Shown: in pieces, positions 1-58,511 of the stretch
How the letters are laid out: the number at the start of each line of letters is the position of its first letter
Position numbering within the stretch: the first letter of the stretch is position 1
Origin: an uncultured Verrucomicrobiae bacterium
Lineage (GTDB): Bacteria; Verrucomicrobiota; Verrucomicrobiia; Limisphaerales; JAFGQR01
Direction: 5' to 3'
DNA length: 58,511 nucleotides
Assembly (NCBI GenBank): GCA_963788655.1
Contig: CAWBHS010000070.1
Coordinates: 1-58,511 of the forward strand
Program-made: the position numbers and the translations under genes
Notes under the pieces: model-generated
Told to the model about the DNA's origin: nothing
What the model saw: only the letters and a program-made list of their open reading frames with translations
The model's database searches: none

Positions 1-3000
1 GACGGCGTGTTGAAGCTGACCTTAAACCAGAACAGCGCGCCGGGAGCATCGTGCTGAATGAACTGACTCCCGGACGAACCGGTGCAACAGTTCACCGCGA
101 CCTACAAAGTGCATATCGGCGACGGCTCGGGCAATCCGGCCGACGGGATGAGTTTCAATTTTGCCAATGACCTGCCCGACGCCGCCACGGGCGCCAACGC
201 CGCCGAGAACGGCCTGGGCACCGGCTTGTCGGTGGACTTCCATTTCTACAACAATGATTTCATCGAAGTGAAACTGGGGGGCACCCAGATTCTGCAGGTG
301 GATACGCCGGTTTATGGGGTGGCGGACTGGGTGGATGTGATGATTCACATGGACCCGGATGGGACGCTGGACATGACCTGGGGCTCGGTGGTGATTGCCG
401 ATAATTTCCAAACGGCCGCGACGCCCGCGGTGGGACGGTTTGGCATCTACGCGCGCACCGGCGGGGAAAACGCCAACCAATGGATCGATGATTTGGCGAT
501 CCAGGTGACTGAACCGGGACCGCCGATTGTATCGTCGCAGCCCCCGGCCGATATTTCGACCACCGAACTGCTGATGGTTAACCTGGCCGTCGAGGTGACC
601 GGCGGCAGTCCGGCGCAAATCCAATGGTTTCGGAACGGCGCGCCGATTGCGGGCGCGACGGGCGCCTCCTACTCCTTCCGCGCGGCCTTGGCGGACGACG
701 GGGCCACGTACACGGTGGATGTCTTCAACGGCTTCGGTCACGTTACGGCCAATACCTTGATTGCGGTGGCGGCGGACACGACCGCACCTGAGCTGCTGTC
801 GGCCGTCGGCGATCCGACCCTCGAACACGTGCGGTTGGCCTTCTCGGAGCGGGTGGACCCGCTGGATGCCACCGATCCGTTCAATTATGAATTGGACAAC
901 GGGGTAACGGTGACAGCCGCGACGATGATCGACGATCACACCGTGCTGCTGACTACCCAACCGCAAACCGAAGGCCTGCTCTACACGGTCACGGTGAACG
1001 GCCTGCGCGACCTGGCGGATACGCCGAATGAAATTGCAGCCAACACCACCGCCCCGTTCAACGCGTGGGTGTTCACGCCGGGCTTTGTGTATCAGGAGTT
1101 TTACTACGACCTGTCCGGCCCGAACAACTTCGCCACTCTGACCGGCAACGCGAAATACCCCTATTATCCCGACGCGGTGAGTTACGCCAAGCGGTATGCC
1201 GTCAATCCCGCCGGCGGCGACTCGGGCCGGGAACATTACGGCACGCGGATGCGGGGCTTCCTGATCCCGCCCGAGAGCGGCGATTACCTGTTCCAACTGG
1301 TGGCGGATGACTCGGGCTCGTTGGACGTCAGCTCGACGGCCAATGCCGCCGACAAGCAGAGCGTCATCTCCGCCGAAGGTGACTGCGGGGCGTGCAGTGG
1401 GCCGGTTTCCACCGTGGCGGTGCCGCTGGTGGCGGGCGAACGGTATTACACCGAATCGCTCTTCCAGGAAGGCACGGGCGGCGACTACATCTGGATCCGG
1501 TGGGCACTCCCGAGCAATCCGGGCACGTACGTGGATATCAGTGGGGCCTACATGGGTGCCATGGCCGATCCGTCCGCGGCGGCCAACCTCACCATCACCG
1601 AGGAACCGCAGACGCAGGATGTTTATCTGAACCAGATCATCCGGCTGAAGACGGTGGCCAGCAACGACCAGGGCGCGCCGCAGTCCTACCAATGGCTGGT
1701 GGATGGCGTCGTGGTGCAAGGCAACAACACGGATACGTTGCAATTGGTCTATACCGATCCGGCGTTGGACGGCACGGCGGTGACGGTGCAATGCCGGGTG
1801 TCGGTGCCGGGCCGGATCGTCGAAACCACGCCGGCAGTGCTGAACCTTAACATTGACGACGTGCCGCCGGTGGCGGTGGCGGCCAGTGGCGGCTCGAACT
1901 TCGATACGTTCACGATCGAATTTGACGGCTTGATGAACGAGGACACGACGACCGATGCATTCAACTACGACATCAGCGACGGGGTGAACCCGCCGTTGAT
2001 TGTGACGGGCGGAGCGCTGAGCGCGGACCAGACCGAGGTGACGCTGACGCTGGACCCGAGCACGCCGCTGTTGGATTTCACCACCTACACGGTGACGATC
2101 CGCGACGTGTTGGACGCCGGGCTGAACACCATCGCGCCCAATCCGGCCACGATCCAGTTCACCTCCCCGGCGCTGTTGGGCAGCATTCCGTTCGTGGTGG
2201 AGGAGTATCCGGATGGCGCCTCGACCGACGTGAACTTCCTGCTGGCTTACCCGGGCTTCCCGGACAGTCCGGACGTGGTGACGCCGTTGAGCTCGTTCGA
2301 TACCGGGGCCGATCACCGGGACAATTACGGGGCGCGGGTGCGGGGCTATTTCGTCCCGCCCACTACGGGCAATTATGACTTCTACATGGTCAACGACGAC
2401 GGCGCGTTCCTGTATATCAACCCCAACGGCATTGATCCGGCGGGCAAGGTGAAGATTGCCGAATTGAATCCGGCGTGCTGCCAGGCTTGGCCGGCCATCA
2501 ATTCGCTGGGGGTGTATCCCGACGGCATTCCGCTGGAGGCCGGCAAGCCCTACTACCTCGAAGGCCTGTACCAGGAAGCGGGCGGGGGCGACTACATTCG
2601 CGTGGCGACCCGGTTGCACGGCGATGCGAGTGTGCTGGCCGCCATTCCGGCGTCGCAGATGGCGCCCAGCCCGGTGCCGCCGGGACAATTCGGGGTCGTG
2701 ACCCTCACCGAGCAACCCCAAAGCCAGAGCGTGGTGGCCTACCACCAGGCCTGCTTCAGTGTGGCCGGCACCTCCGAGATCGGTGGCATCGCGGCCTACC
2801 GGTGGTTGAAGAACGGCATGGAAATCCCCGGCGCGACCGGGCCGACCCTGTGCGCCTTCTTCGATCCGGCGGACAATGGGGCCGCGATTCAAGCCGAAGT
2901 GGCCATTCCGGGTTACATCGCCCGCAGCGACGTGGCGACGGTGACGGTCGAAGACGACACCGTACCGCCAGTGGCGGTGGCGGCTACAGGGAACCTCACC

Positions 3001-6000
3001 TTTGACCAAGTGATCATCACGTTCAATGAGCGGATGGATAATGGTACGGCCACCGATCCGTTCGACTACGAGATCAGCGGTGGGGGTGACGTGCTCTTTG
3101 TGGTTGCGGTCGAACTGAGCGCGGACGAGACCACGGTAACCTTGACCCTGGACCCGACGACCTTGCAGCGGGAGAACACCGACTACACGGTGTTGTTCCT
3201 GGGGGTGACGGACCTGGCCGGCAACGCGATACCGGACGACACGACGATCGCCTTCCACTCCTACGTGACCTACGAGTGCGCGGGAGTGCTCTGGGAGGCC
3301 TACAACACCGGCGGGGGCACCGCGGTGTCCGACCTGACCGGCAACGCGAACTACCCGGACAACCCGGACGAAGTGCGGCTGCTCAACTCCTTTGACACGC
3401 GGGCCGAACTGGGGACCGACAACTACCGGGACAACTACGGGGCGCGGCTGCGCGGCCTGTTTGTGCCCTCGGTCACCGGCAACTATGACTTCTACAGCCA
3501 CAGCGACGACTCGGCGCAACTGTTCCTGAACCCCAACGGGATTGACCCGGCGGGACGGGTGCTGATAGCCCATGAAGACGGCTGCTGCAACGATTGGCCG
3601 ACGATCAATTCACTGGGGGTGTTCCCGCAGGGCGTGCCGCTGGTCGCGGGCCAGGCCTACTACCTTGAGGGCCTGTATAAAGAAGGCGGCGGCGGCGACT
3701 ACATGCGCGTGGCGTCCCGCTTGCACGGCAGCAGCGACACGCTGGTGGCCATTGGCCTCCAAAACCTGGGCCAGTCAGCGGCGCAAGGCACCGCGGGCGA
3801 AGTGACGATTACGGAACCGCCGCAGGGCCAGATTGTGGAAGAGAACCACGAAGTCTGCTTCTCGGTGGCGGGGGAAAACACCTACGGGTTGCCGCAGTGC
3901 TACCAATGGTACAAGGACGGCGTGGCCATCCCCGGCGCGACCGAGCCGACCTACTGCGCGCTGGTGACCGCGGCGGACAACGGCGCCATGTTCAGCGCGG
4001 ACGTGGGGATTGTGGGTTACAAAGCCCGGAGCGCCGCCGCGGTGGCGGCGGTGATTCCGGACGTGACGGAACCGTCGGTGGTATCAGTCAAACCGACGCG
4101 CAACCTCAACCAGATAGTGCTGCACTTTGACGAGCGGATCGATGCCGGGATCGCGACCGACGCGTTCAACTACGACATCACGCCGCCCTACAACATCGCC
4201 AGCATCGACGTGAGCGCCGATGAAAAGACGGTGACCATCAACCTGAACCAAATCATCCAGCCGGACGAGACGGCGTGCCTCACGCTGCTGTTCCTGACCG
4301 ACATCGCGGGCAACGTGGCGCCGGAGACGACCGAGTGCGTCAGTTCGAGCTTCTATGACTGCTTCGTGAAGCAGGAATGGTATTACAACATTGGCGGCGT
4401 GACGATTGCGGACCTGACGGGCAACGCGAACTATCCGGACCATCCGGACCGGGTGAACTACCTGCCCGCGATCAGCGCGCCGCAAAGCAATCCGGACCTG
4501 AGCAACTTCGGCACGCGGCTCTCGGGCTGGTTGAAGCCCCCGGTGACCGGCAACTACAACTTCGCGACCTACTCGGACGATGCCTCCCAAGTGTGGGTAA
4601 GCACCGACGTCGATCCGGCGAACAAGCAACTGGTGGTCGAAGAAACCGCCTGCTGCAACGCCTGGCCGGCCATCAACTCCACCACCTTGTTCCCGGGCGG
4701 AGTGCCGCTGGAAGCGGGCAAACTGTATTACTTCGAAGCGCTGATGAAAGAAGGCGGCGGCGGCGACTATGTCCACGTGACGTGGTCCATTCCGCCGGAC
4801 ACGCGCATCTTTGCCAGCACCGCGGGGCAGCAGCCCATCAGCGCCAAATATGTGGTGCAATTGAGCGAAGACCTGGGCACCAGCCTGAATATCACCCAGC
4901 AACCGCAGGACGTGGCGTTCACCATCTATCCTCCGGGATCGGGCGTCACCATTCCGCTGTATAACAACGACTTCACCGCGGGCGATGGCGGCTTCACCGT
5001 CGATACGCCGACGGCCTACGACGGCCCGTGGACCTATCAGGCGGGCACGGCCAGTTGGACCCAGGACGGGCAGGACGTCGATGACAGCCACGCGAACACC
5101 TCGATGCTGAACAGCCCGGCGATCATGGTGCCGGATGCGGGCAACGTGCGGTTGAGCTTCTGGCACCGCTACAGCTTCGAAGGGGGCTTCTGGGATGGCG
5201 GCCAGGTGCGGATCAGCGTCAATGGCGGCGCCTTTAACATGATCCCGGCGAGCAGCTTCTCGGCGGGCGGCTATCCGGGCACGGTCCTGGGCAACAGCGC
5301 GTCGGTCCTCGCGGGCCAGGCGGCCTTCGTGGAAACCTCGCCGAACTACGCCGGCGGCCCGATTCAAAGTGTGGCCGATCTGGGCGGATTCAACGCCGGC
5401 GATACCATTCGCCTCCAATTCATCGCGGCTTCGGACACCAACACCCGGGGACCGAACACCCCGAACTGGGAAATCACCCGGGTGGACGTGGACGGCGCGC
5501 CGCCGACTTCGGTGGCCTTCCGCGTGGCCGGACAAGGCAGCGGGGTGGACGCGGCGGTGTCCTATCAATGGCAGCGCAACGACGGCGCGGGCTGGCAGGA
5601 CATTCTGGGAGCCACGGGCAGCTTCCTACGGCTTCGTGCCCTTCCGGACGGACGATGGCGCGCAATTCCGCGCGGCCCTCTGCTATCCGAATATCAAAGC
5701 CTATTCGGACGCCGCCACCTTGTCGGTGGCTCAGCCGAACAGCGCCCCCAGCTATGTGCCGGGCGGTGACCTGGTGGTGGACGAAGATGCCGGCCCGCAA
5801 ACGGTGCCCTGGGCCAGCGACGTCGCGGTCCACGGCTTCGGCGTGCCGGAAGTCACGTCGCCGATCGTTTATGGTTCGGACTTCAGCAGCCAGCCGGACG
5901 GCTCGGCGCTTTACGACGACGCACAAATTGCCGACGGCGTGCTCAAACTCACCTTGAACGTCAACAACATGAACGGCAGCTTCTACGGTCCGGTAGTACC

Positions 6001-7933
6001 GGTGCCCCTGGAAAGCTACGACATCTCGTTCAAGCTGTTGATTGGTGGCGGTAGCGATAATCCGGCCGACGGGATGAGCCTCAACGTGGCGAACAATCTG
6101 CCGACGCCGCCGAACCGTTCAGGCAGCGAAGAGGGCATGGGCAGCGGATTGACGCTCAGCTTCGACATCCATGATAACGGCGGCGTGGTACCGCAGGAAG
6201 CGCCGTCCATTGACCTCAAGTATCAAGGCCAGCTCCTGAGTGGCTTCCTGGCCTCGGTCGCCCAATCCACCGACCCGGCGCAGGATATATTCATCCCGGT
6301 CACGGTAAGCGTCAGTGCCGATGGGCTGGCCACGGTGACCTACGATGGCACGAACGTGTTTGAGAACGTGCCCCTCCCCAACTACCGGTGGCAGAGCGGT
6401 CTGCAACTGGGCTTGGTGGCGCGCACCGGTGGCTTGAATGCCAACCAGTTTGTCGATGACCTGCAGCTCAGCGCCGTGCCTTACGACCCGGCGGGACCGG
6501 AACGCGGTCAGACCGCACAGTTCATCGTCAGCAATGACAATCCGGACCTGTTTGCCGAACCACCGGCGATCAGCCCGGATGGGACGCTGACCTACACGCC
6601 GGCGCCCGACGCCTGCGGTTCGGCGGTGGTGACGGTGGTCCTCGAGGACGACGGCGGCACCGACCTGGGCGGCAGCGACCGCACCGCGGCATCACAATTC
6701 ACCATCACAGTGAATCCGTTGAACGACTCCTGCCCGATCGCCGAAGACCAGATGGTCGCGGCCCTGGCCGGAACGCCGACGCCGTTCACGCTGCATGCGA
6801 CCGACCTCGATAACGACACGGGCTGTGGCGCGGCGCCGTTGAGCTACTGGGTGATGCTGCCCGCGCACGGCTGGCTGTCCGGCACCCCGCCGAACTTGGT
6901 CTATACCTCGGATCCGGGCTACTGCGGAGCGGACAGCTTCATGTATCTGGTCGAAGACACGGCGTGCTTCAACGTGGCGACGGTGTCGCTTGAAGTGCAA
7001 GGCGTCAACCAGTGCCCGGTGGCCAACGCGCAGAACGTGACCACCTGTGAAGACAGCCCGGCGGCCATCGTCCTGACCGGCAGCGATGCGGATGAGAACG
7101 GCTGCGGGCCGACCATTCAAGGCTTCGCGATCGTGGCCAGCCCGACGCACGGCACATTGAGTGGCACGGCGCCGAACCTGACCTACACGCCGGCGGCCGA
7201 TTATAACGGGCCGGACAACTTCACCTTCACGGCGACCGATGGCGAGTGCGTCTCGGTGCCGGCGGTGGTGAGCATCGTGGTGATGCCGGCCAACGATGGA
7301 CCCATCTGCCAAATCTTCGTGGGACCGGTGTTGCGCCTCACGCCCGACGTGGTGGAATCCCTCGTGTTGTCGTGCGACAATCAGACCGCCGAAGTCATGC
7401 TGGACGCCACGCTCTCCAGTGATCCCGATAACGATGGGATGACGTACTTGTGGGCCGTGGACGGCACCCCGGTGGGCAACGCCGCGCTGCAAAGCGTCGC
7501 CATGCAACTGGGCACCCATGAAGTCACCCTCACCGTGACCGACGACAATCCGGGAACCGGTCCCTGCGCGGGCAACGGCACCAGCACGTGCAGTGCGATG
7601 GTGACGGTGATTGACGGCTGCGAAGCGGTGGAAGAGTTGGTGATGCTGGTCCAGGACAACAGCGCGACCATCGGCGCGGACCTCCAGCGGACGTTCAACA
7701 AGGAACTCAAGGACGCGTGCAAAGAGTTCGCGAAGGGCAAGTGCAAGAACGGCGTGAAGCGGCTGCGAGCCTTCCAGGACAAAGTGCGCAACTACGACGA
7801 GTTCTACAAGAAGCCGAGCAAGAAGGTCAGCGCGAAGAAGCGGCTGACGCACGAGACGGCGATGTTGCTGGTGGACGCCTCGCAGGCCTTGATCGACGCG
7901 TATGCGCCGTGTGCCTGCATGGGCCTGCACTAA
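1..7933 (+). CDS. Giant secreted multidomain adhesin/lectin-like protein (lectin-like jelly-roll, 4x [Ig + Ig-like + PA14], cadherin/Big_9-like, PKD, basic helical C-terminal domain); 5' end outside window; frameshifted
   Basis: ORFs 82..5769 and 5369..7933 join by a frameshift near 5625 (ATG..SYGFVPFRTDDGAQFR). Base 1 reads DGVLKLTLNQ, matching DGVLKLTLNV near 5934, so the gene starts upstream, with further indels near 40-75. Four PA14-like repeats (YG.R..G...P..G.Y.F....DD...GGDY) and Ig repeats (QP...YQW..NG..IPGAT). Confidence 0.85.
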
Positions 7934-7993
7934 GCCCCCATTCGGCCAGGTTCCATAGAGCCTGCCCACCCTAAAGCGGGGTTGGGAACAACC

Positions 7994-8024
7994 AAGACCG
8001 GGAATGCAAATTCCCGGTCTTTTT
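7994..8024 (+). terminator. Rho-independent terminator
   Basis: Perfect 12-bp stem AAGACCGGGAAT-gcaa-ATTCCCGGTCTT followed by a T run, 60 bp after the adhesin stop. Confidence 0.85.
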
Positions 8025-8067
8025 GTTGGTGGCCGGCCGGTTTATGCTATGCTCTTCCCGATTCAAC

Positions 8068-9478
8068 ATGAAACGCATAAAGCCATTCTTTCGATTGCTC
8101 CCACCGCTCCTGCTCAGCTTCGGATTGCTCCTACCGCTACTGGCCAGCGCCGCGGCGCGTCCGAACTTCATTTTTGTGCTCATTGACGACATGGGCTACG
8201 GCGACATGTCGTGTTACGGGGAGACGCGGATTCGCACGGAGCATCTGGATCGATTGGCGAAGGAGGGCATCCGGTTCACGCAATTCTATGTGGGTTCACC
8301 AATCTGTTCGCCGTCGCGCACCGCGCTAACCACCGGGCAGTTTCCCGCGCGTTGGCGCATCACCTCCTATCTTGCCAATCGCCAGGCCAACCAGCAACGC
8401 GGCATGGCCCAATGGCTCGATCCCCTGGCGCCAACGCTCGCTCGCGCCTTGCAGCAGGCCGGCTACGCCACCGGCCATTTCGGCAAGTGGCACATGGGCG
8501 GCCAGCGCGACGTGGGCGAAGCGCCGCTCATCACCGAGTATGGCTTTGATGAATCCCTCACCCAGTTCGAGGGGCTCGGCGATCGCATCCTGCCGTTGCT
8601 CGACGCCTTTGATGGCAAACCGCCGCGCCGGTATGCGCTCGGCAGCGACAAATTGGGACGCGGCCAGATCACCTGGCTGGACCGTTCCCGCGTCACCGGC
8701 GCGTTCGTCGAGCGCGCCATTGACTTCATCAAACAGTCGCAGCAGGCCGGAAAACCATTTTACGTGAACGTGTGGCCGGATGACGTTCATTCACCGTTCT
8801 TCCCGCCCAAGGCACTGCGCGGTGACAGTTCGAAACGCGAACTCTACCTTGGCGTGGTGAAGGCCATGGATGACCAGTTTGGCGCACTGTTTGACTTCGT
8901 ACGCCAGGATCCAAAACTGCGCGCGAACACCTTGATCCTCGTCGCCAGCGACAATGGTCCGGAGCCCGGTGCCGGCACGGCGGGACCATTTCGCGGCCAC
9001 AAGGGCAATCTTTACGAGGGCGGCATTCGCGAACCGTTTATTGTTTGGGGGCCGGGTTTCATTCCTGAACAATCACACGGCATGGTAAACGAAAAGACAG
9101 TCATCGCCGGCGTGGACTTGTTGCCCTCGGTGTTGCGCCTCGCGGGCGTCAAGCTCCCTGCCAACGTGCCATTTGACGGGCAGGATCTGAGCGATACTCT
9201 GGTGGGGAAGACCGCGGCGCTTCGAAGCAAGCCGCTTTTTTGGGTGCGTCCGCCCGACCGGCCTGGCCCGAAAAACGATCGTTGGCCCGACCTCGCGGTG
9301 CGGGAGGGCAATTGGAAATTGCTCGTCATGCGCGACGGCAGCGGCGCCCAGCTTTACGATTTGTCGAAGGATCCTGGAGAAGTCCAAAACTTGGCCAAGC
9401 AGCATCCGAACATAGTACCGACGGCTTACAAAAATGGCCCTTGACTGGCGCAAGGAGCTGCCAATTACGAAGCCCTGA
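8068..9478 (+). CDS. Secreted arylsulfatase-family sulfatase (frameshift near 3' end)
   Basis: Signal peptide, RPNFIFVLIDDMG, CSPSR formylglycine motif, GKWHMG, SDNG, YEGGIREP. The likely true C-terminus (RLTKMALDWRKELPITKP*) is in another frame after about 9418. Confidence 0.9.
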
Positions 9479-9486
9479 GCGTTGAA

Positions 9487-9561
9487 CGTAGTGGCGCCCG
9501 GGCAGAGCGCTGCATAACATACTTTCTCCAGATGGCGGCGCTCTGCCGAGGCGCCGCTACG
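9487..9561. repeat. GTAG-type REP-like palindrome
   Basis: CGTAGTGGCGCCCGGGCAGAGCGCTGC ... GCGGCGCTCTGCCGAGGCGCCGCTACG imperfect inverted repeat just after the sulfatase. Confidence 0.75.
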
Positions 9562-9731
9562 AGTTGGGGTATTTGACGAGCAAGCGTTTCGGGGGATCCA
9601 AGGAACTCCACTTTTACAAACTCCTTACCCAAAGCCGCCGGCGTTGCCCTTATGCTTCACGGTGACCAAGGGATTGCCCGGCGTTCGGCTGGGTGACCCG
9701 AGTGCAAGCAAACTGCGAACAAAAACTGACT

Positions 9732-10328
9732 ATGAAAAATAATGACCTTGTGACCATCGCCACCGTTGCCCTGGGAACCGCGACGCTGACGGTGCTGCTG
9801 TTTGGGTCGGCTTCACTGGAAGCGGGCAATGACGGACCTCCACCCACAGCGAAAATTGCCAAACCCAAATTGGTTTCCCACGGGATCGAGTTCACCCTCG
9901 CCACGCCCAAGGGTCAGACCTTCAAAACCGGCGACGAACCGGTGTTCGAACTCACCGCCATCAATTCCACGAGCGAATCCGCCGAGACGCTGATTCGCCT
10001 GATGATGTCCGCCACTGCACCCGCCAATCCAGTGTCGCGCCTTTTGCCCATGCCCGCGATGCTTTGGCAAGACGAGCAGCAGATAACGCTTAAGCCAAAT
10101 GAAACCAAAGTGATTTCGGTTTCCACGCACACGAAGCTGCCGGCCAATAAGTTGATTGCGGTTGCCTTGCAAGAAACGGATTCGCAACCGCAAACCGCCC
10201 CCGTGACACAGCCGCAAGTCAGTTTGGCAGGGCTTCGGCCCAGCCTGCTGGGGTCGCGGGGTATCACTGCGTTGACGTTTTCCACTATCCCGCCATCGAC
10301 CGCGCCGGCACTGGCAGCAACCCATTAA
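9732..10328 (+). CDS. Hypothetical exported protein
   Basis: ATG at 9732, hydrophobic N-terminus, beta-rich body; no recognised family. Confidence 0.7.
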   Translation: MKNNDLVTIATVALGTATLTVLLFGSASLEAGNDGPPPTAKIAKPKLVSHGIEFTLATPKGQTFKTGDEPVFELTAINSTSESAETLIRLMMSATAPANPVSRLLPMPAMLWQDEQQITLKPNETKVISVSTHTKLPANKLIAVALQETDSQPQTAPVTQPQVSLAGLRPSLLGSRGITALTFSTIPPSTAPALAATH

Positions 10329-10368
10329 TCCGAGTGTTTCATTACCCTTTAAGGTGCCGTTAGACTCT

Positions 10369-10437
10369 GGCCGCCGAAGTAAGGAGGTGGATCAGGATAA
10401 AGCTGCCTTCGGTCCGCCTCGTTACGTCGGCGGCTAC
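10369..10437. repeat. REP-like palindrome (GCCGCCGACGT.AGGAGGCGGA family)
   Basis: GGCCGCCGAAGTAAGGAGGTGGA ... TCCGCCTCGTTACGTCGGCGGCTAC; related copies at 17059-17124 and 54906-54985. Confidence 0.75.
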
Positions 10438-10483
10438 AGCGGTGAATTAGTAGGACAAAGGCGCGTAAGCTGAAAGGCTCCTC

Positions 10484-11719
10484 ATGTTTCGTTGGCAAAC
10501 TTGCGTTGGCGTGGCGATCGGCCTGGTGACTGGCGCCGTCATTCTGATTCTGACGGGCGGTGGCGAGAGACGTACGTCGCCGCTTTCCGGGCCGATCCTC
10601 TCGGAGTGTGACGGTCACCTCCGCGAACTGGTGATTCACTACGAACCGTCCGCCAAAGAAATCGTGACCCCGGTTTATCGTGACTTCCTGGGTGCGCTCC
10701 AACCGGACGTTACGGTCCATGTTATCTGTCCCAATCGGGTCGCGTTCGACGATTTGGCAACCACAATAGGAGACGCCAAATGCCGCCTTAATCCAGTGAT
10801 TGTTGGCCATCCAATGACTACATGGTCGCGAGATCGTTGGGTGGCATTGACGCCCGCAGCCCATAACCGGGCGACAACCCTCTGGAGTCCCCGCAGTGAG
10901 GCCGCCGAGGAAATCTGGCCGGCGCGCGCGGGAGATGAGCGCGTGGGACAAGACATTGCCCGGGCATTGACGCCCTCGGTCCGGGCGCGTCGCAGCAGCC
11001 TGTATTTCGATGGCGGTGATTTTCTGGCTGACGGCGAAAATGTCTTCGTGGTACCGAGACTTTTGCCACGCAACTTGCAGCACACCGTGCGCAACCGGGC
11101 AGAGTTGCTAGCGACCTTGGGTGCCGAACTCAAACGCCGAGTGATCTTGCTGGAGGAGTCGCCAGATCATCACGCCGCCATGTTCATGGTGGCCGCCGGT
11201 AATCGCCAAATGCTCGTCGGCGATCCGAGTTTGGGAAGAAAGTTGATCTTGGCCGAACGGAAGACTGAGGACGGCAGCGTGACAACTGGTTTCATGAACC
11301 TGCCGGGCGGTGCCGACTTCACCGAGGAAACACAGCATTTGTTCGATGCCGTGGCCGTCCAATGCGCAGCGCTGGGTTACCGCGTTGTTCGGCTCCCAGT
11401 CGTGCCCGCATGCGATAGCCGAACGTATTTGACGTATGTCAACGTGCTCATCGACCAGCAGGGCCGGCGTCGCATTGTGTATTTGCCGTTCTATCGCGGC
11501 GCTGAGCTGCTGAACGAGACCGCCCGTACCGTTTGGAAAAGCCTCGGCTACGAGGTCCGCCCCGTAGATTGCACCAGCACCTACCGGCACTTCGGCTGCC
11601 TTCACTGTCTGGTGAACGTGATCCGCCGGGACCGAGCATCACTCGGTTACACGAATGCCCCTCCGAGCAGAGCTGCTACCGCGAGGCAGCATGTCTTTGA
11701 CGCCTTGGGAAAAAGCTAG
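10484..11719 (+). CDS. Pentein-fold (amidinotransferase / agmatine or peptidyl-arginine deiminase-like) protein with N-terminal membrane anchor
   Basis: WSRD, DGGDF, TYVNVL and C-terminal GCLHCL motifs. Confidence 0.75.
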   Translation: MFRWQTCVGVAIGLVTGAVILILTGGGERRTSPLSGPILSECDGHLRELVIHYEPSAKEIVTPVYRDFLGALQPDVTVHVICPNRVAFDDLATTIGDAKCRLNPVIVGHPMTTWSRDRWVALTPAAHNRATTLWSPRSEAAEEIWPARAGDERVGQDIARALTPSVRARRSSLYFDGGDFLADGENVFVVPRLLPRNLQHTVRNRAELLATLGAELKRRVILLEESPDHHAAMFMVAAGNRQMLVGDPSLGRKLILAERKTEDGSVTTGFMNLPGGADFTEETQHLFDAVAVQCAALGYRVVRLPVVPACDSRTYLTYVNVLIDQQGRRRIVYLPFYRGAELLNETARTVWKSLGYEVRPVDCTSTYRHFGCLHCLVNVIRRDRASLGYTNAPPSRAATARQHVFDALGKS

Positions 11720-11768
11720 TGGACAGCACCAGCGCGCCTGAGGGCCATCGGTAAACCTGCCAGAACTT

Positions 11769-12029
11769 TCAGCGTTCACTTAAGCTGGAGATGGGTAAAC
11801 CAACGGAAAACCGTGGATTTTCCGCCCGAGCAGTGTACCGGTGGGATGTCAGTGAAGTGAAGTAGATCTGTTCCGGACGCGCGGGCGGAGTTTGGCGCCA
11901 GTCAATGGCGCTTTCCACCACCAAGCGCATTTGCGCGAACCACCATTGGGCCCGGCGACGGCGTTGTTCACGGCGCGAGGGCGTGCGTTGGGCTTGGGTA
12001 TCGAACCGGATTTCGAGTTGTTTGTTCAT
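11769..12029 (-). CDS. Small Arg-rich hypothetical protein (86 aa)
   Basis: MNKQLEIRF...RRRRAQWWFAQMRLVVESAIDW...PPARPEQ, with an A-rich leader before the ATG at 12029. Confidence 0.6.
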   Translation of the reverse strand: MNKQLEIRFDTQAQRTPSRREQRRRRAQWWFAQMRLVVESAIDWRQTPPARPEQIYFTSLTSHRYTARAENPRFSVGLPISSLSER

Positions 12030-12400
12030 GCGTTTGTTCTTTCGTTTTTGCCCAAGCGTAGAACGAGGGGTGGGACAAAGGCGGTCCAAGCCCAAAAGAT
12101 TTTTGAAGTTTTTTTGGGTGAGGTTTTCGAGCGCGGGGCAGCATCGAATACCACCGCCAAACCGCCCCGGAGCCGGCAAGACGGCAGTTGTATTTACTCC
12201 GTTGGTGCCCCTGGCAACTGTACTGCCGGCAGTTTGCAACGTACGCCTTGAAGAAGGCCCAACGGCCAAGGCCCACGCACCAGAAAAGGTCCGAATGCTC
12301 AAGGCCCAATGAAAGCGTGGCAGGCTCATCGGTACTCAGCTTGGCGCTTGGGATTTGGTCATGCTCTGGCCGCCGAGAATTCGCGCATCCAGCTTTCATT

Positions 12401-12555
12401 CGTTTCTGCCGGCGGGACGCCGACAGCACGCTGCCCAACGTGCTGCCAGCATCCTGCCGGCAGTTTGGAACGGGTCGTTCAAATGTTGACCGGTTCACCG
12501 ATTCGAACACAACGCTTGTTTCCGTTTCTGCCGGCGGGACGCTGTCGGCACGTTG
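12401..12555. repeat. MITE/REP-like ~120 bp element (full copy 12436-12555 plus preceding right end)
   Basis: CGTGCTGCCAGCATCCTGCCGGCAGTTTGGAACGGGTC ... CCGTTTCTGCCGGCGGGACGC...GCACGTTG; second copy at 19288-19406. Confidence 0.8.
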
Positions 12556-12720
12556 CCCTGCCCCTGTGGCTAGGAGCCTCCACTCGGCTTGCGGAGGCGA
12601 GAAATGCGTCTGCTTACAATGGTGGCGGCTCACTTTGCCAAGTCCGGCAGGAAAACACACCGGCTGAACCTGACCAGGATTCGCTATGGGTCAAAGTTGC
12701 CGTGTGAGGGCCAATGGAAC

Positions 12721-12939
12721 TCAGCTCAAACGCCGGGTAATCCGCGCTTTGGTCAAGTCGTACGGTGACATCGCCACTTCGACACGGTCGCCGATGGCCA
12801 AGCGGACGAACCGCTTCCGCATGGGGCCGGCCGGGTACGCCAGCAATTCGTGCTCGTTATCCAACTTCACCCGGTACATCGTGCTGGGGAGAATCGCCGC
12901 GATGGTTCCTTCCACTTGAATATGTTCTTCTGCGCTCAT
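12721..12939 (-). CDS. infA: Translation initiation factor IF-1
   Basis: 72 aa S1 domain: IQVEGTI...LPSTMYRVKLDN...GDRVEVAMSPYDLTKARIT. Confidence 0.95.
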   Translation of the reverse strand: MSAEEHIQVEGTIAAILPSTMYRVKLDNEHELLAYPAGPMRKRFVRLAIGDRVEVAMSPYDLTKARITRRLS

Positions 12940-13122
12940 AATGGTCCCGCTCCGTCCGTCTGAACAACAGTCAGGGCAAACCGTCCGTCACTTTCGACAG
13001 GGCACCGCGTTGCGGCCGCGCCGCCCGTTTCTGCTCCCGGTTGTTAATCGCGGCACGTTTGACATTTCGCCGAGACTCTTGGACGATTTTGCCCGTTCAC
13101 AGTAACGCTGATTTGATGGCCT

Positions 13123-13624
13123 ATGAAAACCTTTTCTTTCGTCGATTCCCCAAGTCTCAACCCTTGGACCCGCCGCCGATTTCTGCTGACCGTGGGCGGA
13201 AACCGCTCGCGAATGTTTGATCGGCGCCCATTGTTCCTGCCCCACGCGGCTGTATGGCTTTGACCAGAAACCCGAGCGTTACGACATCATGCACCATCAC
13301 GGCAACCGCGATGCCGTGCCCCGGCCGTATTGGCGCATCGGCCAGCGCGTGACCGTGGCCGACGTGATCCTGGCCAGTAAAAATGATCTGACCAAGCAGG
13401 GCACCGACGGCACCCCGCAGATGGTGATTTCCACTGGGTCAGTCGTGGACAATGTCGCCGTGCCCCCGGCGGGTGGTTGCGTGGTTTCGGTGATGGTCCA
13501 GCTCGATACCCAACCCGACCTGCTGACCTACCCCGGATTCCACCAGTTGTTTTTCTACGGCGACTATAAGAAGGAACTCCTGGCCTACTGCAAATTGTTC
13601 GGCATCCAGCCGGTGGTGGCGTAG
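13123..13624 (+). pseudogene. Internally deleted Tat-exported protein (C-terminus resembles sugar-isomerase-like hypothetical proteins)
   Basis: ATG 13123 encodes MKTF...WTRRRFLLTVGG (twin-arginine signal), then joins out of frame at about 13195 to a C-terminal fragment (ETARECLIGAHCSCPTRL...GFHQLFFYGDY). Confidence 0.65.
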
Positions 13625-13639
13625 GGGGGACGGGGACGG

Positions 13640-13670
13640 GATGCCGGATGCCAGATGCTGGATGCCGGAT
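13640..13670. repeat. Short heptamer tandem repeat (GATGCYR x4)
   Basis: GATGCCG GATGCCA GATGCTG GATGCCG; same unit as 50211-50452. Confidence 0.85.
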
Positions 13671-13675
13671 CTGGC

Positions 13676-13728
13676 GTTTGGAGTCCCGCCTTCAGGCGGT
13701 GGGGCGTTGCCGCCTAAAGACGGGACTG
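13676..13728. repeat. REP-like palindrome (GTTTGGAGTCCCGCCTTCAGGCGG family)
   Basis: Inverted repeat; a near-identical copy lies inside the SNF2 gene at 48845-48905. Confidence 0.8.
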
Positions 13729-13843
13729 CGTAACTTTGACCATCGGCCTTGTGATGCGTTTGAAACGAACTCTAACTCGTTTTGCGATGCCAACCGGCGC
13801 CTGTGCTTTACACTCCCCTGCCCTGCTCCTATCTTTTGCCGGA

Positions 13844-14923
13844 ATGTCTGAGATTAGCAAAACGAGAGTTCTGGTGGGCTTAAGTGGCGGCGTGGATTCA
13901 TCCGCCGCCGCCGCCTTGCTGCTGGAACAGGGTTACGATGTGGTGGGTATTACGCTCAAATTGTGGCCCCAGGATTGCATTTCCCGCGCCGAAGACAAGT
14001 GCTGCGGCCCCCAAGCCGTGGCCGACGCTCGCGCCGTATCGCATCGGCTCGGCATTCCTTTTTACCTGATTGACGAGGCCGATGATTTTCAAAAACAGGT
14101 CATCGCCTATTTTGCCGAAGAATACAAAGCCGGGCGCACGCCCAATCCGTGCGTAATGTGCAATGAACGGTTGAAATTCGGCAACCTGCTCACTCGGGCC
14201 AACCAACTCGGCGCCACGTATGTGGCCACCGGTCACTATGCGCGCGTAGAGCAGCAGAATGGCCGAACCCTGCTCAAACGCGGCCGCGACCCGCGCCGCG
14301 ACCAGAGCTATTTTCTGTTCTCACTGAAACAGGAACAGTTGTCGCGCGCCTTGTTTCCACTCGGAGAAATCACCAAGGATGTCACCCGTGAAGTCGCGCG
14401 TGGCAATCGGCTCAAGACCGCTGACAAAGAAGAGAGCATGGAGATTTGTTTCGTGCCGGATAACGACTACGGCAAGTTCCTCCGCGAGGCGCAACTCGTG
14501 CAACCGCACCGCGGCGACATTGTGGACCAGCGCGGCCAAGTGCTCGGGCAGCATGAAGGCATCGAGTTCTTTACCATCGGCCAGCGCAAGGGACTGCGCA
14601 TTTCGGCGCCAAATCCGCTGTATGTCCTCGACCTGGATCCCGTGACCAACCAGGTCATCGTGGGCGACCCGTCGGCACTCGAACGAGACGAATGCAGGGT
14701 GGAACGGTGTAATTGGATTCCGTTTCCAGATCCTGCGGAAGCGATGGAAGCAACCGTGAAAATCCGCTACAACCATCCCGGTGCCCAGGCCACAGTAACG
14801 CCGCTGGCCAACGGGGGCGCAACGGTGAAGTTTCATCAGTCACAACGCGCCATCACCCCGGGGCAGGCATGCGTGTTTTACCAGGATGACTTGGTGTTGG
14901 GCGGCGGATGGATCGCGCGTTGA
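13844..14923 (+). CDS. mnmA: tRNA-specific 2-thiouridylase MnmA
   Basis: SGGVDS, TPNPCVMCN, ATGHYAR, DQSYFL, ESMEICF, TIGQRKGL, AITPGQACVFY. Confidence 0.97.
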   Translation: MSEISKTRVLVGLSGGVDSSAAAALLLEQGYDVVGITLKLWPQDCISRAEDKCCGPQAVADARAVSHRLGIPFYLIDEADDFQKQVIAYFAEEYKAGRTPNPCVMCNERLKFGNLLTRANQLGATYVATGHYARVEQQNGRTLLKRGRDPRRDQSYFLFSLKQEQLSRALFPLGEITKDVTREVARGNRLKTADKEESMEICFVPDNDYGKFLREAQLVQPHRGDIVDQRGQVLGQHEGIEFFTIGQRKGLRISAPNPLYVLDLDPVTNQVIVGDPSALERDECRVERCNWIPFPDPAEAMEATVKIRYNHPGAQATVTPLANGGATVKFHQSQRAITPGQACVFYQDDLVLGGGWIAR

Positions 14924-14938
14924 CCTCAGTGTTGTGGC

Positions 14939-15487
14939 TCAATTCCAGGACAAGTCTTCCGGCCCTTCAGCCAGCAGGCGATACTTGGTCCCTTTCTGCC
15001 GCAGGATCTCCTTCCAGATGGAATCCGGTTGGGGATGGAAGACCAATTCCAATGAGGCGGGATGCACCATCCAGGTGTCGCGGCGCATCTCGTCATCCAG
15101 TTGGCCAGGGCTCCAACCGGCGTAACCGGCGAACACCTTCATTTTGCGGCTGGGCGAAAACGCTTCACCGATATCCACCAGTTCATCCAAGGAATGTTCG
15201 AGCTGCAAGTTGGGCATGACATTGGCCTCGGGCAGGAAGGTGTCACTGTATAAATAGCTCAAAGCCTGCGGTTGCACGGGCCCCCCGAGATACAGGGGCA
15301 ACTCCTTCAAGGTTTCCGGCAGTTTCGCGACCAGGCTTTCGCCGACTTTGTTGCCGGTTTCCCGATTCAAGACCAAACCAAAGGCGCCTTCGGCGTCGTG
15401 CTGGCAAATCAGGATGACGGTGCGGTGAAAGAACGAACCTGCCAGCTTCCCGTGATCAAGAATCAGTTGGCCCTTCAACGACTTCAT
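14939..15487 (-). CDS. yqgE: YqgE/AlgH family protein
   Basis: FHRTVILICQHD..GAFGLVLNR, GGPV, GYAGWSPGQLDDE. Confidence 0.92.
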   Translation of the reverse strand: MKSLKGQLILDHGKLAGSFFHRTVILICQHDAEGAFGLVLNRETGNKVGESLVAKLPETLKELPLYLGGPVQPQALSYLYSDTFLPEANVMPNLQLEHSLDELVDIGEAFSPSRKMKVFAGYAGWSPGQLDDEMRRDTWMVHPASLELVFHPQPDSIWKEILRQKGTKYRLLAEGPEDLSWN

Positions 15488-15569
15488 GGTTGTCTTTTTC
15501 CGTTGCGCATCGTGCTCAAACAAGAGTGCCTGAACTTGCGCGTTTTGCAATCTCGTTTAGGCTGGGGGC

Positions 15570-15683
15570 ATGATGAAAATCGTTCTGGTGCTATTGGTCG
15601 CCTTGCTCATTGGCGTGAGCGGTTGCAAGTCGAGTTCCGGCAGCCGGGAATACATCCCGGGCAAGGGCTGGGTGCCCAACTGA
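15570..15683 (+). CDS. Small lipoprotein (37 aa), absent from the ORF track
   Basis: MMKIVLVLLVALLIGVSG-C-KSSSGSREYIPGKGWVPN*: basic N-terminus, hydrophobic core, VSGC lipobox. Confidence 0.7.
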   Translation: MMKIVLVLLVALLIGVSGCKSSSGSREYIPGKGWVPN

Positions 15684-15736
15684 GGGTAGGAGACGTTCCG
15701 GCCTCGCGCTGTCGATACGACGGAGACTAACTCCAG

Positions 15737-16853
15737 TCAATGGCGGTCGGAGCGGCTGGTCGGTGCGAGAAACAACTCCAGTGGCGAAGACTGTCCGGTA
15801 ACTTCCAGGAGAACGGAGTGGTCGCGGATGTCCAGGCAGCGCACGACAACATTGGTATTGCCCATTCGCACCGTGCCGGTTTCGTTCTTCTCGAGCGTGC
15901 GGTTGTTGACCAGGGCAAAACGGTGACGGGTGGTGCCACTGATTCCCTTTAGTTTGAGGGTGCTGGGCACCGGGGTCTTGACGGTGGGCCGCCACAGGGA
16001 CGCGAACGAACGTACCGGGTTTCGCGTCAGCAAACGTTCCGAATTCGCTTGGTCGAAGAGCGGTTCAGTGCCTGACTTCATCCAGTCCACGACGCGCAGA
16101 AACTGGGCTTCCGTCACCGTTTCCGCCAGCAGGTTGAACTGGCCGGCGGTGTAGGTATTCGCAAGGATGACTTGCCGTTCGATTTCCTCCTGCCGTTGGC
16201 CCATGAGCCGGTAAGCCACCAGTTCGCAAAAACCCTCGACCGCATCCTGTTTCAGTGAGCGGTTGGCCGGCAGGTTTTCAAAGAGCCAGGTGTGCGCCCA
16301 TTCGTGGGCGGCGACGGCCGCCAACCGGGCGGGACCAAGGCCGTCCAGCAGGAAGATGCTGTGCTCGCAGTGGCGGGCGCCAATCTTCCGGCTGCAGGTT
16401 AAGCCCAGGGTTCGGTATTGGCTGACGGAGACATTGGCGTCGCGGTGCAGTTTCAGCAGGCGGGAACCGTCCACCAGGGCAACGGAAATGTTTTGGTCGG
16501 GTAGTGTTCCCGTTCCGTAGAACATCCGGCGCAAGTCGCGATTGACCTCCGCGAAAATGGGCTTCATTTCGGACTCCGAAAAGATCGCCGATTTGGAATC
16601 GGTCGGGCAAAGCCAGCGGCCATCGGGCAGTTTTCGGGCGGTTTCGTTTACGGGAAGTCCGCACACAAAACACACGGATTTCAACTTGGCACACGTTGGG
16701 CAAACCGGCACCCGTTCCCGCCGCGCCGAACTGCTCATCCAATAGAATGAGCCGGTGAACGGTTTCCCGCACACCGCACACACGTCCGGCGGGGCTGCCT
16801 GTACCTAGGATGGACCAACCGAACAAAACAAGCACTGCAAACGTTCTGATCAT
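15737..16853 (-). CDS. DA1-like zinc metallopeptidase with LIM-like Cys clusters and signal peptide (frameshift near 16795)
   Basis: CAVC/CPTC/CFVC zinc knuckles, TLGLT, AAHEWAHTW (HEXXH), VEGFCELVAY. Signal peptide MIRTFAVLVLFGW is in the adjacent frame. Confidence 0.75.
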
Positions 16854-16980
16854 ACCGCATGATCTTCCACTGCTTGAACATCGGAGCGAACTGGGCACGG
16901 CTTGATGCGGGGAGTGGGAAAGCAAGCCGTTGAAGAGTTGAAGCGGAAGACAATTCGCGCTGCTGGAGCGGCCCGACAGA

Positions 16981-17276
16981 GGTAGGGCGAGACTCCGTCG
17001 AGTTGATTTCCCTAAACCCAAATAGTTCACACCGAGGTTAGAACGCAGACAGCCTGGTGCCGCTGACGTCAGGAGGCGGAGCTCAGGAAATAGCTCCAGG
17101 TCCACCTCCTCACGTCGCGCCTACAGCGGGGTGAAATTCCCCGAGCACGTCCGTCAAGAAGATGCCGGGCAGAGGGAGTTACGTGATATTCGAACATCAG
17201 AAGGTTTCCGCGATGACGCCGCCGTAAGGCGGTAGCAATTCGGGGAAGTTAGGGCTCGACGGAGTCTCGCCCTACC
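16981..17276. repeat. Composite REP/MITE-like element with perfect 22-bp terminal inverted repeats and a nested second palindrome
   Basis: GGTAGGGCGAGACTCCGTCGAG (16981-17002) and CTCGACGGAGTCTCGCCCTACC (17255-17276); nested palindrome at 17059-17124. Confidence 0.85.
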
Positions 17277-17321
17277 GTTCCTCGCCCTGATTTCCGCAGC
17301 CGCAGACTGACCCGTCCCAGG

Positions 17322-19161
17322 TTAAATCAGCAACTTGACCTTTGCCACAATCGCCGCAGCGTCGATGCCGTACTTGGCCAGCAGCTCCGCCGGTTTGCCG
17401 GAATGCGGCACTTCAGTAACCGCCATTTTGTGGACACGTATGCCATCCTGACTGAGTTCGCCGGCCACGGCATCGCCCAAACCACCCTCGGCGTAATGGT
17501 CTTCCACGGTGATGATAAGGTTGTTGGCCCGCTGCGCGGCCGCCCGGATGATGTCTTGGGCAAGCGGTTTGATACTGTAGGTGTCGATAACGGTAATGTT
17601 GATACCTTCTTTGTTCAGCACATCCGCCGCTTTGAGGGCTTCGAACAGGGTGACGCCGGCAGCCAGAACCGTGAGTTTATCGCCTTCGGCCTGTCGCACA
17701 ACCCGGGCGCCACCGATGGTGAACGATTCGGTGGTTTCGTAAATGACCGGCAACTTCGGACGCGAGGTCCGCAAATAACCGATGCCCTGATGCTGGGCCA
17801 TTTGCTCCACCAGTTTCTCGGCGGACACCGCGTCGCACGGGTACAGAACCACGCTGCCGGGCAGGGCGCGCATCATGGCGATATCTTCAAGTCCCATTTG
17901 CGAGCCACCGTCTTCGCCAATGCTCACCCCGACGTGCGAACCGGCCAGTTTGAGATTGGCCATCGAATGGCCGGCCATACGGATTTGGTCGTGCGCGCGG
18001 CTGAAGAACGCGGCGAAGGTCGAGACAAAGGGCACCTTGCCCCGCGTGGCCAAGCCCAGGGCGACACCCACCATGTTTTGCTCGGCAATGAAACATTCGA
18101 CAAAACGCTCCGGAACTTTTTCAGAAACCGCTCCGAATAGGTCGAATTCTTGGTGTCACCATCCAGGGCCACATGCGCTTGTCCACTTCGCCCATGCGGG
18201 CCAGGGCATTACCGTAGGCCTCGCGGGTGGCCACCATGTCGCCTTTGTTGTACTGCACTGGCGGGTAACTCGCCGGCGCTTCGTTGGCGGGCAAATTCTC
18301 GGGACGATTCGGTTGCGGAATAGCCAGGTCGGCGGCGGAGCGGGCTTTGGGTGTCAGTTCGGCAATGGCGGTTTCGGCATCTTCCTTCGACAACGGTTTG
18401 CCGTGCCAGCCCTCCTTGTCCTCGAGGAAGGAAACGCCGCCACCTTTGAGGGTCTTGGCCAAAATGGCCAACGGTTGATCGCCCAAACCGGCCGCGGCGA
18501 GCACTTCGAGGATTTCCTCCATGTCGTGCCCGTCAATCTCTTCGGTGCGCCAGCCAAAGGCATCGAACCGTTTGCGATACACATCCACATCATGCCCGAA
18601 AGCGGTGGCCTGGCTTTGGCCCAACCGGTTGACGTCCACGATGGCTACCAGGTTGTTCAGCTTGTGAATGCCAGCCAGCGAAGCCGCTTCCCAGACGGAG
18701 CCTTCGGCGCATTCGCCATCCCCCAGCAACACGTAGGTGCGGAAATCCAAACCGTCCAGACGCGCACTCAATGCCATACCGACCCCGACGCTTAGGCCCT
18801 GCCCCAACGAGCCGCTGGCCACATCCACAAACGGCAGGCGCGGGGTGGGATGTCCTTCGATGTCGCTGTTCAACTGGCGAAGTGTCAGGAGATCTTCCAC
18901 AGAAATGAAACCCGTTTCGGCCCAGGCCGCGTAGAGCAGCGGCGCGGCGTGGCCTTTGGAGAGGATGAACCGATCATTGTTCGCGTAGCGCGGCGCCTTG
19001 GGATCATACCGCATGTGCCCGAAAAAGAGCGCGGACACCAGTTCAGCCGCCGAACAGCAGGACGTGGGATGTCCGCTGCCAGCGGCGGTGGTGGCCGCAA
19101 TCGAGTGAATCCTTAATTGATTGGCGATACCGACAAGGGTTTCAACAGGTTGGTCGTTCAT
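17322..19161 (-). CDS. tkt: Transketolase (two 1-nt frameshifts near 18170 and 18112)
   Basis: GSGHPTSC, DRFILSKGHAAP, GSLGQG, GDGE..EG TPP motif, FIAEQNMVG, HVGVSIGEDG, VEDH. Confidence 0.93.
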
Positions 19162-19287
19162 TTAGTCAATAAATTCAATAAATTGTTTTCGGCAGCATGG
19201 TAACGGCGGAAAAGCGAAAGGGAAGCGGGAAAACGGCTACCAATGATTTTTTCTGAGGCAATTGGGGGCGGAAGCATGGGGATCCAT

Positions 19288-19406
19288 CGTGCTGACGGCA
19301 TCCTGCCGGCAGTTTGGAACGGGTCATTCGAATGTTAGCCCCACCTGGAACCTTCGAACGCGACACTTGCGTCCGTTTCTGCCGGCGAGACGCCAGCAGC
19401 ACGTTG
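19288..19406. repeat. Second copy of the ~120 bp MITE/REP-like element
   Basis: Aligns end to end with 12436-12555. Confidence 0.8.
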
Positions 19407-19443
19407 CTTGTCCCGCTTGGCACCATCTACCACGACGAGCATT

Positions 19444-19542
19444 AAGAGCGGCAGAGGACTGCCGCACTGCACCACCTGGCGGACTTCCCTGCTGCTTCAA
19501 AATCGCGAAGCGTCTTGGACTACGACAGCTCTTTACAGCTTT
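19444..19542. repeat. Degenerate REP-like palindrome (AAGCGGCAGAGGACTGCCGCACT family)
   Basis: Imperfect inverted repeat; a related element lies at 58122-58268. Confidence 0.55.
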
Positions 19543-19733
19543 TCTGCTCGGACCTGATGCGGAGTCCCTTGCTCGCACGGAGATGCTTGTAACGTGCAGG
19601 TTCTAATTGGAAACCAGACAAAAGGCATCCGGTCAACGCCGCCATCAGGCGCTTTTTCGCTGACACTCAACGGGAGAATGCGCTAGCCTGATTACCAACG
19701 AATCCACGTTTCAACACGATTCGCGAGCAAGCA

Positions 19734-21269
19734 ATGAAGATCGATTGGCATTCGCGCCATTTAACTGGCGCTCACTCGAAAGCAACTTGGCTGGTATTTG
19801 TGGGGGCCTGCGCCCTGTTCACTGGCTTGGTGGTGGTATGGTTTTGGAATCCCGAGCAGCGGGGCGTCAACCCCAATCAACCGCTGGTGGTGTATTGCGC
19901 CGCGGGTATCAAACCGCCGGTCGAAGCGGCCGCTCGCGATTACGAAAAGACCTATGGGGTACCCGTTCAATTGCAATACGGCGGCTCGATGACACTGCTG
20001 GCGAATCTCCAGATCAGCCAACGGGGCGACCTGTATTTGCCGGCAGACGACAGTTACATCACGTTGGCAAGAGAGAAAGGTTTGGTGGCGGAAAGTATTC
20101 CGCTGGCGCAAATGCAAGCCGTGTTGGCTGTAAGCAAGGGCAATCCCAAGAACATCCGTTCCCTGGACGACTTGATGCGCGAAGGAGTTTCGCTCGGACA
20201 AGCAAACCCGGACGCGGCCGCGATTGGCAAAGTGACCCGGACCGCGTTGCTCAAATCCGGTCGCTGGGACGCCGTCAAAGCGCGAACGCTGGTGTTCAAA
20301 CCCACCGTCAATGAAGTCGCCAACGATTTGAAACTCGGCGCGGTGGATGCCGGATTTATTTGGGACGCACTCGTGGCGCAATATCCCGACGTGGACTCCG
20401 TTCCCGTGCCGGAACTGAAGGGCGCCATTGGCAAGATCACCATTGGCGTTCTCCAACGAACCAAGCAGCCCACCCAAGCGTTGCGGTTTGCGCGGTATCT
20501 CGGGGCGCGCGACCGGGGATTGCTCGTGTTTGCCAAGTGGGGTTACACGCCGGCGGCGGGCGATCCCTGGGCCGTAAAACCGGAGTTGCACTTGCTGGCC
20601 GGGGCCATGCTACGGCCAGCCATCGAGGATACCATCAAGGCCTTCGAGCAACGGGAAGGCGTTAAGGTTCTCCGCGTGTATAACGGTTGCGGTATCCTGG
20701 TGGCGCAAATGAAAAGCGGTGAGCGGCCCGATGCCTATTTTTCCTGCGACACCTCGTTCATGACGCAGGTCCATGATCTGTTCCTCGATACTGAGGACAT
20801 TTCGCAGAACCAGCTCGTGATTCTGGTGCCCAAGGGCAATCCCCAGGGGATCAAAGAATTGAAGGACCTTGGTCAGCCGGGATTGCGCGTCGGCTTGGGT
20901 CATGAACAACAAAGCGCCATGGGCGCATTGACCGAACAGATGTTGAAGGCCGACGGAACTTACGACGCAATTCGGAAGAACGTGAAAGTCGAGACGCCCA
21001 CTGGGGACATGTTGGTCAATCAATTGCGCACGGGTTCGCTGGATGCGGTGATTGCTTATCTCAGTAACGCGAAAGGTGCGGCGGACAAACTGGAGACAAT
21101 TCCCATCAACATTCCCAGCGCCATCGCCACCCAACCTGTGGCGATTGGCAGGGAGGCCCGTTACCCGCAACTCACCGCGCGGTTGCTGGATGATATTCGC
21201 TCCGAAGCCTCACGCCAACGTTTCGAAGCCCGCGGATTCAAATGGAAACTCGGCGAGGCATCGCAGTGA
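19734..21269 (+). CDS. modA: Molybdate ABC transporter substrate-binding protein with two tandem ModA domains
   Basis: YCAAG...YGGS...DLYLPAD and a second repeat LAGAM...YNGCG...DAYFSCD; N-terminal TM; upstream of permease and ATPase. Confidence 0.88.
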   Translation: MKIDWHSRHLTGAHSKATWLVFVGACALFTGLVVVWFWNPEQRGVNPNQPLVVYCAAGIKPPVEAAARDYEKTYGVPVQLQYGGSMTLLANLQISQRGDLYLPADDSYITLAREKGLVAESIPLAQMQAVLAVSKGNPKNIRSLDDLMREGVSLGQANPDAAAIGKVTRTALLKSGRWDAVKARTLVFKPTVNEVANDLKLGAVDAGFIWDALVAQYPDVDSVPVPELKGAIGKITIGVLQRTKQPTQALRFARYLGARDRGLLVFAKWGYTPAAGDPWAVKPELHLLAGAMLRPAIEDTIKAFEQREGVKVLRVYNGCGILVAQMKSGERPDAYFSCDTSFMTQVHDLFLDTEDISQNQLVILVPKGNPQGIKELKDLGQPGLRVGLGHEQQSAMGALTEQMLKADGTYDAIRKNVKVETPTGDMLVNQLRTGSLDAVIAYLSNAKGAADKLETIPINIPSAIATQPVAIGREARYPQLTARLLDDIRSEASRQRFEARGFKWKLGEASQ

Positions 21270-21315
21270 TCTGCTGGGCAGATTCGCAGCCGGTCTGCCC
21301 AAGTAGCCGCATTCT

Positions 21316-22161
21316 ATGACTTCCCAACCGCCCTGCCCTACGGTTGTTCCGGCGCGCCGCGCCAGTTCCGATCTGCCGTTCTATGCAGGGATGGGTATTC
21401 TGGGCGGCCTTTACGTGGTCCTGATCCTGGCCATGGTTTGGGCGGACACGGCCTATACTTCACCGGGCCATTTGGGAAAGGCGTTGGCCAGCCCGGAAAT
21501 TCAATACGCCATCGAGCTAAGCCTGTTCTCCTGCACGCTGACCGCCCTTCTTTCCCTCGTGGTGGCCGTGCCGCTGGGTTACCTGATGTCGCGGCACCGG
21601 TTTTACGGCCAAGGACTGGTCGATGCGATCCTGGACATTCCCATTGTGCTGCCGCCGCTGGTGATCGGCCTCAGCTTGTTGATTCTGTTCCAGACCAAGT
21701 TTGGGAAAATGGTGGAGAGTGTCATCCCGGTGACCTACGAAATTCCCAGCGTGATCCTGGCGCAATTCTCCGTAGCGTGCGCCTTTGCTGTGCGCACCAT
21801 GCGGGTGACATTCGACCAGATCAACCCCCGCAATGAACAGGTGGCGCTCACGCTGGGCTGCTCCCGGAGCCAGGCCTTTTGGCGGGTGGCATTGCCGGAG
21901 GCCGGTCGCGGCATCATGACCGCGGCCACGCTGGCGTGGGCGCGCGCGCTGGGTGAATTCGGGCCGATCCTGGTCTTTTCCGGCGCGACGCGGATGAAAA
22001 CGGAAGTCCTGTCCACCACAGTGTTCCTCGAACTCAGCGTCGGCAATCTCGAAGCCGCCGTAGCGGTTTCGCTACTCATGATCGCGGCGGCCGTAATGGT
22101 CCTGCTGCTGGTGCGTTGGTTCGGCACCGAACGCACTTTGGGAAAGGCCATGGACCCATGA
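21316..22161 (+). CDS. modB: Molybdate ABC transporter permease
   Basis: PIVLPPLVIG, WARALGEFG. Confidence 0.9.
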   Translation: MTSQPPCPTVVPARRASSDLPFYAGMGILGGLYVVLILAMVWADTAYTSPGHLGKALASPEIQYAIELSLFSCTLTALLSLVVAVPLGYLMSRHRFYGQGLVDAILDIPIVLPPLVIGLSLLILFQTKFGKMVESVIPVTYEIPSVILAQFSVACAFAVRTMRVTFDQINPRNEQVALTLGCSRSQAFWRVALPEAGRGIMTAATLAWARALGEFGPILVFSGATRMKTEVLSTTVFLELSVGNLEAAVAVSLLMIAAAVMVLLLVRWFGTERTLGKAMDP

Positions 22162-22832
22162 TCCGCCTCTCGAATCTGTCGGTGCAGTCCGGTGCCTTTC
22201 GTCTGACCGGGGTGGATATAGCCATTCCCACCGGACAATACGGCGTGTTGATGGGCCGGACCGGCAGCGGGAAGACCACCATCCTCGAAGCAGTCTGCGG
22301 CTTGCGCAAAGTGACCGGCGGGCGCATCGAATTGTTGGGCCGGAATGTCACGAGCTTGACGCCGGCCGAGCGCGGCATTGGTTATGTGCCCCAGGACCGG
22401 GCGCTGTTTCGCACGATGACCGTGCATCAGCATCTCGCCTTTGCGCTGAAGATCCGGGGCTGGAAACCCGCCGCCATCGAGGAACGGGTGATCGAGTTGG
22501 CCGAACTGCTCAGCGTGCAGCGTTTGCTCCACCGCCGGCCGATTGGCTTGAGCGGCGGCGAATCGCAACGAGTGGCTTTGGGCCGGGCGCTGGCCTTTCG
22601 TCCCGGCATCCTCTGCCTGGATGAGCCGCTCAGCGCGCTGGACGACGACACCCGGCTGGAGATGTATGAATTGCTGGAGAAAGTGCGCGAACATACCGGC
22701 GTCACCGTGTTACACGTGACGCACCATTGGGGCGAAGCCGAACGGCTGGGCGACCAAATCATGCGGATCAATTCTACCGGCGTGGAAACAATTGAAACGC
22801 GCACGGAATCCCAGTTTGAAGCACCGCGTTGA
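22158..22832 (+). CDS. modC: ABC transporter ATP-binding protein (ModC/CysA-like)
   Basis: GRTGSGKT, LSGGESQRVALGRAL, LDEP; ATGA overlap with modB. Confidence 0.88.
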   Translation: MIRLSNLSVQSGAFRLTGVDIAIPTGQYGVLMGRTGSGKTTILEAVCGLRKVTGGRIELLGRNVTSLTPAERGIGYVPQDRALFRTMTVHQHLAFALKIRGWKPAAIEERVIELAELLSVQRLLHRRPIGLSGGESQRVALGRALAFRPGILCLDEPLSALDDDTRLEMYELLEKVREHTGVTVLHVTHHWGEAERLGDQIMRINSTGVETIETRTESQFEAPR

Positions 22833-22915
22833 CCGAATGTCATTCTCCTCTCACCCTGACCGCGGTAAGGGCTAAGCAAGCACCGAGCCAGCCGCAGTTG
22901 CCACCCTCTCTGGTT

Positions 22916-23485
22916 TTAAAACTGATACGCCAGACTCAGCAGGTGCAGATTCAGTCCCGGATTCGGAGTGCCCAAGCCGGCATTGGACATGTGCTGGAAC
23001 CGGTAGCCCAATTGCCAACGGGAAGTGAATTGCCATTCCAGCCCGACGTGACTGGTGAATTGAAACGGCAGGCCAAAACTGCGTTGGACGTATTCATACT
23101 GGCTTAATACCGTGGCTCGAACACCAACTTCCAAAGCGATCGGGAATGGGTCGTATTTAATGACCAGTTCCGGGCCCACCGTTCCCACGAACCCGGTCTC
23201 GCCGTGGCCGTGCAGCGCACCCGCGGTGACTTCAGCTCGTGATTTGATGAGCCAGTCGGAACCCAAGTTCCAGTTCCAGGGGAGACTCCGAATTGCAAAT
23301 ACCTCCGTTTGCACGAAAGGATGGGAATAGTCGCTCGACGAAGCCCCGGCCCGCAGGCCCACAGTGTACCGATTTGTAGTCTGTGCAGAGCCGCTGACCA
23401 TGGCGATCAGCAACGACAGTCCAACCAGCAGCGGCATTAACCGACCATGCGGTCGGCGAAGGTGGGCAGTGGCCACGCGATTCAT
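22916..23485 (-). CDS. pagL: Lipid A 3-O-deacylase (PagL-like) outer membrane beta-barrel
   Basis: FQFTSHVG, RFQHMSNAGL..PNPGLN, C-terminal Phe; start codon uncertain. Confidence 0.8.
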   Translation of the reverse strand: MNRVATAHLRRPHGRLMPLLVGLSLLIAMVSGSAQTTNRYTVGLRAGASSSDYSHPFVQTEVFAIRSLPWNWNLGSDWLIKSRAEVTAGALHGHGETGFVGTVGPELVIKYDPFPIALEVGVRATVLSQYEYVQRSFGLPFQFTSHVGLEWQFTSRWQLGYRFQHMSNAGLGTPNPGLNLHLLSLAYQF

Positions 23486-23865
23486 AAAACCGTCATCAGC
23501 CGGCCGCCGCAACCGACTGGTTGACAAAATATCTCGAAACCTAAAGGCGTCGTGGTGCCCAGTCCAAATGTGTACAAAATATCAATAGGTTGCATGGAAT
23601 AGATCATATTCTCGTATTCCTTTCGCGGCGATTTTATGCAGCGCCAGACGAAAAGCAACCGGTTCTTTGAAGGAAAAATGGCCCATGTCCAAGCATCCAA
23701 AAAGGCCCAGTTTCACTGCCATTTTCCAAGGAAAGACTGGTCGAAATCGAAGTGGGCCCGAGGATTTGGGCCTGCCTTGGACGTTGGTCATTGGGCATTC
23801 GGTACGCGGGCCGCGACCGGCAGAAGTTAAGGTCGGCGAGACTCTGACCGCGTGTTGGCGGGACT

Positions 23866-25431
23866 TTATTTTGCGTATTCGATGCAGCGCGTTTCCCGGA
23901 CCACCGTCACCCGAATTTGTCCCGGATACTGCAACTGTTCTTCGATCTTGTGTGAAATATTACGGGCGAGCACCAAAGCATCCATGTCACTCACCATCTC
24001 CGGCTGCACAATGATTCGTAATTCGCGACCGGCCTGCACGGCGTAACACTTCTCGACGCCGCTGAACGATTGCCCAATGGTTTCCAGCGCTTCCAAGCGT
24101 TTGAGATACGTGCTCATGGTCTCCAGCCGCGCGCCAGGTCGGGAGGCGCTGATGGCATCGGCCGCTTCGAGCAGCACGCTGATGATGCCGATTTGCGGTA
24201 CTTCTTTGTGGTGGGAGGCGACAGCGTTGACGACTTCCGGCGCTTCCCCGAAGCGACGGATGAAATCGGCTCCGACCAGCGCGTGGGCCCCTTCGACCTC
24301 CTGGTTGACGGCCTTGCCAATGTCGTGCAGCAAACCGGCGCGTTTGGCGAGGGGAATGTTACCCCCCATCTCGGCGGTGAGCAATCCGGCCAACTGCGCC
24401 ACTTCGATTGAATGTTCGAGCACATTTTGCGAGAAGCTGTGCCGAAATCGCAAGCGGCCCAGCATTCGAGTCATTTCCGGGTGCAAGGCCGGAAGCCCCA
24501 CGCGCGCCACCGCCTCTTCGCCCACCTTGAGAATGGTTTCCTCCATATCCTCGGTGACTTTGCGGACGACTTCTTCGATTCGAGTGGGATGAATTCGACC
24601 GTCGGCAATCAACCGGAGCATGGATTCGCGCGCGATCTCCCGCCGGACGGGATCGAATCCGGACAACACCACGGTGTTGGGGGTGTCGTCAATCAGTACA
24701 GTGATGCCTGTGGCTGCTTCAAAGGTGCGAATGTTTCGCCCCTCCCGGCCAATGATGCGCCCCTTCAGTTCCCCGTCGGGCAACGCTAACGTGGCGCTCG
24801 TGGACTCGAAAGTGTGGTCGCCCGCATACCGTTGAATCGCCAGGCTGATGATGTGCCGGGCCTTTTCTTCGGCGCGCGTTTTGGCGTCGTCCAGAATGCG
24901 GCGCGTTAGATGGGCGGCATCTTGTTGGGCCTGCTGTTCACTTTCCTTGAGCAAAAGCTGTCGGGCTTCTGCGCCGCTCAAGCCAGCCAGGGCTTCCACC
25001 TCCGCCTGCCGTTGGGCTGATATCCGGGCCAGTTCCTTTTGTTGGAGCACCGCCGCTTCGTTCTTTTGGCGCCATTCTTCCTGCTGGCCGTGGAGGGATT
25101 GTTCTTCATCAACCAGATTCTTGAGTTGCAAATTGATCAACGTCTCCCGTTCGACCAGTTTCTTCTCGGCCTCAGCGATCTCGCTCTGGCGCTGCGCAGC
25201 GGACTGCTCCATTTCGGCCCGGAGGACGAGGGCTTCTTCCTTGGCCTGCAAACGGGCTTCCTGGAGGATGCTTTTCGCTTCGCGACGGGCGACCTCGATG
25301 AGGGCTTGTTCCTTACGAATTGCCGCGGCTCGGCGGTTCTTTCGTTCCCAATGCAGCAGCCCGTAGCCCAGCATCGCGCCCAGCACCAAGCAAATCGGGC
25401 CGACTATGTACGCATTTGCCAACAAACTCAT
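23866..25431 (-). CDS. rny: Ribonuclease Y
   Basis: N-terminal TM, coiled coil, KH (KGRIIGREGRNIR), HD (LLHDIGK), AVQAGRELR. Confidence 0.96.
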   Translation of the reverse strand: MSLLANAYIVGPICLVLGAMLGYGLLHWERKNRRAAAIRKEQALIEVARREAKSILQEARLQAKEEALVLRAEMEQSAAQRQSEIAEAEKKLVERETLINLQLKNLVDEEQSLHGQQEEWRQKNEAAVLQQKELARISAQRQAEVEALAGLSGAEARQLLLKESEQQAQQDAAHLTRRILDDAKTRAEEKARHIISLAIQRYAGDHTFESTSATLALPDGELKGRIIGREGRNIRTFEAATGITVLIDDTPNTVVLSGFDPVRREIARESMLRLIADGRIHPTRIEEVVRKVTEDMEETILKVGEEAVARVGLPALHPEMTRMLGRLRFRHSFSQNVLEHSIEVAQLAGLLTAEMGGNIPLAKRAGLLHDIGKAVNQEVEGAHALVGADFIRRFGEAPEVVNAVASHHKEVPQIGIISVLLEAADAISASRPGARLETMSTYLKRLEALETIGQSFSGVEKCYAVQAGRELRIIVQPEMVSDMDALVLARNISHKIEEQLQYPGQIRVTVVRETRCIEYAK

Positions 25432-26021
25432 TTCAAAACCGACGCGCCGGCACAGTCGTGCCAGCAGGTCGGTGTCAGGATGCAATTTAAACGAATATCA
25501 TGCGGTTCCGCGGGCAATTCCCCAACGACCTGCCAGTCAAAGGCAATCCCACATTTTAACCCGCGCACCGAGGCCAGCAGCCGGTCGTAGTACCCTTTAC
25601 CCCGACCCAACCGCCAGCCACTTCGAGTGAAACCTACGCCAGGCACCAGCACCAAGTCCAGCCGGTTTAGCGCAAATACCGGGCAGGCAGGTTGCGGCTC
25701 CAAAATGCCAAAATGACCGGAGCGCAAATCCGCCTGGAGATCGGCGATCCGGCACGCTTCGTAAATACGATCGCGCGCAACGAACCGTGGCAGGATCACA
25801 TTCTTTCCTGCGGCCAGCGCGCGGTGAATCAGCGGCCAGACATCCGGTTCGCCAGTCATCGAAGCAAACAGCATCACAGCATGGGCGTGCTGCCAGACAG
25901 GCCGTTCCTCGACGCGGCGGCAAAGCTCCCGCGAGGCTTGGGCGCGTTCGTCCGGGGTGTGCCGCCGATCTTCTTCCCCCAATCGCTGGCGCAATTCTAC
26001 TTTTAGTGCGTGAAGGTCCAT
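25428..26021 (-). CDS. ygfA: 5-formyltetrahydrofolate cyclo-ligase
   Basis: FGILEP, DLVLVPGVGF...RLGRGKGYYDR, EPHD; 4-nt overlap with rny. Confidence 0.93.
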   Translation of the reverse strand: MDLHALKVELRQRLGEEDRRHTPDERAQASRELCRRVEERPVWQHAHAVMLFASMTGEPDVWPLIHRALAAGKNVILPRFVARDRIYEACRIADLQADLRSGHFGILEPQPACPVFALNRLDLVLVPGVGFTRSGWRLGRGKGYYDRLLASVRGLKCGIAFDWQVVGELPAEPHDIRLNCILTPTCWHDCAGASVLK

Positions 26022-26023
26022 GG

Positions 26024-27451
26024 TTACGACGGCTTCGGCTCCGATTGGCTCGCTGGTGCTGCCCCGGCTTCCAGCGCATGTTTCCCGGTGACGCCCGCCA
26101 AGGCTCGCCACCGTTCAACCCGGTCTTTGATTTTCTTTTCGACGCCTTGTTCGGTGGGCTCGTAGTAGCGCCGGAACTCTCCCAAATAATCCTGTGCCAC
26201 ATAGTGGCCTGGATGACTATGGGCATATTGATAACCTTCCCCGTGACCAAGCTGTTTGGCGCCGGCATAATGAGCATCGCGCAGATGATTCGGCACCGGC
26301 AGCGTTCGGCCTGAACGCACATCGGTCAGGGCGGCGTCAATGGCCAGGCAGGCGCTGTTGCTTTTGTTGGCGGTGGCGATGTAAACGGTCGCCTCCGCAA
26401 TGGGGATGCGGGCCTCCGGCCACCCGACGAACTCGGAGGCCTGATGGGCAGCCTGCGCCAGGACCAATGCCATGGGATCGGCCAATCCAACGTCTTCGGC
26501 GGCACAGATGACAATCCGCCGCGTGATAAAGCGCGGGTCTTCCCCGGCCTCAATCATCTTGGCCAGCCAATATAGGGCGGCGTCGGGATCACTGCCTCGC
26601 ATGGATTTGATAAAGGCCGAAATGGTGTCGTAATGGGCGTCGCCGTCGCCGTCATAAACGATGGCTTTACGCTGAATGCTCTGCTCGGTGACGGCCAAAT
26701 TGACGTGAATGATCCCGTCTTCTCCCGGCGGAGTGGTCAGGGCGGCAATCTCCAGAGCGTTCAGGGCTTTGCGGGCATCGCCATCAGCGATTCTGGCCAG
26801 ATGCCGCAACGCTTTCTCATCGGCCAGAAGTTGAAGGTAACCCAGCCCACGTTCGGCGTCGCCCACGGCGCTTTGTAGCAGGGAATACAACTCCGTTTCG
26901 CTCAAAGGGCGGAGTTCAAAAATTTGCGATCGCGAAACCAACGGAGAATTGACGAAGAAGAAGGGGTTGTGAGTCGTTGCGCCGATCAACCGCACCACTC
27001 CACTTTCCACATCCGGCAACAGCACATCCTGTTGGGCTTTGTTGAACCGGTGAATCTCATCAATGAACAGGATTGTGGACTGGCCCGTGTTGGCCAGACG
27101 GTTGGCGGCGGAAGCCAGCACTCGTCGCATGTCAGCCACGTTGGATTCCACGCCGCTGAGCCGCTCGAATTTGTTTCGGGTTTGGCGGGCAATAATTTGG
27201 GCAAGGGTGGTTTTGCCGGTGCCCGGGGGACCGTAAAAAATCAACGACTGAATCCGATCCGCCTCAATGGCCCGCCGTAACAACTGGCCGGGAGCCAGGA
27301 TGTGGGTCTGCCCGACAAATTCCGTCAGGGTTCGCGGCCGCATTCGAGAGGCCAGTGGGGCGCCACGCGGTGGCGTTTCAGCACCCGTTGGCAGGGGCTT
27401 ACGTTCAGCGTCGGACGGCCGAGCAAACAGGTCTTCTCGAGACATGGCCAC
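26024..27451 (-). CDS. rarA: Replication-associated recombination protein A (RarA/MgsA)
   Basis: PLASRMRP, GPPGTGKTT, DEIHRFNKAQQD, SAFIKSMRGSDPDA, EDVGLADP. Confidence 0.96.
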   Translation of the reverse strand: MAMSREDLFARPSDAERKPLPTGAETPPRGAPLASRMRPRTLTEFVGQTHILAPGQLLRRAIEADRIQSLIFYGPPGTGKTTLAQIIARQTRNKFERLSGVESNVADMRRVLASAANRLANTGQSTILFIDEIHRFNKAQQDVLLPDVESGVVRLIGATTHNPFFFVNSPLVSRSQIFELRPLSETELYSLLQSAVGDAERGLGYLQLLADEKALRHLARIADGDARKALNALEIAALTTPPGEDGIIHVNLAVTEQSIQRKAIVYDGDGDAHYDTISAFIKSMRGSDPDAALYWLAKMIEAGEDPRFITRRIVICAAEDVGLADPMALVLAQAAHQASEFVGWPEARIPIAEATVYIATANKSNSACLAIDAALTDVRSGRTLPVPNHLRDAHYAGAKQLGHGEGYQYAHSHPGHYVAQDYLGEFRRYYEPTEQGVEKKIKDRVERWRALAGVTGKHALEAGAAPASQSEPKPS

Positions 27452-27548
27452 AAGTTAGCAAGGGATAGATTGCCTCCCAACAAAAATTCTTTTCCTGACC
27501 GGCGATTGGAGTGCAAAAAGAAACCCCGCCGTAATGCCGTGTGGTAAC

Positions 27549-27562
27549 TGTTCCATTGAACA
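27549..27562. promoter_or_regulatory. Candidate LexA (SOS) box TGTTC-N4-GAACA
   Basis: TGTTC-CATT-GAACA about 100 bp upstream of rarA; matches the motif described for verrucomicrobial LexA. Confidence 0.55.
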
Positions 27563-27941
27563 CTTCGAAACAGGGTGGAACCGGCTTGCTGACTTTCGAC
27601 TTCCAGTCAAGGCCTGTCGGCCATCAACAGAGCTAAGGTTCCTTGTCTTTATTTAACTACGGTTCAAGGACTTAGTTTCGAATCACGCGCATGGGCAGGG
27701 TTAAATCCTGTCAATGTCTCGTTTGCAAAGAACTCGGCGCACTTTGGTTATCCCTAATCGCGTCAACCGTGTGCGTCGGCGACGAAACCAACTATCGTCA
27801 AAGGCACTTTCGGAAGCAAGCCAGAAAAGTCACTTTAGTTTGGGTGCCGCCGCAAATTGGGCATAGAATCTGTGATCCATTAAGCTGGCTAACCACCTTG
27901 CGCTTTATAAGAATGGAAAACTTTCAAAAACGGAGTTTGTT

Positions 27942-27970
27942 TTGACAAACGTGCATTGTGTGATTTAATT
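27942..27970 (+). promoter_or_regulatory. Possible sigma70 promoter
   Basis: TTGACA-17bp-TTAATT upstream of the PPC/PKD protein gene. Confidence 0.4.
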
Positions 27971-28179
27971 TGGCCGTATTCCATTGCTACGTTTGCAGTA
28001 GATCTCTGGCTCAGAAGTTGTATGCCCGAATTCAGTTTCGATTGTGTGCCGCGGGGAGGGGACACAGTTGAATTGTTCCCGCCGCAGTGGAAACAGAACT
28101 TCGGCTTGATCAGCTCAGAAGCAACCATGCTCGGCTCCAGAAAATTAGACAACCCTTTATCATCCGGCATCATCTGACG

Positions 28180-31100
28180 ATGCATACAATTATGATTCTC
28201 CGTCGGCTTTTGGTTGGCGCAATGCGCTTGAAAAGTGGCCTGAGGGAATGGCAATCCTCCAAACAGGCTGTTTGGTTTTGCCTCGCGGGCGTTTTCTTGA
28301 CGCTTCCGCCCATGGCCCGTACCGCCGTGCCCCCGAACGATGTTTGTTCTGGAGCCCAAGTCATTCCCGCGACTGCTGGAGCGATCAGCCCGTACCTGAC
28401 ACCAATCACCGACATTCTGGATGCAACCGACGCGGGTGATCCGAACACGGAAAACACCTGTCAGACGAACGTGCAACATGGAGTTTGGTACGTTTTCACT
28501 CCGCAAAAAGAAGCGTTTTACACCCTCTCTACTCTGCCCCAAGACACCCCGGGGACCACCGTGGATGACACCGTGCTGGCGATCTTTACCTCGGTCGGCG
28601 ACTGTGCCGGACCGTTTGTGGAGATACCCAGCACGGAATTCAGCGTTGGCTGCAACGATGACTTCGACCCCTTGGGCCAAGAATATCATGCTGCCCTTAC
28701 CACGCTCCTGAATGCCGGTACGACATACTACATTCTGGCCTGGCACTATTTCGACGTTGACGATCCCTTTCCCCTGGGACCCGGCGCCTCAACGATTCAA
28801 TTGCGCATCACCCGAACCATTCCGCCCCACAACGACGACTGTTCCCAAGCCGAGGTGGTGACGCTGAATCTGCCCGTCATCGGCACGACCTTTCGCGCCA
28901 CCAACGATTATCAATTGAACAACCCGGCATGTTACGGTGGGGTGGGCCAGATTTTTTCCGAGGCACCCGGTCCGGATGTGGTCTATTCGTTCACCGCGCC
29001 AGTCGCAGACACGTATTCGTTCAAAGTGTTTGGGGCCAATCTGCAAAACGACTTTGTTTTGTATTTAATGACCAACTGCCCCGCGGGCAATCCGCCGGTG
29101 GTGCTCACCAATTGCTTGCAGGCAGCCAACCGAGTGCCCGGCAGCCCGGAGGAACTGGCCTGCGTCTTCCTGGTGGCTCAGCAGCAGGTGTATCTGGTCG
29201 TAGATGAAACCAATAGCCTGAGTTCGGGGGGCAATTTTTCGCTGGAGGTGACCAAGTGTTTTCCCGAGACCGAAACCAACAATACGCCGGCAACTGCCAC
29301 GCTGTTTGTCTGCGGCATGGAGGGATCCATCGATCCCCGCTCGGATGTGGACTTTTACGCCTTGGGCACCTACCCACGGGGATCACGGCTTTTTGCCATG
29401 GTCGATGGCAACGCAGCCAACAACACCCGTGACTTTGATTTGCGGGTAACGTCGATGACGGAAACCATCGAATATGACGAAGGTGACAACAGTGTGGAGT
29501 TTGGCGCCTTTTCGCCCAATGTGTGTGGCGTGCCCTTGCCACGCGAACCGGTGTTCCTGAGCGTGAATTACAATCGGTCCACGTTTGCTGCCGAGCCTTA
29601 TCGGGTTTACGCCGTAGCCCAGCCGTCCTGGATCAAGGCCATCTCCGAGGTGGAACCTAACGATTCGCTCCTCGAGGCCAATTCAGCCGCCCAAAATTAC
29701 TTCCGGGGCACGCTGGATGGACCCGCGCCATCCACTGACGTGGATACGTTCAGCTTCGCGGCCAAAGCCGAAGATCTGGTATTTGTGGCTCTGGATGGAA
29801 ATCCCCAGCGGACCAATGCTCCGATTAACGCCCAACTCGAATTGCTGGATGAACCCGGCAACGTGCTGATCGCGGTCAATGACGGCGGCCCCAATACCGC
29901 CACGTTCTCGTCCACCAATACCACGCCGGGCTCGTTGACCGCTTCCTCGCCGTACTCACCCGGCGAAGCCCTGGTGTATCGGGTCCTTCAGGATGGCCTT
30001 TACCATGTGCGGGTATCCATTGGCACGACCAATGAGACGGTCGGTGCGGGAGACTACCTGCTTTCCATTTCGTTCAATTGCCAAGGCAGCATCGAAACGA
30101 ACAATCACCCGCCAACCATCACCAGTCTTCTCGCTCCCGCTCAGGTGAATGAGGGGGAAAGCTTCGACGTGAGCGGAACCCTCCAGGACAGCGATACGTT
30201 GGATACCCACAGCGTGGTGATCGACTGGGGGGATGGGGTAGAAACCAACGAACTGGGCTCCGGTGTGGTGAGCTTTCAAATCCCGCATCAATATCTCGAT
30301 GATGATCCCAACCTAACGTCTTCCGATACTCATGCCGTCAGCATTCTACTGGTGGACGAAGCGGGGGCCACCGCAGGCACGAATGTCGCCATCACCGTTG
30401 CCAACGTCGCCCCAACGATCAAGTCCCTGGACCTCAGTTCGACGGTTATTGCAGAAAACGAAACCGTCACCCTGAACGGGCAATTCCGTGATCCGGGCCT
30501 GGGGGACATTCACTCGCTCACCATCGACTGGGGCGATGGCAATGCCAGCCATCCCACTCTCGAAATCGGCCAGCGCACGTTCAGCGTCATGCACCAATAT
30601 CTGGACGATAATCCGTCCGTCACCCCGAGCGACCATTACTTCATCGGGGTGACGATTGCCGATGACGACGGCGGCAGCGACACCGACACGGCGGAATTGA
30701 CCGTCCAGAACGTTCCGCCGCAGTTGACGGGGGTCGAAATCTCGTCGCCCATCTCCCCCTACCAAACGGCCGTGCTTCGCGGCACGATTAGCGACCCCAG
30801 CCCGCGGGACACGTTTTCGCTGGTGGTGGATTGGGGCGATGGCTCAGTCAGACAGACCAATGCGTATCCCGCCGGCAGCGGCGCTTTTGCCGTGTCCCAC
30901 AAATATGTGCTGGCAGATACGATTTTGCCCGTGGCCTTGATCTTAGTGGATGATGACGCCGGCAGCGCTACCGCCAACACGACCATCACGATGAATCCAG
31001 CTCCTGCCAACCTCCAGGTTCTCTCGATCAACCACTTGCCCAATGGCCGGGTTCAGTTGACCCTTCGGGGTGCTCCGCAGGAGACTTACCATCTGCTGTT

Positions 31101-31233
31101 TTCCACCAATTTGTTGAATTGGGAACCTTTGCTGGGGGGACCGTACACGGCGGATGAGAAAGGTGTCATTCGAGTCGAAGACGCGGAAAGCGATCAGATG
31201 TTGAAGCGTTTCTATCGCAGCGTTCAACCTTGA
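28180..31233 (+). CDS. Large secreted protein with ND.C..A repeats, PPC-like domains, three PKD-like repeats and a C-terminal STNL..W..RFYR domain
   Basis: PPNDVCSGA/HNDDCSQA, ETETNNT/EVEPNDS + DVDFY/DVDTF, DWGDG x3; start uncertain. Confidence 0.85.
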   Translation: MHTIMILRRLLVGAMRLKSGLREWQSSKQAVWFCLAGVFLTLPPMARTAVPPNDVCSGAQVIPATAGAISPYLTPITDILDATDAGDPNTENTCQTNVQHGVWYVFTPQKEAFYTLSTLPQDTPGTTVDDTVLAIFTSVGDCAGPFVEIPSTEFSVGCNDDFDPLGQEYHAALTTLLNAGTTYYILAWHYFDVDDPFPLGPGASTIQLRITRTIPPHNDDCSQAEVVTLNLPVIGTTFRATNDYQLNNPACYGGVGQIFSEAPGPDVVYSFTAPVADTYSFKVFGANLQNDFVLYLMTNCPAGNPPVVLTNCLQAANRVPGSPEELACVFLVAQQQVYLVVDETNSLSSGGNFSLEVTKCFPETETNNTPATATLFVCGMEGSIDPRSDVDFYALGTYPRGSRLFAMVDGNAANNTRDFDLRVTSMTETIEYDEGDNSVEFGAFSPNVCGVPLPREPVFLSVNYNRSTFAAEPYRVYAVAQPSWIKAISEVEPNDSLLEANSAAQNYFRGTLDGPAPSTDVDTFSFAAKAEDLVFVALDGNPQRTNAPINAQLELLDEPGNVLIAVNDGGPNTATFSSTNTTPGSLTASSPYSPGEALVYRVLQDGLYHVRVSIGTTNETVGAGDYLLSISFNCQGSIETNNHPPTITSLLAPAQVNEGESFDVSGTLQDSDTLDTHSVVIDWGDGVETNELGSGVVSFQIPHQYLDDDPNLTSSDTHAVSILLVDEAGATAGTNVAITVANVAPTIKSLDLSSTVIAENETVTLNGQFRDPGLGDIHSLTIDWGDGNASHPTLEIGQRTFSVMHQYLDDNPSVTPSDHYFIGVTIADDDGGSDTDTAELTVQNVPPQLTGVEISSPISPYQTAVLRGTISDPSPRDTFSLVVDWGDGSVRQTNAYPAGSGAFAVSHKYVLADTILPVALILVDDDAGSATANTTITMNPAPANLQVLSINHLPNGRVQLTLRGAPQETYHLLFSTNLLNWEPLLGGPYTADEKGVIRVEDAESDQMLKRFYRSVQP

Positions 31234-31304
31234 GATGCCCGCAGTCCGACGGGCGGCCTGGGTTTGCATTGCTTCGGTGGATCGCTTGGCGCAACCTCGG
31301 TGAC

Positions 31305-32864
31305 GTGAAAACTACCAGTTCCTCGAAAACCAAGACCACGCAGCCAACGCAGCGATCAAAGGAATCTCCGTTCGGTTTGTTGCGACCCATTACGCTAGTC
31401 TTGTGGGTGGTCATTTCCGCCGCCTCCGCCGCGGCCCCACCGGAAAGTCCCGCTCAACGACCCAATATCCTGTTCATCGCCATTGACGATTTGAACGATT
31501 GGGTCGGGCCGCTACAAGGACATCCGCAGGTGAAAACCCCCAACATGGATCGTCTGGCCCGGCGTGGGATGACCTTCCTGAATGCTCATTGCCAGGCCCC
31601 ACTCTGCAATCCTTCCCGGACCAGCGTCCTGACCGGATTGCGACCCTCGACCTCCGGAGTGTATGCGCTGAATCCCTGGTTTCGCTCCGCGCCCGCGCTC
31701 AAAAAACTTGTCACCTTGCCCCAGTATTTCTCACAGCACGGTTACCGGACCATCACCACCGGCAAGGTCTATCACGACGCCTATCCGCCCAAGGAAGGGC
31801 GGGTCAATGGCGCTGAATTCGATGTGTGGGGCTACCAAGGCGGTTTCCGTCCGCGCCCCGCCCGGAAGTTGGTCGAAACCCCGGACAAGAACGCGCTGAT
31901 GGACTGGGGCGTATTCCCACAACAGGACCAAGACTGCTTCGATTACGACGTGGCGGACTATGCCATTGGACAATTGAATTCAATGCCGAAGGACAAGCCC
32001 TTCATGCTGTGCGTCGGATTTCGGCATCCGCACGTGCCGTGCTACGCACCGCAGAAATGGTTCGACCTTTACCCGGAAGAAACCCTGTTGCTGCCGCCGG
32101 TCAAGGATGACGACCGCGACGATACCCCGCGTTTTTCCTGGTACCTGCATTGGAAACTGCCCGAACCCCGGTTGTCCTGGCTCAGGGAAGCCCATCAATG
32201 GCGCCCCCTGGTGCGCGCCTATCTGGCCAGCGTAAGTTTCGCCGATGCCATGGTCGGCCGGGTTTTGGAAGCGCTCGCCAAGAACGGTTTCGCTGACAAC
32301 ACCATTATCGTGTTGTGGGGCGACCATGGTTGGCATCTGGGCGAAAAGCTGATCTCCGGCAAGAACTCCTTGTGGGATCGTTCAACCCGAGTGCCACTGA
32401 TCTTTGCCGGGCCGGGCGTCACGAAAAGCGCCAAGTGCCGGCAACCCGCCGAACTGCTGGACCTGTATCCGACCCTGGTCGAACTGGCCGGACTGCCCCC
32501 CAAAGACGGCTTGGATGGCCACAGTCTGGTGCCGCAGTTGCAAGCCGCCAGCACGCCCCGCACATTTCCCGCCATCACCACGCACGGCCCCAACAACCAC
32601 GCGATCCGGACGGAGCGCTGGCGTTACATCCGTTACGCAGACGGATCGGAGGAACTTTACGACATGTATTCCGACGCCAACGAATGGACCAATCTGGCTT
32701 CCGACCCGCGCTATACGGCCACCAAAAAGGAATTGTCCCAATGGTTGCCCAAGGTGAACGCCGCGCCGGTGCCGGGCAGCGTGATCCGCCTGATTGAAAT
32801 CAAGCAAGGCCAGGTCTTTTGGGAAGGCAAACCGGTCGGGCCGGATGATCCGATTCCGGATTAG
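31305..32864 (+). CDS. Sulfatase (iduronate/choline sulfatase-like)
   Basis: RPNILFIAIDDLND, CNPSR, GKVYH, PHVP, GDHGWHLGEK; start uncertain. Confidence 0.92.
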   Translation: MKTTSSSKTKTTQPTQRSKESPFGLLRPITLVLWVVISAASAAAPPESPAQRPNILFIAIDDLNDWVGPLQGHPQVKTPNMDRLARRGMTFLNAHCQAPLCNPSRTSVLTGLRPSTSGVYALNPWFRSAPALKKLVTLPQYFSQHGYRTITTGKVYHDAYPPKEGRVNGAEFDVWGYQGGFRPRPARKLVETPDKNALMDWGVFPQQDQDCFDYDVADYAIGQLNSMPKDKPFMLCVGFRHPHVPCYAPQKWFDLYPEETLLLPPVKDDDRDDTPRFSWYLHWKLPEPRLSWLREAHQWRPLVRAYLASVSFADAMVGRVLEALAKNGFADNTIIVLWGDHGWHLGEKLISGKNSLWDRSTRVPLIFAGPGVTKSAKCRQPAELLDLYPTLVELAGLPPKDGLDGHSLVPQLQAASTPRTFPAITTHGPNNHAIRTERWRYIRYADGSEELYDMYSDANEWTNLASDPRYTATKKELSQWLPKVNAAPVPGSVIRLIEIKQGQVFWEGKPVGPDDPIPD

Positions 32865-33586
32865 CGCCGTCCATCGTACCACAGCGTGCAGCCGTCGCGG
32901 TGTTTGAGCGTTCCGCCCCGGGAGAAGATGGCGCGGCAAATAAACCGGCCATGCTCAAGCGGGGTGTACAGATGCAATTTACGGTTCGAGGTCGTGAGCG
33001 GATGGCGGTGGAGAATTACCAGTTTGCGGCCGCGTTGGCGCGCCAGGGATTTGAGCCGTTGACTGAGATCGATTTCCTCGCCCGCGTATAGGTTCTCGCT
33101 GAAACCGCCAATTTCGCGGAACGCCGCTGCCTCGCAAAAAATGAACGAACCGGCCAGCAATCGACGCAGGCGGCTGATCCAGTTCCAAAGCGCCACCACC
33201 GCGCGGGCTGCGAAATCGTGGGTGCTCATCCGAATGGTGCTCCCGCCCGCCAGGCAGACGCCGCCCTGGATCTGTTCCGCCATCGCGCCAACTAATTCGC
33301 GGCTGGGTTGCGAATCTGCATCCACAAAAACCAGCCAATCCCCCGTGGCGGCTTGGGCGCCGGTGTTGCGGGCCCGGGCGATTTGATTGATCGGTTCAAA
33401 TACGACTTTGGCCCCCTCGGCCTGCGCCACCTCCGCGGTGTGATCCGTGGAATTGTTGTCGCAAACCACCAGCTCAAGCTCCCATCCCCGGAACGCCAAC
33501 ACCTGGGCCGCCGACTTGATCTGACGCAGCGTTCCCGCCAGCAGCTTTTCTTCGTTGAAGGCCGGAACAATGACCGAAATACGCAT
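32861..33586 (-). CDS. Glycosyltransferase family 2
   Basis: SVIVPAFNEE, DNNSTD, ARNTGA, FVDAD. Confidence 0.93.
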   Translation of the reverse strand: MRISVIVPAFNEEKLLAGTLRQIKSAAQVLAFRGWELELVVCDNNSTDHTAEVAQAEGAKVVFEPINQIARARNTGAQAATGDWLVFVDADSQPSRELVGAMAEQIQGGVCLAGGSTIRMSTHDFAARAVVALWNWISRLRRLLAGSFIFCEAAAFREIGGFSENLYAGEEIDLSQRLKSLARQRGRKLVILHRHPLTTSNRKLHLYTPLEHGRFICRAIFSRGGTLKHRDGCTLWYDGRR

Positions 33587-33776
33587 CGCTGCATTGTGCG
33601 GCGCCCGCGATGTCGTTCAATCCAATTCGCCTCCGGACGGTGCTCCATCGGGTGATAAACATTTGACCGGCGTTGCTGGTGGGTTAAGGTCAGCCTTAGC
33701 GTGGTTAAGCGGGTGACGGTTTCCCATGAGGGCGGGTGCGGATTCCGGACCGGCACGAAAAGAGACTGGAGTTTCT

Positions 33777-36700
33777 ATGGCAACAGCAACAAGTAGCGGA
33801 CGGACCCAATGGAGCAAGTGGCTGCGCCGCTTGGGATGGGTGGTCCTGGGCTTGATCGTATTCTTGGTGGTGGCCTATTTCGTCGTCACCAGCAACACGT
33901 TTTTCAAAGGTTTTATTCTGCCCAAAGTCAGCGAGGCCGTGAACGCCAAAGTAACGGTCACCGAGGCCTCGATTAGTCCGTTTTCCCAAGTGGTGCTTTA
34001 TGATCTCAAGGTGGAGCCAGCCGGACAGGAGCCGGTCTTGACCGCCAAGAAAATGCTGGCGCGATATGGATTCCTGGATTTGATCAGCGGCAAAATCAAG
34101 GTCGATGAAGTTGAACTGGACACCCCCACGCTGCGCATCGTTCAGAAAGCGGACGGCACCAGCAATCTGGACCCGATTCTGCAAGCCATGCAGCCAGGTT
34201 CTTCCGGTCAACCACCGGCTTCATCGTCACCGTCTTCCTCGCCGACCGTAGCGGTGCAGAAATTGGCGTTGAACAAAGGAACGATCAGCTTCACCCGCTA
34301 CGAAACCAACGGCAACCGCATGACCGCCGACATTGCGGATCTGAATGTAACGCTGGGAAACCTGGCTAATGGCCAAACCGCCAAACTGACGGTCGGTTCC
34401 AATCTCCGATTCAGCAGCGCGGGAGGCACCAACGCCTCCCGCGTGGCGGCCACGTTGAACGCCGATTTCAATCTTGGACTGACCGCCGCGCTCGCCCCGG
34501 AGATGGTGAAAGGCACGGCCGATCTCAACATCGCCAAGGCCACGGGCGCCTTCGCGGATGCCGACCAGATGGAGGCAAAATTGTCGGTGGACCTGAGCCC
34601 GACCAACGTCAAACAAATGATGCTCCGCTTCAGCCGGACCAACTCCTCGTTGGGACTAATTTCGGTCAGTGGACCGTTTGACCTGGCCAAGCAGGAAGGC
34701 CATTTCAAAGTGGAGGTGACCGGCATTGGCCACGAGGTTCTCAGTCTGGTGGGGGGGCCTTATGGCATTTACTTCGGGAACACGGAATTGGCCGCCACTT
34801 ACGACATTGAGCTGAAGAACCAGGCGAAGCTGATCAACACCTCCGGCTTGTTGACCGCGAACCAATTCAGCCTCACCCAGACCAATCTCAATGCTGCCGA
34901 GGTCAAGACGCCGGTGATCGATCTCAAGCTGACCTACAACGCCACCGTGGATCGGCCCAAGACGAATATTCTCATGCGGGAATTTTCCCTCAACGCCACC
35001 CAAAACGGCCAACCGCTGCTGCAGGCCGGCCTCACCAAACCCCTGACGCTGGATTGGGGCAAAGGTTCCGCTGCCGTGGAGGATTCCACGTTCGAACTCA
35101 TTCTGACGAATTTGAATCTGGAAAATTGGCAGCCGTTAATCGGCACCAACATCAGCCAGGGAACCGCCGGGGCCAAGCTCACCGTGAACGTGCAGCACGG
35201 CGGCGGCTTGATCACCTTCAACCTGAATTCCGAACTGAATGATCTGGCGGCCCAATACGAAAGCAACCGGCTGAAGTCAGCGAGTATGACCCTCGTCGGC
35301 AATGGACAGATCAAAAATTTTGCCGAGGCCGATTTGAACGAGTTTAAGCTCAATGTGACCCACTCCGGACAGCCGATGGCCTCGTTCGCGACTTCTGGCC
35401 AATACAATCTCCAAACGCAAAACGCCACGATCCAGATGGCGTTCAACACCGTCCTGCCTCAGTTGACGGCTTGGCTCAACCTGCCGGACGTGCAGTTCTC
35501 GTCCGGGTCGGTCAAGTTCAACGGGAGTTTGACCCAGACCAATCTGACGCCCAAGCAGCCCGGCCAACCGGTGCTCGATCGTGCCATTCTGGGAACGCTG
35601 CAATTGGGCGATGTGACCGGACAGTTTGCCTCGAATCGTCTCGATCGATTCGTCGCCGACGCCAATCTCGACCTGGCAGTCAAAGGCCAGCAAGCGGCCA
35701 TACGCAAGTTCAACGGCTCGATTCAAAAAGGTGGCCAGCCGGCTGGCCATTTCGAGGTCACCGGACAGTACGATCTCGCACAGCAAACCGGCGACCTCAC
35801 CTTCAAGTTGCAGGACTTAAACCAGCATCTGCTGAACAGCTTCGTCGCCACGGCCTTGGGCGACCGCAAGCTTGCCTCGATTTCCATCAGTGCCAATGCC
35901 AACGCCAAATATGCCGCGCGCGGCGACTCCAGTATCCAAGGCGACCTGCAAGTCGCGAATTTCCAGATCGCCGGGCCGGGCAATGCAGCGCCGCCGGCCC
36001 CCATGACCCTGGCGGCCACGCTTGGGGCCGGCCTCAGCGCCCAAGGGATTGCGGACATCCGTCAGTGCGACGGCACCATTCGCCAAGGCGACAAATCCGG
36101 CGGCAGTTTCAGTCTCACGGGACAGTGCAATCTCACCAACCTAACCGGCCAAGCGATGCTCAAATTGACCGACTTGAACCAGCACGCGTTGCGCCCTTTT
36201 CTCGCCCCGGCGTTGGGAGACAAAACGCTCGATTCCATTTCGATCAACGCGAATGCCTCCGCCCGCTACGAGGCCAGCGGCGAAGCCAGCGTGAAAAGCG
36301 ATTTGCAGGTCACCAACCTTGTCGTTACCGATCCGACCGGCGGCCTGCCCAAGACGCCGCTGGCGGCAGGCGTTCAATTGGACGCGTCGCTGGCCAAACA
36401 AATTCTCGATCTCCGCCAGGCCCAGTTGACGCTGACACCGACCGCGCGCGCCAAGAACCAGTTGCAACTCGCCGGCAAGGTCGATATGACCCAAACTAAC
36501 GCGATTACCGGCGATCTTCAACTGACCGCCGAAGCCCTCGACTTGACGCCGGTACTACAACTTGTTCACGAACCCATCGGCTTCAGCATCCACCACCAGC
36601 CCGGGCGCGGTAAATCCGTCAACCAAACCACCCCAGCCTTCTCCATCCGAAACCGAAGCGCCCCCGATCCACTGGCCCATCCGGCAGTTGACGGCGGGAG

Positions 36701-37803
36701 TAAACATTGGCCGACTTTACCTGGGAGAAATTGTCATTACCAATCTGACTGAAAAGACGGTGGTGACCGGCGGGAAGATCAACATCGATCCCTGGCAACT
36801 TAGTCTCAATGGCGCCCCGATTCAGGCCAAAGCGGATGTGAACCTCGAAGTGCCGGGCTACCAATACAACGTCAACTTCGAGGCCCACCAAGTGCCGGTG
36901 GCGCCCCTGGTCAATACGTTTCAACCGGATCGCAAAGGCAAGCTGGGTGGCACCCTCTTTGCCACGGCCCAGTTCAAGGGGGCCGGGACAAAGATGCCCA
37001 AACTTGAACAGAATCTGGACGGCCACTTTGACGTGGGGACCACCAATCTAGCGTTGAAGCTCATCGACGTGCGGAGTTCGCTGTTGAAAGGCGTGATCAA
37101 CGTGGTGATTGGGCTGCCCGGCATTATTCGCAATCCAAAAGCCGCCCTCAGCGGCATTGTGGCCCGGGTCACCGGCGAGAAATCGCTCGACGTGCCCGGT
37201 TGGATCGATGAGGTGGCGCAATCGCCCATTAATGTCATCGAGTGTCGCGGGCAGATGAGCGCGGGCCGAGTGGACGTGCAGCGGGCGTTCGTCCAAAGCC
37301 CCGCCTTCCAAATCGAAACGCAAGGCACCGTCGATCTGGCGCCAGAGGTGACCAATTCCACCATCCATTTCCCGGTGTCCTTGTCGCTACGCCGTTCACT
37401 GGCGGCAAAGATTGGACAAGCTTCAGGCAGCACCCCCACAAACGTGACCTATGTGAAGCTACCGGAGTTCGTGACAATGGTTGACACTTTAGGCAAACCG
37501 AGGCCGGACTACAACTATGTGGCCCTCGGCCAAATGGCGCTGAAACTCACCTCGGGCGTGGTTGGCGGCACCGGCAAAGCCGTGCTCGAACAAGTCACGC
37601 ACGGTGTTGGCAGTTTGGAAAAGCTGCTGGGCGGCAAGAGTTCGACCAACAATGCATCAACCAATGCGCCGTCCGAAAACAAAGGGCCTTTGCCCGGATT
37701 TCTGGAAAAGCTGATTCCGCCCAGGCAGACGCCCGCCACCAATCAACCGCCCACCACCAACCAGCCTCCGCAGAAAAGAGGCATCTTTGATCTGTTCAAG
37801 TAG
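33777..37803 (+). CDS. Large AsmA-like (repeating beta-groove) protein, frameshift near 36553
   Basis: N-terminal TM anchor, DGTSNLDP AsmA-type motif, beta-strand-rich; ORFs 33726..36752 and 36562..37803 join (DLTP|YYNLF). Confidence 0.82.
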
Positions 37804-37843
37804 AAGTCGTGGCCGCTAATGGACGTAGCGCCACCAACCGTCA

Positions 37844-39433
37844 TCACCTGCCGGCACTGCTCGCGCCAGCGGATTGGTGAACGTATTTCTCGAACAAGTC
37901 CGCCTGCACATAGAGCACAAAATACGCGCGCTCACGCATACTGAACATGCCGGCGATCCGATACTGGTTGTTGGACTTCGCCGCCAGGTCGGTGTCGAAA
38001 TTGGCGCTAACGATCATCACCGGTGCATACGGGTCCGCTGGCATTTCGTTCCACCAGCCCACGCGCTTGAATTGGCGGAGATACCACGGCAAGGGCAAGT
38101 AATCGCCGCCGGGCGCCATGACTTTGATCAGCATGCTGTCGCCGTCGGGGGAGATGCGAGCAATACCTTTGACCTTGGCGACCAGTTCTAAAATGTCCGG
38201 CACCGTTTGCGCATACACGTAAGGATTTTGCGTGTCCGCGGCATAGAGACGCTCCAACCGGTCGTGGCCGAAGTTGGCCCGCAAGGCTTCCCATCCCAGA
38301 TGCCCTGCCCCGGCGACCAGCAACCCGCCCACCACCACGCGCGCCCATGAACGCTGCACGATTTGAAACAAAACCGCGGCCCCCACTCCCGCCAGCAGGA
38401 TCATGGCGTGATAGAAACCCAGGAAGCACCACGGTGTCTTGTAGGAAATGACACTGTAAATGGCGGCCAGGAAAATCATGTAAAAACCGAGGAAGCGAAT
38501 CAAGGCCACCGAGCCGTCACGGAGCTTCTTACCGGTCGCGGCGGCAAGCCATCCCACGATTGCCAGCACCAACACGAAACCTTCACTCCAGTAGGCGCCG
38601 CGCTGCTGGTGGTAAAAGAACAAATGCTGGAAATAATAGTACCACGGGTGCAAATGCGAGGTATGTCCCCCGGCGCGTTTGGTCCACGGAAAATAAGTCA
38701 GGATCGAATCCAGCGGTCCGCGCAGATGGGTGAAAAAGGAGGTGAACAACAACAACCCAACCACCACTACCACGCCGGCGGCCAGCCAGAAATGCCGCGG
38801 ATTCCACCACGCTTTCAACCGGAGCGTTGGTTCTCCTCGCCATCGGTTCCATCCCCACGTAGCGGCCAGGGCCAAGCTCATGGCCACCAATTCGAGCACA
38901 AACGTTTCCTTGGTGGCGTACATCAATCCGAGCCCCGCGCCCGCCACCGCCGCCCACCCGGCCCGGCGGGTTTGTAAGTAACGCCATACTCCCACCAACG
39001 CCAGCATGGTGAAACAGACCAGCAGCATTTCGTGGATGTAATACCGGCTGTAAAACACCATGGCCGGCGAAATGGCCGTCAGCCCTGCGGCCCCCAACGT
39101 CGCGGCCCGGCCCAAGGCATCGCGCAGGAACCACAGCAGCAACACCAGCAAGACCCCAAAAAAGACCGGCACCAAGCGCAGCGTAGCCTCGCTGAGTTGG
39201 GCGTAATTCTTCGCCGGACTTAACCAAATGAACGGCAGCGTGGCGTAATAAAGCGATGGCCCGTGAAATTCGTTTGGATCGTATTGGTAATGCCCCCGTT
39301 CCCACAAATCATCGATCTTAATCGCATTGACGTTCTCGTCATTGTGCATGGGCCGGAGTCCCAATTGCGGCAGACGGAGGGCCAGCGCACCGAGCGCGAT
39401 CAGCAGCAGGACCGGAAGGAACCAGCGCTTCAT
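37844..39433 (-). CDS. GT-C fold membrane glycosyltransferase (TIGR03663/Agl23-like, PMT-related)
   Basis: RPMHNDE, YDPNEFHGP, YSRYYIHE, ATKE, YKTPW, LPWYLR; multiple TM helices. Confidence 0.85.
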   Translation of the reverse strand: MKRWFLPVLLLIALGALALRLPQLGLRPMHNDENVNAIKIDDLWERGHYQYDPNEFHGPSLYYATLPFIWLSPAKNYAQLSEATLRLVPVFFGVLLVLLLWFLRDALGRAATLGAAGLTAISPAMVFYSRYYIHEMLLVCFTMLALVGVWRYLQTRRAGWAAVAGAGLGLMYATKETFVLELVAMSLALAATWGWNRWRGEPTLRLKAWWNPRHFWLAAGVVVVVGLLLFTSFFTHLRGPLDSILTYFPWTKRAGGHTSHLHPWYYYFQHLFFYHQQRGAYWSEGFVLVLAIVGWLAAATGKKLRDGSVALIRFLGFYMIFLAAIYSVISYKTPWCFLGFYHAMILLAGVGAAVLFQIVQRSWARVVVGGLLVAGAGHLGWEALRANFGHDRLERLYAADTQNPYVYAQTVPDILELVAKVKGIARISPDGDSMLIKVMAPGGDYLPLPWYLRQFKRVGWWNEMPADPYAPVMIVSANFDTDLAAKSNNQYRIAGMFSMRERAYFVLYVQADLFEKYVHQSAGASSAGR

Positions 39434-39629
39434 GGGCAGGGAGGGAAAACCGGGGCGCTGTTAAAACAACCCCATTCCACCGCAGACTTCGGTCGGTTTT
39501 CGTTCCCCGTTGACGATGACCTTGTATTCATGCGGTTGGCCGAATAAGAAGCCGCCGGTCGCGAGGCCTCGAGCCTTCCACGAACCGGCGGCAGTCAATT
39601 AGAGAATGGTTTCCGCGCGGATCACCCGT

Positions 39630-40328
39630 TTATTTGGCGGGCAAACCGTACACTTCAATTTCTTGCAAGCAATTCAAGGCGCTCAGGTTGCTGCCCTTGG
39701 TGTAGCTACGAACGTAGCGGGCTTTCTCGCCCTTTACGGGAATCACCCGGCCCCACTGCGTCTCGAAGTATTCCTTGTCCTTGCCAATCCCCTGGCCGGA
39801 ACTGTTGTCCATGTCGTTGTTATAGACGGTCCGCACGTTTTGCGTGAAATCCGGGTCATCGGCCAACTGCAGGATCACATCGCGATAAAGCTGCACCCAA
39901 CGATGGTCATGCCAAAGGGCAATGGCGTAGATCTTGTATTCCGCGCCCAAATCCACCTGGACCCATTGCGTGTTCTTGCGCATCTCGATGACCTGATCAT
40001 CGAAGGCTTCCTTGTCGCCGTCCGTGGCTTGGGACAATTCGCCAGTAATGGGATTTTTGTCACTGCCGGTGACCTTTTTGTGCAGGGCCACATTTTCCAC
40101 ATTCGCGGGGACGGACGGAAGCTGGGGCGGTTTCTCAGGCAATTTTTCGATGTTGGGGCCCTTGGGCAATTCATCCGGGGTGCCCTTGAGGGTGGGCATG
40201 GGCATTTTGAGTTTCAAGGGCGCCTCATCCGCCGCCCGTGCGCACCAAAGGCCCACATTCGGCACCACCATGGCGGCGCCCAAAACCATCGCTAACCAAG
40301 TTCGTTTTGTCTGTGTCAATTTCATCAT
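39630..40328 (-). CDS. Exported protein with discoidin/F5-8C-like carbohydrate-binding domain
   Basis: Signal peptide, NVALHKKVT, TDGDKE, QWVQVDLG, ARYVR, EIEVYG. Confidence 0.8.
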   Translation of the reverse strand: MMKLTQTKRTWLAMVLGAAMVVPNVGLWCARAADEAPLKLKMPMPTLKGTPDELPKGPNIEKLPEKPPQLPSVPANVENVALHKKVTGSDKNPITGELSQATDGDKEAFDDQVIEMRKNTQWVQVDLGAEYKIYAIALWHDHRWVQLYRDVILQLADDPDFTQNVRTVYNNDMDNSSGQGIGKDKEYFETQWGRVIPVKGEKARYVRSYTKGSNLSALNCLQEIEVYGLPAK

Positions 40329-40425
40329 AATTGTTCAGCTTGTAATTGATTTAAAGACTGATTTCAAAGGAAAACTATTCACCGATTAATTGGTAAAACG
40401 TGGCGAGAAGCTCAAACACCATTCA

Positions 40426-40444
40426 GGATTGACCAGGTCAATCC
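40426..40444. promoter_or_regulatory. Perfect 19-bp palindrome, candidate operator
   Basis: GGATTGACC-A-GGTCAATCC about 100 bp upstream of the discoidin gene. Confidence 0.4.
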
Positions 40445-40661
40445 GCCGGGCAATGGCCCGCCAAGTTCCGTTGCCCTGCGGGTTGTGGCCGAAAGCCGGG
40501 GTGCGCTATCGCGCATGGTCGCGATAAAAACACGGTTGAGCGCGTCATCTCGCTGGCTACAAAAAACGACTTCGGCCTGCGGCAATGCCCCCGAGGCCGT
40601 TACCGCGCCGCAAACCAATGAAATGCAGATGAACGCAAAGCGGCACGCAAGGAATCTCAAA

Positions 40662-41090
40662 CTAATGCGGCTGCCTCGGCCTGACCATTAAAATGTCTTT
40701 GTGTGGATCGGCCAACTTGCCGTCCTCCAGCACGACGCGCGTGAAGGTAACTTTGGCGGTCAGGTTGGTGGTGGCAATGGGCCGGGCACTCGTGACGACG
40801 AAGAAGAAGGCGTTCGTGCCGCCCGCCGGCAGCCCTTTGGACTTCCCGTTCCCGATAACCCAGCGCGTTGATTGGCCGACCATCTTGCCGTGCTCATCCA
40901 ATAGGAACAGCGCGGCGCGGGCGGATGTTACGCTTTCCGCAAAGTTGTTCTTCAGCGCCAGCGGTACCACCGCTTTGCTGCCAGTGATTTTGGGTGGTAA
41001 CACCGTGACGACCAGTTGTGCTGGAAGCGTCAACAGCCCGGCCCACAGCGCCAGAAGGAATCCGGTTAGCTTCATCGCTTTAATTTTCAT
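40662..41090 (-). CDS. Small secreted hypothetical protein
   Basis: Signal peptide (MKLTGFLLALWAGLLTLPA-Q), beta-rich 120 aa domain. Confidence 0.75.
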   Translation of the reverse strand: MKIKAMKLTGFLLALWAGLLTLPAQLVVTVLPPKITGSKAVVPLALKNNFAESVTSARAALFLLDEHGKMVGQSTRWVIGNGKSKGLPAGGTNAFFFVVTSARPIATTNLTAKVTFTRVVLEDGKLADPHKDILMVRPRQPH

Positions 41091-41110
41091 TTAGGTTAGA
41101 TTGATTATGG

Positions 41111-43128
41111 CTATCGGAGCATCAAAAAATGGTTCCACAGAGCCGGCAGCAGTCGCGTTTCTAACTCGGTTGGCAGGAAACCTTCGGTGATCAGCGAAGC
41201 GTTCCCGAGGTTGACGAGGACCAGCACTGGATGTGGGTGGCCCGTGTGTTGAAACGTTCGGACGAATACAAGAGATGGCGCACCTGCCGCGTTGCAAGGC
41301 CGCGAACTCCAAGAAGCTGCTGCCGGTGCCACCAGGCGAAAAGTTGGCCAAAAGCCTGCTATTGGTTGCCTATTCACTAAGTAGTTGGTCGGCGTGGCAC
41401 TGTGCGTGAGGCGAAAACAGCCCGCATTGGTCGGTCCCCAAAGCGCCTCGGGGAAGCTGAACGATAAGGTGGTGGTCAACCCGTAGGCATTCGTGCTCGT
41501 GGTGTAACCGTTCAACAAAAAAGTCGCCCATTCATTGCTTTGGTTGGGCCGGGGAATCGGCAGATAGATGGTATTCGTTAATCCCCAGGTATTCTTGTCG
41601 TAAACCGCAATGGCAATGGCGTTGGTCGTGTGCGGTTCGGGATCACCGGCATAGACCCCGAAGTTGTATTGCTGCCCGCAATAAAGCGCCGTTCCCCCCA
41701 CCCGGCTGCCGAACCCAGCAATGGGGCTCGTGAACGCGATAGGTTCATCGTGATAATGGTTGTTGTAGTGTTCCAGAACGTCGGTCCAAAGGTTGGTCTG
41801 AAAGAGCACGTCGGTATTGCCGCCTTGCGGATATAGCTTAACGCCCTTCTGGCCATCGAGGGGGATGACGAAAGAAAGATATGTTTCGTCATAGCCATAG
41901 CCCCGGATAAAACGAGTGTGACGGGCCAAAGGATTCGGCACCCCCGGCGGCAGAATCGTCAGTCCCTCGACGGCAACGGGAACGAATCGATTTTGCGTCG
42001 TGTCGTCCCCCACCTCGCCATAATAATTGTTCCCACACCCCCAAACGGTCCCGTCGTTTTTCAGGATTAGGGAATGAGCGCCGTCGTCGGAATAGTCAAA
42101 GTAGCCCCCACCGGATGCGATCGCCAAGCCGTCGCTAAAACGGTCTAATCGTACGGGAACTGTGTTGCTGAAGGTTGCAACACTCCCATTCTCTCCGGTA
42201 GTGTTCCACCCCCAGGCCCATACGGCTCCGTTGGACTGGAGGGCGAGGGAGTGGTACGCCGCTGCGGCGATGGCCGCCACGTTTGAGAGCCCGACGACCG
42301 GCACCGGCGTCAGGCGGTCAATCGTACTACCGTCGCCAAGTTGGCCGGTTCCGTTCCACCCCCACGCCCAAACCGTCCCGTCGGACTTGAGGGCTAACGA
42401 TGAAACTCTCCGCCCGAAACGGCGACGACATTTGATATGATGCTCGCGAGCACCGGAACGGAGCTGTTGTTGGTCGAGCCGTTACCCAGCAGTCCGTAGC
42501 CGTTCCACCCCCAAGCCCACACAAACCCATTGGACACCGCCAGCGAATGATACCACCCCGCTGCAATGGCGGTCACGTTGGCCAGGTTAACCACCGGCAC
42601 CGCGTTGGAACGGTCAGCAGTGCTATTGTCTCCCAACTCGCCATCTTCGTTATATCCCCAGGCCCACACAAACCCATTGGACAGAGCCAACGAATGGTAT
42701 CCGCCGGCACTGATTTGACTCATGTTTGTCAAGCCGCTGGTCTGCACCGGCTCAACAGCTTCGTTGAGAGATCCATCGCCAAGTTGCCCTTGATGGTTAT
42801 GCCCCCAGGCCCACACCGTCCCGTCCGACTTAAGCGCCAGACTGTGCTGCCCCCCCGCAGCGATGCGGGTCATGTTCGTTAATCCGTGGACCAGCACCGG
42901 CACGGCCCGGTCCTCATAATTGCCGATGCCCAATGATCCATCATAGCCGTAACCCCATGCCCAAACCGTGCCATCGGATTTGAGCGCCAAGCTATGCCAC
43001 CCACCCGCGCTCACCGCGGTGGGTTGCGGATAATCGCTGGCATCACTAGCCAAACACGAGAACACCAAACAAAAAACCGCAAGCGCCATGCATACGCCAC
43101 GCCATTGAAAGATTTTCAGAGTCTTCAT
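41111..43128 (-). pseudogene. Secreted RCC1/BLIP-II repeat protein, frameshift near 42400, apparently 3'-truncated near 41380
   Basis: Signal peptide, about 7 repeats of HSLAL..DGTVWAWG.N..GQLGDG, then a non-repeat domain (ARHTRFIRG...SFVIPLDGQKG) that switches abruptly to atypical sequence after TPTNY. Confidence 0.75.
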
Positions 43129-43132
43129 ACGC

Positions 43133-44375
43133 TCACTCAATGGTTGTGCCGTTGGCCGGCGCCTCGATGGTAACGACCAGATTTGAAACAGCCGGATTGG
43201 ACGGATCGGCATCCTCCCAGTTCTTCACCCCATCCCCGTCCCAATCATCCCCTTCTTCGGCGCGGAAAAAGCCGGTGTAGTTGGTCAGCGGCATTGTGAA
43301 ATTGGTCTGCCCCATGGTGCCGATGATCGCCGTGCTCCAGTACGAGGCGGGCAGGACCGGGCTGAACAACAGATTGTAGGCTTTGTTGGTCTCGCCATTC
43401 TCCAGCGTCAGATTCACATTGGTGCCCGAAAGCTCCGGCGTCAGAAAATAAAAGCCGGTTTCCAGCTCCAGCAGCATGGGAATCATGATTGGCTTTTGCG
43501 CCAGCAATCCCGCGTCGCGCAGGGCTTGCAACTGTGCAGCTTGTTGCGCCCAGGCCGCATCTTCCACCGGCGAGATGGGGCCTTTGGCGGCCGTATCTCG
43601 GGTGGCCTGGTAATACCAGGCGAATCCTGTTTCCCACGCCGGTAGTTCGCCGGCAAACGTGGTGAATTCCTCGATCTGCCCGGCGGCAGCACTGCGACCG
43701 GAAGCGTCCGAGCCGATGACCAAGCTGGTCAGACCCGCCGTCGCCATCGGCACACTAGGAACTCCCTCGCCCAGCGCAGCCAACTCGCCGTCGATCCACA
43801 GCGAGGTTTCCTCGGAGACCATACGACAAGGCCACCAGATGCCAACTATTGTCCCAGGAAATGGATGCCTTCAAGTAGTCCACCGGTCCCGATGCCCCGT
43901 CGCCACTGAGGTAAATTTGGGTGCCATCCGGCGAGAAATACAACGACCAGAAAACAACGGGATGCTTTTTGTCCGTGGCGGTGATTAACTCCGCCAGCCG
44001 GGCGTAGTGTCCCGGCCCGCCGTTGGCCATCACTCCCGGCGCGGTCCATTCGCTTTTGTACCAGAATCTAATGATGCCGGCGTCCGGGGCCACGTTCCAT
44101 TGCTCGGCCGTGGCCATGGGCATAATACGGGTTGCAAATGATCATCCTGCCGGTTCAGGGGCATAACCGCTCCAGCTCTCCACCCACGTTGAAGCGTCAA
44201 TGCTGGGGCTGGGTTCAGTTCCTGGGGGTAACGTATATGGTTCATCGAACGTCAAGCGTTGCAGAAAAACTTCCGGCCAGGGCGGCAGCGGGGGACGGGG
44301 CCGCGCTGAAGATAGCAGCGGCCAGCCGGCCAGTGCCGCCATCAGCATTGGGGGGAACAACCGTTTGGGATTCAT
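43133..44375 (-). CDS. Secreted LamG-like jelly-roll protein (several frameshifts)
   Basis: RBS AGAAAGGA, signal peptide, IRFWYK, WHLVALSY, SLWIDG, LVIGSD, GQIEE, and a Ca-binding-like DWDGDGVKNWED; assembled from ORFs 44142-44378, 43755-44123 and 43133-43822. Confidence 0.75.
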
Positions 44376-44440
44376 CAACTGATCCTTTCTCCATTGACTG
44401 CATGTTAACCTCAGTGGCGTTCAAGCGGGCGATCCTCATC

Positions 44441-44631
44441 CAACAAACAAAGAGGCGCACACCCGCGCACCTCTTTGGAAGGCACCGACCAAGGCGCCCG
44501 CACACGAAGCGCGCAAGGCGGCGCCCATCTGGGCGTGCCTTGGCGTTTCGCCTCGTGTGCAAACTTCTCCCTTCGCGTGAAGAGAGTTGGTCGGTTTTTC
44601 CAACGAGACTCGTAGCTCGCCAAAAGCTACG
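44441..44631 (-). ncRNA. Candidate structured 5' leader RNA (three-way junction plus terminator-like hairpin)
   Basis: Five helices readable by eye; four contain G-U pairs on the minus strand that would be A-C mismatches on the plus strand; ends about 65 nt before the LamG start. Confidence 0.55.
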
Positions 44632-45055
44632 CAAATGATCAAATTCCAAAGAACTATTACCTCACAGACCGCTTTCTATGGGGAAGCAGTTGCTTGGAAG
44701 GATTCCTGAAATGACTGACGCTAGAAATCAAGAACTATTTTTGAATATTATTGGTGGCCTTGCTGCATGGGCTGCTCGGATGTCGTAAGCAGCGTGTCGG
44801 GACTGGGCTCAGAAACCGAAGCCCGAAATCCCAACCAAAACCAGATCTGCTCCGTAGAAACCCGAAACGGGCACTGCTTTTAGAAATCCAACTTCAGACT
44901 TGGTACCGAATTCCAGCCTTCGGTCAGCCGATTTTTGAACCAGCTTATCCCGGCGTTACTTTTCGGTAACGTTCCCGGCGAGGGAAGCGTCTGTTAAAAA
45001 GGTGCCGAATTGGCGCCGGAATTCACAAGCAACAACCAAAACCAAAACGCTACCA

Positions 45056-45758
45056 ATGAAAGAAAAAACACTATTCTGCATGGCCGCCTTACTGGTTGGC
45101 TCGATGGCCGTCTATGCCGGCCCCAAAGAAGACGTTTCCCAAGCCGCGAAGAAACTTGCCAAAGCCGGCACTTACACCTGGAAAACCACGACGGAAGGCG
45201 GTTTCCGCACCGCCGCGCCGACCGTTGGCAAAATGGGGAAAGACGGGATGGCGGTTATTTCAATGCCCCGTCGCGACACCACCATGGAGATCGTGATCCA
45301 AGGTGAAAAGGCGGCCGTCCAAACTCAGGATGGCTGGCAGTCGTTGAGTGATCTGGAAAACAACACCGAGCAAGGGAATCGCGGCCGCTTTCTGGCCATG
45401 ATGGTCCGACGGTTCAAACCGCCGGCAGCCGAAGTCGAGGCTCTGCTCAAACAAGCCGGGGACCTGACGATGGCCAACGAGAACCTGTTCCGGCAAGCTC
45501 ACCGCAAGCGGCGTCAAGGAGATGCTGACCTTCCGCCCTCGCGGGGGCGGCAGCGGTCCCGAAGTAAGCAACCCCAACGGCTCCGTGAAATTCTGGGTGA
45601 ACAACGGCCGGCTGACAAAGTATCAATACCAAATCAAAGGCACCATGTCCTTCAATGGCAACGAACGGGAAATTGACCGCACGACCACAGTCGAAATCAG
45701 CGACGTAGGCTCGACCAAAGTCGCAGTGCCCGAAGCAGCCAAGAAAAAGCTGAGTTAA
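45056..45758 (+). CDS. Exported hypothetical protein (frameshift near 45490)
   Basis: Signal peptide, YTWKTT...; C-terminus GSVKFWV...DRTTTVEISDVGSTKV.VPEAAKKKLS is in a second frame. Confidence 0.75.
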
Positions 45759-45914
45759 GTCGCACTACCAATCTGCCTGCCAGCCGTGAACTGCCCCACA
45801 GTCACGGCTGGTTGCTTTTCGCCCCGAGACAAATCACTCGCGTTGGCCGCACAAACCGGTACATTCACCACGAATGGTATCCGTCAGTTCAAACTCAGGT
45901 TTATTGCAAAAAAT

Positions 45915-46457
45915 ATGACTTCAACCCAACTCACGCGCGACTGTCCAGCCGTGCAGATTCCCCAGGGCACGACGGTCACCTTGCCCCGCGGCACAGTCGT
46001 GCATATTTCCCAGACCCTCGGCGGGACCTACACGGTACACGCACAGGGCGCCTTGTTCCGCATTACCGGCCAGGACGCCGATGCGCTGGGTTTGGAAGTC
46101 AAGCCGACAGCAACCCCGGAAGCGGTTGCCGCGGCACCGGAAGATTTGAGCGAGGACCAAGTGCGCGCCGTACTCAAAACCTGCTTCGATCCGGAAATCC
46201 CGCTGAATATCGTGGATCTGGGCTTGGTGTACGATCTGACCATCGAGAAACTCCCGCCCGGTAGCCATCGGGTGAACATGAGGATGACCCTGACCGCGCC
46301 CGGCTGCGGCATGGGCACCGTGATTGCCCAGGACGCGCAGGAAAAACTGGTGCAACTGCCCGGCGTGGCGGAAGCCAACGTCGAGATTGTGTGGGAACCG
46401 CCCTGGCACCAGTCGATGATCAGTCCGGAAGGACGGCGGGTGCTGGGATTGGAATGA
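45915..46457 (+). CDS. sufT: Fe-S cluster assembly protein SufT
   Basis: RDCPAVQIP, QTLGGTYTV, DPEIPLNIVDLGLVY, MTLTAPGCGMG, WEPPW. Confidence 0.92.
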   Translation: MTSTQLTRDCPAVQIPQGTTVTLPRGTVVHISQTLGGTYTVHAQGALFRITGQDADALGLEVKPTATPEAVAAAPEDLSEDQVRAVLKTCFDPEIPLNIVDLGLVYDLTIEKLPPGSHRVNMRMTLTAPGCGMGTVIAQDAQEKLVQLPGVAEANVEIVWEPPWHQSMISPEGRRVLGLE

Positions 46458-46637
46458 GGACAGGATCGCTGGGTAGCCCGAAAGCCGAATTCCAAATTCA
46501 AAAGGTAGGGCCTTTGGGGGAACCGCCGCCCCGCAAACCTTCCTCGATTTGGCGCACTTCGGAATTCGGGCTTCGGGCTTCTTTCGAAACTCGGAATCTG
46601 AATTTCGGATTTTTCGATGGCTCTTTTGCCAAAGAAG

Positions 46638-46666
46638 TTGACAAGCAGGCGGAACCCTTCTAATTT
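46638..46666 (+). promoter_or_regulatory. Sigma70 promoter of tRNA-Ala
   Basis: TTGACA-17bp-TAATTT ending 17 bp before the tRNA. Confidence 0.65.
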
Positions 46667-46683
46667 CGCCCCGCTTTTTGGCT

Positions 46684-46759
46684 GGGGTCGTAGCTCAGTT
46701 GGCAGAGCACTTGAATGGCATTCAAGGGGTCAGGGGTTCGACTCCCCTCGGCTCCACCA
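46684..46759 (+). tRNA. tRNA-Ala (GGC)
   Basis: 76-nt cloverleaf, G3:U70 identity pair, anticodon arm CTTGA-ATGGCAT-TCAAG, GTTCGA T-loop, encoded CCA. Confidence 0.97.
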
Positions 46760-46889
46760 ACCGAAAAGCACAACGTCACTGACCTTCACGCGTCGTTCCG
46801 ATCGTTAGCCAAGCTTTGTTCTTCATTCGTGATTATACCTGTCCCTTCGTGGTTAAATTGGAAGGTCACGAATGTGACGACTCATTCAA

Positions 46890-49800
46890 ATGGCTGTGGT
46901 TGAACTAACCGAAAAATTTCTGGGTCAAATCGCCGGCTGGCAGGCCATGCAAGAAGCGCGCGCCCTGCTCCAAACCGGTCAGGTGCTCAGCTCGAACTGG
47001 ACTCCGCCGGTGCTCAAAGGTTTTGTCCAGACCAGTGCCACGTCCTACCGGGCGGGACTGGTTATCAAGGACGCCGTCAATGTGGACAACTTCTGCACCT
47101 GCCGGTCTTCGCGCGAATGGGGTACCATCTGCGCGCATTCGGTGGCGGTGGGCTTGCACCATTTGAAATCGGTCGCTTCCGCGGTCGCAGCCGTTAAGGA
47201 AAATGGAAAGCAAGACCGCAGCGGGCGACAACCCCCGGCAGCTACCAAGCCCGCGGGCAAACGATTGTTGCGCGCGGAAAATGACGCCGCCGGCGAACCC
47301 TCGGAAATCTTTATCATCCTGCCGCCCAATCTCGAATCGGCTGTGGCTCGCGGCAAAGTCATGGTCTATTTCGAAGGCGCCTGGAGCCGCGGACGAACGC
47401 CACTCAATTCCCTGCCCCAGCACCAGGCGTTCCGGTTCTCCCAACAAGATCTGGCATTGCTGGACCATATCGAACACGTTGCCGAAGGTGACACTCCGGC
47501 GGCGCTGATGCTCGACCCCCAAGGATTCGTAACGCTGCTCAACGTGTTGACGAAACATCCCCGGGTCACCCTGGGCAAAGCCAAAACGGTGACCGTCAAC
47601 GACCAACCTCATGCACCAAAGGTCAAAGCCACGTTGGAAGCCGACGGTTGTATCACGTTGACTTCGGTGGACCGGATGGCAGTGGCGCCCTGCGTCATCG
47701 CGGGCCAATGGATTTTTCATCAGCAAACGCTTCAACCCCTGGGCTCCATGGCCGGCGCGTCCCCGGCCATGGAAGGCGGACGGCGTCGGCTGTCGCGAGC
47801 GCAAGTGCCGTCGTTCTTAATGCAGGACTGGCCACGCCTGGTCGCCAGCGGAGCCCTTGAAGCAAACTTTCGCCCGGAGGATTTCACGCTGGCAACGCAA
47901 GCCCCGCGATTCCTGCTGCACCTCGCGGGAGGACTAGCGCAGTTGCAAGCCCAACTCCAATGCGCCTACGGCCCGCGCATCATGACGATCGGCGTCACGT
48001 CCGAGGCCGAGGCCCTGTGGTTGCCCGATCCGACATCACCGACCACCTACAGTACCCGCGATGTGAACGCAGAACGGGCGGCCATCGCGCGTTTGGTCCG
48101 CAATGGTTTTTCGGCGCCGGATGCCCAGGGCCGCCTGCAGTTGCACGGGCAAAACGCGGTGTTGAATTTCTTCGCCCGCGAGTTTGGCCAGTTGCAACGC
48201 GAGTGGGAAGTCACGCTCGAGGAGCGCCTCGAACGCAGCACCGCCAAAAACCTGGAACGTCTCGAACCCCGGTTCGAAATCAACCCTTCCGGCGTGCAAT
48301 GGTTCGACTTGGGCGTGGTCTTCGAGTCGCCCAGCGGAGAACGATTGTCGCCCGCGGACATTCAGCGCCTGATTCTCTCCGGACAAAGCCACCGCCAGTT
48401 GCGCAACGGCAAGTTTGCCCTCATCGACACCGGCGCGGTTGAGGAGTTGCAAGAGGTTTTGCGGGACTGCTCCCCGCGGCAGCACGAGCAGGGGTATCGC
48501 TTGCGGAACACTCAGGCCGGATTCCTTCAAGCGACTCTGGAAGAACAAGGCTGGCAGGCAATCTCGCCGCCCACCTGGCGTGAACGGGCGCGGCAACAAA
48601 GCGGCGCGGCCGAATTGGAGTGCCCGCCACTGGGCGAACTCGACGATGTGCTGCGTCCGTATCAAAAAGCCGGCGTCGCCTGGTTGCACTTTTTGCGGGC
48701 CAACCATTTCGGCGGCATTTTGGCCGACGAAATGGGCTTGGGGAAAACGCTGCAAGCGTTGGCGTTTGTGCAAAGTGCAATGGGTCGGTCACCGGCGGCT
48801 GAAGCAGGCAACGCGGTTGATTCGTCGCAACGCGGACGCGACACGTTTGGAGTCCTGCCTTCAGGCGGCACAGCGTCCAAACCACCTAAAGGCGGGACTC
48901 CAAACCAGGCTTCCCCAACCGGCTCCGAGCCGACTTCGCCCGCGGAAGGCCAGCGGAAGGGCGGCCCAACCTTGATCGTCTGTCCCACGTCGCTGGTGTT
49001 CAACTGGGTGGCGGAGGCCAAAAAATTCACCCCACACCTGAAGGTGCTGGCCTTACAGGGTTCGAATCGGCAGACGCAATTTGCCGAGATCGCACAGTAC
49101 GATTTGGTGGTGACCAGTTACGCGTTGATCCGCCGCGATGCGGAACATTACCGCGACGTGGAATTTGACACGGTCATTCTCGACGAAGCCCAGCACATCA
49201 AAAACCGGCAGACCCAAAATGCCCAGGCGGTGAAGGCGGTTCGCGCCCGGTATCGGTTGGTGCTCACCGGCACGCCGTTGGAGAATTCCGTGCTCGACCT
49301 GTGGTCAATTTTCGATTTTCTAATGCCCGGCTATCTGGGCACGGCCCGCGACTTTCGTGAGCGTTACGAAGGGCCGATCACCCGCGACAAAAACGAAGCC
49401 GCCCAAAGCCGGCTGGCGCGGCGCCTGCGTCCGTTCATCCTGCGGCGGACCAAACGCGACGTGGCGCCCGATTTGCCCGAGCGCCTCGAACAGGTGGCCT
49501 ACTGCGAATTGACCGACGATCAGCGCGGCGTTTACCAGCAGGTATTCGAAGCCACCCGCCGCGAAGTACTGGCCGCCGTTGGCGATCAGGGCCTCGCGCG
49601 CAGCCGGATGATTGTGCTGAACGCGCTGTTGCGGCTGCGCCAGGTGTGCTGCGACCTGCGGTTGCTCAAGTTGGACCAAGTCAATCCCGCCACCGCTTCC
49701 GGCAAATTGGAGCTGTTCAGCGAGTTGCTCGAGGAAGTGCTCGATGGCGGGCATCGGGTGCTGGTGTTCAGCCAGTTTGTCAGCATGCTGACGTTGCTGC

Positions 49801-50204
49801 GCGAGAAACTGACGGCCGAACAAATCGAGTTTTGCTATCTGGACGGTTCGACCAAAGACCGCGGCGCCGTGGTGGAACGCTTTCAGCGTCAAGCGAGTAT
49901 TCCGGTGTTCCTGATCAGTTTGAAAGCCGGTGGATTGGGACTTAATCTGACCGGCGCCGACACGGTGATTCATTTCGATCCGTGGTGGAATCCCGCGGTG
50001 GAAGCCCAAGCCACCGACCGCGCTCATCGCATTGGCCAAACGCGCGTCGTCACCAGCTACAAGCTCATCACTCGCGATACGGTCGAAGAAAAGATCCTGC
50101 GCTTGCAAGCCCGCAAACGGGAAGTCATCCACGCTACGCTAGGAGGTGAAAAACAATTGGCCGAAGCCCTGACGTGGAAAGAGATTCAGGAGTTGCTGGC
50201 TTGA
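46890..50204 (+). CDS. SWIM zinc finger / SNF2-family helicase
   Basis: CTC...CAH SWIM motif, LRPYQ, LADEMGLGKT, DEAQHIKN, LTGTPLEN, FSQF, QATDRAHRIGQ. Confidence 0.95.
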   Translation: MAVVELTEKFLGQIAGWQAMQEARALLQTGQVLSSNWTPPVLKGFVQTSATSYRAGLVIKDAVNVDNFCTCRSSREWGTICAHSVAVGLHHLKSVASAVAAVKENGKQDRSGRQPPAATKPAGKRLLRAENDAAGEPSEIFIILPPNLESAVARGKVMVYFEGAWSRGRTPLNSLPQHQAFRFSQQDLALLDHIEHVAEGDTPAALMLDPQGFVTLLNVLTKHPRVTLGKAKTVTVNDQPHAPKVKATLEADGCITLTSVDRMAVAPCVIAGQWIFHQQTLQPLGSMAGASPAMEGGRRRLSRAQVPSFLMQDWPRLVASGALEANFRPEDFTLATQAPRFLLHLAGGLAQLQAQLQCAYGPRIMTIGVTSEAEALWLPDPTSPTTYSTRDVNAERAAIARLVRNGFSAPDAQGRLQLHGQNAVLNFFAREFGQLQREWEVTLEERLERSTAKNLERLEPRFEINPSGVQWFDLGVVFESPSGERLSPADIQRLILSGQSHRQLRNGKFALIDTGAVEELQEVLRDCSPRQHEQGYRLRNTQAGFLQATLEEQGWQAISPPTWRERARQQSGAAELECPPLGELDDVLRPYQKAGVAWLHFLRANHFGGILADEMGLGKTLQALAFVQSAMGRSPAAEAGNAVDSSQRGRDTFGVLPSGGTASKPPKGGTPNQASPTGSEPTSPAEGQRKGGPTLIVCPTSLVFNWVAEAKKFTPHLKVLALQGSNRQTQFAEIAQYDLVVTSYALIRRDAEHYRDVEFDTVILDEAQHIKNRQTQNAQAVKAVRARYRLVLTGTPLENSVLDLWSIFDFLMPGYLGTARDFRERYEGPITRDKNEAAQSRLARRLRPFILRRTKRDVAPDLPERLEQVAYCELTDDQRGVYQQVFEATRREVLAAVGDQGLARSRMIVLNALLRLRQVCCDLRLLKLDQVNPATASGKLELFSELLEEVLDGGHRVLVFSQFVSMLTLLREKLTAEQIEFCYLDGSTKDRGAVVERFQRQASIPVFLISLKAGGLGLNLTGADTVIHFDPWWNPAVEAQATDRAHRIGQTRVVTSYKLITRDTVEEKILRLQARKREVIHATLGGEKQLAEALTWKEIQELLA
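48845..48905. repeat. REP-like palindrome embedded in-frame in the SNF2 gene
   Basis: GTTTGGAGTCCTGCCTTCAGGCGG ... CCACCTAAAGGCGGGACTCCAAAC; matches intergenic 13676-13728. Confidence 0.85.
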
Positions 50205-50210
50205 AGGGAG

Positions 50211-50452
50211 GATGCCAGATGCTGGATACCAGATGCGATACCATCTGGATACCAGATACCAGATGCTGGATACCAGATGCGATGCGATGTACCAGATGCT
50301 GGATGCCAGATGCTGGATGCCAGATGCTGGATACGCGGATGCCAGATGCCGGATGCCAGGATGCCAGATGCCGGATGCCAGATGCCACGGATGCCGGATG
50401 CCAGATGCCGGATGCCGAGATGCTGGATACCGGATGCTGGATACCGGATGCC
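50211..50452. repeat. Heptamer tandem array, consensus GATRCYR, roughly 30+ units
   Basis: GATGCCA/GATGCTG/GATACCA/GATGCCG units immediately after the SNF2 stop. Confidence 0.95.
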
Positions 50453-50590
50453 GACGGGCAGGTCAGCGGGTCTTTTCAGAACCTGGCTCGAAGGTTCAGG
50501 ATTATTCGTTATCGAACGGTTAGCGCGACCGATGCGAACGCGGGCACCAATGGTCGTGGCCCATTGGGAGTGCATCCAACACTTGCTCCT

Positions 50591-50677
50591 GGCGCGCGGC
50601 CTTTAGGCCACTTCCGGCACAAAGCTAATCAGCGCGATGTTGGATAGAACGGTGAAGCGACGTAAACGCCGCGCTCC
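50591..50677. repeat. REP-like palindrome (GGAGCGCGGCGTTTACG family)
   Basis: GGCGCGCGGCCTTTAGGCCACTTC ... GAAGCGACGTAAACGCCGCGCTCC. Confidence 0.6.
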
Positions 50678-50709
50678 TGGCGCTTTCTGCCGAAAGTGTC
50701 GCTGTAGTG

Positions 50710-51588
50710 TTAGAGAAGCAGTTCGGGGGAAGTAACCGCTGAATTCCCGGAGGTAAAGGGGAACTCCGGAGCGGGACTGATTTCCAACGGCACGTTGGGC
50801 CGCCACCGCAACGGCAGGGTTTCACACGGCACGTGTTGCGCCGAAGTTTGCACGCATACATGCGCCGCACCGATCTTGCCGAGTGCCTGGCTCACGACTC
50901 TATGCGCCAATTCCGGACGGTTGCAATCGCTGCTGAGATGCACCAGGAACAGGTGCCGGAGTGCTTCGGTCACAATTTGTTCGGCCACGTGCGCCGCCGC
51001 GTCGTTCGAGAGATGACCGTGCCGGCTGAGAATGCGCTGCTTGGTGCCCCAGGGACGCCGCGTGTCTTCCTGGAGCAATTTCACGTCGTGATTCGCCTCC
51101 AGCACGAGCACGTTTGCCTTGCGGGTACGCTCGATCACCAGTTTGGTGGCATGACCGAGGTCAGTGAGAAAACCAATGTTGCCCGCCAATGTGCCCAGCA
51201 TGAATCCAACGGGATCATACGCGTCATGCGGCACGGAAAAGGTTTCCACGTGAACATCACCGACTTCGAACTCCCCACCCGTGCTGAACAATCGAAAGTC
51301 AAACGGTTTCCGGAACTGCGCTTCGATGGCTTCCTTGGTCAACCGGTTGCAATAGACGGGAATGTTCAACTTGGAAGCCAGCACACCCAACGCCTGGGTG
51401 TGATCCGTGTGCTCGTGAGTGATCAAGATGCCGGTCAGATTTTCCGGCGTGCGTCCGATGCCCAGCAGCCGTTGGCGGATTTGCCGGCCGCTGAGCCCCG
51501 CATCAATGAGCAAGCGACAGTCCGGCGTTTCCAGATAGGCGCTATTGCCGCTGGAACCACTGCCTAAAACCGTAAGTCGAACAGACAC
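50710..51588 (-). CDS. MBL-fold metallo-hydrolase (YycJ/WalJ-like)
   Basis: LGSGSSGN, THEHTDH, VPHDA, LEANHD, GHLSN, HLS..CN. Confidence 0.92.
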   Translation of the reverse strand: MSVRLTVLGSGSSGNSAYLETPDCRLLIDAGLSGRQIRQRLLGIGRTPENLTGILITHEHTDHTQALGVLASKLNIPVYCNRLTKEAIEAQFRKPFDFRLFSTGGEFEVGDVHVETFSVPHDAYDPVGFMLGTLAGNIGFLTDLGHATKLVIERTRKANVLVLEANHDVKLLQEDTRRPWGTKQRILSRHGHLSNDAAAHVAEQIVTEALRHLFLVHLSSDCNRPELAHRVVSQALGKIGAAHVCVQTSAQHVPCETLPLRWRPNVPLEISPAPEFPFTSGNSAVTSPELLL

Positions 51589-51791
51589 GGTTCGCAGGGT
51601 AAGAAAGAGTTGCCCGGCAGGCAAAGCTATTTCACGAAGACAATCGTGCCGAACCGGTCCGCCACCGAAATCAGAAATCCGAGATCCGAAAAAGGCCCAA
51701 TCCAAGAAAGTTTGGACCGGCACTGGGGCGAAACGAGAGGTCCTTTCAGGAATCGAGCTTCGAATTTTAGCGCGCCCCCCCATTCAGCGCT

Positions 51792-53102
51792 TCAACTTCC
51801 CATGAGGTGCAAGGCCAGCATTCCCAAACTCAAGAAGAACGCGAAGCCGGCAACGTCGGTAACGGTTGTGACAAAAATACTGGAGGCGAGCGCCGGATCG
51901 ACGCGCAGGGTTTTCAAGCCAAACGGAATGACCACGCCGGCCAATGCGGCTGACAAGGCATTGAGCAGCATGGCCAGGGTCGCCACAATCCCCAGGGCCA
52001 GGCTGCCTTTCCACAAGTAACCGACCACTCCCACGACCAAGCCGACGGCCAGCCCGTTGACCAGCGCCAACATCAATTCCTTGAACAAGGCTTTCCAACC
52101 GTCGCCGGCCGACAGTTCGCCCAGCGCCATGTCGCGGATGATGACGGTCAGCGTTTGCATGCCGGCGTTGCCACCCTGGCCGGCAATGATCGGCAGAAAA
52201 ACCGCCAGCGCAGTCCATTTGGCAATGGTGCTTTCGAAGGCGTTGACCACCGCCGCGGCGAGGAAGGCGGTAGCCAAATTGATGAAAAGCCAGGGGAGCC
52301 GTTTGCGCACGGACTTGTTCCAGGGAGTCAACGCGCGTTCTTCGCCGGACAAACCCACCATCAATTGCATGTCTTCGGTAGCCTCTGCCTGGGCGATTTC
52401 CAGCGCGTCGCTGGATTTGACGATGCCCACCAAATGGCCCGCGTGGTCCAAGACGGGCAGGGCCAGGTAATGGTAATGATCGAGTTGTCGGGCGATTTCC
52501 TCCTGATCCGCTTCGGCCGCGAGAAAGCGCACTTCCCGGTTCATGATTTCCCCAATACGCCGATCGGACTGGCGAAAGACCAGGTCGCGCAACGGCACGA
52601 TGCCCACCAGCCGTTGAGCTTCGTCCGTCACGTAGAGGTAGGCGACTTCATCAGCGCGTGGCTCGGGTCGGGACCGCAGCACGGTCAGGCATTCCTGGAC
52701 GGTTTGTTCGGGGCGCAGCGTCAGGAAGCGGTCGGTCATGATGCCGCCCGCGGTGTCCGGTGGATAGCGCAGCAGCGCGTTCACATGCCGGGCTTTTTCT
52801 TCGGGCAACTGCGTCAGGACCGCACGCCGTTTGGCCGGTGACAGTGCCGCAGCTAGGTCGGCAATCGCGTTGGGCGCCAATTCGGCGAACAAATCCACCA
52901 GTTGCTCGACGGGACAAACCTTCAACAAGTCGATGGCCTGGTCCTTTTCCATCTCGTCCAGCGCAGCGGCAGCCTGGGGGCGCGGGAGTTGTTGGAGGAC
53001 GCTTTGCGCCTCGGCCCGTGGCAGTCGTTGAAGTTGGTCGGCCAGGTCGGCCGGATGCATCTGGCGATATTCGTTCAGGAATACCGGGCTGGTTTCAGGC
53101 AT
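51792..53102 (-). CDS. mgtE: Magnesium transporter MgtE
   Basis: MgtE N domain, TAGGIMT + CBS pair, RLPWL, GGNAGMQ, DPALAS, TTVTDV. Confidence 0.95.
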   Translation of the reverse strand: MPETSPVFLNEYRQMHPADLADQLQRLPRAEAQSVLQQLPRPQAAAALDEMEKDQAIDLLKVCPVEQLVDLFAELAPNAIADLAAALSPAKRRAVLTQLPEEKARHVNALLRYPPDTAGGIMTDRFLTLRPEQTVQECLTVLRSRPEPRADEVAYLYVTDEAQRLVGIVPLRDLVFRQSDRRIGEIMNREVRFLAAEADQEEIARQLDHYHYLALPVLDHAGHLVGIVKSSDALEIAQAEATEDMQLMVGLSGEERALTPWNKSVRKRLPWLFINLATAFLAAAVVNAFESTIAKWTALAVFLPIIAGQGGNAGMQTLTVIIRDMALGELSAGDGWKALFKELMLALVNGLAVGLVVGVVGYLWKGSLALGIVATLAMLLNALSAALAGVVIPFGLKTLRVDPALASSIFVTTVTDVAGFAFFLSLGMLALHLMGS

Positions 53103-53336
53103 GGCGAACCTCCAGAAAGAGTGCGCCCACACGTGACGTACCACATATCAAAAAGACGCCCGCGTGCGCAGGTTTGGTTGGTTGTCGAGGCGCAATTTGC
53201 ATAAAACAAAACACCATAGATGCCGGCTTGTGAGGGCGCAACGGCGGGATTATGGTGGGCGCGTGCTAATGAAAAAGGAAATTGTTCAGCACGCTGGCCT
53301 CTGGCAGAACCGGGCTGGCGAGCAAATGGGAATCCC

Positions 53337-54413
53337 ATGAGAATCGCGGTCATCTGGATTCTGGTGATCCTCGCCGTCGCAGCTTTACGCGAAACCCGGG
53401 CGTTCACCATGCCCTTGGGAGTGGGTTTGTTTCTGGCGGCGCTGGCTTGGCCGCTCCAGAAACAATTGGAACGTAAATTGCCACCCAGCGCCAGTCTATC
53501 GATCACGCTGTTGGTATTCTGGGTGTTGCTCGCTTTGTTTGGGGCCGCGCTGGTGCTCTGTGCCAATGCGATTGCGGATGGAGCCGCGGACTATGAAGCA
53601 CCGTTCATCGAACTGATTGGGCACGTCAAAAATTGGCTGACGGTGAAGGGCGTTCCGGCCGAGTTCCTCCAGGTGGACCCCACCAAAACCATGGAACGCG
53701 CCATCCAGTTGGTCGCCAGTTTTGCGCTGGGCATGTACGACGTGTTGGGCTTGCTGGTGCTAATTGCGGTCTATTTCTTTTTGGCCTTGCTGGAGGTACA
53801 CACCTTTACCGCCAAGCTGGAATTGGGGCGGCGAATTCCACACGGACACGAGTTCCTGGCGGCAGCGGGCGAGGTGGCCACGAGCATTCAACAGTTCATG
53901 ATGGCTCGCACGCTGATCAGCTTGGGGGTGGGCGTGCTCACGATGTTGTTCACCTGGATCATTGGGCTGGACTTCGTGGTCGTTTGGGGAGTGACCGCTT
54001 TTTTGTTGAATTACATTCCGGTGTTCGGAGCGATTGTCGCGGTGACCCTGCCCACGTTGCTGGCGTTGATCCAACCGGAAGCGGCCTGGCTGGCGCCGTC
54101 CACGTGTGGCGGGCTGCTGGCGATCCACGTGTTGCTCGGTAATTACCTCGACCCCTGGATTCAGGGACGGTATCTGTCCTTGTCCCCGCTGATCCTGTTC
54201 TTTTCCGTGACGTTCTGGGGCTGGGTGTGGGGCATACCCGGCGTGCTCATCAGTGTGCCGCTGACCGCCACGGTCATCATCGTATGCAAACGGTTCAAAC
54301 GGACCAAATGGATTGCGTTTCTTTTGTCCAAGGGCAGAGAGCCCGTGCCCAGCCTCAATCACGTGCCCGCGCCCGCATCACCCCCGGAACGCTCGCAGCA
54401 TCGGGCGTCTTGA
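53337..54413 (+). CDS. AI-2E family transporter
   Basis: FLLNYIPVFG, GNYLDP, FWGWVWGIPG..ISVPLT. Confidence 0.92.
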   Translation: MRIAVIWILVILAVAALRETRAFTMPLGVGLFLAALAWPLQKQLERKLPPSASLSITLLVFWVLLALFGAALVLCANAIADGAADYEAPFIELIGHVKNWLTVKGVPAEFLQVDPTKTMERAIQLVASFALGMYDVLGLLVLIAVYFFLALLEVHTFTAKLELGRRIPHGHEFLAAAGEVATSIQQFMMARTLISLGVGVLTMLFTWIIGLDFVVVWGVTAFLLNYIPVFGAIVAVTLPTLLALIQPEAAWLAPSTCGGLLAIHVLLGNYLDPWIQGRYLSLSPLILFFSVTFWGWVWGIPGVLISVPLTATVIIVCKRFKRTKWIAFLLSKGREPVPSLNHVPAPASPPERSQHRAS

Positions 54414-54488
54414 ATCAAAAGGCGGTTGACTAGCGGCAAAGATACCAGCGCGGCAAAGCCGTGATCAAAGTTGAATGGTTGAAGCGGT

Positions 54489-54872
54489 CTAAAACTTCCC
54501 CGCGTTGGCTGGTTCGAAGGGTTCCGCCCACGATTGCACTGGCAACGGCTGCCCAACGTTGTAGGCGGCGGGCAAGCGCCCGTGCTGTCGGGGCCGGTGT
54601 TTTCGGATCAAGGCAGCGAGCCAGTGGCGCATAAAGGCCCACAACCAATCCCGGCCCACGTCACCCTGGCGGCGCAACCGGCGGCGGAAACATTCGTTGC
54701 CGCCATACACCGTATTCGCGTGCGCGGTGAGTTGGGCGATCCAGCGCCGTGGCAACGGTTCGCCCAGCCACGTGCTGGCTTCCTCCCACACCGCCGCCGC
54801 CACGGCGCGGGGGACGAGCGGAGGTATCGCGCTCCAACCGGGCTGACCGTCGGGCTCGCGCCGGAACCCCAT
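54489..54872 (-). CDS. Hypothetical protein (127 aa)
   Basis: Plausible globular Trp/Arg-rich ORF (GRDWLWAFMRHWL); overlaps the read-through tail of the RM gene. Confidence 0.5.
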   Translation of the reverse strand: MGFRREPDGQPGWSAIPPLVPRAVAAAVWEEASTWLGEPLPRRWIAQLTAHANTVYGGNECFRRRLRRQGDVGRDWLWAFMRHWLAALIRKHRPRQHGRLPAAYNVGQPLPVQSWAEPFEPANAGKF

Positions 54873-57800
54873 GAATCATTTGCTCGTTCAGCATGGCCAT
54901 ATTTTGGAGGAGAAGACGTTAGGAGTCTCCAACAACTTTTGTCTTTTTGCGTTTTTATTTCGAGCCTTCTTACCTCGTCTCCGACGGGGTGTCTGGCGTG
55001 CTGACCCTCCACGATTTTGATCTCGTCCTCGGTCAGGCCGTAAAGATCATAAACCAGGCGGTCAATTTGTTGGTCGGTGGCGGTGGTCTGACGTTCGAGC
55101 GAGGTCTTCTCCTGCGGCGTCCGCACGACGCCCAACTGCTGGTGCAGCGCCAACATCTGTTCGACCAGCTTGACCATGTGATCGTGGTGCAATTGGTCAG
55201 CGACGTTGGAGAAATTGATGACACGGATCGGCAACTGGTCGAGATCGACTTTCTTGACCTGAGCAATGCTTTTCTTGTTAGTGACCGATTTAGCGCGGTA
55301 GTAAGCGGTGAGCAAACGGGAGTTAAGCAGCCCAAGAAGATACTTAAACTCCAAGTCGGACTGGTTGTTGAAAAGGAAATACAACGACTGCTCCGGAAAG
55401 ATTCCGGAATCGTCAAACGTAGCAATGATCGTGTCGCCTGTCTTTCGAACCAGAATCTTCGGGATTGCGCCGAGCTTCCTTGGTCTGTGGTTCGTCCCGT
55501 GATGTTCTCTGGACGAAAATCGAACCAATACTGCTTCTTGAGTTTGTAGCGACCAATGCTGTCGCCTTTCAAGGTGGGAATCTCGCAGGGCTCAGTTTGA
55601 GACGCATGGATGAGACACGATTTTCCTCCGAATCCGGAAGTAGATTCACAGACTTGCCCAAGTGATTTGACGACCGAACGAGAAGAAACGGCCGTGACCA
55701 AAGACATCACTTCGGCGTTCTCAAAATACTCGAAAACGTGACTTGGATGCTGAAGAAGTTCAGACTGTTTTCGGCTGATAGGTTTTCGATCGAATTCGGA
55801 GATGGCCACTGTCCAATCACTGGTTGGATTAGTACTCTGGATCACGAAAGCGAGAGTATCAGCCGTAACCCCCGGAAACGGCACCTTGTAAAGCAGCGAG
55901 CCAATCCGCGCCTCGGTGAGAATTCGTTTTCGAAGTTGCACAAACTGTGCGTTGTATCCTAGCCGGTCGGGAACAATGAAGCTGAACCAACCGTTCGGCC
56001 CGACTAGATTCAAACCCTGAGCAACGAAATACTCGTACATGTTTGGCATGTAGGTGTTCCCTTGGAAATGAGAAATCAGGTAGGCGATCTCTTTTTTTGA
56101 GTGGATTTCATTCCCGAATTTGCCCGACAGCGAGATCGATGGAGGATTGCCGATGACGGCGTCGAAGCCACCGGCCTGCATGGTTTCTGGGAACCCATCT
56201 GCGCCTGCCAGTCGAACACATTAATGCGGTCAAGTTCGTCTTCGTGAGCAACGTCATCTCCTGCTGTTGATAGAAATCCGGGCCGATGAGCGAGTTGCCG
56301 CACTTGATGTTGTCGCCGAGGTCCGGCAGGGCGCGTTCCTGGAAGATGCGGAAGAACGTCTGGAGGGTCTGCTGGGTTTCGCCTTCCAGCACTTTGAGCA
56401 GGAGGGAGAGCTTGGTGACTTCCACGGCCTGCGCGTCAATGTCCACGCCGTAAATGTTGTCCGAGCAGAATGCGTTTGCGCTCGGCGATGGTGAGCCGCC
56501 AGCCCTGGCGGGTTTGCACGAGCACGGGTTGCCGCCTTTGGCCCATTTGGCCGGGTCGTTCGCCAGTAGAACTGCAGGTGCCAGTCGAGCAGATATTGAT
56601 ACGCGCCAATGAGGAACGAGCCGCGAGCCGCAAGCAGGATCGAGGACGCGCAATTTGGAGACGCGGTTGAGGATGGCCGAGGCGGTTCGCGGATCGCAAG
56701 GAGACGACGTGAGGAGTGCGCAATCTTGGCACCGGAAGTTTGAGATCGTCTCCGGCTTCGGACTCCTGTCCGGATTGGATGGCACTTTAGTGGCTGCATT
56801 CCTCATCAGTTTCCCCACCGTCTGCCTGACGATGTATTCGACGATGTAGGTGGGCGTGTAATAAACGCCGCCGGCCTTTTGACCTCCGGTTTGTCCTCGA
56901 CCACCGCGCGGTGGCCTTCGGTCAGCCGGATGACTTTGCCGAGAAACTGCTCATAGACCTGGCCGAGGATGTCGGCCGGAGAGGACGGAGAACTCGTAGG
57001 GACTGTCCGGATAATAAAGACCTGCGAGCAGGTCTCCGCAGAAGTTTGTCGTCGAGTGTCGAGGTCGAGCGTGAGTTCATCGGGCGCTTCGTGGCGGCCC
57101 TTTTCCCGCTTGAAGTGGAACAGGCCGGAGTTGTAACGGGAGTCGGCTGCTTCAAACAGCTGGACAGAGTCGCGGGTAGATGCGGTCGCCGTTGACCAGG
57201 GCACGGAGGCGACCGTAATCCTCGATGCCGCGGTCTTCGCAGATACGCAGGAAAATGATGCGGTCGATGATGCGTTGGACGGCGAAGTTGAGTTCGCGCT
57301 GGGTGAGTTTCGGATTGCGCAGCGCGAGGTTGCGGGCGAGGTCCGAGCGCCAACTTTCGATTTCCGTCAGAAAGGCCGCATCCACCTCCGCCGTGCCCCG
57401 CTTGCGTTTGGTCGATTCGGCAAATTTGTCGAAGGAACCTTTGAGAACGGCGTCGCGGGAGAAGATGGAGGCGAACTCACGCCCATTTCTCGGCGAAGTT
57501 CTGAAACGTGCAGTAGAGGATACGGGCGGTCGCCGGCGAATCGTCCTTGACCGGTTTGAATGCGGCAGTCATAGACGGCGAACTCCTCGAAATCGGAAAG
57601 GATGCTCAAGGGCAGCTTGGCCGACCAGGCGTAGCGACGAAGTTGGTAGGCCGGCGTCGGTTCATCCTTGATGCGACGGAAGGTTTCTTGGCTTCGAGGA
57701 AGAATTTGCGCGTGCCGCCGATGCGGAAGCAATAGTCGGGCGCCTTGAGTGGCGCCGCCAATGTGGATGGCGTCTTCGTGGATAACGTCCTTGTAGGCTT

Positions 57801-57999
57801 CGGCATAACCCTGCTCGTTGTCCATGTCCCAGCCGAGCGTCTTGAACAAGGGATCGAGAAATTCCCGGCGCAGTTGGGTCTCGTTGTATTGCCCGGACTT
57901 GTAGGAATCGAGTTGCTGTTCGAATCGCCCGACCAATTCGAGAACGGCGCTGGGCGCATCGGCGGGAGGCGTGGCTTCCAGATGTTCCAATTTCGGCAT
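54608..57999 (-). pseudogene. Type IIG/IIL (Eco57I-like) fused restriction endonuclease-N6 methyltransferase with TaqI-C-like specificity domain; many frameshifts
   Basis: YNETQLRREFLDP, PDYCFRIGG..KFFLEAKKP, ILGQVYEQFLG, LDPACGS, GFDAVIGNPP, LLGLLNSRL, IDRLVYDLYGLTEDEI, spread over many partial ORFs; may be intact in vivo. Confidence 0.88.
54906..54985. repeat. REP-like palindrome
   Basis: GGAGGAGAAGACGTTAGGAGTCTC ... GAGCCTTCTTACCTCGTCTCCGAC. Confidence 0.65.
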
Positions 58000-58121
58000 G
58001 CACGACAGGCTAAGAGGTGCCGGCGTCGCGGTCAATCATCGGGTTCTACTTCGAAAAACAAGCCTTCCACTCCGAAACACCCTCCCAATACTGAGCGAGA
58101 TTGGGCAGGGCTAGCGGGAAA

Positions 58122-58268
58122 GTCGCGAAGCGTTTGGAGCGTCCGGCTTGCCGGCGCTGTCGAATGAGGGGCAACTGGCAAACTGTTGCCGGCGCCGAAT
58201 TGATTGTGAGGCGTGGGTTGTCTCATGAAAGCGGGAGCAAGCTCCACGCACTCCAGGGCGGGCGCGAC
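58122..58268. repeat. Degenerate REP-like element
   Basis: GTCGCGAAGCGTTTGGAG ... AAAGCGGGAGCAAGCTCCACGCACTCCAGGGCGGGCGCGAC; related to 19444-19542. Confidence 0.5.
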
Positions 58269-58511
58269 ATTGAACCCCACGACCACCATCGCCGAGCAAG
58301 CATCCGGCCCTGCGCCAGCCCGCTGTTCTTAATGAACGGAAGGCCAACCTGCGTGGATAAGGGCTTGGCCCGTAGCGGCCCGGGCCCATAGAATGCTCGC
58401 GGCTAATCCGATTGGATTCGGAAGCACAGTGCAAGCTGCCGGTGTCCGAGTTCCGAAACCAATAGCATCAAAAATACAACTGCCGATCAAACCCGCACAA
58501 GCAATATGGAA

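Follow-up and report, generated by a model that had tools for sequence, protein, structure and literature searches.

The described systems closest to the RNA element analysed here are Rho-independent attenuators and riboswitch platforms, terminator-ended small RNAs, retrons and the REP/BIME or MITE repeats, and the element shares part of its design with each. It occupies about 190 nt (44441..44631) on the minus strand of a contig from an uncultured Verrucomicrobiae bacterium, upstream of a LamG/RCC1 gene cluster; throughout, the window is the whole stretch of DNA that was analysed, 58,511 nt (58.5 kb) long. As in attenuators and riboswitch platforms, a structured domain in what would be the 5' untranslated region is followed directly by an intrinsic terminator, the 3' strand of the central helix P1 is contiguous with the terminator arm, and a competing terminator-free fold exists. 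Unlike those platforms it has no sensor domain that Rfam recognises, and its candidate antiterminator is an unusual 1:3 arrangement that encloses the whole core and is statistically weak. In contrast to leader-peptide attenuators, it has neither a leader peptide nor a ribosome-binding site for one. Terminator-ended small RNAs, including those derived from 5' untranslated regions, resemble it in being intergenic, about 190-200 nt long and built of several stem-loops with a strong U-tailed terminator; the element differs in lacking a recognised promoter, an apparent conserved seed and a match to a small-RNA family. In the msr-msd region of retrons, flanking inverted repeats bracket the short hairpins of msr and the long one of msd, and P1 likewise forms inverted repeats around a short (P2) and a long (P3) hairpin. 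However, what follows the element is a terminator and a LamG-family gene, not a reverse transcriptase, and a retron was rejected on finding no reverse-transcriptase domain by Pfam in 50 ORFs (13 neighbouring and 37 further). REP/BIME or MITE repeats are also clusters of GC-rich intergenic hairpins, and such families occur elsewhere on the contig, but the element has no second copy in the window or in 80 comparison loci, its G-U pairs are strand-asymmetric and its T-rich tail is one-sided. No known family fits, and on present evidence the element is an orphan candidate of a familiar kind, either a structured leader or a small RNA with a terminator. The reading we favour, with a probability of roughly 0.4, is that it would be the 5' leader of the LamG/RCC1 cluster, acting as a terminator-based transcription attenuator.

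All five helical parts reported in the first-pass annotation, which was made from the sequence alone on the minus strand (P0, P1, P2, P3 and a terminal hairpin), are present at the coordinates given there, and the minimum free energy (MFE) fold from ViennaRNA has the same architecture. At the 5' end lies the P0 hairpin (44631-44624 / 44618-44611), in which 8 bp close a 5-nt loop; it is seen in the sequence and when folded separately. P1 consists of an outer segment, P1a (44603-44598 / 44480-44475), and an inner segment, P1b (44595-44587 / 44492-44484), both evident in the sequence and in the MFE fold, and it closes a three-way-junction core (44475..44603 in the MFE folds) around P2 and P3. The pairs that the MFE folds give for P1a are 44602-44598 / 44480-44476. 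Within the MFE fold, P2 (44586-44579 / 44574-44567; 8 bp, 4-nt loop) stacks directly on P1b, and P3 (44496..44564; read from the sequence, 44560-44500) is a near-perfect hairpin of about 25 bp with a 4-nt loop and, at its base, a weak extension rich in G-U pairs. Only about 0, 2 and 3 bases are left unpaired at the three-way junction. The intrinsic terminator (44441..44477), recovered by both the terminator scan and the fold, comprises a hairpin at 44477-44448 and a T-rich tail. The 3' strand of P1 is contiguous with the 5' arm of this hairpin and some bases are common to both, an overlap that counts for an attenuator. Homopolymer indels occur nearby in the assembly; they were counted against the attenuator reading, and small details of the RNA may be wrong.

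The fold is exceptionally stable, and it belongs to the minus strand. Positions 44430-44640(-) fold at -112.9 kcal/mol in ViennaRNA compared with -78.9 +/- 4.7 kcal/mol for dinucleotide shuffles (z -7.2), and 0 of 200 shuffles are as stable. Folded alone, the P1-P3 core reaches -72.3 kcal/mol (z -6.5) and the terminator hairpin -21.9 kcal/mol (z -5.6), in both cases with 0/200 shuffles as good, and P0 reaches -10.5 kcal/mol (z -3.2, 1/200). We also scanned the contig in 200-nt windows that advance by 50, covering each strand with 1,167 of them and regressing energy on GC content. The window 44451-44650(-) ranks first of about 2,330 (z -5.23), the plus strand at the same position scores z -2.81, and the second independent site is a repeat cluster at 12401-12600 (z -3.5). 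The plus strand of the element folds at -91.5 kcal/mol (z -5.4), making the minus strand more stable by about 21 kcal/mol. The 70 pairs of the minus-strand fold are 41 G-C, 21 A-U and 8 G-U; P0, P2, P3 and the terminator all contain G-U pairs, P1 contains none, and on the plus strand every one of the eight would be an A-C mismatch. The earlier observation that four helices contain G-U pairs only on the coding strand thus holds for 8/70 pairs, set against about 2 A-C oppositions on the minus strand (from the fold and reading by eye). Both the exceptional fold and its strand bias count for a leader acting as an attenuator.

Several open reading frames cross the element, and none has the marks of a gene. 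Their GC content is flat over the codon positions (0.57-0.62), that is, there is no coding periodicity by this measure; five real genes in the window have 0.45-0.51 at position 2 and 0.65-0.73 at position 3. The 68-aa minus-strand ORF over the RNA has 0 relatives, and the 168-aa plus-strand ORF finds only P0017, which is the window's own predicted protein. P0017, a public prediction of 166 aa (44138-44638(+)), runs antisense to the LamG start and spans the RNA; it is a gene-calling artefact, probably enabled by frameshifts in the LamG gene. A trp-type leader-peptide attenuator was rejected: the only ORFs that cross the leader start with TTG, encode 68-135 aa, run through the entire structure and have flat codon-position GC, and none has a Shine-Dalgarno sequence on reading by eye. 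The strand-biased fold and the flat codon-position GC are therefore best read as a non-coding minus-strand RNA, and the non-coding status of the region counts for the leader and attenuator reading.

The terminator scan describes a 13-bp stem with 7 G-C pairs, a 4-nt loop and a tail that starts TTTGTT. By sequence and predicted fold it is a canonical intrinsic terminator: the stem is GC-rich, the loop is short, and a U-rich tract follows directly on the 3' side. Its inner pairs have an ensemble probability of >0.99. Read on the plus strand, the hairpin is weaker (-15.5 kcal/mol) and has no T tail, and this restriction of the tail to the minus strand counts for the leader and attenuator reading. 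The same scan of 44200-45200 gives 3 sites, a number not above that of its shuffles (mean 2.2), but this one site is strong all the same. A spacer of 65 nt (44376..44440(-)) separates the tail from the ATG at 44375, in line with the distance of about 65 nt estimated earlier, and a Shine-Dalgarno-like purine run (44392-44383(-)) stands 7 nt upstream of this ATG. Its position 65 nt before a confirmed start codon, on the same strand and ahead of the first gene of a cluster, again counts for a leader with an attenuator.

That gene (43133..44375(-)) encodes a LamG-family protein (Laminin_G_3) with a signal peptide. The family assignment comes from the relatives P0012-P0016 (414-429 aa), which all carry PF13385; in Pfam, the LamG pieces encoded in the window itself stay below threshold (E 0.013). 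The closest relative, P0012, is 89% identical over residues 1-188 and 84% over 190-415, and its N-terminus is nearly identical to that in the window, which confirms the start codon at 44375. In the window the gene is broken by three single-base indels, of which two fall in short homopolymers separated by 30 nt and one at CC: an extra C in a C run and a missing A in AA near 44160-44115, and an extra C at CC at ~43815. The divergent neighbour gene has one frameshift (~45500-45540), and the indels in the two genes could be sequencing errors or real decay. Overlapping ORF pairs elsewhere on the contig, such as 82-5769 with 5369-7933 and the Eco57I-type methylase pieces at 55033-56818, suggest further indels. 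The second gene of the cluster (41111..43212(-), in two ORF pieces) encodes an RCC1-repeat protein that likewise carries a signal peptide (Pfam RCC1 and RCC1-like domain, E 1.6e-50 and 3.4e-53). It is followed on the same strand by genes for a 142-aa signal-peptide protein, a discoidin-domain protein and a PMT_2-type glycosyltransferase, which brings the cluster after the element to five genes, the LamG-family gene first. The first-pass annotation had called this a secreted-effector operon. That label finds no support here: the downstream genes encode LamG-family, RCC1-repeat and other signal-peptide proteins of no assigned role.

The element lies within a 680-bp intergenic region that separates the LamG-family gene from the divergent neighbour (45056-45758(+)), a member of an uncharacterised secreted-protein family. 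Beyond that neighbour are a DUF59 gene, a tRNA-Ala gene and an SNF2 helicase gene. The contig is chromosomal, and its gene content includes MnmA, RNase Y, transketolase, MgsA, an ABC transporter, sulfatases and large surface proteins.

From these observations we infer that the leader would be transcribed, would switch and would respond to an effector. The minus strand would be transcribed through the element as the 5' leader of the LamG/RCC1 cluster, and in the emerging RNA P0 would form first, then the very stable P1-P2-P3 junction and then the strong terminator. The default outcome would be a short RNA of about 190-200 nt with little transcription of the downstream genes, and read-through would depend on a factor able to reshape the terminator at its base. 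This might happen by either of two routes: P1 could lengthen at the expense of the first few bases in the terminator 5' arm, or that arm could be captured by the 5' arm of P0. A protein or a second RNA would be a likelier remodelling factor than a small metabolite, and the few unpaired junction bases leave little room for a ligand pocket, which argues against small-molecule sensing.

The second route has a candidate antiterminator strand at 44622..44637(-), consisting of the P0 5' arm and bases upstream of it and weakly indicated by a constrained fold; 44637-44622 pairs with the 5' arm and loop of the terminator (44475-44460). In the resulting terminator-free fold the antiterminator helix encloses the core and the freed 3' arm of P0 forms a hairpin with the linker. 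Scored with the terminator 3' arm constrained to be unpaired, this fold has -99.6 kcal/mol compared with -106.6 kcal/mol for the terminator form, a difference of 7 kcal/mol. When co-transcriptional folding was followed in prefixes ending at 44462 and 44455, in which the terminator 5' arm is out and the 3' arm is absent or partly transcribed, the terminator-free fold is the MFE structure. The low cost of this fold and its place as the MFE in two prefixes count for an attenuator, and the layout of the two predicted folds is as expected of one. Against this, the antiterminator duplex (-15.1 kcal/mol, shuffles -10.4 +/- 2.4) is matched by 92/2,000 shuffles, so that the complementarity is marginally above chance and the switch pairing is at best tentative. 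The cis-regulatory role first proposed thus survives in part: the element is strand-specific, structured and non-coding, has a terminator and lies 5' of the first gene of the cluster, but the pairing that would make it a switch is marginal (92/2,000).

The terminator form is the clear winner in the thermodynamic model, which fits constitutive termination, i.e. a small RNA. In that case the element would be a stand-alone RNA of about 190-200 nt that acts in trans or binds a protein and ends at its own intrinsic terminator, and the LamG gene would be served by a separate unrecognised promoter or by incidental read-through. This explanation accounts for the data about as well as a leader does, and we hold it possible, if somewhat unlikely. 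It gains from a terminator that is very strong (13 bp, -21.9 kcal/mol, T-rich tail) and dominates the ensemble, from a body that is almost wholly base-paired, as in many protein-binding or processed RNAs, and from the weak support for the switch; the 680-bp divergent intergenic region also has room for an independent transcription unit. However, the RNA has no obvious long single-stranded seed regions, and the 80 comparison loci hold no homologue that would show it moving independently of the LamG gene.

Promoters bear on both explanations. A standard promoter scan of 44200-45200 finds no minus-strand promoter-like site, and a relaxed scan finds none above 7/12 either upstream of the element or between the terminator and the ATG. 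The first of these gaps speaks against a small RNA with a promoter of its own, as does the second against a separate promoter for the LamG gene; with nothing above 7/12 between terminator and ATG, the genes would be reached via the leader. The scans assume sigma-70-like rules for the phylum, an assumption that rests on one tRNA promoter: the tRNA-Ala gene (anticodon GGC; 46684-46759(+), Rfam match 46684-46756) is preceded by a canonical TTGACA-17-TAATTT at 46638-46666(+), which indicates that sigma-70-type promoters are in use in the organism. That no promoter above 7/12 lies upstream of the element despite this canonical example counts against a leader too. On the plus strand, the scan finds no promoter-like site directed into the element, and the earlier suggestion of an antisense target is left unsupported; the sole plus-strand promoter-like site is at 44722-44751. 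An ORF that overlaps this site, 44678-44788(+), is probably spurious; it would encode 36 aa (25 aa from an internal ATG with a purine-rich motif before it) with a hydrophobic C-terminal half.

Less likely than either of these is that there is no functional RNA at all, and that DNA palindromes clustered here, for instance as a REP- or MITE-like relic or as neutral local hairpins, sit by chance beside an ordinary terminator-like hairpin. We consider this improbable. Other palindromic families do occur on the contig (12380-12556, 19284-19407, 9487-9561, 48845-48905 and others), P3 comes close to a perfect palindrome, P1 could pass for the terminal inverted repeats of a unit of about 127 nt, and the plus strand is, at z -5.4, significantly structured as well. 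Set against these are the excess of G-U pairs over A-C oppositions on the minus strand (8 and about 2), the confinement of the T-rich tail to that strand, and flanks in which no target-site duplication is seen on reading by eye. Copy number points the same way. The contig's repeat families recur in the window, but the element has no second copy there: further blastn matches are at most 15 nt long (E >=0.94). A single-sequence covariance model of 193 positions and 70 pairs, run with its default speed filters (which may lose weak matches), recovers in the window the element alone, together with a plus-strand match of P3 at 18.5 bits. Plasmid and phage collections likewise contain no match to the element.

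For comparison beyond the window, genomes were searched with an alignment of 8 relatives of the divergent neighbour gene (45056-45758). This confirmed 179 relatives, of which the best 80 were used, ranked against a metagenome relative and not against the window. The 80 loci comprise 1.19 Mb, nearly all titled as Verrucomicrobiota, Verrucomicrobiia or Limisphaerales metagenome-assembled genomes. They are non-syntenic with the window: none has the window's DUF59 or LamG gene beside the neighbour-gene homologue, one (L008) has a weak SNF2 match, another (L038) has an RCC1 match 9 kb off, and their neighbour-gene copies share at most 49% identity with that of the window over the N-terminal part. 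LamG paralogues are absent from them at E up to 0.01. In these non-syntenic loci blastn gives two matches of 20-23 nt (E 0.21-0.74) and no homologue of the element, nhmmer gives 0 matches, and the covariance model scores no foreign sequence above 15.4 bits (E 1.3), in alignments from which the whole core is missing. The strong hairpins that stand before the neighbour-gene family in several loci were rejected as relatives, being an unrelated GC-rich palindrome behind a different upstream gene. The lack of a copy anywhere in this 1.19 Mb argues against a dispersed repeat, and the lack of a homologue in 80 related, non-syntenic loci also counts against the attenuator reading.

The contig carries several other repeats. 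A GC-rich palindromic family at 12380-12556 and 19284-19407 has 3 copies with a 55-nt unit and 28-nt arms, and palindromes with a similar 'GCCGGC' core stand behind genes in related loci, e.g. L015, L016 and L029. A tandem or dispersed repeat with a unit of about 14 nt (GGATGCCAGATGC-like) occurs at 50187-50459, immediately beyond the SNF2 helicase gene, and recurs at 13623-13680, a distance of 36 kb. Within the SNF2 helicase ORF, an inverted repeat at 48845-48905(+), with 24-nt arms that are 88% complementary, lies in the low-complexity linker between the N-terminal and helicase domains and looks like a palindromic element tolerated in frame. The intergenic flanks of the neighbour genes (44800-44880 and 46475-46579) contain 'CCCGAAA / TTCGGG'-type repeats and an inverted repeat with 22-nt arms, which make up another small repeat family. 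Finally, intergenic hairpins with 27-nt arms at 9487-9561 and 10365-10439(+) lie upstream of the ORFs 9693-10328 and 10484-11719; the second has a Shine-Dalgarno-like AAGGAGG in its 5' arm, and the 200-nt windows of both are in the top 13 of the fold scan.

Searches of Rfam bear mainly on a further alternative, that the element is a metabolite- or ion-sensing riboswitch with the P1-P2-P3 junction as aptamer and the terminator as expression platform, which we consider very unlikely. With the 4,227 models of Rfam 15 at gathering thresholds, the whole window yields only tRNA and 6S RNA and the element is unmatched. Relaxing the cut-off to E 10 for 44300-44800 brings up 5 matches of 13.8-16.1 bits (E 0.46-6.6) where thresholds are 35-70; the best of them, RmaA (16.1 bits, threshold 57), covers only the terminator portion, and no riboswitch is matched at either setting, consistent with the initial impression that the structure resembles no recognised riboswitch. 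The location in a 5' untranslated region, the P1-closed three-way junction whose 3' strand leads straight into the terminator 5' arm, and a terminator-free fold within 7 kcal/mol would all suit such a switch. However, with about 0, 2 and 3 unpaired bases the junction is tightly paired, and such a junction beside a hairpin as long and nearly perfect as P3 is unlike known riboswitch aptamers. The downstream genes, moreover, encode neither transporters nor biosynthetic enzymes. The element is not the 6S RNA either, as that of the contig is elsewhere (27519-27704) and 44300-44800 has no 6S match at E up to 10. The 6S RNA itself (27519-27704(-); RF00013, 57.9 bits, threshold 46.4) precedes the genes for MgsA and a 5-formyltetrahydrofolate cyclo-ligase, which share its strand.

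A bolder form of the attenuator-leader reading would make the element a new class of structured cis-regulatory RNA in Limisphaerales-type Verrucomicrobiota, with a three-way-junction sensor and an enclosing (1:3) antiterminator that respond to a protein or ligand and control an operon of LamG/RCC1 surface or secreted proteins. Taken as a whole, this proposal strikes us as quite unlikely. The parts of the literature that were covered contain nothing on structured leaders of LamG genes or on Limisphaerales non-coding RNAs.

Regulation in uncultured Verrucomicrobiota is almost unexplored, and their genomes contain large families of LamG-like secreted proteins. If the element is unconserved, it would be an orphan hairpin cluster of little general interest. 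If, on the other hand, it proves to be conserved with covariation, it would represent a new RNA family and offer a handle on how such gene clusters are switched.
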